Shown here: piece after piece, positions 1 through 64,000 of the stretch
Position numbering within the stretch: the first letter of the stretch is position 1
Layout of the letters: each line of letters opens with the position of its first letter
DNA from: Hydrolagus colliei
Lineage: Eukaryota
Direction of reading: 5' to 3'
NCBI GenBank assembly: GCA_035084275.1
Contig: CM068755.1
Span: 9,548,001 to 9,612,000 of the forward strand
Length of the DNA stretch: 64,000 nt
Notes under the pieces: model-generated
What the model saw: only the letters and a program-made list of their open reading frames with translations
Told to the model about the DNA's origin: nothing
Databases searched by the model: none
Translations under genes and position numbers: made by a program

Positions 1-2189
1 TTTTGCGAATGAGTAAGCCTCAAACTGCCTAATGAACCAAGATGCTTAGGCTGCCAGAATGGCATGAAGAATACTGACTGCATAATGGATTAGCTGCTGC
101 AAAAGGTCAGACAAGCCACAATTTCGCACATGAGCCATTCTCCCCCACTCTTTTTGCTTGTCCTAAAACATTTTTGGTACTTATTTAATTCAAAAAACAT
201 GTGCAAATAAAGATTAACTCCATCACGTGAGAAGCATTAATGATGGTCTTCAAACTTATCCGTTCTTACCTTTATGGAATTGCTTCAAATCTGGACAATG
301 CAGGTCAGATTGAATAACATTTCAATGGGATTGAGGTTTTAAAGGACATAATTCAGGAACATGTGACAGAAATGGTCTTGCATTCATGCCTCAAATTGCT
401 TTTTAATATGCTATAAGATAATAAAATATTTCAACAGAAAAATATCCAAGCTAAAAATAGAGTTGTGGAAGTTACAGATTTCATATCTTAATTGTTCCAA
501 AGCACACTGACAGTTTTAAAGCTGTGTTTTCCAATGCGTAAGTGGCAATAAAGGGTACTTCACACTGGTCCTCAACCCCTTTTAAATCGGTTTTGGTTCA
601 GTGTTTGAATATATCAGGCCTCCAAGTTAATTTCTAAAAGGCAAACATATCCCCTACCCTCCATTTTCATAAGTTCTTGCAACTCCAGTGGTCAATCACT
701 GGCATGAGCAACACAAAAATTCTCAACCTTTCAAAACATTCGCAGTGCAATATTCTGTACCATGTAGCAGATGATCAGAATAATTTTCAGTCTGCACAAC
801 ATATTCACTGTAAAGCTGATCGCCTGAAATAAAAGTTTTTTTTTGCTGCAATTCATTGCCAAGTGATGACAGAAAGAACTATAATAAATAACAATTAAAC
901 AGTGAGTACATTGGAAAGGGAAGTCAAGTCTGGAGGGAACACCGCTATTTAATGTACACCTCCCAGAAATAACATGGGACATTTGAGGATATTTAGTGAA
1001 GTTATCAAAATGTTCAAGATTCAAAGATCACAAAGAGCCATTACTCCTCGTTCCTCTCCTGTGAGATTTTCCTTCCTTTCTGATGAGAATGACTGAAATC
1101 ACACAAGTACCTGAGTGACTTCACTCACTTATTTGGGGATAATCACCCAGGAAATAATGCAAAACTGGATTGGATAAATATAAAACTTTACAAACATGGG
1201 ATGTGGGGGACACAACGACGACGACAGGGAAATGGGGTTACGGAAATAGTTGTAGTCTGGGAGATGACAATAATAATAAAAGACCAGCCCTGCATTTGAT
1301 ATAGTGCCTTATCAAGTCTTTGAGAAATCTCAAATTACCTCACAGTATTTACTGTAAAATGAATTGATTGCATATTTGGTGGGAAAAATAGGGCCAGCAC
1401 AGATATGATGAATCAAACCACGTCTTTTACTATGTTGTTAATGTTCCTGATCTGTTTTGAAGCATCTTTAGCTTGTACTTGCTCAGCTGTCGAGGAATAC
1501 ACAAGTGCATTTTGTTAGTAAGAGGGCCCTTGCATTAAATTACTCTGCCACACAGAATACTATCCAAATGTGCATTTGGAAACCAGGCTAAAAATAAGGC
1601 ACAGTGTCATCCAAGTAAGCAGCCAAGACTGTTAAAACTGCAATTCAAACCCAAGCCCTTTAACTGGGAACACTTCTGATTGCCAAAAATGTACAAGAGA
1701 TGAAAATCCAAGGCTGGGAATCCCTGAAATAGAACACTAAAGTGATCGACAGGATTCCTGATGGCGAGTATTTAGACTTCACCAAATGGATGCACTAGTG
1801 CAAAGGTCTGCATTTGTAGTATAAAAATGCTGCATCTGAGCTACAGTGACCCAAGACACTAGGCTGGCAGATGTTCTCACGGAATTTAAGATCTACCAAT
1901 GATACTTCATGTCACAATCCCAAAACGATTTCAATTCCATTTACACATTCAGTCTCAGCCAGAACACAATTTGTGCTTTCTTGCAAATTAAGGCACATGA
2001 AAGTGGTAGAAGCCTCCCATTAGTAACAATCAAAAATGCAAGTCGACACATAAAATTGACTGGTTGCATATCAATAATAATCCGTGCGTTTGATATAGCA
2101 AATCTTCTGCCAAGTGCAGTGACTGCATCTGTTGGCAAATGCAGCAGTCAATTTGTGTATTTCACACATCAGTCAATTTCACGTCAGGC

Positions 2190-2930
2190 ATTGGCAGCAT
2201 CAAACTGCACACTCAATCTCATCGAGCCAGTCAGGAACCTAGGTGTCTTGTTCGATTTTCAAGGGTTTTTACTCCCTCACATCCAAGCCATGACCCACTC
2301 TGCTTTCCCTCTACTCCACAATATTGCCCAACTCTGCCACTACCTCAATCTTCAGGCCACTGAAACTCTCATTCATGCCTTCATCACATCCAGGCTCAAC
2401 TATGCCAACGCCCTGCTTGTCGGCCTTCTCAATTCCTCCCTCCATAGGCTGCAGAACTCTGCGGCCTGTGTCGTCTACCACTCTAAGCTTTGTGACCCCC
2501 ATCCTCGCCCGACTTTTTTGGTTCCCCATCACCCAGAGGAGTCAATTCAAGATCCTGGTCCTCACATTCACAGCCCTCCATGGCCTTGCTCCACCCTACC
2601 TCTGCAACCTCCTAGCCCCCTACCAATTTGCCTGCCCCCTCCACTCAGCAGGCTCTGGCCTGCTCTATGTACCCTGTCCTACCCGCCCCACCATCGGCAG
2701 GCGTGCCTTCAGCCACTCTGCCCCTAACCTCTGGAACTCCATCTCGCAGTCCCTCCGCCTCGCCCCCTCCCTGGCCTCCTTCAAGTCCCACCTCAAGATC
2801 CTCCTCTTCGACAGTCCCATCGATCACCCCAAATCCCCCACTTTCCCTCTACCCTCCCCATCTCCGACCCCAGCTCAGGTCTGAAGCAATGACTGTCAGG
2901 CGCCTTGAGATGTCCTCCTGAAGTAAAAGA
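2190..2930 (+). mobile_element. L2-clade LINE 3' fragment (frameshifted ORF2 C-terminus and 3' UTR)
   Basis: Translations VRNLGVLFD, ETLIHAFITSRLNYANALLVGL, FKILVLTFTALHGLAPPYL, RRAFSHSAPNLWNS and SFKSHLK in shifting frames are typical of the L2 ORF2 C-terminus. Confidence 0.9.
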
Positions 2931-3912
2931 TTAAAGATTTTTTTTCTAAATGAACAGGATAAAGCAACAAAAAATCTAGCTGTAACAAAATGCTAACTTT
3001 CTTTCTGGTTAATTGTGCCTTTTGGATCTTGCACAGTTACTGGTTGACATTATGCTAAATAAAACACAGCTTAATCAGTTTTGCCTTTCCTCAAGGCAAT
3101 TCAAACATCAGTTGACAAGTTAATAAATTTGAAACTAAAAATACATTTCAGCATTTGTTTTGTTACTGTTACATTGTCAGCAATCCTCTAGAGCTGGGTT
3201 TAAGTTATCTATGGGGCTGCTCCATAATGTCCACAACACCAGGCCTGATGACAAGATTAGAAATTAATTATATTCATTGAACTGTACCGTAACTAATGTT
3301 CTTCAAGGTTACAAATGGAGATGTCTGCACCTCAACCAATGTTCCTCAACCATATAGGTTTTTACATATTAAACACGAGTTTGAGGCAGAATGGAGTTCC
3401 ATTTTTTAGGGCTGCTGAAGCTCACACATATAACAATTTTTAAAATAGTCAATTACAATTATAAAAGTTCATCTACTATAAAACGGTGTATTAATATCTA
3501 AAGGCCACAGATTATCACTTGACCCTCCAGCCTTAGCATTACAAGCTACTATACTGAACCATCTGGATCTGCTTATAAACAGCAGTGAAATAAATAAGTC
3601 TAGAAAATCTGTTGTCTTTGACTAGCTACCAAAATAACCTTATTCTGTGGGATACCAACAAGGGAAATGATACAACACTGAGGTAGAGAGTTGGACCAGG
3701 ATAAGATGGAAAAACAATTGTGATGTTGAAACTTATTTTCCACTAAGGGCAAATTGGCATCTATAAAGCAATTGAATCAGTGCAATCAAACTATGTTTCA
3801 TTAACAGAAATAGGCCATGGAAGTGGAGATGGAATTGAAGTGTCCAAATGACACAAAAACGTAGTAGGGCAAAAAGGACAAATGTTAGAGATCTCAGCTC
3901 TTTGCTAATGCT

Positions 3913-4170
3913 AGGACTTTGTGCTCCAGATTGACACTCCAATGCAATGTTGAGGGGACCATACATTGTTGGGAGGTGCCGTTCTTTGGATGAGACGTTA
4001 AACCCATCTACCTGCTGAGGTAGACGTTAATCTCATGGCACTGTTTGAAAAGCAAAGGGAATTTCTCTGGTTGTCTTGGCCAATAATGCCCATTGTAAAA
4101 TCCTATCAATTCCTTTGAAGCATCTTCGTTTTGTAAGGCATTATAAGGCAAAAACAAGGATTATTATTAT
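3913..4170 (+). mobile_element. DeuSINE (SacSINE1/AmnSINE-like) relic with Deu domain
   Basis: ggaggtgccgttctttggatgagacgttaaacc...aggtagacgttaatctcatggcactgtttgaa...tgtcttggccaata resembles the Deu core as I recall it. Ends in aaggattattattatt. Confidence 0.7.
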
Positions 4171-4279
4171 TGCAGTCACTGCCTCTTTATCACTCCCATA
4201 ATAGTCAAACAATGAAAATCTCTTACTATGACATGTTTAAATTAATCATTCAAACACATCATATCACTTGATTCAATCA

Positions 4280-4680
4280 AGAAACTGGTCCTTATGTTCA
4301 ATGCCCTCCATGGTCTCGCCCCAACCTACCTTTGCGACCTGCTAACCCACTAGCAACCTGCCCGCCCACCACACCCCATGCTCAGTAGGCTCTAGCCTGC
4401 TCCATGTCCCCTGAACCACCTGCCCTACCATGTCCCCTGAACCACCTGCCCCATACCTCTGGAATTCCATCCCGCAGTCCCTCTGCCTCACTCCCTCCCT
4501 AGCCTCCTTCAAGTCCCTCCTGAAGACCCTTCTATTCGACAGTCCCGACAATCACCCCAAATCCCCTCCTCTCCCTCCACAATCCCGACCCCAGCTCGGG
4601 TCTGAAACGTTGACTGTCCAGCATGTTGGGACGTCCTCCCTACGTGAAAGGCGGTATATAAATGAAATGTTGTTGTTATT
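4280..4680 (+). mobile_element. L2 LINE 3' fragment, same family as 2190-2930
   Basis: Aligns by eye to 2555-2925 (LWNSIPQSL...SFKSLLKTLLFD). Tail gtgaaaggcggtatataaatgaaatgttgttgtt. Confidence 0.88.
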
Positions 4681-7600
4681 TGTGTGCATGCCTCACTTGG
4701 TAGCTAGTCATCAACATAACAATTGGACTATTTTCATCCAAATTTATCTGGAATGGAAAAACCAATTGTAATTAGTAGCTGAAAAATAAAATAGGTTACC
4801 CATGCATAATCCAATGAAAAACTACTGATTTTAAAAAAAATTAAGCAATGAAAAATATACAACAACACAAACGCCCCTTCCTGCTGAATGTCATTAAAAT
4901 GCACATTGAACAACAATATTTGCATTTCAAAGGATAATGAGAACAAAATAATGTTTCTCTCTATCTTGATTAATGGACATCACTTCACTTTATACGTTCA
5001 TGGTACAGTATCTTGTTTCAACATAAATATTTTCTTTCCACATCAAAATCCATCTGCCATTCCTTTGCCTATTTTAACTTGTACCAACCTATTTTCAAAA
5101 CTATATCCCACAATGAAATACAAACAATTCAATGAGATACTAATTGGGAAACGACTAGGTTCCTCTATTTCTAACGCTAAATCTTGTTTAGAAAACTACT
5201 GAAGTGTGGGAACATTAATTGAAAGATTATACAATATTTACTAAGATACTTTCTGAATTTAGATACAAATGTCAAGTTTGATTAAAGACTGTTTCAAAAC
5301 TAAAAATCAAATTCACAAATTGACATTGGCTGCAAACTGCAAAGAGTTTGCCAGATCTTTCCCAAATATATTTGTAAGACTGCTTTGTAGTTCTAAAGTA
5401 ATGGCAAAAGGAATGCCAACACCTTTCCTGAATAAAAATTTCCAACATGAGCAACTTTCCTGTCATAGCTTTCCCAAGCAAACTGCAGTGAATAATTCTA
5501 CCCATCACATTTAAGGAGTGCCTGGATTTTCAGCATACAAAATGTAAAAAAAGAAATATTAGGAGCACACTTGAAATGAATAAAATGGTTTTGCTTAAAC
5601 AAGGGAGGGGAACGGAATATTCACAAGCTTCAGCGGTGTAATCCATTAGAAAAACGTTGCTCCTAACAGAAATGAGTCATCAAAACACAAAGACTTTAAT
5701 TGCCACACCTCTTTTAAGGGAACACTTATAAAGTGTCAGTTCCGTTCAACTACCCCTTTTTCATTTCTATAGCAAAATTAGTAAACATTTCCAATTAGTC
5801 AAGGACAATGTAATGACTAAAACATGCCAAAAGTCCTTGCTTCGTAATGCTCTGCTAGAATAGTCACATCTTAAATGCAGGATGTCATGATGTAAAGATC
5901 CATATGCAACAGAGCACACTACTGTATATAATCCACAGTGCAATTCTGCAGGGTGATTACACTAAATTGTAGTTTCCAAGATGCAGACAGCAAGAGTCTT
6001 TGCCAGTCATTTGGAGAGAAGCCCAAAGCGAATGCAACTTCCATATAAAAAAAACTTTATTGTTCTGGACTACTATTTAATATTACATGTTTGAAGAGAG
6101 ATCCAACAGCAGAGTAAAACATGCCACTGGAGCAGCGACATGCTTTGTACCATTGGACACAGATTCACTTAGTGATCAACTGCTAAGGTAGAGGTTATTA
6201 CCACTTGGGTGGCAACGAGCCTAGAATCAGTAACAGTAATTATACATTTACACTTTCCATTTGGTAGTTTTTGCAAAACCACCTCTTTCGGTGGCACCAG
6301 CTGGTTTCTTTACTCTATGGACGGCCACGTTGGGGCTGCCATCAGCAGCAGCACCAAAGAGCAATCATAACCTCGTAGAAACCGCATCTCTACTCTTCAG
6401 TCAATATTTTTATTTATTATAATATCATGCCATTATTACAGTTTGGTTCAAAATACAGTACTGAGCAATGAAAAGCTTAAAGAGATCAGCATAGATTACC
6501 CAACAAAATCATTCAAGCAATTCTAAATGTAACCAGCCCAATTGTTTTTGGACATTCAAACCATCTGACTTATCTTGGTAGTGCTGCAACCAGCATTTTT
6601 CCAATATACTCCCATTCTATATATTAATAATTCTCATAATAATCTTTCCATTTGATATCGTGTATTTCATGTCATGAATACTTCCCAAAGTGCTTCATAT
6701 AATTTTACTGTGAAGGTCAGTGACCTGTGTGATTTGTGGGCAAACATACCAGCCAAGTTGCATAGATAAGATGCAACTTGATACTCATTCTAACTGATCC
6801 CCTCCTACACAAACTGATCCCCACCTTCTGCACAAACAACAAATTTCCCATTACAATTAAGGATCACTGACATTGTTTGTTCTTTGTTTATCAAAGAATA
6901 TAAATTGACTAATCTCTAATATTTATACATATGGCATCATAGGAGGATATTCCAAGATTACAGAAATGCTAATGGTAATTCTGAATACCTTTAAGGCATT
7001 CAAATCCCACAATTTTAACTTCTGCTGAAATATTAATATAAACCCGTTTTAAAAGGTCAATCTATTTCTGGCCCATCATTCCATTCCAATTTTAATAATT
7101 AATGCACAGACGCCTTTGACCAGCAATACATAAATCAAATATAATCCACACATTTTCCTGGTCTCATATTTTAAACAGATAGTCAAGTAGAAGCAATAAT
7201 GTTTTCCTCAACTTGCATGATTCACGGTGGAAAAAACCCATCAAATTGACATCCACTCTTAAAATTTATGACAAACTGAATGACAATTACTAACCTATTC
7301 GGAACAACTCTCCATGACAACTTAATAATTCAAATGTGAAACTAATACTTTGTGCTGTCCATATCGAATGCACTACGGATCAGTTCAAACAGACAGCAGA
7401 GAGTATTTATGGTTCATCAATACATGTGATCTAAAAATATGTTTCAGTGCAACAGTATTGAATTGTAAACATATTAATCAGCCAGAATGTTCTCACCAAT
7501 ATATGACAAGCAGCTTCAATATCCATTAACTCACTTTGCCCTGGAACTAATCCAGTTGAGATCAGCAAAGTGCAATTCATTTCTGACACACATCTCTAGA

Positions 7601-8844
7601 GAAGACGCCACCGCCAATCATGTCAATCACAGGAGTAAAACTACATTCAATTGCTAGTGGCATCAATTCAAAAGACAAACTAACAGTTCGATTTACAAAA
7701 TCTTGGCAAGAAACAGAAAATGCTTTAGTAGCAATAGTCAGGGCAACTCGGGAAAAATAAACAGTTCTGGCATTTGGGAATCCCCGTTTTTTGAGCTGTG
7801 AGTGCAGGCAGAACCATGAATATGTCCATAGCCAACAACTCTAAGACAGGCACAAAGAGTTGGAAGTTGGAAATGTTAAGTTGGAAGTACTTTCTGACTG
7901 GAGTTCAAAGTATTCAAGCTGCAGTCCTGAAATATTTATTGGGAGAGAATATGCACAGTATCTGAAACTAGATCTATATAAAATTAGATTCTGTACCAAC
8001 TGGACTTCCCATAGGTTCTGAAGGATAGTATCTGTGAAAAGCTAAATACCAATTTGTCAGCTGTCCATTTAGGGTCTGGGGTCAGAAAATTGGATATTTC
8101 AACTGCCTAACCATGGGAACAGACATGCAGTTCATGCAGTCTAAAAATACTATCACCAGCCGGGACTCCTGTGTTCTTAATTTGATTTGTGTGGCATTAC
8201 AATTAGCAAAGTGCTACACTACATATAACCAAAATCTTCAGAGACACTCAAATTTCCATGTAAGGAAGGCATCAGTACCCAACAGTCATATTAAGATGTC
8301 AGGGTTACAGCTGCAGGCATCTTAACATTATTGCACCCAAACTCAGCCCTACATACTGCCTGCAGCTCACTCACAGAGTGAAACATTGCATTTGAATCAT
8401 CTGGTTCACTAGTTGTGTGAGGGTTAGAGGCTAGATATCATCTGCCCAACATGGAATGCAGCTCAATTGATGCAGCCTTGGTGAAAAATTCCTGTCTTTG
8501 CTTGTCTATTAACCTGTGAATGTTAAGTACTTTAGTGCTAAACTCAACCAAGATGCGTTGGCACCAAAAGATCCAACAATCTTCAGGCAGGACAGAGTAA
8601 TCTTAGTTGCATTATTTCGCTGTGCTGGGTTTGGATCAGACTTCACTTCAAAAATTTAATTCCCAAGGGTAAAAACTAATTTTGTGTGATTTAGTTACCT
8701 ACTCCATGACCAGAGAGAATCTGAACCATTTTTTAACCAACAGAAAACATAAAAATTGTGAAGTCCAACTTTTTCAAATTTGGGAAGCAGGTATTATTCA
8801 GTATTAAGAGAAAAATAACCAAGGGCACAGTCTAGAGTAATGGT

Positions 8845-9040
8845 TAATAATAATCCTTGCATTTTGATATAATACTTTTCATATCTCATCAACGTCTCAA
8901 AGCGGTTCACAGAATATACTGTAAAGTTAATTGACTGTATATTTGTGGGTGAAATAAAGCAGCCAATTATGCACAGCAGTGTCCCACAAACAGTTGTGGA
9001 TTGAAATTACCAATTTTTATTATTGTGCTTTCTTGGGAAC
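8845..9040 (-). mobile_element. SINE 3' portion
   Basis: Reverse complement of the family tail (aataatccttgcattttgatata...cacagaatatactgtaaag...gtgtcccacaaacag). Confidence 0.8.
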
Positions 9041-9581
9041 AGATTATTATTGGATGGATTATGGATGGTTCTGCTTTTGCTGAGGTTCCTTAATGGAAAT
9101 TAATTTGGACAAAAAATCTCACTACCATGTGCACTGAAAGCAGCAGTAAGACGGTCAATTCAATTTACAGTATATTATGTCAAGCACTTTGAGACATCCT
9201 GAAGTCGTGATGACGTTCAATATCAAATGCAAGGATAATTATTTGTTAAAAAACCCTTAAAAATAAACAAGGTTAAACCGAATAATACTAGGAATAATTC
9301 TTACTAGGGTCCAGAATACTGTCTGTCCAGCGCCTTGAGACGTCTTCCTTATATAGATGCAGTACTGTATAAATGTAAATTTTTTGTTATAGTACATTTG
9401 ATCAATGAAGAGTGGTGGCTAAAATGAGGAAGCAGCAAGCCAAAATACTCCCACAACTGGTACCTGTGGTCGAATCCAGCTCACACAGATGGTTGTCATT
9501 GACCTAGTTTTTTTTTAGCACCCTTGTTTGTTGCAGGCAACGAGTAGAAAACTGCAATAAAGTTATCTCAGAGAATTCAAA

Positions 9582-9649
9582 AGGAAATTTTGGTGTAGTA
9601 GCAGCTATTTGATGTAGGAAATTTTGGTGTAGCAGCAGCTATTTGATGT
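9582..9649. repeat. 34-bp tandem duplication
   Basis: aggaaattttggtgtag(t/c)agcagctatttgatgt x2, one mismatch. Confidence 0.95.
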
Positions 9650-10009
9650 AAGAAAGGAACACCTGTGTTAAAATGAAATAAGAGAAACCTGGGAATATAG
9701 AGGCATAAAAAAAAGTGCAAGAATTATCAAGTACCCATTACTATTGAGTAGAAATTTGAGCAGGCAACCAAAAAGAAAATCTTGCAGCCTGCTGGCGATA
9801 ATCCAGTTAATTATGGATGAATACACATTTCTAATCTTTTATTTAGAATTTGGCTTTCCAAAATCTGTCCTTAACCTCCACCCCAAGATTTTTTCTTCTA
9901 GTAATTTACCCCACCCTCAAAGCTGTGCATATTATCATGAGAAAATAATATAAATTCCCCCCCCCCACCAAAATAGGAATTTCACTATCTACATTTAAAA
10001 AGTTTGACA

Positions 10010-10145
10010 TAATGATCCTTGCATTTGATACAGTGCTGTTCACATATATTAGACGTTAAGAAAGCGCTTCACACAATATACTGTAAAGTGAAGTGAATGT
10101 ATATTTGCGGGCAAAACACAGCGACCAATTGTGCACAGCAAACAT
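10010..10145 (-). mobile_element. SINE 3' tail fragment
   Basis: gatccttgcatttgatacag...gcgcttcacacaatatactgtaaagtg...ccaattgtgcacagca. Confidence 0.75.
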
Positions 10146-11310
10146 GAAAACTTTTGAGGGTGTGTGGTAACACTACAGCTGCAGGCGGCTTAACACTATT
10201 GTACGATTGAGGGCGGAGTTTTTCCTTCAACTATTGATGACTTCAATAAGTTTGAAACACTTCACACAAATTATCCATCATATAATTGGATCCCTGCATC
10301 TAAAGTTGATTTTATCAAGTGGAAATGTGTCGTTTTTCAGTCGGGCATTATAAGTGTCACTACCACAGTTCTGAAAACAAACTTGTTCATCATGTTGACA
10401 GAGTGCAGCAGCACTCAGTTAAATAAACTGCTGGAATTTCAAGCACAACATTATTGTAGCCTTCGTAGCAAAAAAAAGGTCAAGGCTGCTTTTAGCTGGT
10501 AGCACTGGAAAGCGAGTGGGGGAGGAGTATGGAAAAATATACTTCCCAAAAACAAACGCTTACGACTGGAAGAGTTAACCTTTTCTTTTGAAACATAATT
10601 TAAGCAGATACAATGCAACTGTGAAATAGTGGTTTATGATTTAGTGTTGCTCCAACTATATTCGGGCAAATGCTTCAGTAATATCTGGAGTAGTAGATGT
10701 TCAGCTGCAAAATACAACCACTACATTTTACAATAAAAATCCTGCAACGCGTTTCGAAATGTCCTCCAAGGATGAAAGGAGTTGTGTTCAAATGCAAGAA
10801 TTATTTATTTTCTCTCATCATCTGCAGTGCAAAATATCACTAGATTTCACACCCTATCTTTGAAGTTCAACAGAAATCTACTAGGTAAGGATTGTCAATA
10901 TTATGACATGATTGTCATAATATTTTATGTATTTAACTGGAATGTCGTTAAGGTTCCCTCAGCCAATCATTTTCCTTCCTGGGACGCAGAGGCACCATAC
11001 AGTTTGTTTAGAAATCATTCATTCAAGTTATTCTACAGGTTACAATTTCACGAACACACTCTGCTTTGAACACCACTATATTCAATTTGTGGGAACAAAG
11101 GCAGAAAGAGATCAATAATATAAAATCACGTAATCTAGATTAATGAAATTTACCTCTGCTGCTATTGTCGCTACAAACACTCCCCTCCCAAAACAACGCA
11201 TTTCTTAATAGCTTCACAAAGATGGGAAAACAAAATAGTCTATTTCAAACTAAGTATTTTTCTTGTTACACTAACAAATTAAGGAATATAATATACCGTA
11301 CATATATACA

Positions 11311-11802
11311 CAGTAAAAGCCTGTACATCCGGCACCTGTGGCACCTGGCCATTGCTGGTTAAAGCGTGTACTGGATATTCGGGCGGCCCGCTGTCAAAAA
11401 CCCACGACAAAAAAATTTAAGTTATTTTCACACACACCATACACACCAGACTAAATAATAACAGATAATAACAGAATATTGTATTGGTACTTACTGTTAA
11501 AATTACTCTCTTGCGCTTCTCACGTTTACCGGTTGAGGTTTACAGTCCAACAATTCTTTTTACTGTGGAGGATGCCGTGCAGGTGAAAGAAAACGGCAGC
11601 GCGACTTTAATGCCTTACTAATGGCAAGCCGGTAACCCTAGACTCTACTAGCATCAAACTGAAATACTGCGCCTGTGCGACAATGCTCCACCGCTATTGT
11701 TCCGGATAAGTTTCGGTTAATCGAATGGGGATTTTTTTTTTTTACGTGCCAGTTATACGGAAGTGCCGGTTCATCGAGTCACTGATAAATGGGCTTCTAC
11801 TG
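11311..11802. mobile_element. Tc1/mariner-superfamily (Tigger/pogo-like) MITE, copy 1
   Basis: TIRs cagtaaaagcctgtacatccggcacc / gataaatgggcttctactg followed by TA. Subterminal ccggataa/ccggttaa-like repeats, no ORF. Confidence 0.85.
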
Positions 11803-12509
11803 TATATTATATATATATATATATGCATATATATATATATAGACCCACAACCCAGTTTGAGAGCAATATTCCAAAACCTACACTACGTGGGCATTAATTT
11901 TGCTGTGACAATTATTTCACCCACAATGCTGGTCTTCCCAAATCATTATGTAACTAAAACAGCATTAGTGTTTCTTCCACCCTGTGTGGGCTTCATTTTA
12001 TAGGCAACAAGCCTAAAAACTGAGTATTCGGCAAATCCACCACCTACAGACTGACCCTCATGTCATGGATAGTTTGTCAACAGAACTGTAGGCCAAATAC
12101 AGAATCATCTGGAATTAACTATATTTGAGAAGTCTGAAATAAAACTGCAAGAATGAAAATCCCTCCTCCTCATTTCAGAGCACGTTAAATTTATGTGTTG
12201 CAAAAAAAAGCAACTTTTGCACCACCTTTTTTGCGCCGTATTGTTTTCCAGGCATTTCTTTTTCATTTCTATTCTTGACCGAACTTCAGTTCTTGTTTTG
12301 GATTCTGTCTGGAGATGCCAAAACAACATATACTTCTAACGTGAAATGTGCTATTTGAATGGAATTTGTTGCTGATTGTTAAATACAATTAAAAAAAAAC
12401 ATTATATCTACATAACAAGATACAGCATAAATTTGTAATTTATTTCAGCACAAATTGTTCAGTATGTAAGAGTGAGGTATCACAAAAATTATTTCCATTA
12501 TTAGTATGA

Positions 12510-12948
12510 ATAATAATAATCCTTATATTTGATATAACACTGTTTATATCAGGAGGATGTTCCTAAATGCTTCATAAGATATACTGTAGAGTGCAGTAGC
12601 TGTGTGGTTTGGTGGCAAACGCAGCAACCTATTTATGCACAGCAATGTCACACAAGCCATGAAATAAATGACCAATTTTATTTGAGGGGTTGTTTACCCA
12701 GACACCAAGAGAAACTCACTCCTTTTATTCTTGGATTGTAACATGGGATCTTTAACATCCACCTTAACTGGCAAATTAGTTTAATGTCTCATCCAAATGC
12801 CTGCACCTCCATTAAAAGGAGCACACCTACCAGCACTACTTTGCAATGCCAACTTAGACTACATGAGTTTCAAGTCCCAAAGTCTGGCTTGAACTCACAA
12901 TCTTCTGATCCAGAGACAGGAGTTCTATCAACTGAGCCAGGTTGACAC
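12510..12948 (-). mobile_element. Near full-length, diverged DeuSINE (tRNA head, Deu domain, 3' tail)
   Basis: Minus strand reads gtgtcaacctggctcagttgatagaactc...gagttcaagcc (A/B boxes), ggaggtgcaggcatttggatgagacattaaac...aaagatcccatg (Deu), then a tail ending tatcaaatataaggattattatta. Confidence 0.75.
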
Positions 12949-14249
12949 ACCTTTAGCAAAATAGCCATATTTAAAAGCAGTAAACAGAAAATGCATCGCA
13001 TGTAAGAAATTAATAATCTGATGTGAGCAGCTTTAACTACTAATACAGTACAGTATACACTTTTCCAATAAAAACAACTCACTGGAGACCTATTAACTAT
13101 TTTAAAACTAAACTATTGAAGTGCTGCAAATTATTAAAATCACCGATGTTTGCGCAACACAAGCATATTTTCACCTCCTCCGATTGCTACTTTTCCAAGC
13201 TCAACTCACTGCAGATTTTTGGCTTGTTCGGCTACGATACTATGAGACAAATTCTCATGTGACTTACAATAGAGAAGACCTTTTACAGAGCAAGAATGTA
13301 GCTGGAATTAGCTGCCGATTCACACCCTGGAAATTAGGACGATGTTCACAGTGGATGAGCGGGGTGAGATCCTTGTTTTTGAAAGCATTCTGTGAGCCCA
13401 GTTTCCAAAGCCCCACTGAAAATGCATATTTGTTTGGCTCAAAATCAACAGCTGTTTCAGATTATGAACTCATCACATTAATGATGGGAATTTACTTCCC
13501 CAACATCAATTTAACAAGAGAAGAATCATGTCAAAAATCAGACTTTCAATGTTTTCCCTCCTCCCCTGCATCATTTGTCTACCGTATTTGATCATACTTT
13601 GCCGGTCTAAAAATGTTTTTTTTCCCTCACATATGCTGAATAAAGACCTTGAACGACCTAAATGTGCTATATTGGGAATATTGTAAGAAACCAGATTTAA
13701 AATGGGTGGGAAAAGAATGAGGAACTATTGACTCCATACTTTCCCCCAGAGCACACACCATTATCAATTCGCCACCAGCTGAGAGTGAGAAATCAGGATT
13801 TTCCTAGGATTTGTGCAGAGGGCATGGTAGCTCTGCTGGTTCCAAATCCAGAGCAAAAAATCAAGGCTTTAAAATTCCACCAAGTCCTAGCCTTTGCGCA
13901 TCATCTAAAACTTTTAAGATTACGCAGAATGGTGAAAAGTTCTAAATTCAGTTCTATGAAATGTAGAAAATCAGTGCCAAATTGAGACCAGGTGGAAGAA
14001 TTTTCCATAATCTATGATTTAAAATTAAAATAGTTTTATGTGCTAAGACTAAATGAAATTTATGGCCTCAACAATTTCCTAATGGAGTCAGGAAAGGCTT
14101 GGTGGCATAGATTTATAGATTTGTCAAACGGCTACGATTGGTAGAGCTTCTCACCTATACACGAATGCCTCTACTCCCAATTGTCTCAATCTCCCATCCC
14201 CTTACCCATTTACCACTTTCTCCTATCCTTAGGTCTCCAACTCCCCTTT

Positions 14250-14600
14250 AACTTCCCCAGCCAAACACCCCTCCCTAACTCCCCCCATGCAAACACCCCT
14301 CCCCAACTTCTCCCGCAGCCACACCCCACTTCCCCTCTCCCCCCACGCAACTCCCCTCTTCCCCCAGCCAAACCCCACTCCCTCCCCCAGCCAAACCCCA
14401 CTCCCTCCCCCATCCAAACCCCCCTTCTTTCGCTCCTCTTCCTCCCTCTTCCCCCACCCAAATACCCCTCCTTCCCTCCCCTCTCTACCCAGCCAACACC
14501 CCCTCCCTCCCCTCTCTACCCAGCCAATACCCCCCCTCCCACCAAAACACCACTCCCTCTCTCCCCTCGTCAAACCTCCCCCCTCTCCCCAGCCAAACAT
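14250..14600. repeat. C-rich degenerate minisatellite (cccagccaaac(a)cccc...), G-rich on minus strand
   Basis: Recurrent cccagccaa(a)c motif among C-tracts. Confidence 0.85.
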
Positions 14601-17233
14601 CGCAAGCCAATTGATAACTGAGATGAAGTGATTGGGAAGTGTTTACGGCAGTAAGATTGGCATCTGTGTTGCCTGGGGCCACAAATGGCTTTTAAGAGGT
14701 CAGTGCAAATCATCCCGAACATCACCAACCAACCAGTCAGGCAGGTTAGCTCGGGTGGAGGCACTTTCCTTAAAAGCCACTAATAAAAAAAAAACTCCAA
14801 AGGGAACAGAAGGGGGTTAGAACGACACAGTGATCGAGAGGTAAGATGACATTGGCTTTATAATACAACTGCTGACTGATGGCCCACTGGTTCATTGATA
14901 GATCGATTTTTACGCCATATTCCGAGTCTTAGCCACATTAGAAAAAGCCAGAGCTTTTTATCGATGACATTACACCCCTCTCCTCCTTCCCCACCCCTGA
15001 CTCCTTAACCGGGACACATGGCAGATTTGTAGAGCTTCTCACCCAGACATGAATGTCTCTGCTCCCACCCAAACATCTCAATCCCACCTTCTCTTATCCA
15101 CATGCCTCCTTCTCCCCTTATCCTTATCCCGTTATATCACCCATCGTCTAACCACCACCCTCTCCTCCACCCAACCACAACCCTCCTCTCCCCCAAACAA
15201 ACACCCACCCACCCAAACACCACCCTCTCCCCTTCTCTCCCCCACCCACCCACCCACCCACTCAAACCCCACCCAGGCTCAGAGACACCCGGTCACTAAA
15301 TGCAGAGGCTTGGCTTTGACTGTGAAATATATTCCCACGTTTGCTTTGCGCCGCTCACAGCCAAACTGCGCGGAATCACCGCCCAATGAACGTGCTTTCT
15401 AAATGAACGGGGTGAAAATTCCTGCCCATGCCCAGCCTCTTGTGATTTCTCTTCTTAAAAAAAGCCACGTCGTTCTTTGCATTAATTCATCCATCCATTC
15501 CGCACTAACCCATCCATCGCTGTGCTGACAGTGGCGTCACTAGTTTCACAAGTTCTGTAACTGCAACAGGAGGCAGAGTGGCCTCTGTGGCTGGAAGGTC
15601 ACACATATTCATGTCAGAAAAAAAAAGATTGGGTCAAACTGTCTTCGTTACTAAGAAACCACATAAATGTATGCCGGTGATCCTCGCGAATTCGTACACT
15701 ATTAGTTACATGCCCCAGGTTGACAAAACGACCCGATACTTCAGTTACTAGCCCGAAAAGGTAAAGCGAGGAGCAAAGATGCAAGTGAATCTTTTTAACT
15801 TTTTAAAAAAAAAATCTGGGGTACAGTATCACTTTAAGACAAGAAACAAAATGGCATCTGTTAAGCATCTGCTCTGTACTTGGTGGTGGTGGTGGTGTGA
15901 TTTAAAAAAAAACCTTTTACAGCTACATTCTCAAATGGTTTACAGCGGCCAGCCAGCCAGCCAGCTCCGGGCAGGATACGAAGCTCCGATCGACTATAAG
16001 AATGACACATCAGTTCACTTACCTATACAGTAATCAATGGCTGAATACCAGCCAGCCGCATTCCTATTGTATTTGTACACATGAAAGTCAACAGTGGCCG
16101 TGTTGACTCGACTTGCACCGCTAGAAACCTGTGACATGCGTTACATGTGTTCCCTGAAACTCAAACCTATTCTCCAAACCCTCCCCTGAAAAAAAAATGC
16201 CAGGGGCTGGAAGGAAGAGAAGCCAGGTTTGTGGTGGGTGCTTCATACCTGGCTCTGCTGTAACCGAAACAAATGGTACCAGGAACACTGATACTATACA
16301 GACACGCACACACACAAGCCAGCCAGCAATGTGAATGTACAGTACTCATTTCATTGCACTCCGCGTGGTCAACTTGCCCATGAGAGAGAGAGAGATAGAG
16401 AGAAAGAGATAGAGAAAGAAATGGAGGGGATAAGGTGTGGGAGTGGGGGGGGGGGAGGGTTCATTCATTCGGTCTCAATTTAAAAAAAATCACTGCAAAT
16501 TCAATCACTAAATTCAAGCCGCATATAGTCTTCAGAACACCCGGGTTTGGAACCCGATCGAGCTAGAAAGCCTTGCAATGATCTTTCAATGTTATTGTAA
16601 AACGGGAGACGCATTCACCGGGAATGCGGCATAAAACACGAAAGAAAGACGCATTCGCTTCCGATTCATCCAGGACGCACAGACCGCTCGTTACCTGGCT
16701 GTTACACCCGAGCTACAGGCGGCGACTGAAACATTAGGCTGTGGGAGCGAAGAAAAGTCCGCGTTTGGAAAAAGTTCACATCGACAATGTTCTCAGTTCA
16801 GATCAGTCACAGAGAGAGGGGGAGAGAGAGAGAGCCCCTCCCTCCCTCCCTCCCCAGCTACGATATTAACCGTAAAACACGATTTTCTCTCTCTCTCTAC
16901 CCCCCACCCCCCCCGCCCCTCTCGCCACCATCTCCCCACCGAATAAAACGACACGCACGATTCACTATGACAACTGAAATACATACACGTCGGGCGCACG
17001 GTGAAGAGGAGAGGAGCTGTGTGTCAGTCCTGCTTTGACGCCGGTGGAGATGTCCAGGTCGACCCGCGTGTTGAGGCTGTCGATGCTGTCTGATCACAGA
17101 TCGGCAATCGGCATTTTACGAACAAGCGCGTTTTCATTCCGCGTGGTCTTCCCACCGCACGCAATTTTAAACGAATTAAAGTCTGATATTCCCAGGGAGT
17201 CCGTATGATTAAAACCCCACGATTTTACAGTTT

Positions 17234-17565
17234 CAGAGGGAGGGGGTGAAGGATAGGGGAGGGGGGGGAGAGAAGGAGAGAGGGAGGGGGGGGGGGAAGG
17301 AGAGAGGGAGGGGGGGAGAAGGAGAAGAGGAGGGGGGGGGAGAAGGAGAGAGGCAGGGGGGGGAGAAGGAGAGAGGGAGGGGGGGGAGAAGGAGAGAGGG
17401 AGGGGGGGGAGAAGGAGAGAGGGAGCGAAGGAGAGAGGGAGGGGGGGCGAAGGAGAGAGGGGGGGGGGGGCGAAGGAGAGAGGGAGGGGGGGAGAAGGAG
17501 AGAGGGAGGGGGGAGGAGAGAGGCAGGGGGAGAGAGGGAGAGAAGGAGAGAGGGAGGGGGGGAGA
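17234..17565 (+). repeat. Almost pure-purine GA-rich minisatellite (~24-25 bp unit gggggggagaaggagagaggga)
   Basis: Read directly. Runs into an N gap. Confidence 0.95.
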
Positions 17566-17718
17566 NNNNNNNNNNNNNNNNNNNNNNNNNNNNNNNNNNN
17601 NNNNNNNNNNNNNNNNNNNNNNNNNNNNNNNNNNNNNNNNNNNNNNNNNNNNNNNNNNNNNNNNNNNNNNNNNNNNNNNNNNNNNNNNNNNNNNNNNNNN
17701 NNNNNNNNNNNNNNNNNN
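17566..17718. other. Assembly gap (N run)
   Basis: 153 Ns. Confidence 1.
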
Positions 17719-19288
17719 TCTAGTAAGGCAAGGAGAATTCACTCCTAGGAAATATGGCGGCTGCGAATCTCTTTACCCGTGGTCGTGATGATAGCCTTCG
17801 AGATAAGCACTTTAAAATCACAACGAAAACGAAATTTGCACATCACGTACATACATGCCAGTGTCTGCTTTACATCGATGTCTCACAAGAAACACGAGCA
17901 GATTGGGGGGCTTGCTTCCAAGGGAAGGGAAACACACGAGTTTAACACAGAGGTCAATATTTCGCAGCCTTCACATGCAACACATGGGGATATTTTTATT
18001 TAAAAACAATTTAAAAAAACTCACTCGTTTGCCGTCAAGGTATTTATTTGCTGGCGCCGTTTCTTTCTTTTTTTGCCTTAGGTTTCTAGCAACCACAACA
18101 CATCGAAATAGCTCTCCACAGCACAAAACACACACACACACAACCCACCAAACAATCAGAATTTTTTATCAAACAGGCGTGAGTGTTTTTTTTATAAAAA
18201 AAGAAGGAATTTCCGCGTGCGATGAGGAATTGATATCCCGCGGGAAATAATAACAATAATAATAAAAAGTACCTGTGGAATCGCTAAGCAATCATTGCAC
18301 TGATAGGACCGAGCGGCAGTAAACCCCTCCTAGCTGTGGTCGACACAAGGCAAAACAAAAGCTTTCTGGAAATACTATGGCCGGAAAAGCGTCATCATTC
18401 CGGGACTACAGCCTGCACAGTGAAAGGTCAGACTTTAATCCTGAGGAGTGGGCGATCAGCGCAGTGTCCAGACACTCGGGCTCAGTGTTGTCCCGAGTCC
18501 AGAACTGTGGCAAAGGCGCGGCTGGTGATGCTGCCTGCGCGGCTGTGTTTTCCCGGTGCTGTGGGTATCGCTCTGTCCCACCTCCCTCTGTTTGTTATTC
18601 ACACATAGTCAGTCGTCTCAAAGGTGTGGGATCTGTTATAGAGAAAGTGGAATTGAACCGTGAATGCTATCATTACTGCAATTGTATTCTTCTCTCCCCC
18701 CCCCCCCCCCGCCACACACACGTAGATGTTGTGGTGTCGGCTCAAGAAAATTGAATGGTAGTTCACGAATATCAAAGTGAACTTGCAAAAACGACACATT
18801 TATAGATATATGATCAACGCTCTTTCAATCCTCTTTCACAAACCAGACTATGGTTTGCGCCTTTTGTTTTTCAAAAATATATACAGAAACAATTCTACTG
18901 TACATGTGTTTTCTTATTTGGATAAGGTCTCATAAACAGTTTGCAAGCCTGAATGAAAATTCAGAAGTCGAAACTAAAATATTCTAAAATTGTTAAGTAT
19001 TGTTTATTTGAGAAGACAGTTATTCACAATGCTCTGTGTTGTATCCCTTTGTGTGTGATTCTAGATATGGAATACACCCAGAGGCAAAGCTGTAGATTTT
19101 AAAAATCTAATCTTCAGGAGCAGCCTACTTAAGATAACAAATAAGATAACAAACATAAACTAAACAAACTACCCCAAATGTTACCAAAAATGAGAGGTAT
19201 TATGTGGATGAAAATGTGAAACTCTTTTGGAGTTGAAATCCAATATTAGTAAAAAAATACGCTTCATATTTTCACACTTCAATAGCGT

Positions 19289-19590
19289 AGAATCCTATAG
19301 CTCAGTGGTTAGAACACTAGCCTTGCAAATGAGAGACCTGGGTTTGATTCTAAGTAGGGCGAAACCTTGTGCAAGTTTTCCTATTCCACATGCCTGATAA
19401 CAATTCCTCAAAAATAATTGGTCATTTCAATCCATGACTGTTTATGGGACATTGCTGTGTGCAATTGGCTGCTGCATTTCACCCATATATGTATATATAT
19501 ATATATATATGTGTGTGTACACAGTGAATTCACTTTACAGTATATTCTGGGAAGCGCATTGAGACGTCCAGAAGACTACATCAAATGCAA
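19289..19590 (+). mobile_element. tRNA-derived SINE, first of a head-to-tail pair
   Basis: tagctcagtggttaga (A box), gggtttgattc (B box), accttgtgcaagtttt (CORE-like), family tail. Confidence 0.9.
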
Positions 19591-19935
19591 AGATTCCTAT
19601 GGCTCAGTGGTTAGAGCACTTGTCTTGCAAGCTGGGGAGACCAAGCTGGGGAGACCTGTGTTCGAATCCAGGCAGGTCAGGGTGAAACCCTGGGCAAGTT
19701 TCCTTTCTCCACACGCCTAATAATAATCCCTCCAAAAAAACCACAATAATAAAATTGGTCATTTCAATCCACGATTGTGTGTGGGACACTGCTGTGCGCA
19801 ATTTGGCTGCCGCGATTTGCCCACAAATATATATACAGTCAATTCACTTTACAGTATATTCTGTGAAGCGCTTTGGAACGTTGATAAGATGTGGAAAGCG
19901 CTATATCAAATGCAAGGATTCTTGTATATTATTAA
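19591..19935 (+). mobile_element. tRNA-derived SINE, second of a head-to-tail pair
   Basis: tggctcagtggttagagcac, gttcgaatcc, tail aagcgctatatcaaatgcaagg. Small internal duplication caagctggggagac x2. Confidence 0.9.
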
Positions 19936-20239
19936 TACTTATACATATTTTAGGTCACCATTTTGTGCAAAAACAAATTCATGAATAAGTATTTCCCTTT
20001 ATGTTCTCACCACTCCCTGCCTCTGAGATCATCTCCATCCTCACATACCTCTTTTCCCTTTTGCTCAGCAAACTCACACCTCCAGCCCCAGCATGCTTGC
20101 CCATGCTTAGCCACCACACCCATACTGCCTGAACTCCCCTATATCTCTCGTCCTGATATCCCTCTGTATCTTTAGGTTTCCTAAAAACCCAGCTCTTTGA
20201 CCATGTTTGGGGAGGACAAGTTTGCAGGGCTGTGGGGAG

Positions 20240-20340
20240 GGGTTGGGGGAGTGAGATTGATCTGGATCGCTCTTTTTAAAGAGCCAGTACAGACTTGATG
20301 GGCTAAATGTCCACCTGTGCTGCATAATTTTATGATTCTT
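20240..20340 (+). mobile_element. CR1 LINE extreme 3' end
   Basis: gatcgctctttttaaagagccagtacagacttgatgggctaaatg...tgtgctgcataattttatgattct matches the 3' UTR of the CR1 at 44848-46030. Confidence 0.75.
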
Positions 20341-21119
20341 CTCTCCTTTCGCTGCTTGTTGTATCTACACAGCAATCTATTTTTGGCACTGTGTCTACAT
20401 AAAGCTATGAGAAGTTGCCTCGTTTACAAGGATCTCAATCTTTTATACAGCTTCCAAATAGTGGGTCATTTGTGCTATTACAGGAACATTGTATCCTGAG
20501 CAGCATGTACACTATTCCAATAGCAATATTCTGTCGGGCTATCAGCTGTAACAAACAGTGGACTATGGAATAAAGATGTTTATTTTGCACAGATGCATGA
20601 TAATTGCAATGATCCAATTAAAAATGACAGGGGTCAAAATCTTACCTTGGGCCTATTTCATGTAAGTAAAAGTAGAAACCAGCTAATCCTATAGACAATA
20701 GATGTCATTGTCAGTGTCTCCATTGACCATCATACCTTCTGATTAGTTTATTTGAATTTTGAGACCCCACCATCTCCCAACAATTGTGGTATCAGTCAAA
20801 CACATTCTACCCCTTCCTCCAATTGTTCATCTTCATAGCATACATTTTAAATTGTGTTTTGCTACATCTTTTGAAGATACAGTCATTCATTTGCAAAGTC
20901 ATTTTTTTCCATTATCCACATGCCACCTCCTGGCCCTTATCAGAACAACATATGTCCAATCACCAGAATAACAGACTTTGAAGTCACATTTACTTCATTC
21001 ATTAGCAGTCAATGTTATGTATCTTATGAACGGATTAGAGTTATTGAGGCTGACTTTTTTAAATTGTTTCATGTTTTATGTTATATAATATATAATACTT
21101 GCAATTTAAGATGACTTCC

Positions 21120-21340
21120 AATCACATCATCAAAATGTCTCAAAACACTTCACAGAATTTTACTGTGATTTTCGGTGACTGTATATTTGTCTATCTTCGG
21201 CACTGTGTCTATTTAAAGCTATGAGAAGTTACCCCGTGTGAAAGGCTCAAAATAATATTTGTAGGCAAACGCAAAAGCCAATTTGTGTACAGCAATATTT
21301 CACAAACATTCCTGAAGTGAGTAACCAATATTGTTTGGGG
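21120..21340 (-). mobile_element. Diverged SINE 3' portion interrupted by a 64-bp insertion
   Basis: Family tail present on both sides of 21191-21254. Confidence 0.7.
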
Positions 21341-21684
21341 GAATTGTTGACCAGGACAAGGCATGTTTATGTGTAGAAAACATATAGAACTATAGCAATG
21401 TACAAAACAATAGGAAGCCATTTCACCCATTGTATTAGTGTTGATGCTTACTTCCTCAATAAAGTCATCTATAGGCCAGTTCTTTAATTTTTTTCTTCCA
21501 TTTCCTCCCATCCCCTTCCTGTGCTGATCTAATTAACCTTTAAACCCTCTGTTGAGTCTTCTACAGTAGTGACCACATGAAATTAATGTGTCCACACTTA
21601 GTTATTCTCCATATGATATCATCTACAGTGGAAATAGTTTCTCACAATTTATCTATTAAAATCCTTTCGTTAAGATAATAGAAA

Positions 21685-22040
21685 AAATAATCCTTGCATT
21701 TGATATACTGTCACATCTTCGCGACATCTCAGAGCACTTCACAGAATATACTGTAGTGTGAATTGACTGTATGTTTTGTGGGTGAAATGCAGCAGCCATT
21801 TGCCCACAACAGTGTCCCACAAACAGTGGTGCATTGAAGAAACATTTTTTTTTAAAAAAGGAATAATTGTTCCTGGAAAAGCGATCAGCCAATCGTTAAA
21901 CAATCGGATTCCAACTTACGGCTAGGTAAACAGAGGCGTGTGGAGTCAGGAAACCTGCCTAACATTTCGCCCTAACGGGAATCGAAGCCAGGTTTCCTGC
22001 TTGCGAGGCGAGTGCTCTAACCACTGAGTAACAGGACCCC
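21685..22040 (-). mobile_element. tRNA-derived SINE, long-CORE variant
   Basis: Head ggggtcctgttactcagtggttagagcactcgcctcgcaagc, CORE-like ggcaggtttcctgactccacacgcctctgtttacctagccgtaag, family tail. Confidence 0.88.
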
Positions 22041-22499
22041 ACGATTCTCAATGTATTGTCTCCTATGGGTGATTTACTCGGAGTGGAGAAAAGAGCCCCC
22101 CAAATGGTAGAAATCCCATTAAAAAGGTTTTGAATCGATTGAAACAGCGGTAGCATGACAGCATTACCAACAGTAATGCAACATGTACTCACTAGGTGTC
22201 AGTGCACCCTCCAATATACTGGATCTGGAAGTTGCAACAATTAAATCGGGGGGGGGGGGGGGGGGGGGTTAGAATGCTTGCCAGCCATTGTTTCAATAAT
22301 TATTTACCCCAAACACAGCCTTCAAACAAGAGGCGGTTCCCAGTTGCTCTTTCTGGTTTCACGTCTCGCCCACAAATATACACACAGTCACTGTACAGCA
22401 TATTCTGTGAAGTGCTTTGGGACGTCTAGAAAAGCGCTATATCAAATGCAAGGATTATTGATTGATTCGTAATTGATGAATTATTCGATGTCGGATGAG

Positions 22500-22790
22500 T
22501 CAGTGGAGCTTTCCTGGTTTGTATATTATTATCAGTAGGAGCAGCAGCCGGAGTGGATCAGGTTATGAACAGCAAGTCGCACTTTCTCTGCCCCGAATCC
22601 ATGCGTGAGTCCCGCCCGCCTCACAGTGGAACATTGGCTGCCCCGATGCAACTGGCTGGAAAGGATTAGATGCCTCTCGTGTGGTTGGATGACCCGTGAA
22701 TCATTGTACCCAGGAGGTAATGATTGGAGGAGTTCGGTACTGGGACTCACCGGTTGGTTTATAAGAGTGCAGCCCTGAGCAGCAGCCTCT
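22500..22790 (+). promoter_or_regulatory. Putative C2CD4 proximal promoter
   Basis: GC box cccgccc 22611, inverted CCAAT (attgg) at 22633 and 22723, TATA-like tttataaga 22758-22766. Confidence 0.65.
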
Positions 22791-22862
22791 CTGTGCTTTG
22801 CTGTACCGAGCGACAGAGAGCTGGGTGTCGATCAATCAACACAACAGAACACAGTACAGAAG
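22790..22862 (+). other. Putative non-coding exon 1 of C2CD4 (start approximate); intron 22863-23272
   Basis: About 25-30 nt after the TATA box. Donor aag|gtaggt at 22862/3 and acceptor ttctacag| at 23272. No ATG in the exon. Fits the family's non-coding exon plus single coding exon layout. Confidence 0.65.
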
Positions 22863-23335
22863 GTAGGTTTACATGTCTGACTATTTAACCCGTGACAGTG
22901 GCAGCAATTTCGCATTTCCCCCCCCCACCCCCGAATATACTATATTGTGTTATACATTGTACAAACTAGTCTGATGCCCGGCCAGGTACTGTTTCTCATA
23001 AACTGCTAACCAGAGCCAGAGTGTGTAATTCTAAAATGTTTTGTTTAGTGTTGAGTTCTAAAATGTTTTGACACAAAAAAATTAAAAATCTAATTTTTGG
23101 TGTTCAGTTGAATAATATTTCGAAATAACCTAATCCCCCCCCCCCGCAAAAAAAAAAGGTTAATAATACATGTATTATTCACATTTATCTCATCATCAAA
23201 AGTTTTGTGTTAAAACTAAAGGTGAATCTATATGTGTGTGTTTTAACTCTGTACATATGATTCATTCTACAGTTTCCCCCCCCACTCCGAATTGCTTCGT
23301 GAAAGAGGTGGAGATTAAAAAGAAACACACACACA

Positions 23336-24688
23336 ATGTTCAGTTTGGATCGCAGCCCATCCGAAAGGCTAAATAAAACATTTTATTCCAAAGTTTTGAC
23401 TCCTGATCGCATCCCCGAGTTCTTCATCCCACCCAAATTTGCTTCACACCAAGTCATTCGCTTCGATGGCCACAGGTCAACTTCAGATATTGGGCTGTCA
23501 TTGTCTGGCGGCCACATCCACAGGAAGCCTCACTCCCAGAACAAATCCCAACTGGTTGGAAAACAGTGTGAGCTGTACAAGGAAGCCGGGTCACACCACC
23601 TCATCATCCAGGTCGAAAACGTAGACGAATCAGCCTCGGAGTTCAGTTACAGCGACGAAGAGAACACCAATGCGGACCCTTTCTCTCAAGCTGCCCTCTC
23701 ACTGACGCATCTGCCCAAAGCTCAAACCTCCTACGGTTTCTGCACGTTACTGGAGAGTCCCCACACCAGGCGCAAGGAGTCGCTTTTCCACAGCGACCCC
23801 GTGAACAAGCCGAGCGCCATCTCCATCCTCTCCAGGGGACGAGCCAACACTTACACGAACGGGGTGACGGCCGCCATCAAGCTCAACAACTCGTTGGCTG
23901 TCAGAATCTCTCGCCCGGAGGTCAAGGCGCGATTCGGATCCAACACCCTGGGACTTCAAAGGAAAAGCACCCTGGACAGTGACACCGCTTCGTCCACCGA
24001 GTCCTCGCCGTTCAGCTCGCCCCGCCTGGCCAGGTCATCGGCCAGGTCCACCTTCTTCAAAGTCCTCGGCCAAGAGAAGGTATTCGGCAGGACTTTCAAA
24101 CACGGGGCCAGGTCTGCGCCGATCGGGAACCACTCACTCTCCACCGACGAAGGCAGTTCCACGGACAACAGTCCCAGCGTCACTCGAAGGTCTTCGGAAG
24201 AAGTGTTTGGCTTCCCATCGGCTCCTCTACCCAACCGCCTCCTGCCTCCCGCCGTGTCCCACCCGGACCTCATGTGCTGCCGGGACACACGGGCCAAGGA
24301 GACCTCGGTGGCGTTGGGCAAAAACGGTCTGTGCAGGTTGTCGGCAGAGTATTGCCGAGAGAACGAGAGGGTACGAGTCCGACTGATCAGCATCGAGGGA
24401 CTGTATGTGAAGTCGGTCGACCCCCACACCATCAACTGCGGCGTGACTATTTGCCTGTTGCCGGGGAAAGCCCAAAAGCAGAGGAGCACCGCCATCCGCA
24501 AGAGCAGGAACCCGATCTTCAACGAGGACTTTTTCTTCGACGGGGTTCCCGAGGAGGAACTTTTCAATCGATTTTTGAAAGTGAAAGCCGTCAACAAAAT
24601 GTCCAGCATGAAAAGGGACCGTGTGTTGGGAGAGTGCGAGCTGCGCATAGGAACACTTCTGACCGTTGTGAATGACTTATTAATATGA
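23336..24688 (+). CDS. C2CD4A: C2 calcium-dependent domain-containing protein 4 (C2CD4A/B co-orthologue), 450 aa, single coding exon
   Basis: Family motifs VLTPDRIPEFFIPPK, TNADPxSQAALSLxHLPKAQTSYGFCTLLESPHTRRKESLFH and DSDTASSxESSPFSSP. C-terminal C2 domain (PGKxQKQRS...SRNPIFNEDFFFDG). In-frame upstream TGA at 23300-23302. Adjacent to VPS13C. A versus B cannot be resolved. Confidence 0.93.
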   Translation: MFSLDRSPSERLNKTFYSKVLTPDRIPEFFIPPKFASHQVIRFDGHRSTSDIGLSLSGGHIHRKPHSQNKSQLVGKQCELYKEAGSHHLIIQVENVDESASEFSYSDEENTNADPFSQAALSLTHLPKAQTSYGFCTLLESPHTRRKESLFHSDPVNKPSAISILSRGRANTYTNGVTAAIKLNNSLAVRISRPEVKARFGSNTLGLQRKSTLDSDTASSTESSPFSSPRLARSSARSTFFKVLGQEKVFGRTFKHGARSAPIGNHSLSTDEGSSTDNSPSVTRRSSEEVFGFPSAPLPNRLLPPAVSHPDLMCCRDTRAKETSVALGKNGLCRLSAEYCRENERVRVRLISIEGLYVKSVDPHTINCGVTICLLPGKAQKQRSTAIRKSRNPIFNEDFFFDGVPEEELFNRFLKVKAVNKMSSMKRDRVLGECELRIGTLLTVVNDLLI

Positions 24689-24749
24689 CGCGTTGTTATG
24701 ATTATTTAAATCCGTATGTCACTTTTTTTAATATATAAAACTTGCTTTC

Positions 24750-24755
24750 AATAAA
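24750..24755 (+). terminator. Candidate polyadenylation signal AATAAA for C2CD4
   Basis: About 60 nt after the stop codon, followed by a T/GT-rich tract (tttttgttttg). Confidence 0.5.
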
Positions 24756-25842
24756 GGTCCTGATATTTTTGTTTTGCACAAGAACGGAGTCCACTGTGAT
24801 TTGCACTGCGCGGAGTACTCGGGCCCCAAGAAAAATACAGTACTGTACTGTATACGAGGAAATAATGTCGCCTTAAAATTCAAACAGTGTTCTGTTCTCA
24901 CTGTCACACCAGTACTTTGCTTCAAATGCAACTGTTTTTCCCTTTGGTTCATGGCAGACTAGAGGTATGGGTGTTGGGCTCAGCGTGGGGGCAAACTTCA
25001 CAGGGTTCATTATCAGGCTGGAAATCATAGAGCACCCCAACTAACACCTGATCCAGGAAACATGCTCGGAAACATTAAAGGGGGATTGCTGCCAGCAATC
25101 ATCTGAAGATTATAGATGTTTAACGTGATTAACATGGATTTGGAATCATACCGCATTTAGATTGGTAAAATAGGAAGCAGTATGTGAAGCCAGGGACTTG
25201 GAGTAAAGACATCTTGTATTACACTTTGTTTACTTGATCAATATTCACTTCAAGGTTAAGGTTGTGTGTTGGGGGACATTTCTTTGGAAATCATCAGTCC
25301 AATACATTTTTGCTAATTTAGTACAAGTGGCAAATCCGCTGGGTTTATTTGACCAGATATGTCTGCTATTTCCATTAAACATAACTCATCTATTTCCAAT
25401 AAAAAGACGGAACTTATCGTGTGGGTTTGGTTGCCACATTACGCAACTGACACGAATGAGTTTCATCTTTGTAAACAAAGTGGAATCAATCAAAACGGTT
25501 ACAAACAAATAGTAATGATCTTTGCATTTGATACAGCGCAGTTCACATCTTCTAGATGTCTCCAAGCGCTTCACAAGAATATACTGTGAAGTAAATAAGA
25601 CTGTACATAGTATATTTGTCAATTCGCAACAATGTTCCTTCCAATGTGGCTTCAATTCGCCTCGAGTCGTTTTTTGCCAAGTGTGTTAGCCGGAGCAAAA
25701 AGCTGGGGAAATGTGACATTTATTTTGTAGAATATGCAAACAAATAGTATTTCATTCTCAAAGTGTGTGTTTGTGGCCACCTCCGCAACAACAGCGAACA
25801 CGGAACAGCATATGAACACTTCCAATCGTTTGCACAAAGGTC

Positions 25843-26160
25843 CTTTAACTCTAAGCGAGAGGCCTGGGTTCAATTCCAGGCAGGAGCGAAACCTTGGGCA
25901 AGTTTCCTTACCCCACACGCCTGCTAATAATCCCAAATAAAAAAATACATTGGTCATTTCAATCCATGACCATTTTGGTGCCTCCCGGACGTCCTCCCGA
26001 TGTGAAAATGTGACTTTGTTGTTGTTTGTGGGACACTGGCTGTGCGCTATTGGCTGCCGCGTTACGCCCACAGTATACAGTATATTCGGAGAAGCGCTTT
26101 GAGGCGTCCAGAAGACGTGAAAAGCACTACATCAAATGCAACGATCATGGTAATAATAAC
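25843..26160 (+). mobile_element. tRNA-derived SINE (5'-truncated) with a nested L2-type tail
   Basis: ctgggttcaattcc, accttgggcaagtttcctta, family tail. Extra segment at ~25971-26022. Confidence 0.85.
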
Positions 26161-26162
26161 AA

Positions 26163-26495
26163 CGCATTTGCATTTGATGCAGCCCTTTTCACGTCTTATC
26201 GACGCCTCAAAGCGCTTCACGGAATATATTGTAAATCTAATGTATTGTAAAGTGAATTGACTGTACGTTTGTGGGCGCACAGCAGCGTCCCCACAAACAG
26301 TGTCCCCACAAACAGTGGTGGATTGAAATGACCAATTTTTATTATTGTGTTTTTTTTTTGGGGGGGGGGGGGGTGGGGGGGGTGGGTAGGGTGGGGGTGG
26401 GGGGGTGACGTATTATTATTAGGCTTGTGGAGTAAGGAAACTTGTGCAAGGTTTCGCCCTGATAGCTGCCTGGATTCGAACACAGATCTCACGGT
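26163..26495 (-). mobile_element. tRNA-derived SINE, tail-to-tail with the previous copy, with an internal G-run expansion
   Basis: Reverse-complement tail, gtggagtaaggaaacttg and ggattcgaac (B box). Confidence 0.85.
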
Positions 26496-26499
26496 TTGT

Positions 26500-26818
26500 C
26501 AGGCGATTATTTATTACGAAGGAAGTGGTTTTAGTGCAGCGGCAGAATTACGTGTGTTGTGTGTGTGTGTGTGTGTTGTATGTATGTGTGTGTGTGTGTG
26601 TGTGTTGTATGTATGTGTGTGTGTGTATGTACAGTATTTATGTTTGTTCAGACACAAGTTCCACCAACAGACACTGGGGCTATTTGAGAGCAGATGTAAG
26701 AAGGCATCGCGCAAGCGCGTCTCCTGTGTTTTTTTTTACTCTGAGTCACAGCGGCGGCGGCTCCGGGAGGAGCAGAGACAGACACACACACACATACATA
26801 CACACACAGACAGACAAC
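26500..26818 (+). promoter_or_regulatory. VPS13C promoter/5' UTR
   Basis: ETS-like ggaagtg 26521, (TG)n 26552-26630, NRF1-like gcgcaagcgc 26709-26718, AP-1 tgagtca 26742-26748, (CA)n just before the ATG. Confidence 0.55.
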
Positions 26819-26918
26819 ATGGTGTTTGAGTCGGTGGTCGCTGATCTGCTGAACAGGTTTCTTGGGGATTATGTGGAGAACCTGGACAAGTCCCAACTCA
26901 AACTGGGGATTTGGGGAG
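26819..26918 (+). CDS. VPS13C: VPS13C exon 1 coding part (100 nt)
   Basis: [33 protein letters not shown]; gag|gtaagg. Confidence 0.96.
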
Positions 26919-27006
26919 GTAAGGGGAGGAGGTCTGATGTCGGAGACAGACGCGCACTGAAAAGGCCGGACTGAACGTGTTGTTTACTGGTGTCTGTGGG
27001 TACACC

Positions 27007-27046
<40 letters not shown>

Positions 27047-30000
27047 GCTGAGTGTCTGTGTGTCTCTCTGTGTGTGTGTGTGTGTCTGTTTCTATGTCTC
27101 TGTGAGTGTGCCTTTCTGCGTGTTTGGTGTGTCTGCCTGTCTGTGTGTGACTATCTCNNNNNNNNNNNNNNNNNNNNNNNNNNNNNNNNNNNNNNNNNNN
27201 NNNNNNNNNNNNNNNNNNNNNNNNNNNNNNNNNNNNNNNNNNNNNNNNNNNNNNNNNNNNNNNNNNNNNNNNNNNNNNNNNNNNNNNNNNNNNAGATTGG
27301 AACCTTGCCTTCCGGGTGTTAGTGGCTGTAACTGTCAATGTGTGTGGGTGGTGTGTGTGTGTGGGGGGGGGGGGGGGGGGGGAAGGAAATTAACGCCAGA
27401 TATACTGTATTGTGTGTTACTAAATTATTAAACTTCTCCTTTTTAATACTTTTTCTTCCACCATCGCTAAGCAAAGCAGTTTCTGTAGAAGACTGATCAG
27501 AGGAAGAAACAGGAATTCACAGGGCCCAGAGTGTGGAACTGTACACATTAAATGCTATTTTTTAATCTCTATTACAAATAAAACGTCATCCCCCCCACCC
27601 CCCTCCCATCTCCCTGTTTTTTTTTTGCTCATTTAGATGTTCTGAAGCATTTTTTTTAATTAAAAAAAACTATTATTGCGGATACTAAATATGTCGTAAT
27701 ATTGTGGTTGGTGAGGGGGAGGTTTGAAATGACATGTAAAAATCTGATAATATTGAAACCAGACTCCTCCATTTCTCTCACTTCCTCCCCCCTCACACAC
27801 ACACAGAAAAATGACGGAGTCAATTCTGGAACCCAAACTATTTCGAATATAAAGCGTGGGATGTAAAGCTGAATAAATTGAAGATGAGGTCTTTTTGTGA
27901 CATGAAGTTCAATTGTGGCTTTCTACATGTCTTGAGGTTTTCATGTGTGGTTGAAATATTGGCAAGAGCTGACTTCACACATTTTAAGTTGATAACATTA
28001 ATTGCATCATTGACAAGAATAATAGATGTGAGAGAATAGACGCATTAGGAGAGGCAAACTAAGTTTGGGCGTTTAGTTTATTGGAACAGAGGATATTAAG
28101 GTGTGTTGTGATAACAGGTACCATAAAGTAAATGATTAAAAACGAAGGTTTACTTTGGTTGTGAAATTGGTGATGGGAGGAGGGGAATTAGGCCAAGGAT
28201 TGTTCAAGGAATTCGGTCCTTTTTTCTGGATCTGAACTCATAATCTCGGTTTAAATTCTAGTTCAGTCTCTACGGAGAGCTTTGATGTTGGAGCTGGAAC
28301 TCCCTTCCTCACTACCTTCGCCTCGCCCCCTCTTCTTATTTTCAGGTCACAGCTAAAGACCTTTCTTTTTGACCGTACCTTTGGTCACCTTGTTCCCCCT
28401 CTCCCTGGCTCGGCCCGGGGCTATTGTGAACTGCCCTGAGAATCCGTCCGGCGTGGAGGGCTCTATATAAATCCACGTTGTTGTTGTTGTTGTTGCCATC
28501 ACTCAGGTCAGACATTGAATACTACTGTATTCAACAGTAAATGAAAAAGATCCCACAGCACTCTTTGAAAGTACTTTTCTCCTGATCAACGGTTATCATG
28601 AGGAATCCTTTGCTCTCCAGAAAGTATTTATTCATAATAATAAAACATTAACCCGCCCAACATTTCACGCTGCCTGGATTGGCCATGTTTTCTTCCTCAA
28701 TTTCTAGAGGGAGAGCGAACATTGAACATGAATTATCCTCTAGATTTCATTTCCCCTTTTTGAACAAATAGTGACAAGAAAGGAAGAGGCAGCTGCAAGA
28801 TAGTATTTGAGTTTGGGGGGAATATTTTCATATCGAAAATACACACAATTGCACCTGATGATCGAAAGAAAAAATAACATTTATTTTTTGGTTATACAGT
28901 ATATCTAAATATGATGAGCCATGGGAAATGATTTGCTCTTTTACATGTTTTATAACGGGAGAACATTTTTTAATGTGCCTTAATTTTCTATTTTGCTATA
29001 ATACTGAATGTTACCCTGTTCTAGGTAATGTGGTCCTGGACAACTTGCAAATCAAAGAAAATGCCCTTGTAAGTATCATAAATGTGCTGTATTATATTTA
29101 TGCTGAATTGTTTGACCAATATTCTATTTCTAATTAAAAAATTACAAATTCGCCCACAAAACATACTTTTGGATGTCCTCCTGACAAAAGTGCAATACCA
29201 AATTATTATATATTATAAAACCAACTTTGTGGAAGAAATAACGGTAAATCATGTCTATTTTTGTATCCTTGGCCTTCTCTATTGGAGCTCCAATTAGATT
29301 TGCCTCCAAATACAGTCTGATACCCCTCTTATCAGACTGTATTATCAGGAGTCTTGTAGCTTGCAGTGGTTAGAGTGCTCGCCTTACAAGGGTGAGACCT
29401 TATTTCAAATCCAGACAGGGTGAAACCTTGGGCAAGTTTCCTTACTCCATGTGCCTAATAATCCCTAAAAAATAAAAGTAATAAACTTGGTTATTTCAAA
29501 AATGCAAAATGTTAGGCAAGTTTCCTTACTCTACACAGCCTCTGCTTACCAAGCAGTAAGTGGGAACTCGATTGTTAGTTGATTGGCTGATCGCTTTTTC
29601 GGGAACAATAATTCCTTTAAAAAACAACAACAACTTCGATTTATATAGCGCTCTCCACGCTGGATGGCGTCTCAGAGCGCTTCAAAATGGTCACTTCAGT
29701 GCATGACTGTTTGTGTGCAATTGGCTGTCGCTTTTCGCCCACAAATATCCATTCAATTCACTGTACAGTATATTCTGTGAAGCACTTTGAGACATCTAGA
29801 AGATGTGAAAAGCACTATCTTAAATGCAAGGATTGTTATTATTATTACATGAAGCACTCTGAGATGGTTCAAAGTGATAAAATAGTATCATGAAATGCAC
29901 AGATTATTATTTATTTGTCAATTGGTATACCTATATGATGGGCCATTTGCCCAATTCTATCTCCAATGATGAATATTAATCCCTGGAAGAATTAGTTTGC

Positions 30001-33000
30001 CCCTGAATCAGAATTGGCCCTATCCAATTGTGACACCAACTGTTCACGAGTTCAGACCCTGCCAGATACATCAGCTAAAACTCAGAATGCTGCTGTGCTT
30101 TTTTTGCCTGTATGTGGAGGCAGAGATGTTGACGTATATATTTGTTTTGTTTGTGGGTTTAACCTTCTGACAAAGGAAAGCTTCCGATCTAGGATGTAAA
30201 TATACCCTGGGAAATGACATGCAAGGTATTTTTGAAAGACAAGTACCAAGCCATTGCTAGTGTCCACTCTCTGGTAGCTCAACAAACTTGTGAATTAGTT
30301 CTGTGCAGGTAAATGCTTCATATTGCATGTTGAATGCTACTTGTTATTGCCTTTCAAAAATACACTGGGGTAAAAGTATATCAATAGAACTACACTGTTA
30401 GGTTTCCCTGTTCACATCCCAGGGGTTCCAGAGTTCTACCAATAATATGTAAAGGCTCCACACTTCAATTAGCAAGGGCGAGCTCCCTCCTCTATCTGAA
30501 AAATTCTGAAGTGGTTTTCTTTTGGGTGGATGGCTCTCCTGTGTAAGTGAGAAACAGAGAAAATGATGAGCCATTCTTCAGCCTATCCGCTATCTAAAAG
30601 GACAAGCTGATTCCTTGCTCACTTACCAACAGCTGCAAAAGGTACAGTACTTCACAATAACTACACCATACTTTCCCAAATCGTTGAGAAATGCAGACTA
30701 GGTTCTGTAACACACTCTAATTGACGGATTCAGGAGTTGCCTGTCTCATTTATAGGTCGAATTGTAGCATAGCCCCGATAGCAGTATTGAGTCAGTTGAT
30801 CAGAGAGCTGTTCATTAACGTTCACTGTGTCAAAGAAAGATAGTAAGGATGAAATTTTCCCAATAAATACCATGCATTTGGAGTGTGAAAAACAGCCATC
30901 ATGATGACATAGTGCGAAGAAAGTGGCAGATTGTAAATTTAAACCCTTGTTGGGATGCCTAATCCAAATACAGGATGTCAATCAGTACTGTGTGGACTGC
31001 TGTTTGGAATATGTTATGTACACTTGGTGGTTGGCTAATACCTGATATCTACTTGATGATTGAGGTGGTACAGTCTCTTGTGGTTGTTCCTGGTATCATT
31101 GCAGTTGAGCTCTCGCAGCTATAGAAGTGCTGGAGAGCCCGACAACCTCACTTGTGAAATTCTGAGCCTGGACCTTTGGATGGATGGATTAAATGAACCA
31201 GGTGGACAGATTTTTCCCGCAATAGTTGCTCCGTTGCTACATTAATTTCTTTGAAATTAGTGCAATTCAAATGTGTTGTAAATGGTTCTGAGGAATGTAG
31301 CATTAACCTGTATTCTGGAGTTCTGTTTTTATACGCTTAATTATGTCCAGTGTGTTGAATGTAAAGATTGTAAGATAAATGTTTCTGCGTATTCTTTGTA
31401 TTTTTACATTACCTGTAGAGTACAGGATTTATTTTTCCTCTCTTTCTTGTCCCAAAAACAGAATGATCTGAACACTCCTTTCAAAGTTAAGGCTGGCCAG
31501 ATCGGTAAGCTTTGCAATCATTGTTCTGCAAATTTTGTGATCTTGATTTCCTTTCAGTCTCTTTTAGCAAGGTAGTTGGGGCCCTCAGGCTTAAACTTCC
31601 TTCATAGCTTCAGATAGAAATTATCTAATCTTTCTCTGGATACAAGCGCTAGATACTGTACTATGTTTGCTCCCATTTAACCTGTAGTAAATACATCCCT
31701 AACAAGCACAGTCTCGCATTTAAAATGTAGAACTGAGTTGTCTAAGTTTAACAATAGTCTTTTCAATGCAAAAGTGTACTAAAACCAGACACTTGAAATT
31801 GTGTTGGACTGTTAGATTAATGAAACCTTTTCAAAATGTGTGTAAATGCTGGGAACATTTAAATGTATCGAAATCCAAGGCCCGAAGTTCCACCTAGCCT
31901 TTGCCTGAAAAACTCTTTGTTCGTAAATATTTAAGATTGCACAGAATTAGGGAAAATTTAGATGCCTGTTCTTTTTGAGAACGGCAGAAAAGGTAGCATT
32001 GACGTTTCACAATACTGGACCATAGCATCAACAGGATAAGATTAGGTGGCAAACATTCAATGATTAAACTTATTCTTTTGAATTTATCTTTGTCTTACTT
32101 TTAACTTGCTATCACTTTCTTCTCATTTGTTTTTCACGCTTTGTGGTTTTCTAAAACTAATTGACTATTTGCGTAACCATACTTAAGATTAATTGCAAGC
32201 TGAACACTGCTGAGTTTAGCTTGCTTGTGATAGACTCAGCTGTTTCCTCTAACAGTTAATAGAGCACCTTTCCTGTAGGATGAAAATCTCACAGTGCTGA
32301 ATACGTGATAGGGAGAATTAAGAATATTGACCAAAAATCAATGGAGTGCCACAGGACAAGAGCATAGTGTTTCAGAAAGGTTAACGAAATGCAGTGTTCC
32401 ATTTGCAATGCAATGAGTAGACAGGATGTAATATTTGGCTATTAAATGCACCCATGGCCTTGTTTACTTGGCGTGGTTCAGACAACTTGAAAGTGTAATG
32501 GAAATTGCCCTGCAATGAAAGTAAAAACACTTGAAATGCTGTCATGTCAACAAGATTACTGAGATACAGTTGATAAATTGTTGGAAAAAAATGTCAGTGT
32601 CCAGTTATTGATCACATCAGCTTACTTTCAGGACTTGACTTGTGGAGGAGGCAATTTCTTTGAGGGATGCAAAGATTATTTTTTAATGTTAAAGGTGGTC
32701 AAATTAGTGGTATGGAAACATTATATACATATGTAGGAGGTGTGTCTTCTGCCCTATCCTCGTCATCATTGGTGGCTGAGCTTTCAGATTCTATGCCGCT
32801 AACCTGTGGAACTCCCTCCAACTTGCTCTCTTAAGCCTTCAAGGCTTGCCTTTCAACCTACTTCTTTCATCCACACTTGTGATCACCTCCCCATCATCTA
32901 TCTGCTATCTCCCTCACCACCATTAAATGCTGTGAGTCATTAACCTACTCAAAGGTACTATATCAATGCAACCTATTGTTTATAACTCTCTTCCATTATC

Positions 33001-36000
33001 CTTTTATATCTTTCTTGAACTGTTTATTTGGAGATTTTATAATGTGCAATATAACGATAAAGAGATTCACATAGGGAGTGAGATTCCAGTACATATTAGA
33101 GCTAGTAATTAATGAGCAGCACTGAGGTAAGTTACAATGGTCAGTTGTGTGTGTTGTGTGTTATGGGTGGAACTGCAATCTTTCCTCTATCAATCAGTCC
33201 TGGGATTATGAGAGAAGCTCAGGTGGGTAAAGGGAGGGAATCTGTTACTAAGGAGTACAAGTCGTATCTAAGGACCTGTTCATGACTGCAGGGCTTACTG
33301 TCAAAATAATACTTTTACTACATTAGAAACAGAAAGTAAGTTTACAAATCTGTTATTATAATTAAGATAAGTAAAACTAAATAATATTGAGGAGGTAGAA
33401 GTGTGAAAGTTAACTAAGAATGCTGATGTTTGGGGAGAGTTTTAAAGCATCGAAAGGAACTAGAAAGCTCTTAGGAAATAGTCGTGGGGCTTTCTCCTTG
33501 CAAAACGATGCACTTAAAACCACTGTCTTCTTGCCGCTAACATGTACGCTGTAAAGGGTGCAGTAATGAAGAGCGAAGGTTGTGAGAAGCTTGACTTCCT
33601 TTGGGCGTTTTAAGTCTTTCTAACTTTCACGAGAAATTTTAAACACTTAAAAATGTTTTGATTCACCCCACAGTTATGCGTAAGATTATGCAAATCACAT
33701 TGGGTGTTAATCTGCCTGAGAGGGAATAAATCAGGGCCAGTGTGTAAGAATTTCCGTGTGAGTGATCAAGTTGATTCTTATGTGGCCTAGTTTTCCAAAA
33801 GATTGATTTCAGTGTACAGTGTCTTGTGCCTTTTCATTGGCAAGCAAGCAGTGTTTTTTTTTGCATCTTTAACCAATTGAATAAGGTCATGGTATTCCGT
33901 TCAGAGCACAGATGGTTTCTCTTGTATTTTGAAACTATTAACTTTAGGATGGCCACACAAAGATAAACTCGAATAGGCAAATCTTTGTGACGAAGCTCTA
34001 TATAAATCTAATTTCGTGCAAAGAGGCAGGAAAGACATTTCAGAAGAGAAATATGCTGCGTCTTTACCACATAATTTATGTTAACTAACTGTTTAATCAA
34101 CATCAAAGTGTTTTTGAAAGCTAATTTCAAAGCATATTCAGTGATGTTTGCATTAGTTTCTATTTGAGCAACAATGTTTCCCACATCCTGAATGATCCTT
34201 TTAGTTGCTTTGGTCTTGTTTGCTTTATTCCTGAACTGTTTGTTCCAGGAAATTCTTAAAGTAAAGTAAAATTAATTAAGTTCCTGTTAAAAAATAGAAA
34301 TTGCCAAGATGTAACTGGTGCTGTGTTTTGGGTATGAATGTCATGGCTAACTGAATTACATCAACACAGAGGACACCATGTGCAGCGTAATGTATGAACT
34401 CAGTCCAAGTTTGCATCTCGTTTTGAATATTCCTGCACTACTGGTTTCAGTGTTGCTGTTGATTTGTGTTTGTGTGGTATTATGCAATAGAAAATCATCT
34501 TCCCCCTAAAAGTAAACGCCTAATCAAAATTAGTTCTGTTCTGGTTCCCCCTACTTTCCTCTCTTCTCCACCCCCTTTACTCCGAGGTAAGGTGCCTGTT
34601 GACCGACAGCTTCCCATAATTAAATGGATGACATTGACTTAACTGAGAATGGAAGTCTGTCCTTTGTCCCAATGTAGCGCTGACACATAGCTCTACTCTC
34701 ATTCCTTTTTATATAAGAATCGCACAGTAACACTTTATACAACCAATTCTGAGGAAAATGTCGCACATTTCAACTCTGCACTAATGTATTTTCTGTTGTA
34801 TTTTTGTTTAATTTTATGTTACCCGTTATCTTTGACTTTATAGATAAGCTTACTTTGAAGATCCCATGGAAGAATTTGTACAGTGAAGCAGTGGTAGCGA
34901 CATTGGATGGCTTGTATGTACTGGTGGTTCCAGAAGGAAGTAAGTGATTATGTGATCAAACGTTATTTAAAACAAATGTTATAAAGTGAAAATACTCACA
35001 AGCGAGAGGACATGGTTTCGGTTCACGGGCAGGGCGATACGTAAGGTAAGTTTCCTTACTCCATAAGCCCCTGTTTACCCAGCGATAAGTAGGAATCTGA
35101 TTGTTAGTCAACTGGCAGGTCTCGATTTAATGTTTCACAAGAAGGATGGCCACTTCAGCAATGCTTTGGGATGTCCCAACGACGTGGTAAATCACCAACG
35201 ATTATTGGTTGAGCATTGAGCTTTTGCTGGGGGTTTTTTTGTGTGTGTGTGTGTGTGAACCAGGTTCGTTTTTTTAATCTTGCATTATTTCACAAATGAA
35301 AAGTAACGGTAAGACTGTGATCAAATGTTTGCGGTTCGGATGACATGTTAAGTTGACGGAACAAAGAGCAGTTTATAAACGTCATCCAAAACACAAGATT
35401 AAATTGTGGCCTTGGAAGGACTGCCTGTTATTTGTTGATAATGTATGTTGCACATTTCAGTTTGTGTCCTTACGTTTTACTGTGAAAGCTCTGTGAGGTA
35501 AGAATGCTTGATTTTTGTCTTGGCAATCGGGAATATATATTTGAAATCTTGTACTTTTGTTATACAGTAATATAATAGATGTACACTTCTGTGATGATAC
35601 GTATCACTTCTGCTCTGAGCATGACCTTGGTTTGAATTGGACTCATCCTGACCAAATACATTTTATACTTCATTCTCTTGAATGTGTCACCGCTAACCCC
35701 TGCCTCACTCAGAGCAGTGAATAGTGCTATTCACAAGGTGTTGTCTAATAATTCTTCAATTTGGTATCTGTTTGCTTAGCTGAATAGAACACTGCTATTG
35801 TAAGCAGATTTAGGCTGTTTTTTTTGTTATGTTCATAATGACATTATTTGGGACATGGTTTACACTGCCAGTTCAGACACTCAGTGGTTTGAATATTACA
35901 TGAATATTATTCACCTGCATCATCTGATTTTTTACAAGAAGCCTTTTAAAATAAAATCTGCATTATTATCCTTATCTTGATGATGGTTTGGGGGTATGAA

Positions 36001-39000
36001 TTGTCTTAGAAATCCCAATTAATGCAAGCATTTATCTGCCAGGATATTTGACTGAGAATAGTCCATTAGAGTTTACCCTCTTCATCCTTTCTCTTTTAAT
36101 TATCTCTGTGCTTTGAATGGAAGCCTATTGGGATAATTGAGTTGAGTTAGTTTTTCTTCTGACCTTGTCTGAATAAGTGTGGTTGGAACACAAGAAAAAT
36201 TAGGTTCTTTACTGGAAGAGAAGGGAGTTATTCAGGTAAATACTCTTGCACTGTGAATTTACTGTACTACCTGAATGGCTCTTGTTATTAAGGTCTAATA
36301 ATGTAGATTTTAAACCTAGATGTGAATTGGTAGACATAAAATCCAAGACTCATTAAATGTAATCAATCTTCTCAAGACTTTGGAAACACTTTCCAAAATT
36401 GATAGGAACAAAGCCATGCTCATTTTCAGCTTAAGATTTCCAAATGGGAGTTATCTGGCATTTTAGTACTTAAAGTAATAACATTTTGTACAAAATTGAT
36501 TTCAAAATAGCAGAATGCTGTTTGTGGACAGTGGAAATAGCCTGATATTTCTCATTGGTATAATTCAGCGAGGGGGTGAGGAAGGTTTGCGAAGTAGTTA
36601 CTGTATGTTCCTTCAAATTTTAGACCACTGTTTTATTTGAGTATGAATCATTTAGTACCACAGTTCAAGGATGATAATTTTTTGTATTCTTGAGGCTGAA
36701 ACTTTAATTTAATTCCCCTTTTGCCCTTTTCCAATTCATTTTCGCTACACATTATTCATGGCGGGGAAGACACGCCGATTAATTAATTTAAGTAAAGGCT
36801 TGATATTGTAACTGGAAGAAGGTGGTAGGTTTGATATTGAAAGACGAGATCAAATGGCTGAAGGGTCTTCTTATATTCTGAATTATCTTGTGATCTGTTC
36901 CAAGGATTTTCAATCCATAAAATTGGCTCCCAGGTGATGCATAGCTGGAAGCCAGGGATACATTATTCCACTCATTCCGTTTCCTTTATCATCTGAAGTG
37001 TCTGTCTGCACACCTAACAATGGCTTGGCTAAGATTGCAATACAAACTTTAGATTGCACCCTTCCTCTCTAATGCTGAAGCAAGCTGTTACTGTAACATG
37101 TTACTTCGCAGCAGTAATTTTTTTTTGTCATTGCATCAAATGCATTGTGTAGGGCTAAAGTAAACTACAGACACTGTTAAGCCTGTGCATATGGGAGGAA
37201 AGGAGGAATCGATTGCTTTTGAGGTTGGAGCAGAGAGGGAAAAGAGCATGAGGAGTATTTGGGCCCAAAACATATTGAAGGCTGACTCTGGATTATTAAA
37301 TGGTGAAGGGTTGGCGATAATCTTGGTGCTGTCAGGTTCAACAATCAACAATGTTGATTGTTGAACCTGCTCTATTTTTTTTCAAAACAATCTTATCATA
37401 TTCCAGATGGCTGGCCAATAGTTTTGAAAAAAAAATGAATAGAAAGCTTGTGACTTTGCTAACTGAATTGTTTGGAACAAGCTTTTTTTAAAAAAATCTA
37501 CTTGAAGCACTCTGAGACACCGTCCGGCGTGGAGGGCGCTATACAAATCCAAATTGTTGTTGTTGTTATTGAGCACCAATGCATCGTTTTGCCTGGCTTT
37601 ATTTTGAGCCTTTTAAGAATGTTATCATCCCAGAAATAATAATGCAATGAAATTTACATTGATGATTGGCCTTTCAAGTCAAAGCGCTTATAAAGGCAAA
37701 TCCATAACGCAAAAGTTATCTTCAATAATTGGGGGTTAATGAGATTAACTGTCAAATTATTCATTTCAAATTAGGATTGTAGCTTATCAGGATTTCAGGC
37801 GATAATGATTGATGCAAACAGATGGTTTGTGTGCTGCCAGGTAGATGGGTTTGGAGATGGCTAAATGTTATGGAATATTTTATTGCATTCAAGCAATTTC
37901 ACAAAGCCTTATCTGTTTTGGGGGTAACTGTTTGAACTCCTATGAAGATTATGAATGAGTAGTTTTCTCAAAATAATTCATTTGGGTTTATTTTTCTTTA
38001 AGGTATCCAGTACGATGCAGAAAAGGAAGAGAAACAGTTGCAAGAAAATAAGCAGAAAGAGCTATTGAGAATTGAAGATGCCTTGCAAAAAGCAGCGGAG
38101 AAAGGTACTTGATTGAAGGGTTGGGTCCCCTCCTGTGTGGTGTGCTGAATATTTTTAAGATTTGCACAACAGCAAAGCTCATTGCTGTAGTGTGTTCTGA
38201 GAAAAATATTTTCATTAACAATTCAACAGCATCAGTAGTCCTCTGTTATGGTTCTAGAGTAACACATTATCAACATGATTGAACAAGTGATCAACAGCTA
38301 GAAGTATGTTGCAAAGACATTTATTAACTTCTGTGATGATTTGATCTTTGGTCTTACTGGAAGATGTAGTGCTTTTTATCTACCTAGTTTAGCAGTCACA
38401 CTGAGCCATAAATATCCCAAGGTTAGTGGTATATTGAGAATGTTTTTGCAAATTTCTTATTTTAAAGGATGCATTGTTTTAATATAACATTCACATTCTA
38501 CTCTGATTATCCAGTGTGTTTTATATCCTTTATTCACTTATGATAATATGCATCCTGTCCAGTTTCATTCTGAATGAAAGAATTGCCACACAGCCAACAA
38601 ACTGTATCAACCACTTGCTATCTTTTTTTTACATATCATATTTCACAAGACTGAATTAGAAGTTTTTTTAAGGTAGTTGATAAAATAACTGGAATGTAAC
38701 AGAGCTGCAAGAGTATGTTATTTATTTTGGAATTAATCAAGTATAGGAACCCATTTTACAATCTTTGAAAGATTTAAACGGTATTCATTCATAAAGTAAT
38801 TTGCAATTAGGTAATTCTCTATGCCATACAAAATTTACTTTATCTTTTGATCGCCCATTAAGATTACCCTTTACTTGATAAGGTGTCTTGGAGATGGTCC
38901 TTTGCCTTTGATGCTTTCGTTTTGTGAAGTTACTGTCCCAAATGTCTCATTTAGATCCAATCTGAGTAACATCATTTTAATTTGGGTTTGTAGAATTGTC

Positions 39001-42000
39001 TATCAGTTCTTTGCCAGTTTCCCAAGGTAAGGCTTTTAAAACTAAAGAGCACAGGAAATAAACAGTAATCAATGTGGATTTAGAAGGAGTTTGCCTTCTG
39101 AAGGAGTATGAACAAGAATGATTTGAGGAAATTAAGCAGGAAGCTTACTGGGGGTGGGGGAAGTATAATTTCTTTCAAATTTCAGAAGGCATTCGATAAA
39201 AGGTCTTATGAGCTTTTTTTTAAAAATAGGTCCAAACTTACCAAATTAATTGTTGGAAAAAAAAGTGGTTTAGCAATAAGGAACAGAAGGTGCTAAATAG
39301 AATACACAACCAGTTCTTCATTTGGGAGTTAGAGACTTAAAGAGTTTCACAAAGGTCCATTTTGGATTTCCTCCTGATCACACTGATTATGAATTACTTG
39401 GAGGAGAATATATTTAATATTGTGAAATATGCTGGGCCAATTAAATAAATGAGTGAAAAGTAACTGTTTGATGGATGGAATTTATTGCAGATAAATGTAA
39501 GAAACAAACAAATTTAACCAATAACCTAAATATGTATTGAGTGGATGGTGTAAAAATAAAGAAAGAAAGAGGTTTGGGTGAATTATTAATGATTCATGTC
39601 TGTAAAATGATCAGCAAAGCTGGTGAATACAAATTTGCATTTGAAGAGCTTTTGACGAAATCGGAAGAAGTTATTTTTACTTGTATGTGGACACACAAAT
39701 ATATAGGAACGTAAAATCTATCTAGCTGAGCTGAAAGTAAGGCAACATGAATTGCCTCTTACATCCCTCAATCAATGTGGAACTCCATCCCGCAGCCCCT
39801 CTGCCTTGCTTCCTCCCTTTCCTCCTTCAAGACCTTCCTCTTCGACCACGCCTTTGGCTGCCCCACCAACTCTTCACCCTTTCCCACTCTCCTTCCCCTT
39901 CTCCCTACCTAGACCCGACCCTCCCCCCCCCCCCCCCCCAATTGGGTCCCGACCTGACTGTTCAGTGCTTTAGGACGTCCTCCCGACATGGAAATTTGTT
40001 GTTGTGTGAATGTGTGATGTATTTCATCAAAGTGATGGTTCTTCATGTGTGAGGTTGGACAGTGAATGGTTAGGAGTTGTTTGACTATGGGACTAATATT
40101 TAACTGTCATAATTCAATCATCTTCATGTATCTTAAGTTCAGGTATTATCATTTGGTAGAGACCAGCAGTGTGATATCAGCTGTTGTTCACTGCTTTTTA
40201 GCGGAAGGGGACCAATTCTTACAATGACCCCAAGAGTTATTAAAATCAACTAGGTATGGAGCAACGAAAGACATTGGGAGTTCTGTATTATATGGCTTTA
40301 CTGCACATGCCACTGAGCTACCACTTTTAAAAATCATATACTGTACTTCAAAATTAGTTAAAATGTCCAGTTTTTTTCTAAAAAATGCAGAAAGATAGTC
40401 CACTGGACAAATAAACTTTGAAGACCTAATTTAAATATAGCTTTGAGTACTGTTTGTTGTACATAATGTTACTTGTATCTGTTAATGCTGCGTGCTGGGA
40501 TGAAGGTACCCCTTCAGGAGAATTTTTGTTTGCCCTGGAAAGCTATGTTTATAAAGACGTCAAGCCTGGTAGGTAGAATTCGAATTAAAGTATTTTTCCT
40601 CTCATATTAAAACTTGGAGAAGCTGTTAACTTACGTTTTTTTTATTATATGTACGAGTGTGTTTTTAAAAAATAAAGAAATGTAAAGCTGAACTACCTTT
40701 CTGTGACTGAAGAGAGCTTCGCTTGTCCATTCAAGGGCAGGACACATCATAATAATGGTTTGTAGGTGCAAAAATATTTTCACCCACGAATATACAGTCA
40801 ATTCACTTTACAGTATATTATGTGAAGCATTTTGAGATGTCTAGAAGACTTGAAAAGCGCTATATCAAATGCAAGGATTATTATTATTTATTATATTATT
40901 ATTTTCCTGTGCAACAATTGTAAGATTTTTTTGTAGCTCTCTTGTCTGTTGTTTTGTAAACTAAGGATTAGTTTTGCTTTCCAAAACATTTCTCCCATAT
41001 TACCTATATTATTAGATGTGTTTATGCTGCCTTTTAACTGCATTTGCTGGGGTGGGGGTGGCGGTTGGGGGTACAATGAAATTATTTTGAAAACTCTACT
41101 TTTTTGTGCTGTAGAATTTTCCACCAAGTCACCTAGCAACCAACATGCATGTCAGATACTTTGTGCAATTAGATACACTATATAAGAGTGCGCCGCTTTC
41201 TAAACCAAAATAATCGTTCTAAATTGAATTGGGAGCAATTGAAATTTTGTTCTTTTGTGACTTTGGATTTTGTGCAGGATGACCTAAATGTTATGATGCC
41301 ATTACAAGGACTAACTTTTTTTTAGTTAATTGGGTAGATATCATGACTTTTCAGTCACCCTGTATTTGCTTTCATTGAGGCTATTTTTTGTGTAGCCTCC
41401 AGTATTTTGTTATGTTACTTAGATCCTGTAATGTGAGATTGTTGCCGATGTTGAACATTTATGCCAGGTGGCAATAATGAGTGAACTCTATTGCACAACT
41501 TGAATTCTTGTTAAACAGAGGACTCTAGTGACATCCACCCGGGTTATACACCAGAAAATAAATAGTCTGTGCGTATGGTATTTATGATAGGCATTGGCAA
41601 CACGATAGGTAAAACCCTTGGATTTCTAACCACAACATGACTGCAAGTTGATGCTTTTAAAGCCCTCTTCTATTTAATAGAATAAAATTGTCTAATCAAA
41701 CAGAGTCTGCAGAGACTGAAGTAAATCCTCCTTGACCTAATTTCGGTACCATCTAATTTGGTGTGTGGATGGCATTTGTACCAAGACCAGAAAGCCATGG
41801 AGAAAATGTGCGGAGCACAGCTTGGAGTATGGCTGGAAAGTCACCCAGCCAAAATGACTTGGTGTGCATTTGAGAGCACTCACTGGCAAGCTTTCTGCAG
41901 CTTATCCAGCGAAGACCAACCTTTTAGGGTTTTAGCTTCCAGAGTGAATAGGACATGAATGGAAAGAATCCCTGGTCGCTGGCATGTCCCTCCCAAGTTC

Positions 42001-45000
42001 TGCCACTCCCGAGGCTTGCTGATGAGTCAGGCTGGATGGTCTATCATCAGCAGTGTCTTGGAATTCCGTGGCCCTGCCTGGCTCAGGAACCAGACCAATG
42101 CCCAGCATTCCTTTGGGAATAGCACAGCCAGCTCAGTCCCAAGGTGACCCCGCTTACTTCACTGATGGATGGCACTGCCAACAATGCAATACTGTATTTG
42201 AAATGTTAGCTCAAATTTCCAAGTCTCAAACTGGGATTTGAACCTGCAGCTTTATGAGGTGAGAGTGCAATGTTCAATGAGCCAAGGTGACACGTTTGAT
42301 TTGGAATAATGTTTCTGAGATAAAATGGCTTTCTTTGATCCTTTAAAAAGAAACCTCGGTTTTGGCTTCTTTAATCAATGCGGGTATGGAAGAGAATGGA
42401 ATGTATCAAAAATCCATTGATTGAGTACACTCCGCAGCATTTGTGAAGAAAAGTGAACAGATGACTCTTTTCAAAGTCTTGCAGCTTTGGTCCGAAAGCA
42501 AGATCAGCATCACAGTTGTGCAATGGTTTCAATGTACAATAGTTTGATAAAAAGTGGCTAGATTGACCTGCAGTTTTTGTTAATTAAGATGTCAGGAAAT
42601 ATTTGTTTGCACAAAATGGTATTCAACAGCTGGGATGGGATATCAGAAAGAGCAGTTGAGGCTGGGTTGCTGAAATTTGTCTTCTGAGAAGGCACTTGAA
42701 GGTTGGTATTCTGAAAGGATTAGATCTGATGAGTTAAAGGAATTTAATCCATCCAATTCTTTTACATGAAAGAATAATACTCCAGTACTTTTGTGGCCAT
42801 TATATCAACTTTGGGTCTCAGTCATTTTAAACAAACTCTGCTACAATATTTTAGTATTGGTGCACTACCACAACTCTCAATATTTATGTTATTAAGCTTA
42901 CAAAATAAGCAATTACTTTGTTTGAATATACATATATGTTTTGTGCTGGTTAGCAGACCATTTCTTTCTAATGCTGCAATTTCTAACTCTTACTAATATC
43001 TTTTATCCTCTTCTCGCTTTTGCTTGCTTGCATTGCTAAGGACATAAGCATAAAAAGTCTAAAAAACATTTTAAGAAATCAAAAGCACAAGCACGTTTGA
43101 AAGGTATGTATTAAAATTATGCTTCATTTATTATATAGCTGCAACATAAGCATTCTTTCTCTTTGATTTTCATGTGATACTATTCCAAATACTTTGTATC
43201 ACCCATTCCTGGGGGACGTTAGAATACTTACTTTGCCTACTTTGTTAATGATTGCATTGACTTTGTTGCAAAACTAGTTAATTCTATATTTATTCTGATA
43301 CTGAACTAGAGCATAAAGTAGAGTGCAACTCCTTTTATAATTTTTTTTGCATTAGGAAAAAAACAAGGCTATAATCAAGTAATCCCATGTTGTGTAAAGC
43401 ATGATGGATGTTAAATTAGAGCGAGATGCTTAATTCTATGCTGGATCAATATTTGGAGCTCTTTGTCACTCAAGGTCATTGAAGTGAGAAATAATTTGGA
43501 TAAATACTGAGCTTTCTTTGGAAATGTGTTATTGACATTTAAAAAAAACAACGCTGAAATATGCATTAATATAAAGGAGATATCTTGGAGGACACCTTGT
43601 AGAGTTACGTATACAAAATTATAAATTGAATTGAAAAAACGAATGCAGAACAATACACCAAGAAGGTAGAACGAGTGGACACTTTTAGAGTTGCAAAAGG
43701 CAATTTTAGGGCTAACAACAGGATGTTTTTCTTTATTAATGACTGGTGCAGATTGTCAGGTAGCTTTTTAAATAAAAGAAATGCTTGATTCTATGATGGG
43801 GAAAAGCAAAGTATATATTTTCTGGAATGGTGAATGTGCTGAAGGTGCTTACGAGATTCATTACGAGATTCATTCAATTACGAGATTCATCCAATCTCGT
43901 AATCGTAAAATCTTACAGCACAGAAGGAGGTCATTTGACTCCTCGTGTCTGTGCTGGCTCTTTGAAAGCTATCCAACTCTTCCCACTCTCCCGCTCTTAC
44001 CTCATAGCTCCACAAATCTTTCCATTTCACGTACCTATCCAATTCCCCTTTGAAAGCTTCTATCGAATCCGCTTCCATTGAATGATTGTCGAATGTGATC
44101 TTATGAATGATTGTTGGTTGCCAAAACAATTCATTTATGTTATCCAAGGTGTCACAAATTATTTGTCATGGCAATGATGACTCCCAAGAAACTTCATCCT
44201 GCGTACACGATCAGGTTTTCATGCACTAATGTCAAAGCTGGAGGGATTGTTTGTCTGTTTTGCCATAGCTTCTAATGTTACTTTACACTCTGAGCATGTT
44301 CCAGGTATTTCAGTTTCATGCTTTCCTTTAATAAATGGATTAGCATCATATTGAGAAATTCACCTTAAATTATTCTGATGCAGTCAAACCAAGTTGATTC
44401 AACTAGGTTTCTTAGTTTTATTATTTAAAAAAAACATGAGTGAAATCTGTAGATTTCTATTTGTGTGCATTTAATATAATCATGGCACTTGTTGAAGTAG
44501 CAAGTAAGGCCAGTGAACTTTGTGTATGGGTTGCCTGATCTAATACCTCTTTGCTGGATTTGATTAAATTTGTTGGAAGATATTCTCCAACATTATCATG
44601 TTTTTCAGCAGGTCTCTGGCAAAAATGCTCTACTTTCTCTTATTTTTTACTTTATAAGAAAACATGAGTGTCGTGTATACAGGTTATTGCATCCATGTTC
44701 ATGTGATCTGAGGATTTAATGTTTCAAACCTTATTATTCTATCATCAATATTTTGCGGCCTGGTTTGTGATTTGATTATTTAAGCCATATTTCAGTGTTC
44801 TTGTTGATATGATCAAGTTTACTGTTGCACCTCCAGAAACAGATATCATAGAATCATAGAATTTTACGGCACAAAAGGAGGCCATTCGGCCCATCTAGTC
44901 TGTGCCGGCTCTTTGAAAAGAGCGATTCAATCCCACTGCCCTGCCCGCTCCCCATAGCCTAATAGACCCGTTCTCCCTAAATAAAGATCTAATTCCCTTT

Positions 45001-48000
45001 TAAAAGTTGTTATCGAATCAGCCTCCACCACCTTTTCAGGCAATGCATTCCAGATTCGAACAACTCGCTGAGTGAAAAAAATTCTCCTCAGCTCCCCTCT
45101 ACTGTGCCTTGAAACTATTTTAAATCTGTGACCACGAGTCACAGATTCACCCACGAGTGGAAATAGTTTTTCTCTATTTGCCCTGTCGAAACCCCTCATG
45201 ATCTTATAAACCTCTATTAGGTCTCCCCTCAATCTTCTCTGCTCCAGAGAGAATAACCCTAGCCTATCTAGCCTCTCCTCATAGCTGAAGTCCCTCAATC
45301 CTGGCACCATCCTAGTAAATCTTCGTTGTACCCTTTCCAATGCCTTCACATCCTTTCTGTAGTGTGGTGACCAGAATTGAACACAGTATTCCAGCTGAGG
45401 CCTCACCAAAGTCCTATAGAGGTTAGTCAGCACTTCCTGACTTTTGTACTCTATACCCCTATTTATAAAGCCTAGTATCCCATATGCCTTCTTAACAGCC
45501 TTGTCTACCTGTCCTGCCACCTTCAACGAGTCACTAACACAAATCCCCAGGTCTCTCTGTTCCTTTACACCATTTAAAATTGTACTATCTAGCCTATATT
45601 GCCTCCCTTCATTTCTTCTCCCAAAATGCATCACCTCACACTTCTCTGCATTAAACTTCATCTGCCATGTGTCTGCCCACTTTACCAATTTGTCTATATC
45701 CTCTTGCAGATGGCTACTATCCTCCTCACTGTTTACTATTCTCCCTAACTTAGTGTCATCTGCAAACTTGGAAACTGTACTCCGTACACCCAAGTCCAGA
45801 TCATTGATGTAGATTACAAACAGCAATGGTCCCAAAACCGATCCCTGTGGCACACCACTGCTCACTTCTCTCCAATCTGAAAAACAGCCGCTCACTACAA
45901 CTCTCTGCTTTCTGTCTCGCAGCCAGTTGTGGATCCACGCTGCCACTGTCCCTTTTACGCCATGGCCTTTAATTTCATAATAAGTCTCTTGTGGCACTTT
46001 GTCAAATGCCTTTTGAAAGTCCATGTAAACTAATTATAGTTTCAGTTTCAAGCAGTATCTGCTTGAAACTGAAACTATAATTAGATTTAGGCAGGACACA
46101 TGATTTCCGCTGTGTGTACTGTTAAAGCAATAACATCACAAAGATCGTGGGTGGTGACTTTGTTACATTTGAAGCTTGACGGTTGCTTTAGGCTTTTGAA
46201 GCTTGATGGTTTCTTTAGCATATGACGTAAAATGGGACATTAAAAGCTGAAGCACACTGTGTGCACACACAAGTCCTTGAAGTTGAAGATGTTCACTTTT
46301 GTTTTTTTTAATTAACCTTTCAGATAAACCCAAAGAAGAAAAAAAGGATACTTTTGTGGAAAAGCTTGCAACTCAAGTCATTAAAAACCTGCAAATTAAA
46401 ATAACAAGCATTCATGTGAGATATGAAGATGATGTAAGTAATTGATGCCTGTTGACCTGAAAGCTCTTTGTATAATTGCATCTTTTATGTCAATTCTAAT
46501 TTAGGTGGAAAATATGCACAACGGGATTGGTTTATTATGAGTACAGGTTTCATTGCCTGACTAGAAAATCCGTTCTAGTAGGTAGTTTAAGTTTGTGGTT
46601 GAATTTTTTTTTAATCTTTCAGATTACAGATCCCAACAGACCCATCTCTTTGGGTGCCACTCTAGGGGAACTTAGTTTGCTGGTAAGAAACAAAAATCAA
46701 GTTGTTTTTTAAATCTTAAAAAAAGTTTGTTTCAAGTTGAAGCTATTCTACATCTATTGATTATGACGATAATGCAATTACAGTAAAAGCCCATTTATCC
46801 AGCACCCTTGAGACCTGGTCAATACCACTTAAAGCACATGCCGGATATTCGGTCGAAAACGCAAAAATAAATAATAATTTAATGCATTTATCTGGATAAA
46901 TTCCGGTTAATCGAATGCGGACCTTTTTTTTTGTGATGCCGGTTATACGGAAGTTACAGTGGATTGGGTGCCGGATAAACAGGCTTTTACTGTATGTAAC
47001 TTTTCAAGTGTTCTCGGGGCAAGGAATCAGAAAGAGGCCTTTGATCCCATTGAGCCTATTCTGACAGCATTGGTCCCATCGGCTGTTCAGGTGGACGTCA
47101 ACAACTGCAAAATTGGCTGCTTCATTTGCCTATAAAATAAGTGGAATTAACTGGCTTTTAAGTGTATTTCCTTGTATTTCGTGGCAATTTTTGTAATTGA
47201 ATCACCGGATGGTGCAAATAGGACTATATGGTCCCACCCTCTGGAACTCAATCCAAGAGTCCCTATGGCCTCGCCTTGTCTTGTCTCCTTCAAGGCCCAT
47301 CTCAAGACCTTCCTCTTTCTCTGTCATCTTCCCATCTCCACCTGCCTCTGCAGCCCTCACCCCTCTCAAATCCAATCCCCATCTTGGGTGCAAACCCAAA
47401 GTTTTAGATTGTATTCTCAAGACATGATAGCACTGTTAAAATGTTTTGAGAATGTTATAAAGTTTGCAAAAAAAAATTGTACTTGCATGTGGAATAGATG
47501 GCTGACATCAGCAGGTGAGCAGATTGCATTGCTTTCAGTTCAGTGGTACATGAAACGGAAGGAGTTATTAAACCTTCCCAATTAGAGTGCTCGATATCTG
47601 AATGCTACACCATTTAAACAAGGTAATCTGTTTGTTCCTAGTTGGAACCTCTTTATTAATCAGTAACCGAATGGTCCAGATGGCAGGTAGGAAAGGATTG
47701 CAGCAGAGAAGACTGGGAATTATTGTACAATCGAGCCATTAAGTGAGCAGCAGCAAATTGCGTGTCTTAAATATTTAGAAGAACAAACTGTCCCTGCAGT
47801 GTCTTTTAGTGACTTGTAAAGCTGTCAATTTATTGCAGTTAAAGTTAAGACTACACTCTGTGACCTGAAGTCCTTTCCGCTTCCCTTGAGGCTAAAAGGA
47901 AATATAAGCTGGACCCTTTTTCTCCGTTGATTCCAAATACTCAAATGTACATTATCTTATGGCTGAAATGGAGTACCTGCAACCTTGTGTAAAATGGAAT

Positions 48001-51000
48001 TGTGCAGTCTCAGAAGGTCCAAGGTCCAATTCCTGATTGGCGCTGAGTTTGTTGACTTCATGTGGGCTTTCAATAGGGACACTGTTGTTGACCCCAATGA
48101 CCCTACGTGCGAATGACAAAAATAAGACTGTGTTGCTTTACCTTATTCTATCGAGATGCCTCTTCTGATAAGTGAGCGAATATGGGTATTGAGCAAATGA
48201 CTGGATCACGCAAGGCCATAATGTCCTTAACCCACTAGCCAATAACAAATTGTTGGTCTCAGACACGAAGGTACAAATTTAGGGACTGAATAATAATAAT
48301 AATAATCATAATAATAATCCTTGCATTTTGATATCGTGCCTTTCACATCTTATCGATGTCTCAAAGCGCTTCACAGAATATACTGTAAAGTGAATTGACT
48401 GTATATTTGTGGGCGAAACGCGGCAGCCAATTGCGCACAGCAGTGTCTCACAAACAGTCATGGATTTAAATAACCAATTTGATTACAGTAAAAGCCCGTT
48501 TATCCGGCACCCTCTGGGGGGTCGACTAATTGATTGTGTCGGATAATTGGGTGCCAAGTTGCCGAAAACCCAACCCAAAAAATTTACTTATTTTAAAACA
48601 TACCATATTCATAATATTCAAAATAGTAACAGAATACTGTATGGATACTTACCAATAAAGATTCCAGCACACTGAGTAAAATGATTATTTTGTAAAAACC
48701 TTAGTAAAAACCCAGAGTTCGTACGTTTAATAAATGCGCATGTGCGCGCATTGCAAAGTGAGCATACACGCGATTGCTGGAATGGGGAATTGCCCCGGGA
48801 GGGGGATCGCGCAATCCGGTTGATCGAGTCACAGATAAATGGGCTTTTACTGTATTGTGGTTTTTTGGAGGGATTATTATTAGACGTGTGGAGTAAGGAA
48901 ACTTGCCCAAGATTTGAATGGTGGCCAATGCCTGAGAAAAAGTACCACAGCATTTCTCTGTTGTCTTAGTAGAGAAGTAAATAAAGATGATGGGGGAAGG
49001 GACTGAGGAGAGGGCAGAGTTTTCTTGGATATGTTTGCAAACATTGCAATACCTTGATCTCTTTATTAGACAATGTAAAAAGTAATAAACTGCTCTAGTT
49101 TTTATTTTTTCTGAGAAGTCTATGGTCTGAAATAGGCTTCATTATTTGGGTGGGAATTTAAACTGTTTACCTTTACCAGCTATTTCCCTCTTAGTCGCCT
49201 AATGAACATTTAATTCATCCAGTGGATTAACTCAAAACTCAATTTTAAAAACTGGATCAACAATTTTTGTATTGTCTGTGTAAATTTACACATGGTCAAT
49301 ACAATACAGTACTGTTCCTTAATTATAATCCTTGCATTTGATACAGCACTTTTCACGTATGCTAGACATCTCAAAGCGTTTCACAGAATATACTGTAGAG
49401 TGAATTGACTGTATATTTGTGGGAAAAACGCGGCAGTCAATTACGCACAGCAGTGTCCCACAAATAGTCGTGGATTAAAGTAATTTTTTTTTAGGGATTA
49501 CTATCAAGTGTTTGGAGTAAGGAAACTTGCCCAAGGTTTCACCCTGTCTGGAATCAAACCTAGGTCTCTTGCTTGTAAGGCGAGTGCTCTAACTACTGAG
49601 CTACAGGACTCCATACATCTTATAATGATAATAATAATACTTGCATTTGATGAAAAGTGCCTTATCATGTCTTTGAGATGTCTCAAAGTGCTTAACAGAA
49701 TACTGTGTAATGTTAAGTGAATTTACCATATATTTTGTGGGCGAAAAGTGACACTTTATTACTTGAATATCTTACTTAAATTTTAAATCGGTCTTAAAAG
49801 ATTATTAACAATTAAATACAACCTTTTTCTAGACTGCGGATGAAAATTGGAGACCATGCATACTGAATGAGGCTGCGAAAATAATCAACAAGGTATTTAC
49901 TATGTTTAATTACTTTTTATAAAATCTAGTGTAACATGAAATTAATCCCATGCAAACAAATTTAGTTATTTTGCAAAGAGTAATATTGTTGTACAAACTA
50001 TTCAAGTCATGGATCTTTGTCATCTTGTCCAGCTTTTTGTTATTTGTTTGTTGCATTATGAAATTAGAAATTGATTAAAAAATTTCCTCTTAAATACGTA
50101 TTTTTTAAATGACTGGATATTTCCATCTCGTGGGATAATACAGTTGACAGAGATTAGTTGCTCTAATCAGGTAGTCTGAACCAGTTATGGATGAGGAAAC
50201 AATGTGAATAATTGGTCATAGCTTAGTGAACCAAGAAATTCTTGCATCAGGACTTATCCATTTTAGTACTGTACAATGTCAGCCTCACTTCTTTCTCTGT
50301 CTCTGACATTCTCAATCTGAAGTTCTCTTACTTTTGTCCTCTCTCTCTAGGCCTCTTTCTCTTGAGAATTTTTCTCCCCTTTTCTCTTTCTCGCAAGTAT
50401 TTCTGTCTTTATATCTTTCTAAATCTCTCTTTCTAAATCTCTCGTCTCCTTCTTTCTCTCTCTCTCTCTCTGTTTGCCTCCCTAGGATTTTGTGGGAACA
50501 TGAAGTGTCACTTCAAAAATCAAGTGTATAATCTTTGTAAACATTTTAGTTATCTGTTATTGCATGATATTTCTTTCTGTATACATTGGAAGTGAAAGAC
50601 ATTTCATCTCATTCATTGAGTGTTATAATTTAAGATGTAAGTTTGATGGATGGCTTGGTGTAACGAAAGAATGCCATATTCTAGCTTTTTGATAGACTGC
50701 TGAATTTTGCCCCTTCCTTAAGGAAAGTATAACAGTAATTGTTTCTTTGTTAGCTTGTTCGTCTGGATTGCCTTTGTGCCTATTGGAATGTGAACAGTTC
50801 ATTGCTTTATCAAAGCTCAAGGGAACAGATTTTGGTATGTACACTTAGCATTTTCTCACTAAGAGTGGAGAGATGCCACCAGCTGGTGGAATATGTGCAA
50901 TCACACTCTGTACACACAATGTTTGGGCATACTCTCTCCAATTAACTACATCGCTCATGTCTTTGTCAGTTTGTCAATTTAAAACATTTATAAAAAAAAC

Positions 51001-54000
51001 TATCTTTGAGTGCCATAAAACCAATCTGTTATGAAGACATGTTGTATGTGATTTTTTTTCATTCATGATCTTGGCTTGTCTTGAATAGTCTTGAATTTCC
51101 CATCATTTGTTTCCATTAAGATTGTTCCAAAATATTTTGGGCTATGGTGTAACTATGCAAGAATTAGTGATGTTGAGGAAGGATATGTAATTTTGCAGTT
51201 TCAGTGTAAATGCAATCATTTATTTATGTTTTCACAACAGCTCTGGGATTCTTATAAAATATTAATTTTGTTCCTATTGAAATGAGCCATGCAACACATA
51301 ATCTTTATCTTAACAGATACATCTGAAAGAAGGAATAGCTTCAAGTACTTATGAACCCAAAGATTATCAGTACAGTAAGTATCAGCAGTGAACATAGATT
51401 CATCAGTGTTATTTGTATAAGATATAATAATAACTGTCTCCTTATTTACTTGAAAAAAGAGACAATTCCTTCAACAAACAAAATAATGGAAGGTTTTCTC
51501 TTCAAACAAATTGCTGCAGCACTTGTGTTTTGATCTTGAGACCCATCCTTAAAGCAGTAAAAAAAAATGGTCACTATATGAAAATTGTGTTTCTACTCAG
51601 TTGGGTTAAATGAATGTTTTAAGGAGCAATTTCCAACTTTTCCATTAAAGTGTCTTAATTTTATGCTGCTCAACCCCATTAAATGTTTTGCTTACAGTAT
51701 GATGTGCATTGAAATGTATGTTCATTGTAATATAATAATGTATGTTCAGATAATCCAAAAACTACCTTTTAATTTTGATTCAAAACTAAAACTCGAGAAC
51801 AGCAGTATTCAATGTAATAACTGACAGCAAAGCTAAAATTTGTTGAACTTGCCGAAACAAAGTTTATGTCAGACTTATAAAGGTCTTCACACAGTAAAAT
51901 TATTTAATAAACCATCTGTGTCTGTTCAAAAACCTCCATTAAAACAGGAAATATTCAAAGGCCAGTGTTTTCTGTCTATCCATTTTAAGTTGTTTGTTGA
52001 AACTTTTTTTTATCCTCAAGCTTTTAGACCAATGTCAGCCTCTGCTAAACTTTGTATTAACACTCACGCTGATGCTGAACTGAATTCACCGAAAATGAAA
52101 TTGGACATGGAGGTGCAGAGCATTGCCATAGAGATGACCAAAGCACAGGTAAAATGGATTTACCTGCTGTTTGATGGCTACATCTATTGTATGATCATAG
52201 GTGTGCTTCACCCAGTACCTCGCCACAGGATTCACAAACAGACAGTGATGTTAATGAGACAGGGAATTTATTGAGTAACTGTGACTCTGAATTAATGTGC
52301 TTAGACTTCAGTATGTTATGTGACTGTGTTGAGATGAAGGATGGAGGGATAAAGAAATCAAAAGATTTATCCAGCATTTGTTGCTCAATATTTCTTAATT
52401 GACCCCATAGATATTTTATTTTCTGTTACAATTTTGCTGAAGGAACATTTTTTTGAGGACCGTGGTGTTGTACAAACAATATTGCTATTTTCCTTCACAA
52501 TATTTGGCAGTGAACATTTTCATTCACAATTTGAGTATTGCTGAAGGATTATAGTGGTTGGCAAGCTGGGATCAGTGAAGCATTTTGGAACTAAATTCTG
52601 ATTGTTTAAGTCTAAAATATTGACTGTGTGTATGACTGAAATTATTTAAATGCTCATGTGTGCTGATTTTTTCCCAGTATCTTAGCATGATGGATCTCCT
52701 GGAATCTGTGGATTACATGGTCAGAAACATCCCTTACCGAAGATACAAACCTAATGTCCCAGTTCATAAAAATTTCAATAAATGGTAAGAATGAACCAAA
52801 TTTCAAACATTATATGTAATTATCTAATTAATTACTGGAGGCTTTTTTCTTCTTCTTTGTTTCTGACCCTTTTCTATCCACAAACCTTTTTTGAATACAA
52901 CTTTGCTGGGTCACAAAAGGGAGTGGTTCTTCATGTGTAAAGATACAGTTCTTCTGACGTGAAATTACAAGTGTAATTTTGTTGTTGTTTTAGTTGTGAG
53001 TGGAGATGGGACACCTGTGAGTGCCATTGTTGGCGAGCACAATGTTCCTACCAAAGGTTCCTATCAATTAGGAATGTTGAACCATGGTTAATTTTTCTTT
53101 ATCCTGGCTATTTGTTTCAGTCACTTTTGGCTTTGAACAATTGGTCATTTAAAAAAAAGTGCATCCCAGAGGAAATTATTTTTATTTATTTTAAAATGAT
53201 TTCATTTATTGTCTCTTATATTTGGTGGAGTCCTCTAGCTCAGTGGTTAGAGTACTCGCCTTACAAGCGTGAGACCTGTGTTTCGAATCCGGTTCAGGGC
53301 GAAACCTTGGGCAGGTTTCCTTACTCCACATGCCTAATAATCCCTCAACAAAAACAATAATAAAATTGGTCATTTCAATCCATGACTGTTTGTGGGACAC
53401 TGCTGTGCACAATTGGCTGCCGCATTTTGCCCACAAATATACAGTCAATTCACTTTGCAGTATATTCAGTGAAGCACTTTGAGAAAAGCGCAATATCAAA
53501 TGCAAGGATTATTATTATTATTATATTTGAGGGAGGTTTCTGTTCATCAGAAGGGGAAAGAGAATTTAGTGTGATTAAAACATTTTTTGATATCTTTTTT
53601 ATATTGGCCACCCCAACAAAGCAATTCACTTCATCTCCAACCCTAGAAGAGCACTTCTCATTGAACCAACATGATGCTTCCATTTTTGACCCAATTCTTA
53701 CAGCTCTCTGTCTTTAATACTATACATTTATTTCAAGGTAATAATGCACAGTAGTAACAAAGTACTGTAATTGCCTTAATGACAGGTGGCAGTATGCAAT
53801 CACCGGAATTCTGGAAGTTCATATCAGGAGAAAAAGTCAAATGTGGTCATGGAAAAATATCAAGAGTCACAGACAAAATCTGAAAGCCTACAAGCTGGCT
53901 TACAAGAACAAGTTGATGCAGAACAAGCCTTCGGATGAAATACTGAAACATGTTCAGGTAAAACGGAATCCGAACAAAACGACCCCTTCTTACTAAATGT

Positions 54001-57000
54001 TTACCATTGTTAACGTATTTGATCTCCTAGAAATACTTCTGCACTGTTTTTTTTAGGCACCAAGTATTTAACTAATGATATCAGTGGGAAGTTGTTATGC
54101 TGTCTGCAACAGGTTGAGTAGAAAGGCAGATTGCTGTGCATGCAGAAAACAACTGGCTGGTGGATTGCATAATTGCTGGAGGAGCTGTTTTCCAGAATCA
54201 ACATTAGATGAGTTCCGGCTGCTTGTTGCCAAATTGATCAAAGGTTCCGTGACGTAACTTGAAAGGATTAATGGTCATCCGTCTCGTGGGAACTCGTTGG
54301 TGCAAATAGTGGTTTGCCTATAAATCAATTTACCGCTTTGATGTTCATTATTTGTGAGGTACTTTGTAATGTTCTGACGTCAGTTATTGCAAAGTTTGTT
54401 TTTTCTTTTGAGTCAGTTCCAAAGACAGTTTGATTTTGCAAACATTTTGTAACATGCGTTCAAATACACCATCAATTTGTCAGATTAAGCTTTTCAGTGT
54501 TGATTGATTTTTTTTCTTTGTTTTTGTTTTCTGTTTGTTTTAGACTCTGGAGAAATTGCTGGATGTTTTCAATATTACCCTAGCAAGACAACAAGCCCAT
54601 GTTGAGGTAACTGATTATTTTACTGTATGTAGTGTGTGCTCAGTGATCTCATGAAATCAATCAATCAATCAATCCTTACATTTATATAGCGCCTTTCACG
54701 TCAAGAGGACATCCCAAGGTGCTGTACAGTCAGGTAGGGACAAGAGCAGGGTGGGAGCGGCCAGGGCAGGATGAAGAAGGGTAGGAAACTATATTTGTGG
54801 GCGAAACACAACAAATGGCTTCTTCTTTTGCTTTCAGGTGATCAGATCCGGACATAGGATGTCGGGAAAGAAGGGAGCAGAGAAACAGAGTGGAGGATGG
54901 TTTAGTGGACTATGGGGGAGAAAAGATTCAAAGAAGAAGGGTGAAGAGGACGTCAAATCTGTACCGGAAAGTTAGTAAAATGTTACCTTAAATCTTATTT
55001 TGATGTTTGGTGAAGGTAGCTCAAGATTGAGTTGCATATGTGGCAGTCAGGTGTCAGCCTGGCTCAGTTGGCTTCTCTCTCGCCACCTAGGTGAGAGGTT
55101 TGTGGTTCAAACCCCAGGTTAGGACTTGGAATTCATACCTCTTATTTTAGTATTCCATGACATTTTTTCAGAATGAAAATTGTTAAAAAGTTAAAGTCAA
55201 ATAAATTTTCAGCGTTCTGTTGTGCGGCTCAGAGTTTCTTTAACTTTTTTGATGTTTTCAGGTATCAATGAGCTCATGACGCCTGAAGAAAAGACTAAGT
55301 TATACACAGCTATCGGTTACAGCGAGAGCTACCACAACTTGACACTACCAAAACAGGTCTGGTATGCTCTTAAATAACCGTGTTTAACCCACAAAATATA
55401 CAGTTAATTCACTTGAATTATTATATTTTATATATTATTGAAGTATATTCTGTAAAGCACTTTGAGACATCTCAAAGATGTGATCAAGTGTTATATCAAA
55501 TGCACAGATATTATTTTTATATGTCAAATGCAAGAATCATTATCATTAATCATTAAATGTGAGTTTTATTGATCAGATTAATTCTGCTCAACAAATGCAT
55601 CTCTGGTTTTAACCATTAAGAGGACATCTAAGAATGCTGTGCATTTTTTTTCCTTTCTTGTGACTTGTTAGAATTTGGGGTCTCTTGCATTATTGCGTGG
55701 TAAGAAATAGCTCTCCTCTTGTGCTTGGGCTGAATTAATTTTTGTCATGATTTTGGTTTCATGTTAAAATTGGTGTCTTTCAGTATATTGCAAATGTGCT
55801 GACCTTCAAGCTGGTCACAACCTCCATCACCATCCGAGAGGAACCAAATCTTCCAGAGATTCTTAAAATACAGACGATTGGCTTGAGCATGTGTGTTTCC
55901 CAGCGTCCTGGAGCACAAGCACTAAAGTAAGAATTTACCTGGGGAAGAAATGAGCAAAGCTCAGGTTAAAAGCATGAGGTACAGTTAGCATAACATTCCT
56001 TTTTAGTATTTAAGCTCAAAGATGGAGAATGGTAAAGAGACCTTCACCAAGGATAGAGTTTCTACTAGACACTTTATTTACCCTTAGTCAGACTCGTGTC
56101 CTTTGGAATCTTATGATGGAGTGGTGAATCGTAAATTATGAAAAAATTAATAAAAAGAAAATTTAAACCCAAATCCTTTTTTGGTAGAGTGGAAACTCGA
56201 TTGGAACACTGGTACGTAACTGGTTTGAAACAGCAGGATGTAATTCCATCTCTCATCGCTTCTGTTGGAAGTCCAAAATCCTCCTTACTCAATGTCTGTT
56301 TTGAGATTAATCCGGAGGAAAGCAGTGCAGATCAGTTAGTAAATGTCCAGTCCCAGCCGGTGGAAATGATTTATGATGCTGTAAGTATGATTATATTGCA
56401 TGTTATATTTCCATTACGTACTTAAAATCTCTTGCTTAGTCTTACTTAAACAGTAAAATATGGTTGGAAGCTGTATGTTGCTTACCTTACTCAGAAATTT
56501 CATTCTAATGGTTTGAAATGCCATGAAGATTTAACGTGCTTTTTTATGTTATCAAAGAGACAATCATATGATAAATTCTTACAACACATAAATTCTTATA
56601 AATAACACTGAAATAATTACTTGAGCGATTTCATTGCAACTCATAGTTTTGTTTTCAACCAATACTGTTATATTCATATTTTAATCTGAGCATTTGCTCT
56701 ATTGATTAAAATTATCGTATGAAACTCTCTCCTTTCTACTTTTCAGCAAACAGTAAATAGTTTGGTAGAATTTTTCCAGACTAACAGAGGATTGGATCTT
56801 GAACGCCTAACTTCGGCAACTTTAATGAAATTAGAGGAAATCAAGGAGAGGACTGCAACAGGTAAACATTTTTTTCAAAGAAAAAACAAAATGTAGATTA
56901 TAAAGATAAAATTGAAGCTGCCTCGGGTGACTTATCTGTTCCAGAATGGAGTTCACAATATTGTTGCTACCCCATAAAGTGTTTTTAATTTGTCTCAAAA

Positions 57001-60000
57001 GTTAATGCATTTAAAACAACTTTATTCATTTAACTTTTTCCTAGGTCTGTCGCATATAATTGAAACACGAAAAGTCCTTGATCTTCAAATCAACCTTAAG
57101 CCATCTTACTTGGTGGTCCCACAGACTGGTTTCTACAGTGACAATTCAAACTTACTTATTTTGGACTTTGGTAGTTTCCAGGTATGTTACTGGAAATTCA
57201 TAGCTACAATTGTTTTGCAAAAAGAGTGTGACTTAAGTCATAATGTTTGCATCAAATCGCTTCATAAAATATACTGTAAAGTGAATTGGCTGTATATTAT
57301 GTGGGCAAAACGCGACAATTGACTAACAGCTTACAGTTCCTACTTACAGCTTTGTAAACAGAGGAAACTTGCCCAACATTTCACCCTGCCGGTAATTGAA
57401 ACCCAAGTCTCTCGCTTGCGAGGCGAGTGCTCTAATCACCGAACTACAGGACTCCATATAGCACCTTATTATCTCGTCAAAACTTCCCAAAGCATTTTAT
57501 CTGATTTACTGTAAAGTGTAGTGATTAAGTATTTGTAAGAAATTCATTAGCTGGATTGTGGATATCAACATCCTGTTGAGAACAATCCTACAAACACCCA
57601 TGAAGTAAATAAATGACTAATTTTATTCAATACAGTATAATTTTAACTTGTGCAGTTTCTCCGTTGAGTAACTCAATAATGTAGCATTTTTAATGGATTA
57701 TATTTTTAAAAGATTACTCTTTCATTCAAAATGCTTTGATTTGGAGCTGTTTGACAGTCTATAAATAGCAAAGCATATATAAATTACACATTTACTTTTC
57801 TACAGTTGAACAGTATCAACCACGGTGATCAGAAAGTGATATCTCCAAGTTTTGCATCACTGGAGGAAATTTTGGATCGAGCCTATGAAAAATTTGATGT
57901 GAAGCTCAAAAATGTCCAGTTGTTGTTCAGCAAACCAGGTCCATTTTTATTTAAAAATCTCTCTGTTTAAATGAGCTTGTTAATTCCTTTGACTGTTTAT
58001 CCACTTGAGAATCTGTCTACCTCGCTTATTTATTTTGGAAAGATGTGCAGTGTATGAATGACATGCACTGCTTTGACTGGTGATTGTCCACCTCTTTCAG
58101 GCAATAATAATAATACTTATAATATTTTTAATTGTATTTTTCCAGCAATAGGAAGCATGTGATGCCCTGAATTATTTTACTGTCATGTTTTACTCGTTTG
58201 AGATGAACTACTTTATTTTCAGGCCCTTTCCCCAGGAAGGAATCTTAGTACTGTATCACCTAAAAAAAATGTCCACTATTGTTTGTTTGGAGAACTGAAT
58301 CATGTGTTTATAGCACAGATCCTGAAGATCTCAAACTTGATTATTGGTGTATTTTAGGCTATTTAAGTTCTAGTTAGATCAATTTGTTCTGCCATCTGAG
58401 GAGCGCTTTCTAATGTATTCTCTTTATTTCTTGTGAGAATGTGTTGTGTTTTGGAATTATTCACTTCCAAAGTGACGCTAAATCACATCAGTGGCGGTAC
58501 AACATTTCACACTTGTTTATTGCCTCTCATTTCGGGTAATGTCTCAAAATGTCTTTGCAGAGATGGAATGGAAACCAATATGTAGTTACTTATGAACAAA
58601 AGATTAGTCAAGGATGAAATGTACTAATCTCGTGTACTTAACTCTTAACTAAACATGTGCTTCATACAGAATCTGTCTCTTTCAGGTCAAGACTGGAAGT
58701 TTGCTCGTGTCCAGCATTCCTCTTCCCAGCATATATTACAGCCTATGAATGTTGAAGTGAAGATTGCTAAAGCTATGGTGGAAAAAGATGCCAGACTGCC
58801 TAAGTATGTTGAACATTTAAGCCTGTTGAGCTTTCATTCAATTTTCAAGACTTTGTACTAAAATCCAAAGGTCACAGCAATGATCTTATATAAAAGCTAC
58901 ACAGCAGAGTGGTGTAATCAGTTGCAATCGAAAGGTAGGGAAATACATCCTGGTAACAAAAATAAAAGCTTTTCAATTCCTTATTCACGGGAGTTGATGA
59001 AGATTATACATTCCTATGTTCGTTTACAAGCGGGCAGTTGATAACCCTGATTATCGATATTCCACTGTACTGCTTTTCAGCAGCAAGGTTGAGGGGTGTA
59101 GAAGAAAAGACAAGCAGATATTGATGGGGATGGGGTAAGGGAAGGGGTAAATTCAACTGCTTCTACTATATTTGGGAAACAGTGACATCTTAGACAAATG
59201 TTCTGAGGAACTGAAAAAAAGAATATATAAGGTTAACTATTGGTTGAAAAGTGAAGAGTGTGAAAGTATAAATATTGGCTTCTAACCAGCCAAACCTGTT
59301 GAGTGATTTAAGGTGTTGTATATAATAAATAAATATAATCCTTGTATTTGATTTGTATAACTTGATATTTGATGGCTATTGAATCTTAACAACATTTGGT
59401 TTTCTTTCAGATTTAAAGTCTCGGGTGAACTGCCTTTGTTCCACGTCGCAATGTCAGACGAGAAGATAAAAAGTATTTTCGAACTTGCTGATAGTATCCC
59501 CTTTCCTCAGAGCCAGTTCTCTTCCAGATCACCTACCAAAGCAAAGGTTAGCACATCAACTGGTGTTTCCAAACCGTTCTGTTTCTCTTCATGGCTGGAA
59601 CTCTGCCACAAATAACAGAAGTTCTAACTGTTATGATTATACTTGTAGAATGCATAGTATATTCATTTGCATTTAGGAAAGAAAAAAAATTACTTTTGTT
59701 GCATTATTTAGAATTTAAATGTTTCAGAAATATGCTAATAATGCATGTAATTGAAATTGCTTCAAGTCTCCCTGTAAAGAATGTCTTTTTTTAAGAGTTT
59801 GCAATCCCCATTTAATTTTTGTAATATTTCAAGGCAAATTATTCAATTTGGGGATACTCACTTAAATATAAAAATATACCATTCAAGCAAATATCTCTCT
59901 TGACTGAAAGGTACAAAGTCCCTTTATGTTTTTGTCCACAGGTATCTTTAGCTGCAAGATCACGAAAGGCTTTTGACCCGAGACTCGTAAATGTTGGATC

Positions 60001-63000
60001 TGCCGGATTGCCAGAAGCAGATGGTTCAGGTGAGGCTTGAGTGTCCAATTATTTATGATGCACCAAATGTAAACGTCATCCTCCCGATATGAAATGTGCT
60101 ATACAAATGTTGTTGTTGCTGTGATCAATTCATGTTTCTATTGTTTAGCACGTCATTAGCACGTTAAACCTCATTAACTCCCGAGATATATAGAGCTGTG
60201 CTTAACTAACCACAGCCGGTTTGCACACAGCAATGTCCCACAAATAAGCCATGAGGTGAATGACCAATTGTAGTTAGTCACTAATTAAATATTGAGTCAT
60301 TGATATAAAGTGTTTTTACATGTTCAGCCGTATCTTGAATCCCGGTGTAAATAAATGGATCACTATATCTCTCCTGTTACTTAGGTTCTCCAGAATCAGA
60401 GGAGGAACTCAGAGCTGAAGATGCTGAACTGACACGTAAGGAAACCCTGGCAGCAGGTGATGCGCCGCTGTTTGACGATTATAAAGAGGCTGTAGCAATC
60501 GAAGAGCTGACCAACTTGCAGCTGAAGTTTGAGATTAAAGAGGTATAAAAATTGCCGATTATGTGCATGTTTTTTTTCTCTCATAGATTGCACGATTCGT
60601 GTTCTTTGAAACCCTACTTTTGTGCATGTGCTTGTGTGTATTTGCGTAAAATACGAGGGCAATTTTTATCTGCTTTGGCTTTGAAATTGTCTTAGCTCTA
60701 GATGTACCCTTCATGGCAACCTGTTAGTTATTATTTAGCTCTCCAGGTGAAGAAAACATTTGTGATATCTGTCCTGAAATTGCCCTAAACCAAAGTACTG
60801 TTGTTCTACTGTCTTGGTACACCCTGAAGTGTTATTCTGTTTCAATCCCATTTGAAATGTTTTAGACCACGATGACGTGCCCTCTGAGTTATGTTCTCTC
60901 GAGACTGAAGAGTCCCAGTCTGTCTAATCTTGGCTCATAACTCATTCTTTGACGCTGGAAATTGTCCTTGTTGCTCTTCTCTGCACTCTCTCTCGGGCCG
61001 GGGCAGCCCCCTTATGTTGCGGAGAACAGAACTATGTGTGATAGTCCAGGTGTGGCCTGATCAGAGCACAGTATAGCCTGAGTATGACCTCCCATTAACT
61101 GCTTTAGCAGTATAGACCAGTATCCTGTTTGCTTTGTTTATTGCTGTCACACTGTTTTGACACATTGAGCCACGAGTTAACTACGTCCCTAGTCTCTTTC
61201 CGTTTCCTCTTTGGCAAATTCCATCCCATCCACGGAGAACATATGTTTCCTATTCGAACTTCCTATATATATTATCTTATGTTTATCTGTATCAAACTTA
61301 ATTTGCCAGTTATCAGTTCTTGTACATAAACCCATCAAGCTCTCTTTGTTGCACATTTTTACTGCTCCTCTGATCCTGCAGTTATCCCGATTAATATGTT
61401 CAGTAAAAGCCTGTTTATCCGGCACCCTCGGGACCTGGCCAATGCCGGTTAAAGCGCCTGCCGGATATTCGGCCGAAAACGCAACAAATAAATAAATAAA
61501 TAATAATTTCAATGCATTTTTCCGGATAAATCGGATCCCGGAGTATCAGCAGAACTTATCAGGTGAAGTGGTTGATTATCAGCACCTGGAAAAGAAAAAA
61601 GAAAAATCACCAATTTCATCGAAAATTAATACAGTATTTTAAAATGTTGAATTAAAATGAAAACATGCCAATTATCCGATCGGGTGCCGGATAAATGGGC
61701 TTTTACTATACAAGGAACAAGACGATGAATCGAAAGTCATGCAGCCCACCCACTCACCGTAATTATTTAATTATGTCATCCAATTGTATTTCTGAGTAAT
61801 CCTAATGGTTTTGCTATTTTTACCTTTCAAGGAAGATCATTATTTCCTTTGCTCCATATGGATTGCTTGGTGTGCAGTAAGATGAGTGCTATGTTTAGTG
61901 GACATGATGTCTTGTTCTTCACATCTTGAGCAGTTCGAAATGCGGCTTGTTGAACAATAGCCAACTGCTCGATAACTAGAAATCCTTTTATCATTATTCT
62001 ACAGGTAGTTGTAGAACTCACCAGGAAAGAAAACACGGAGAAACCTTTCCTTGTTTTCAGCGTGTCTCAGCTAGGTACTGAAGCCAAAATTAGAACATTT
62101 GATTTAACAGCTACATCATATTTGAAGAAAATCAACTTGGATTATTGTGAAATTCAAGGTAAGCACCAAACACATAATGAGTCTATCATCGTGATGTCTT
62201 TAAGTGGTGATTAATAAGTACAGTATTTTAATTGATCATGTTTTTAGAATTTGGTTCTGAATCTATTCTGGGAATAGTGTCCCTTCCATCTTGTGGTCAG
62301 CAACAGAATATAATAAAATCCCAGGAATTTACAGCATTTCTTTTTTAAGAATGCGGTCAGTGTGTCTACAGTTAGCAATATTAATCCATCCAGTTGAAGC
62401 TTAGTTCATTCGGATTTGAAGTCTTAATATAATGAGCATGTTATGCCCTCTGTGGCAAGCTACTTCAACTTCCTCTGTGCAAAGATCAGTCGCTTATTTC
62501 AGCAGTTTTATTTGGATTTGTTCCTGCGACATTTGATACGGTGCCTTTCATACCAAGAAAATGTCTGAAGCAGTTTGTAGCATATAGTGCAAAGTGTAGT
62601 GGCTGTATTTTGTAAATGATTCTTTAATATATATATCTTTAAACACAATGCTGTGTTACATAGAATGAAACAATGATATGGCTTGGAAAGAGTTATTTGG
62701 CCAAACTCATGTTTGTCAGACAAGTTCTTTTGAGGGGATGTTTGAAAATGTTACAAGACTTGTAAAAGTTTGGCAAGACTGTCCAGATGTTTCACATTTG
62801 TTTATCCTCGCTTTCGGCAGTGCAGAGACAGCAGAATGAGTGAGTTGCTAAGGGCAATTTTTGCGCAGGCACAATGATGAATTTCTTTACCTAGGGGTTA
62901 ATTAGTTACTGAAGCAGGTTACCAGGAAGGGTGGTTGAGATCACGACACTGGATTCATTTTTGAAAACACGCACAGCTTATTGCTTTAATGGACAGGGGA

Positions 63001-63510
63001 CAGAGGGTCTAATAGAAGGATGAGTTCAAATGGACCAAAGGATCTTTTTCATCTGAACCTATTATTGCACTCTACATAGAGTAGAGCTTTATGAATGCCT
63101 TTCTGTTTGAGTCAAATTTTTGGCATGTTTTCATTTTAATTCAACATTTTAAAATACTGTATTAATTTTCGTTGAAATTGGTGATTTTTCTTTTTTCTTT
63201 TCCAGGTGCTGATAATCAACCACTTCACCTGATAAGTTCTGCTGATACTCCGGGATCCGATTTGCTGAAAGTGGAATATGTTAAGGTTAAACTGCATGAC
63301 GATTTGTTAAATTTATTTTAGTCCAAGCATAATTTGATTTCATGTCTAATATTCACTGTTTTCTTTTTTCTTAATGCCTAATTTGCTTAGGGTGTTGAAA
63401 CTTGACTAAAACGTAATTAAATTTTTTTATGTGTGTTATGTGCGTTGCAGGCTGATAAAAATGGTCCACAATTCAAAGATAATTATGACAACACTGAACA
63501 AATGGTTAAG
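26819..63510 (+). CDS. VPS13C: Intermembrane lipid transfer protein VPS13C, exons 1-30 (5' part, 1031 codons; continues past the window)
   Basis: Chorein-N start [34 protein letters not shown]. Thirty GT-AG exons join in one open frame (3093 nt). Has the VPS13C-type exons 6/7 and lies next to C2CD4. Confidence 0.96.
27005..27157. repeat. (CTGT)n/(TG)n microsatellite
   Basis: Read directly. Confidence 0.9.
27158..27293. other. Assembly gap (N run)
   Basis: 136 Ns. Confidence 1.
28285..28496 (+). mobile_element. L2-type LINE 3' end, second subfamily
   Basis: ctggaactcccttcc...ttcaggtcacagctaaagacctttctttttgacc, tail ggcgtggagggctctatataaatccac(gtt)n. Confidence 0.75.
29025..29068 (+). CDS. 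VPS13C: VPS13C exon 2 (44 nt)
   Basis: ctag|[15 protein letters not shown]|gtaagt. Confidence 0.95.
29348..29848 (+). mobile_element. Composite of two SINE pieces with an antisense L2 tail nested at ~29623-29683
   Basis: Head ggagtcttgtagc, second CORE segment from ~29510, family tail to 29848. Confidence 0.85.
31462..31504 (+). CDS. VPS13C: VPS13C exon 3 (43 nt)
   Basis: acag|[14 protein letters not shown]|gtaagc. Confidence 0.93.
34844..34939 (+). CDS. VPS13C: VPS13C exon 4 (96 nt)
   Basis: atag|[32 protein letters not shown]|gtaagt. Confidence 0.95.
37333..37369. repeat. Perfect 18-bp inverted repeat, 1-nt spacer
   Basis: caggttcaacaatcaaca-a-tgttgattgttgaacctg. Confidence 0.97.
38003..38104 (+). 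CDS. VPS13C: VPS13C exon 5 (102 nt)
   Basis: taag|[34 protein letters not shown]|gtactt. Confidence 0.95.
39060..39690 (+). mobile_element. Old degenerate CR1 RT fragment
   Basis: Remnants FQKAFDK, cacaaaggtccatttt, tttattgcagataaatgtaa. Many stops and indels. Confidence 0.6.
39765..40005 (+). mobile_element. L2 LINE 3' end
   Basis: tggaactccatcccgcagcc...gactgttcagtgctttaggacgtcctcccgac...ttgttgttg matches 4460-4680. Confidence 0.8.
40506..40568 (+). CDS. VPS13C: VPS13C exon 6 (63 nt, probable cassette exon)
   Basis: gaag|[21 protein letters not shown]|gtaggt; phase 1-1. Confidence 0.88.
40775..40895 (+). mobile_element. SINE 3' tail
   Basis: tatacagtcaattcactttacagtatatt...aagcgctatatcaaatgcaaggattattattatt. 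Confidence 0.85.
43041..43103 (+). CDS. VPS13C: VPS13C exon 7 (63 nt, basic, probable cassette exon)
   Basis: taag|[21 protein letters not shown]|gtatgt; phase 1-1. Confidence 0.88.
43893..44078 (-). mobile_element. CR1 LINE 3' fragment
   Basis: [16 protein letters not shown] matches the CR1 ORF2 end. 3' UTR similar to the 44.9-kb copy. Confidence 0.85.
44848..46030 (-). mobile_element. Young 5'-truncated CR1 LINE (~1.18 kb; RT ORF 46024-44927, 365 aa)
   Basis: [49 protein letters not shown]. (attctatg)n tail. Candidate TSD tatc at 44844-44847 and 46056-46059. Confidence 0.96.
46030..46084. repeat. Perfect 26-bp inverted repeat, 3-nt loop
   Basis: ctaattatagtttcagtttcaagcag-tat-ctgcttgaaactgaaactataattag. 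Confidence 0.97.
46324..46433 (+). CDS. VPS13C: VPS13C exon 8 (110 nt)
   Basis: tcag|[37 protein letters not shown]|gtaagt. Confidence 0.96.
46623..46682 (+). CDS. VPS13C: VPS13C exon 9 (60 nt)
   Basis: tcag|[20 protein letters not shown]|gtaaga. Confidence 0.95.
46781..46992. mobile_element. Tigger/pogo-like MITE, copy 2 (212 bp)
   Basis: TA-cagtaaaagcccatttatccagcaccc ... gggtgccggataaacaggcttttactg-TA. Confidence 0.92.
47215..47400 (+). mobile_element. L2 LINE 3' fragment
   Basis: ctctggaactc...tccttcaaggcccatctcaagaccttcctcttt ([11 protein letters not shown]). Confidence 0.7.
48000..48230 (+). mobile_element. Possible LF-SINE-like ancient repeat
   Basis: agaaggtccaaggtccaattcctgattggcgctgagtttgttgacttca resembles the LF-SINE-type body as I recall it. 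Highly diverged. Confidence 0.35.
48290..48915 (-). mobile_element. SINE split by a nested MITE
   Basis: Tail half 48290-48485 and CORE half 48853-48915 join into the family consensus once 48486-48852 and one TA are removed. Confidence 0.9.
48486..48852. mobile_element. Tigger/pogo-like MITE, copy 3 (367 bp)
   Basis: TA-cagtaaaagcccgtttatccggcaccc ... gataaatgggcttttactg-TA. Confidence 0.92.
49322..49612 (-). mobile_element. Full-length tRNA-derived SINE, followed by another tail at ~49625-49750
   Basis: Minus strand ggagtcctgtagctcagtagttagagcactcgcc...tatcaaatgcaaggattat. Confidence 0.92.
49833..49892 (+). CDS. VPS13C: VPS13C exon 10 (60 nt)
   Basis: ctag|[20 protein letters not shown]|gtattt. 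Confidence 0.94.
50754..50834 (+). CDS. VPS13C: VPS13C exon 11 (81 nt)
   Basis: ttag|[27 protein letters not shown]|gtatgt. Confidence 0.94.
51317..51374 (+). CDS. VPS13C: VPS13C exon 12 (58 nt)
   Basis: acag|[19 protein letters not shown]|gtaagt. Confidence 0.9.
52021..52148 (+). CDS. VPS13C: VPS13C exon 13 (128 nt)
   Basis: caag|[13 protein letters not shown]...[10 protein letters not shown]|gtaaaa. Confidence 0.93.
52678..52784 (+). CDS. VPS13C: VPS13C exon 14 (107 nt)
   Basis: ccag|[35 protein letters not shown]|gtaaga. Confidence 0.95.
53227..53522 (+). mobile_element. Full-length tRNA-derived SINE
   Basis: ggagtcctctagctcagtggttagag, ttcgaatcc, accttgggcaggtttccttactccac, tail with (att)n. 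Confidence 0.93.
53786..53957 (+). CDS. VPS13C: VPS13C exon 15 (172 nt)
   Basis: acag|[36 protein letters not shown]...ILKHVQ|gtaaaa. Confidence 0.95.
54544..54606 (+). CDS. VPS13C: VPS13C exon 16 (63 nt)
   Basis: ttag|[21 protein letters not shown]|gtaact. Confidence 0.95.
54655..54785 (-). mobile_element. L2-type LINE 3' tail with (TTGA)n end
   Basis: (aatc)n cttacatttatatagcgcctttcacgtc...cccaaggtgctgtacagtc. Confidence 0.7.
54838..54970 (+). CDS. VPS13C: VPS13C exon 17 (133 nt)
   Basis: tcag|[34 protein letters not shown]...VPE|gttagt. Confidence 0.94.
55051..55135 (+). mobile_element. DeuSINE-type tRNA head fragment
   Basis: gtgtcagcctggctcagttgg...ggttcaaacccc...aggacttg, same head as the 12.9-kb copy. 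Confidence 0.6.
55262..55356 (+). CDS. VPS13C: VPS13C exon 18 (95 nt)
   Basis: tcag|[31 protein letters not shown]|gtctgg. Confidence 0.95.
55784..55926 (+). CDS. VPS13C: VPS13C exon 19 (143 nt)
   Basis: tcag|[19 protein letters not shown]...SQRPGAQAL|gtaaga. Confidence 0.95.
56188..56380 (+). CDS. VPS13C: VPS13C exon 20 (193 nt)
   Basis: gtag|[17 protein letters not shown]...[10 protein letters not shown]|gtaagt. Confidence 0.95.
56747..56861 (+). CDS. VPS13C: VPS13C exon 21 (115 nt)
   Basis: tcag|[38 protein letters not shown]|gtaaac. Confidence 0.95.
57045..57181 (+). CDS. VPS13C: VPS13C exon 22 (137 nt)
   Basis: ctag|[29 protein letters not shown]...LDFGSFQ|gtatgt. Confidence 0.95.
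57250..57455 (-). mobile_element. SINE (long-CORE variant, internally deleted)
   Basis: Minus strand ggagtcctgtagttcggtgattagagcactcgcctcgcaagcgagagac...gggcaagtttcctctgtttac. Confidence 0.82.
57806..57938 (+). CDS. VPS13C: VPS13C exon 23 (133 nt)
   Basis: acag|[10 protein letters not shown]...[27 protein letters not shown]|gtccat. Confidence 0.94.
58686..58803 (+). CDS. VPS13C: VPS13C exon 24 (118 nt)
   Basis: tcag|[21 protein letters not shown]...[12 protein letters not shown]|gtatgt. Confidence 0.95.
59411..59546 (+). CDS. VPS13C: VPS13C exon 25 (136 nt)
   Basis: tcag|[33 protein letters not shown]...TKAK|gttagc. Confidence 0.93.
59942..60029 (+). CDS. VPS13C: VPS13C exon 26 (88 nt)
   Basis: acag|[29 protein letters not shown]|gtgagg. 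Divergent linker, but the phases fit. Confidence 0.82.
60385..60542 (+). CDS. VPS13C: VPS13C exon 27 (158 nt; 149 nt if the acceptor at 60393 is used)
   Basis: ttag|[13 protein letters not shown]...[14 protein letters not shown]|gtataa. Confidence 0.88.
60690..61330 (-). mobile_element. Old degenerate CR1 fragment
   Basis: [11 protein letters not shown]...EETERD. ctatactgtgctctgatcaggccacacctggactat ([12 protein letters not shown]). Confidence 0.75.
61401..61708. mobile_element. Tigger/pogo-like MITE, copy 4
   Basis: cagtaaaagcctgtttatccggcaccc ... gggtgccggataaatgggcttttacta-TA. Confidence 0.9.
62005..62158 (+). CDS. VPS13C: VPS13C exon 28 (154 nt)
   Basis: acag|VVVELTRKE...[31 protein letters not shown]|gtaagc. 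Confidence 0.95.
62730..63070 (+). mobile_element. Old CR1 3' fragment
   Basis: ttgaggggatgtttgaaaatgttacaag...ttctttacctaggggttaattag...ggaagggtggttgag remnants of the CR1 ORF2 end. Confidence 0.55.
63206..63285 (+). CDS. VPS13C: VPS13C exon 29 (80 nt)
   Basis: ccag|[27 protein letters not shown]|gttaaa. Confidence 0.95.
63451..63510 (+). CDS. VPS13C: VPS13C exon 30 (60 nt)
   Basis: gcag|[20 protein letters not shown]|gtgaga. Confidence 0.94.
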
Positions 63511-64000
63511 GTGAGAATTTTGTGCTCCAAATGTTTTTCTTTTGAAACACAGGATACGAGTGATTCATGATGAATCATTACAACATTAGACAGTTTAAAA
63601 TGAAGTAAGCCATTAGTAATGTGGGTTAATGACAATACAATAATACTAGGTCTTGAAATATAAGGAAGAAAACAACGTATGAACTGATTTGTACTTTAAG
63701 AATAAAGCATGATCCAATTTCTAATTATTTCAGCATTTAAATGTCATGAAAAATAGTCTGCAGATTGAAAGGCATTGACCTACTTTATTAACCGACATTG
63801 CAAATGTATCTTTGAAAGGGCAAAACTGGATAAATGTATAGAAATACCTCTGTTGTAATCTGTAGATGAAGAACTGAATTAATCATGAATCAAATTACGT
63901 AGATGATTTCAATGAAAAAGAGTACAATACTGTATATTACAAAAGGATAACATTTGGTCTGGTTAAATGGAGGTCACTGGGTGATACTGCATAACAAAAA

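Follow-up and report, generated by a model that had tools for sequence, protein, structure and literature searches.

Loss of the ancestral FFAT core from VPS13C in the holocephalan Hydrolagus colliei

How does a bridge-like protein reach the endoplasmic reticulum (ER) if the motif that anchors it there has decayed? Human VPS13C (BLTP5C or PARK23, linked to Parkinson's disease) carries an FFAT motif for VAP binding, placed at residues 877-883 in PMC13430412. PMC3261905 describes the motif as present in "most vertebrate orthologues" and "well conserved even to fungi"; its passages on the subject name no exceptions, and the word "most" implies that exceptions were seen. Among the top-ranked results of our literature searches, none reported that fish VPS13C has lost its FFAT; subscription journals and bioRxiv supplements were outside their coverage. 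The DNA analysed here, called the window, is 64,000 nucleotides of Hydrolagus colliei (contig CM068755.1, positions 9,548,001 to 9,612,000, forward strand). A sequence-only reading of it had proposed that VPS13C has lost its canonical FFAT, with a possible replacement about 25 residues downstream. The human motif cited in that reading agrees with its row in Table EV1 of PMC7705450 (ESESDD EYFDAED GEPQTC, score 0).

We built a spliced VPS13C model on the Callorhinchus P0269 reference, using the window and 120 kb of downstream sequence. It has 85 exons and 3,764 aa, with one terminal stop and no internal stops, and it matches the reference at 3,408 of 3,757 residues (90.7%). Exons 1-30 lie at 26819..63510 (+), as placed by the spliced model and a PDB match to human VPS13C; the remaining gene extends about 50 kb past the window. 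Exon 25 (59411..59546, +) encodes a conserved strand and helix and the beginning of the FFAT-bearing loop, as given by the model exon ends and a match to human VPS13C 804-844. Exon 26 (59942..60029, +) is mid-loop and shows no FFAT-like site by the model and scoring. Exon 27 (60385..60542, +) has canonical AG/GT ends. It holds the acidic tract, the broken FFAT site, the loop remainder and the next conserved strand, and 43 of its 53 residues are identical in Callorhinchus. The 85-exon model thus confirms the earlier placement of residues 884-895 in exon 27.

The protein is a VPS13C orthologue. It falls inside the vertebrate VPS13C clade (tree support 96/98) and outside VPS13A. The exons adjoining exon 27 match human VPS13C better than VPS13A in the PDB (32 vs 19 bits and 75 vs 52 bits); exon 27 as sole query gave no PDB match. 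Separate VPS13 loci are found in the genome on contigs C1, C2 and C34, and the one on C1 matches VPS13A. The internal duplicated VPS13C segment is present by tblastn, and the frame has the full length of about 3,750 aa. Over the first 120 residues, the chorein tip, identity is 98% with Callorhinchus and 92% with horn shark. The FFAT loop is the fastest-changing region, with 80% identity vs 89-98% elsewhere.

Two further features of the locus were observed. Just upstream of VPS13C, 23303-24685 (+) is a single long open frame (461 codons between stops) whose C-terminus holds a C2 domain; by its sequence it would fit a C2CD4-family gene, the neighbour that VPS13C has at the human locus. Past the window, at about 9615540-9615860 and 9626300-9626620 of the same contig (C22 of genome G000), two 305-bp exons of the internal duplication have nearly identical translations, and the duplicated exons adjoining them are diverged. 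This near-identity suggests gene conversion between the repeats.

What is left of the ancestral FFAT is a 12-residue remnant (aa 884-895, 60393..60428, +). It keeps the acidic tract and has lost the aromatic residue at position 2 and the acid at position 4. More precisely, the old core (aa 888-894) presents Leu instead of Phe or Tyr at position 2, Ala at 4 where Asp or Glu is expected, and Glu instead of a small residue at 5, and its score is 14. The upstream tract SPESEE remains, as the sequence-only reading had claimed for the acidic flank. All the registers across the site score at least 7.5. The site aligns with shark EFCDAKE and primate EYFDAED. The earlier description of the change, YFD replaced by ELR, holds for the loss of the core and not for its form: the alignment shows a gap of about two residues plus F-to-L, not a plain three-residue swap. 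The holocephalan core is shorter than shark EFCDAKE by this gap, which is common to the window species and Callorhinchus and whose exact placement is ambiguous. The F-to-L change is present only in the window species; Callorhinchus retains Phe in a core that is also broken (EFRAEDA). The alignment shows, as far as the two species represent holocephalans, that the core broke first and that the window species later changed Phe to Leu.

FFAT scores were computed with the matrix in Table EV4 of PMC7705450, with Asp or Glu at position 4 for conventional motifs, as in PMC10948934; they are therefore not scores of the original conventional matrix (Slee & Levine 2019; Murphy & Levine 2016). The cut-off of 2.5 is that of PMC10948934. 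Two forms of the score were used, one over 19 residues and one over the core plus upstream tract (N-tract, our own variant, in which the primate motif scores 0). Our code reproduces the STARD3 example of Table EV4 (2.5). In four scoring modes, no conventional or phospho-FFAT at or below 2.5 was found in the whole 3,764-aa model; the best values were 3.0, 3.0, 3.5 and 3.5. Phospho-FFAT candidates (F/Y at 2, S/T at 4) reached 7.0 at best in the loop and 3.5 in the protein. Scoring the full protein had been proposed as a check of the claimed loss. With a best value of 3.0, it finds no canonical motif elsewhere, and the loss is borne out. From the matrix and human mutagenesis, VAP binding is predicted to be abolished. 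One other motif was considered and rejected as an ER anchor. It has the form D/N-YY-D/E-G-A/S at aa 2,900-3,000, approximately, and scores at or below 2.5 in many fishes and 3.5 in the window species. We rejected it because it lies at the C-terminal end and is common to FFAT-bearing sharks and coelacanth.

The broken site is not a polishing error. A Logan contig with a depth of about 69, from the only run found, shows no differences from window 60214-60900; this read-level check agrees with the assembly across exon 27. Since the run may derive from the same sample as the assembly, it gives no independent population evidence.

The neighbouring introns presented other observations. Window 61528-61671 is a 144-bp inverted copy, 99.3% identical, of 63120-63263, a stretch that holds the VPS13C exon 29 acceptor and the first part of that exon. 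The copy is contained in a short inverted-repeat element of intron 27 (about 61401-61713), and the inverted pair therefore flanks exon 28; other copies of this element do not contain the exon-29 insert. In the run, contigs span 63120-63263 at single-copy depth, and no contig connects 61528-61671 to its flanks, missing cover that proves nothing. The copy may be a recent templated insertion, a polymorphism or an assembly artefact. The run contig has C and the assembly G at 61945, at full depth, and two letters differ in 61686-61990. The reads may come from another individual or haplotype, or the assembly may be wrong here.

We scored 203 VPS13C rows, comprising 120 of 705 and 120 of 879 matches listed in two homologue searches, plus two seeds; the full-length seeds came from a representatives search with 67 matches. 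Each row is an isoform cluster, and the ranking followed similarity to a frog or Callorhinchus query, so the rows are no random sample. They contain no zebrafish, medaka, bichir, lungfish or usable cyclostome, and the holocephalans are two species. One lamprey row (P0066) seemingly lacks the exon and was left out of the counts. Among the rows listed, the loop scored at or below 2.5 in 130/133 lobe-finned fishes and tetrapods. The three failures are Microcaecilia and two cuckoo-family birds. Sharks and rays had it in 15 of the 18 rows listed, the other three scoring 3.0 with F2 and D4 kept. None of the five Callorhinchus rows did (one species; two models do not contain the site). For the ray-finned fishes, the result was 0/47 among the rows listed, from 40 species that span sturgeon, paddlefish, gar and bowfin to percomorphs, with a minimum of 4.5. 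There were 107 further ray-finned cluster members (5 without the anchor and 7 under 900 aa), and the 95 that were scored also showed no conventional FFAT in aa 6-1450.

Individual groups depart from this pattern in their own ways. Two of the three caecilians score 2, and Microcaecilia 7. Bird rows P0135-P0186 present a weakened motif with a bulky residue at position 5, many of them scoring 2, and the two cuckoo-family rows (P0157, P0258) drop to 4 and 6. Sturgeons and paddlefish (P0123, P0209, P0210 and isoforms) carry a candidate phospho-FFAT, EFMTAEE, with score 2.0 at aa 430-524, approximately. Salmonid rows (P0215, P0217, P0219, P0220 and others) have two tyrosines in the acidic tract near the ancestral site, scoring 4 as phospho and 5 as conventional motifs; they are possibly a partial re-emergence of the motif. 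One coho salmon UniRef model with a phospho score of 2.0 was set aside, as the match looks like intron read-through; the other salmonid rows score 4. Amphioxus and crinoid present phospho-type motifs in the same loop, with scores of 2.0 and 1.5.

The direction of change can be read from this distribution. The motif occurs in sharks, rays, coelacanth, tetrapods and VPS13A, and the phospho-type occurs in amphioxus and crinoid, which makes the motif ancestral and its absence a loss. A tree was made with 25 rows and the 525 residues preceding the loop, the loop itself being excluded. It joins the window species with Callorhinchus (100/100) and both with elasmobranchs (99/97). The ray-finned fishes group together (96/97), and Microcaecilia falls among caecilians (100/99). 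Hence the three losing lineages are separate. The simplest reading of these sequences is that the FFAT was lost at least three times: in holocephalans, in ray-finned fishes and in one caecilian. The ray-finned loss is an independent event, via substitution and loop shortening, and the loss in VPS13C is older and far wider than the window species alone.

The loss is specific to VPS13C, since the VPS13A motif and VAP are kept. The VPS13A of this genome has an FFAT score of 0. VPS13A-type proteins score 0 in Acipenser sinensis (sturgeon), 1.5 in Gouania (clingfish) and 1 in Denticeps (denticle herring), and the VPS13C of Acipenser sinensis and of Gouania lacks the motif. The genome has two VAP loci. 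In both, the MSP exons are kept and the expected lysine-bearing stretches, which contain the FFAT-binding residues, are present.

The proposed replacement is DYKEAVA (aa 912-918, 60477..60497, +), 24 residues past the old site. Its translation does have Tyr, Glu and Ala at FFAT positions 2, 4 and 5, as had been noticed. However, it scores 3.0 in the N-tract form and 6.5 in the 19-residue form, both above the cut-off. The upstream tract holds just two acids, and positions 3 and 7 are Lys and Ala. The stretch aligns with a loop called disordered in human (PMC13430412, PMC9303930), close to the next conserved strand. Its Callorhinchus equivalent differs at 4 of 7 residues and scores 11, and the motif is absent in the 12 elasmobranch species aligned. 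A best score of 3 or less appeared in 6.7% of 5,000 loop shuffles and in 60% of 200 whole-protein shuffles. The replacement is thus not upheld, and DYKEAVA is probably a chance look-alike, a weak and probably non-functional FFAT resemblance. As a candidate for motif turnover, the sturgeon and paddlefish EFMTAEE, which lies nearer the N-terminus, would be better than DYKEAVA.

Could a working FFAT nevertheless exist, in a new place or hidden in the gene? A late re-gain would make DYKEAVA a new weak motif that restores VAP binding in the lineage of the window species. It is the lowest N-tract score in the protein and lies inside the same loop, its Tyr 2 and Ala 5 are changes from Callorhinchus in the direction favoured by the matrix (11 to 3), and Rab3GAP1 shows that a Glu at position 4 can be tolerated (PMC3261905). 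Its tract, Lys 3, Ala 7 and scores tell against it. Moreover, in Table 1 of PMC3261905 the single-copy motifs with scores of 2.5-3.5, under another scoring scheme, gave targeting ratios of 0.86-1.02 vs 0.92 for the negative control. Callorhinchus has neither motif, which means that there was no continuous hand-over from the old site to DYKEAVA, and the loop is the most variable region. The score of 3.0, the absence in Callorhinchus and the shuffle rate of about 7% make turnover unlikely. A real FFAT in an unannotated alternative exon or elsewhere, an assembly error, or a later gain in tetrapods would also explain the observations. The 36,442 bases of introns 1-33 do contain three FFAT-like readings at or below 2.5. 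One, in intron 27 (60942..60962, +, score 2.5), is inside an old dispersed repeat with copies of about 70% identity on other contigs and is not a usable exon. Another, in intron 2, is formally possible as an in-phase cassette, but its acceptor and donor are poor and it has no Callorhinchus match; the other two readings, that of intron 27 included, have no in-phase AG..GT cassette. None of the 95 annotated ray-finned isoform rows adds a conventional FFAT. The identical contig and the break at the same site in Callorhinchus speak against an assembly error. The motif in the same loop of sharks, rays, coelacanth and VPS13A, with the phospho-type in the amphioxus and crinoid loop, excludes the later gain that the sequence-only reading had named as a way to be wrong. 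Taken together, explanations of this second kind are very improbable.

It is also conceivable that the decayed site still works, or that the protein has another task. The retained acidic tract, rich in Ser and Thr and phosphorylatable, might still bind VAP, or some other basic partner in the ER, by weak electrostatics, to a degree that suffices once the protein is concentrated at the contact. Both holocephalans and the ray-finned fishes have kept the tract in its place although the aromatic core is lost, faint targeting occurs without the position-4 acid (PMC3261905), and phosphorylation of the human region is reported (PMC13430412). Nevertheless, the assay of PMC3261905 showed no targeting once both aromatics were replaced (ratio 0.89), and human core mutants with an intact tract are cytosolic (PMC6168267). 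The loop phospho-FFAT scores 7.0 in the window species and at least 4 in ray-finned rows, bar one doubtful salmon model, and acidic low-complexity loops can persist for other reasons. We give this residual binding a small chance. Alternatively, the VPS13C of these lineages could use another donor membrane or adaptor instead of the ER. Human VPS13C needs the FFAT for ER association (PMC6168267, PMC9303930), and VPS13B, which does not have this motif, works at the Golgi (PMC10953354, PMC12066543). However, neither the chorein tip nor the rest of the protein shows reduced conservation, and three independent re-targetings would be less economical than a dispensable capture motif. We regard such a change of job as quite improbable.

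The reading that we prefer, and consider probable, is an intact holocephalan VPS13C in which the ancestral FFAT was destroyed and likely not replaced, with high-affinity VAP binding predicted to be absent. The earlier suggestion of a VAP-independent VPS13C fits better than a replacement, although such a protein is not peculiar to this lineage, given the 0/47 ray-finned rows with the motif. FFAT-less fish VPS13C likely reaches the ER by other means. Its C-terminal end, through Rab7 on endolysosomes or at lipid droplets, would bring it to contacts that OSBP/ORPs or other VAP-bound tethers have already formed. Lipid could then be drawn from the ER via a low-affinity contact of the conserved chorein tip, as has been proposed for ATG2, SHIP164 and yeast Vps13, none of which has an FFAT. 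In this view the FFAT would help in capture, outside the transfer machinery, and several lineages dropped it.

Published work touches these steps from both sides. A second, low-affinity contact between chorein and the ER is proposed in PMC9303930. PMC7999203 describes yeast Vps13 as having no predicted FFAT and the Atg2 N-terminus as binding the ER directly. VAB-Rab7 recruits VPS13C to lysosomes, and OSBP/ORP ER-lysosome contacts form on a similar time course (PMC12081312). On the other hand, mutation of the human FFAT leaves an N-terminal VPS13C fragment cytosolic (PMC6168267), and the FFAT-less relatives treated in PMC9303930 show no general ER localisation. For these reasons, a motif-free protein may tether poorly or use another donor membrane. 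Weak motifs can still give faint ER targeting (PMC3261905).

More tentatively, and with somewhat less than even confidence, we suggest that jawed vertebrates gave up the VAP anchor, treated as a defining feature of VPS13C, on three or more occasions, one of them at the ray-finned base or close to it, and that most fish VPS13C would tether and transfer lipid through a VAP-independent interaction with the ER. If the loss at the base of ray-finned fishes is true, zebrafish VPS13C is probably FFAT-less too, and in fish models of PARK23 the protein may be wired differently from the human one. Human VPS13C may share a VAP-independent ER interaction, masked by its FFAT. With natural FFAT-less variants, one could look for whatever the chorein end binds at the ER. 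Such orthologues, otherwise conserved in sequence, offer a direct test of whether the VPS13 N-terminus couples to the ER beyond VAP.

Compared with human VPS13C, the window protein is a full-length orthologue with the same internal duplication, C2CD4-like neighbour and acidic loop. The human loop has a score-0 FFAT core that is needed for ER tethering, whereas the window protein has none. The VPS13C of Callorhinchus milii (XP_007905785) is 90.7% identical and has the same shortened, broken motif, but it keeps the Phe and does not contain the DYKEAVA look-alike. In ray-finned fishes (sturgeon, paddlefish, gar, bowfin and teleosts), VPS13C likewise kept the acidic tract while the core is gone, and the VPS13A protein, in the species scored, keeps its motif; their VPS13C differs in its independent loss and in the candidate phospho-FFAT near aa 500 of sturgeons and paddlefish. 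Finally, ATG2, SHIP164, yeast Vps13 and VPS13B are bridge-like proteins that work without a conventional FFAT (PMC10953354, PMC7999203, PMC9303930). They belong to other subfamilies and have other targets; in the window protein, by contrast, the loss is secondary, within a group of VAP-binding orthologues.
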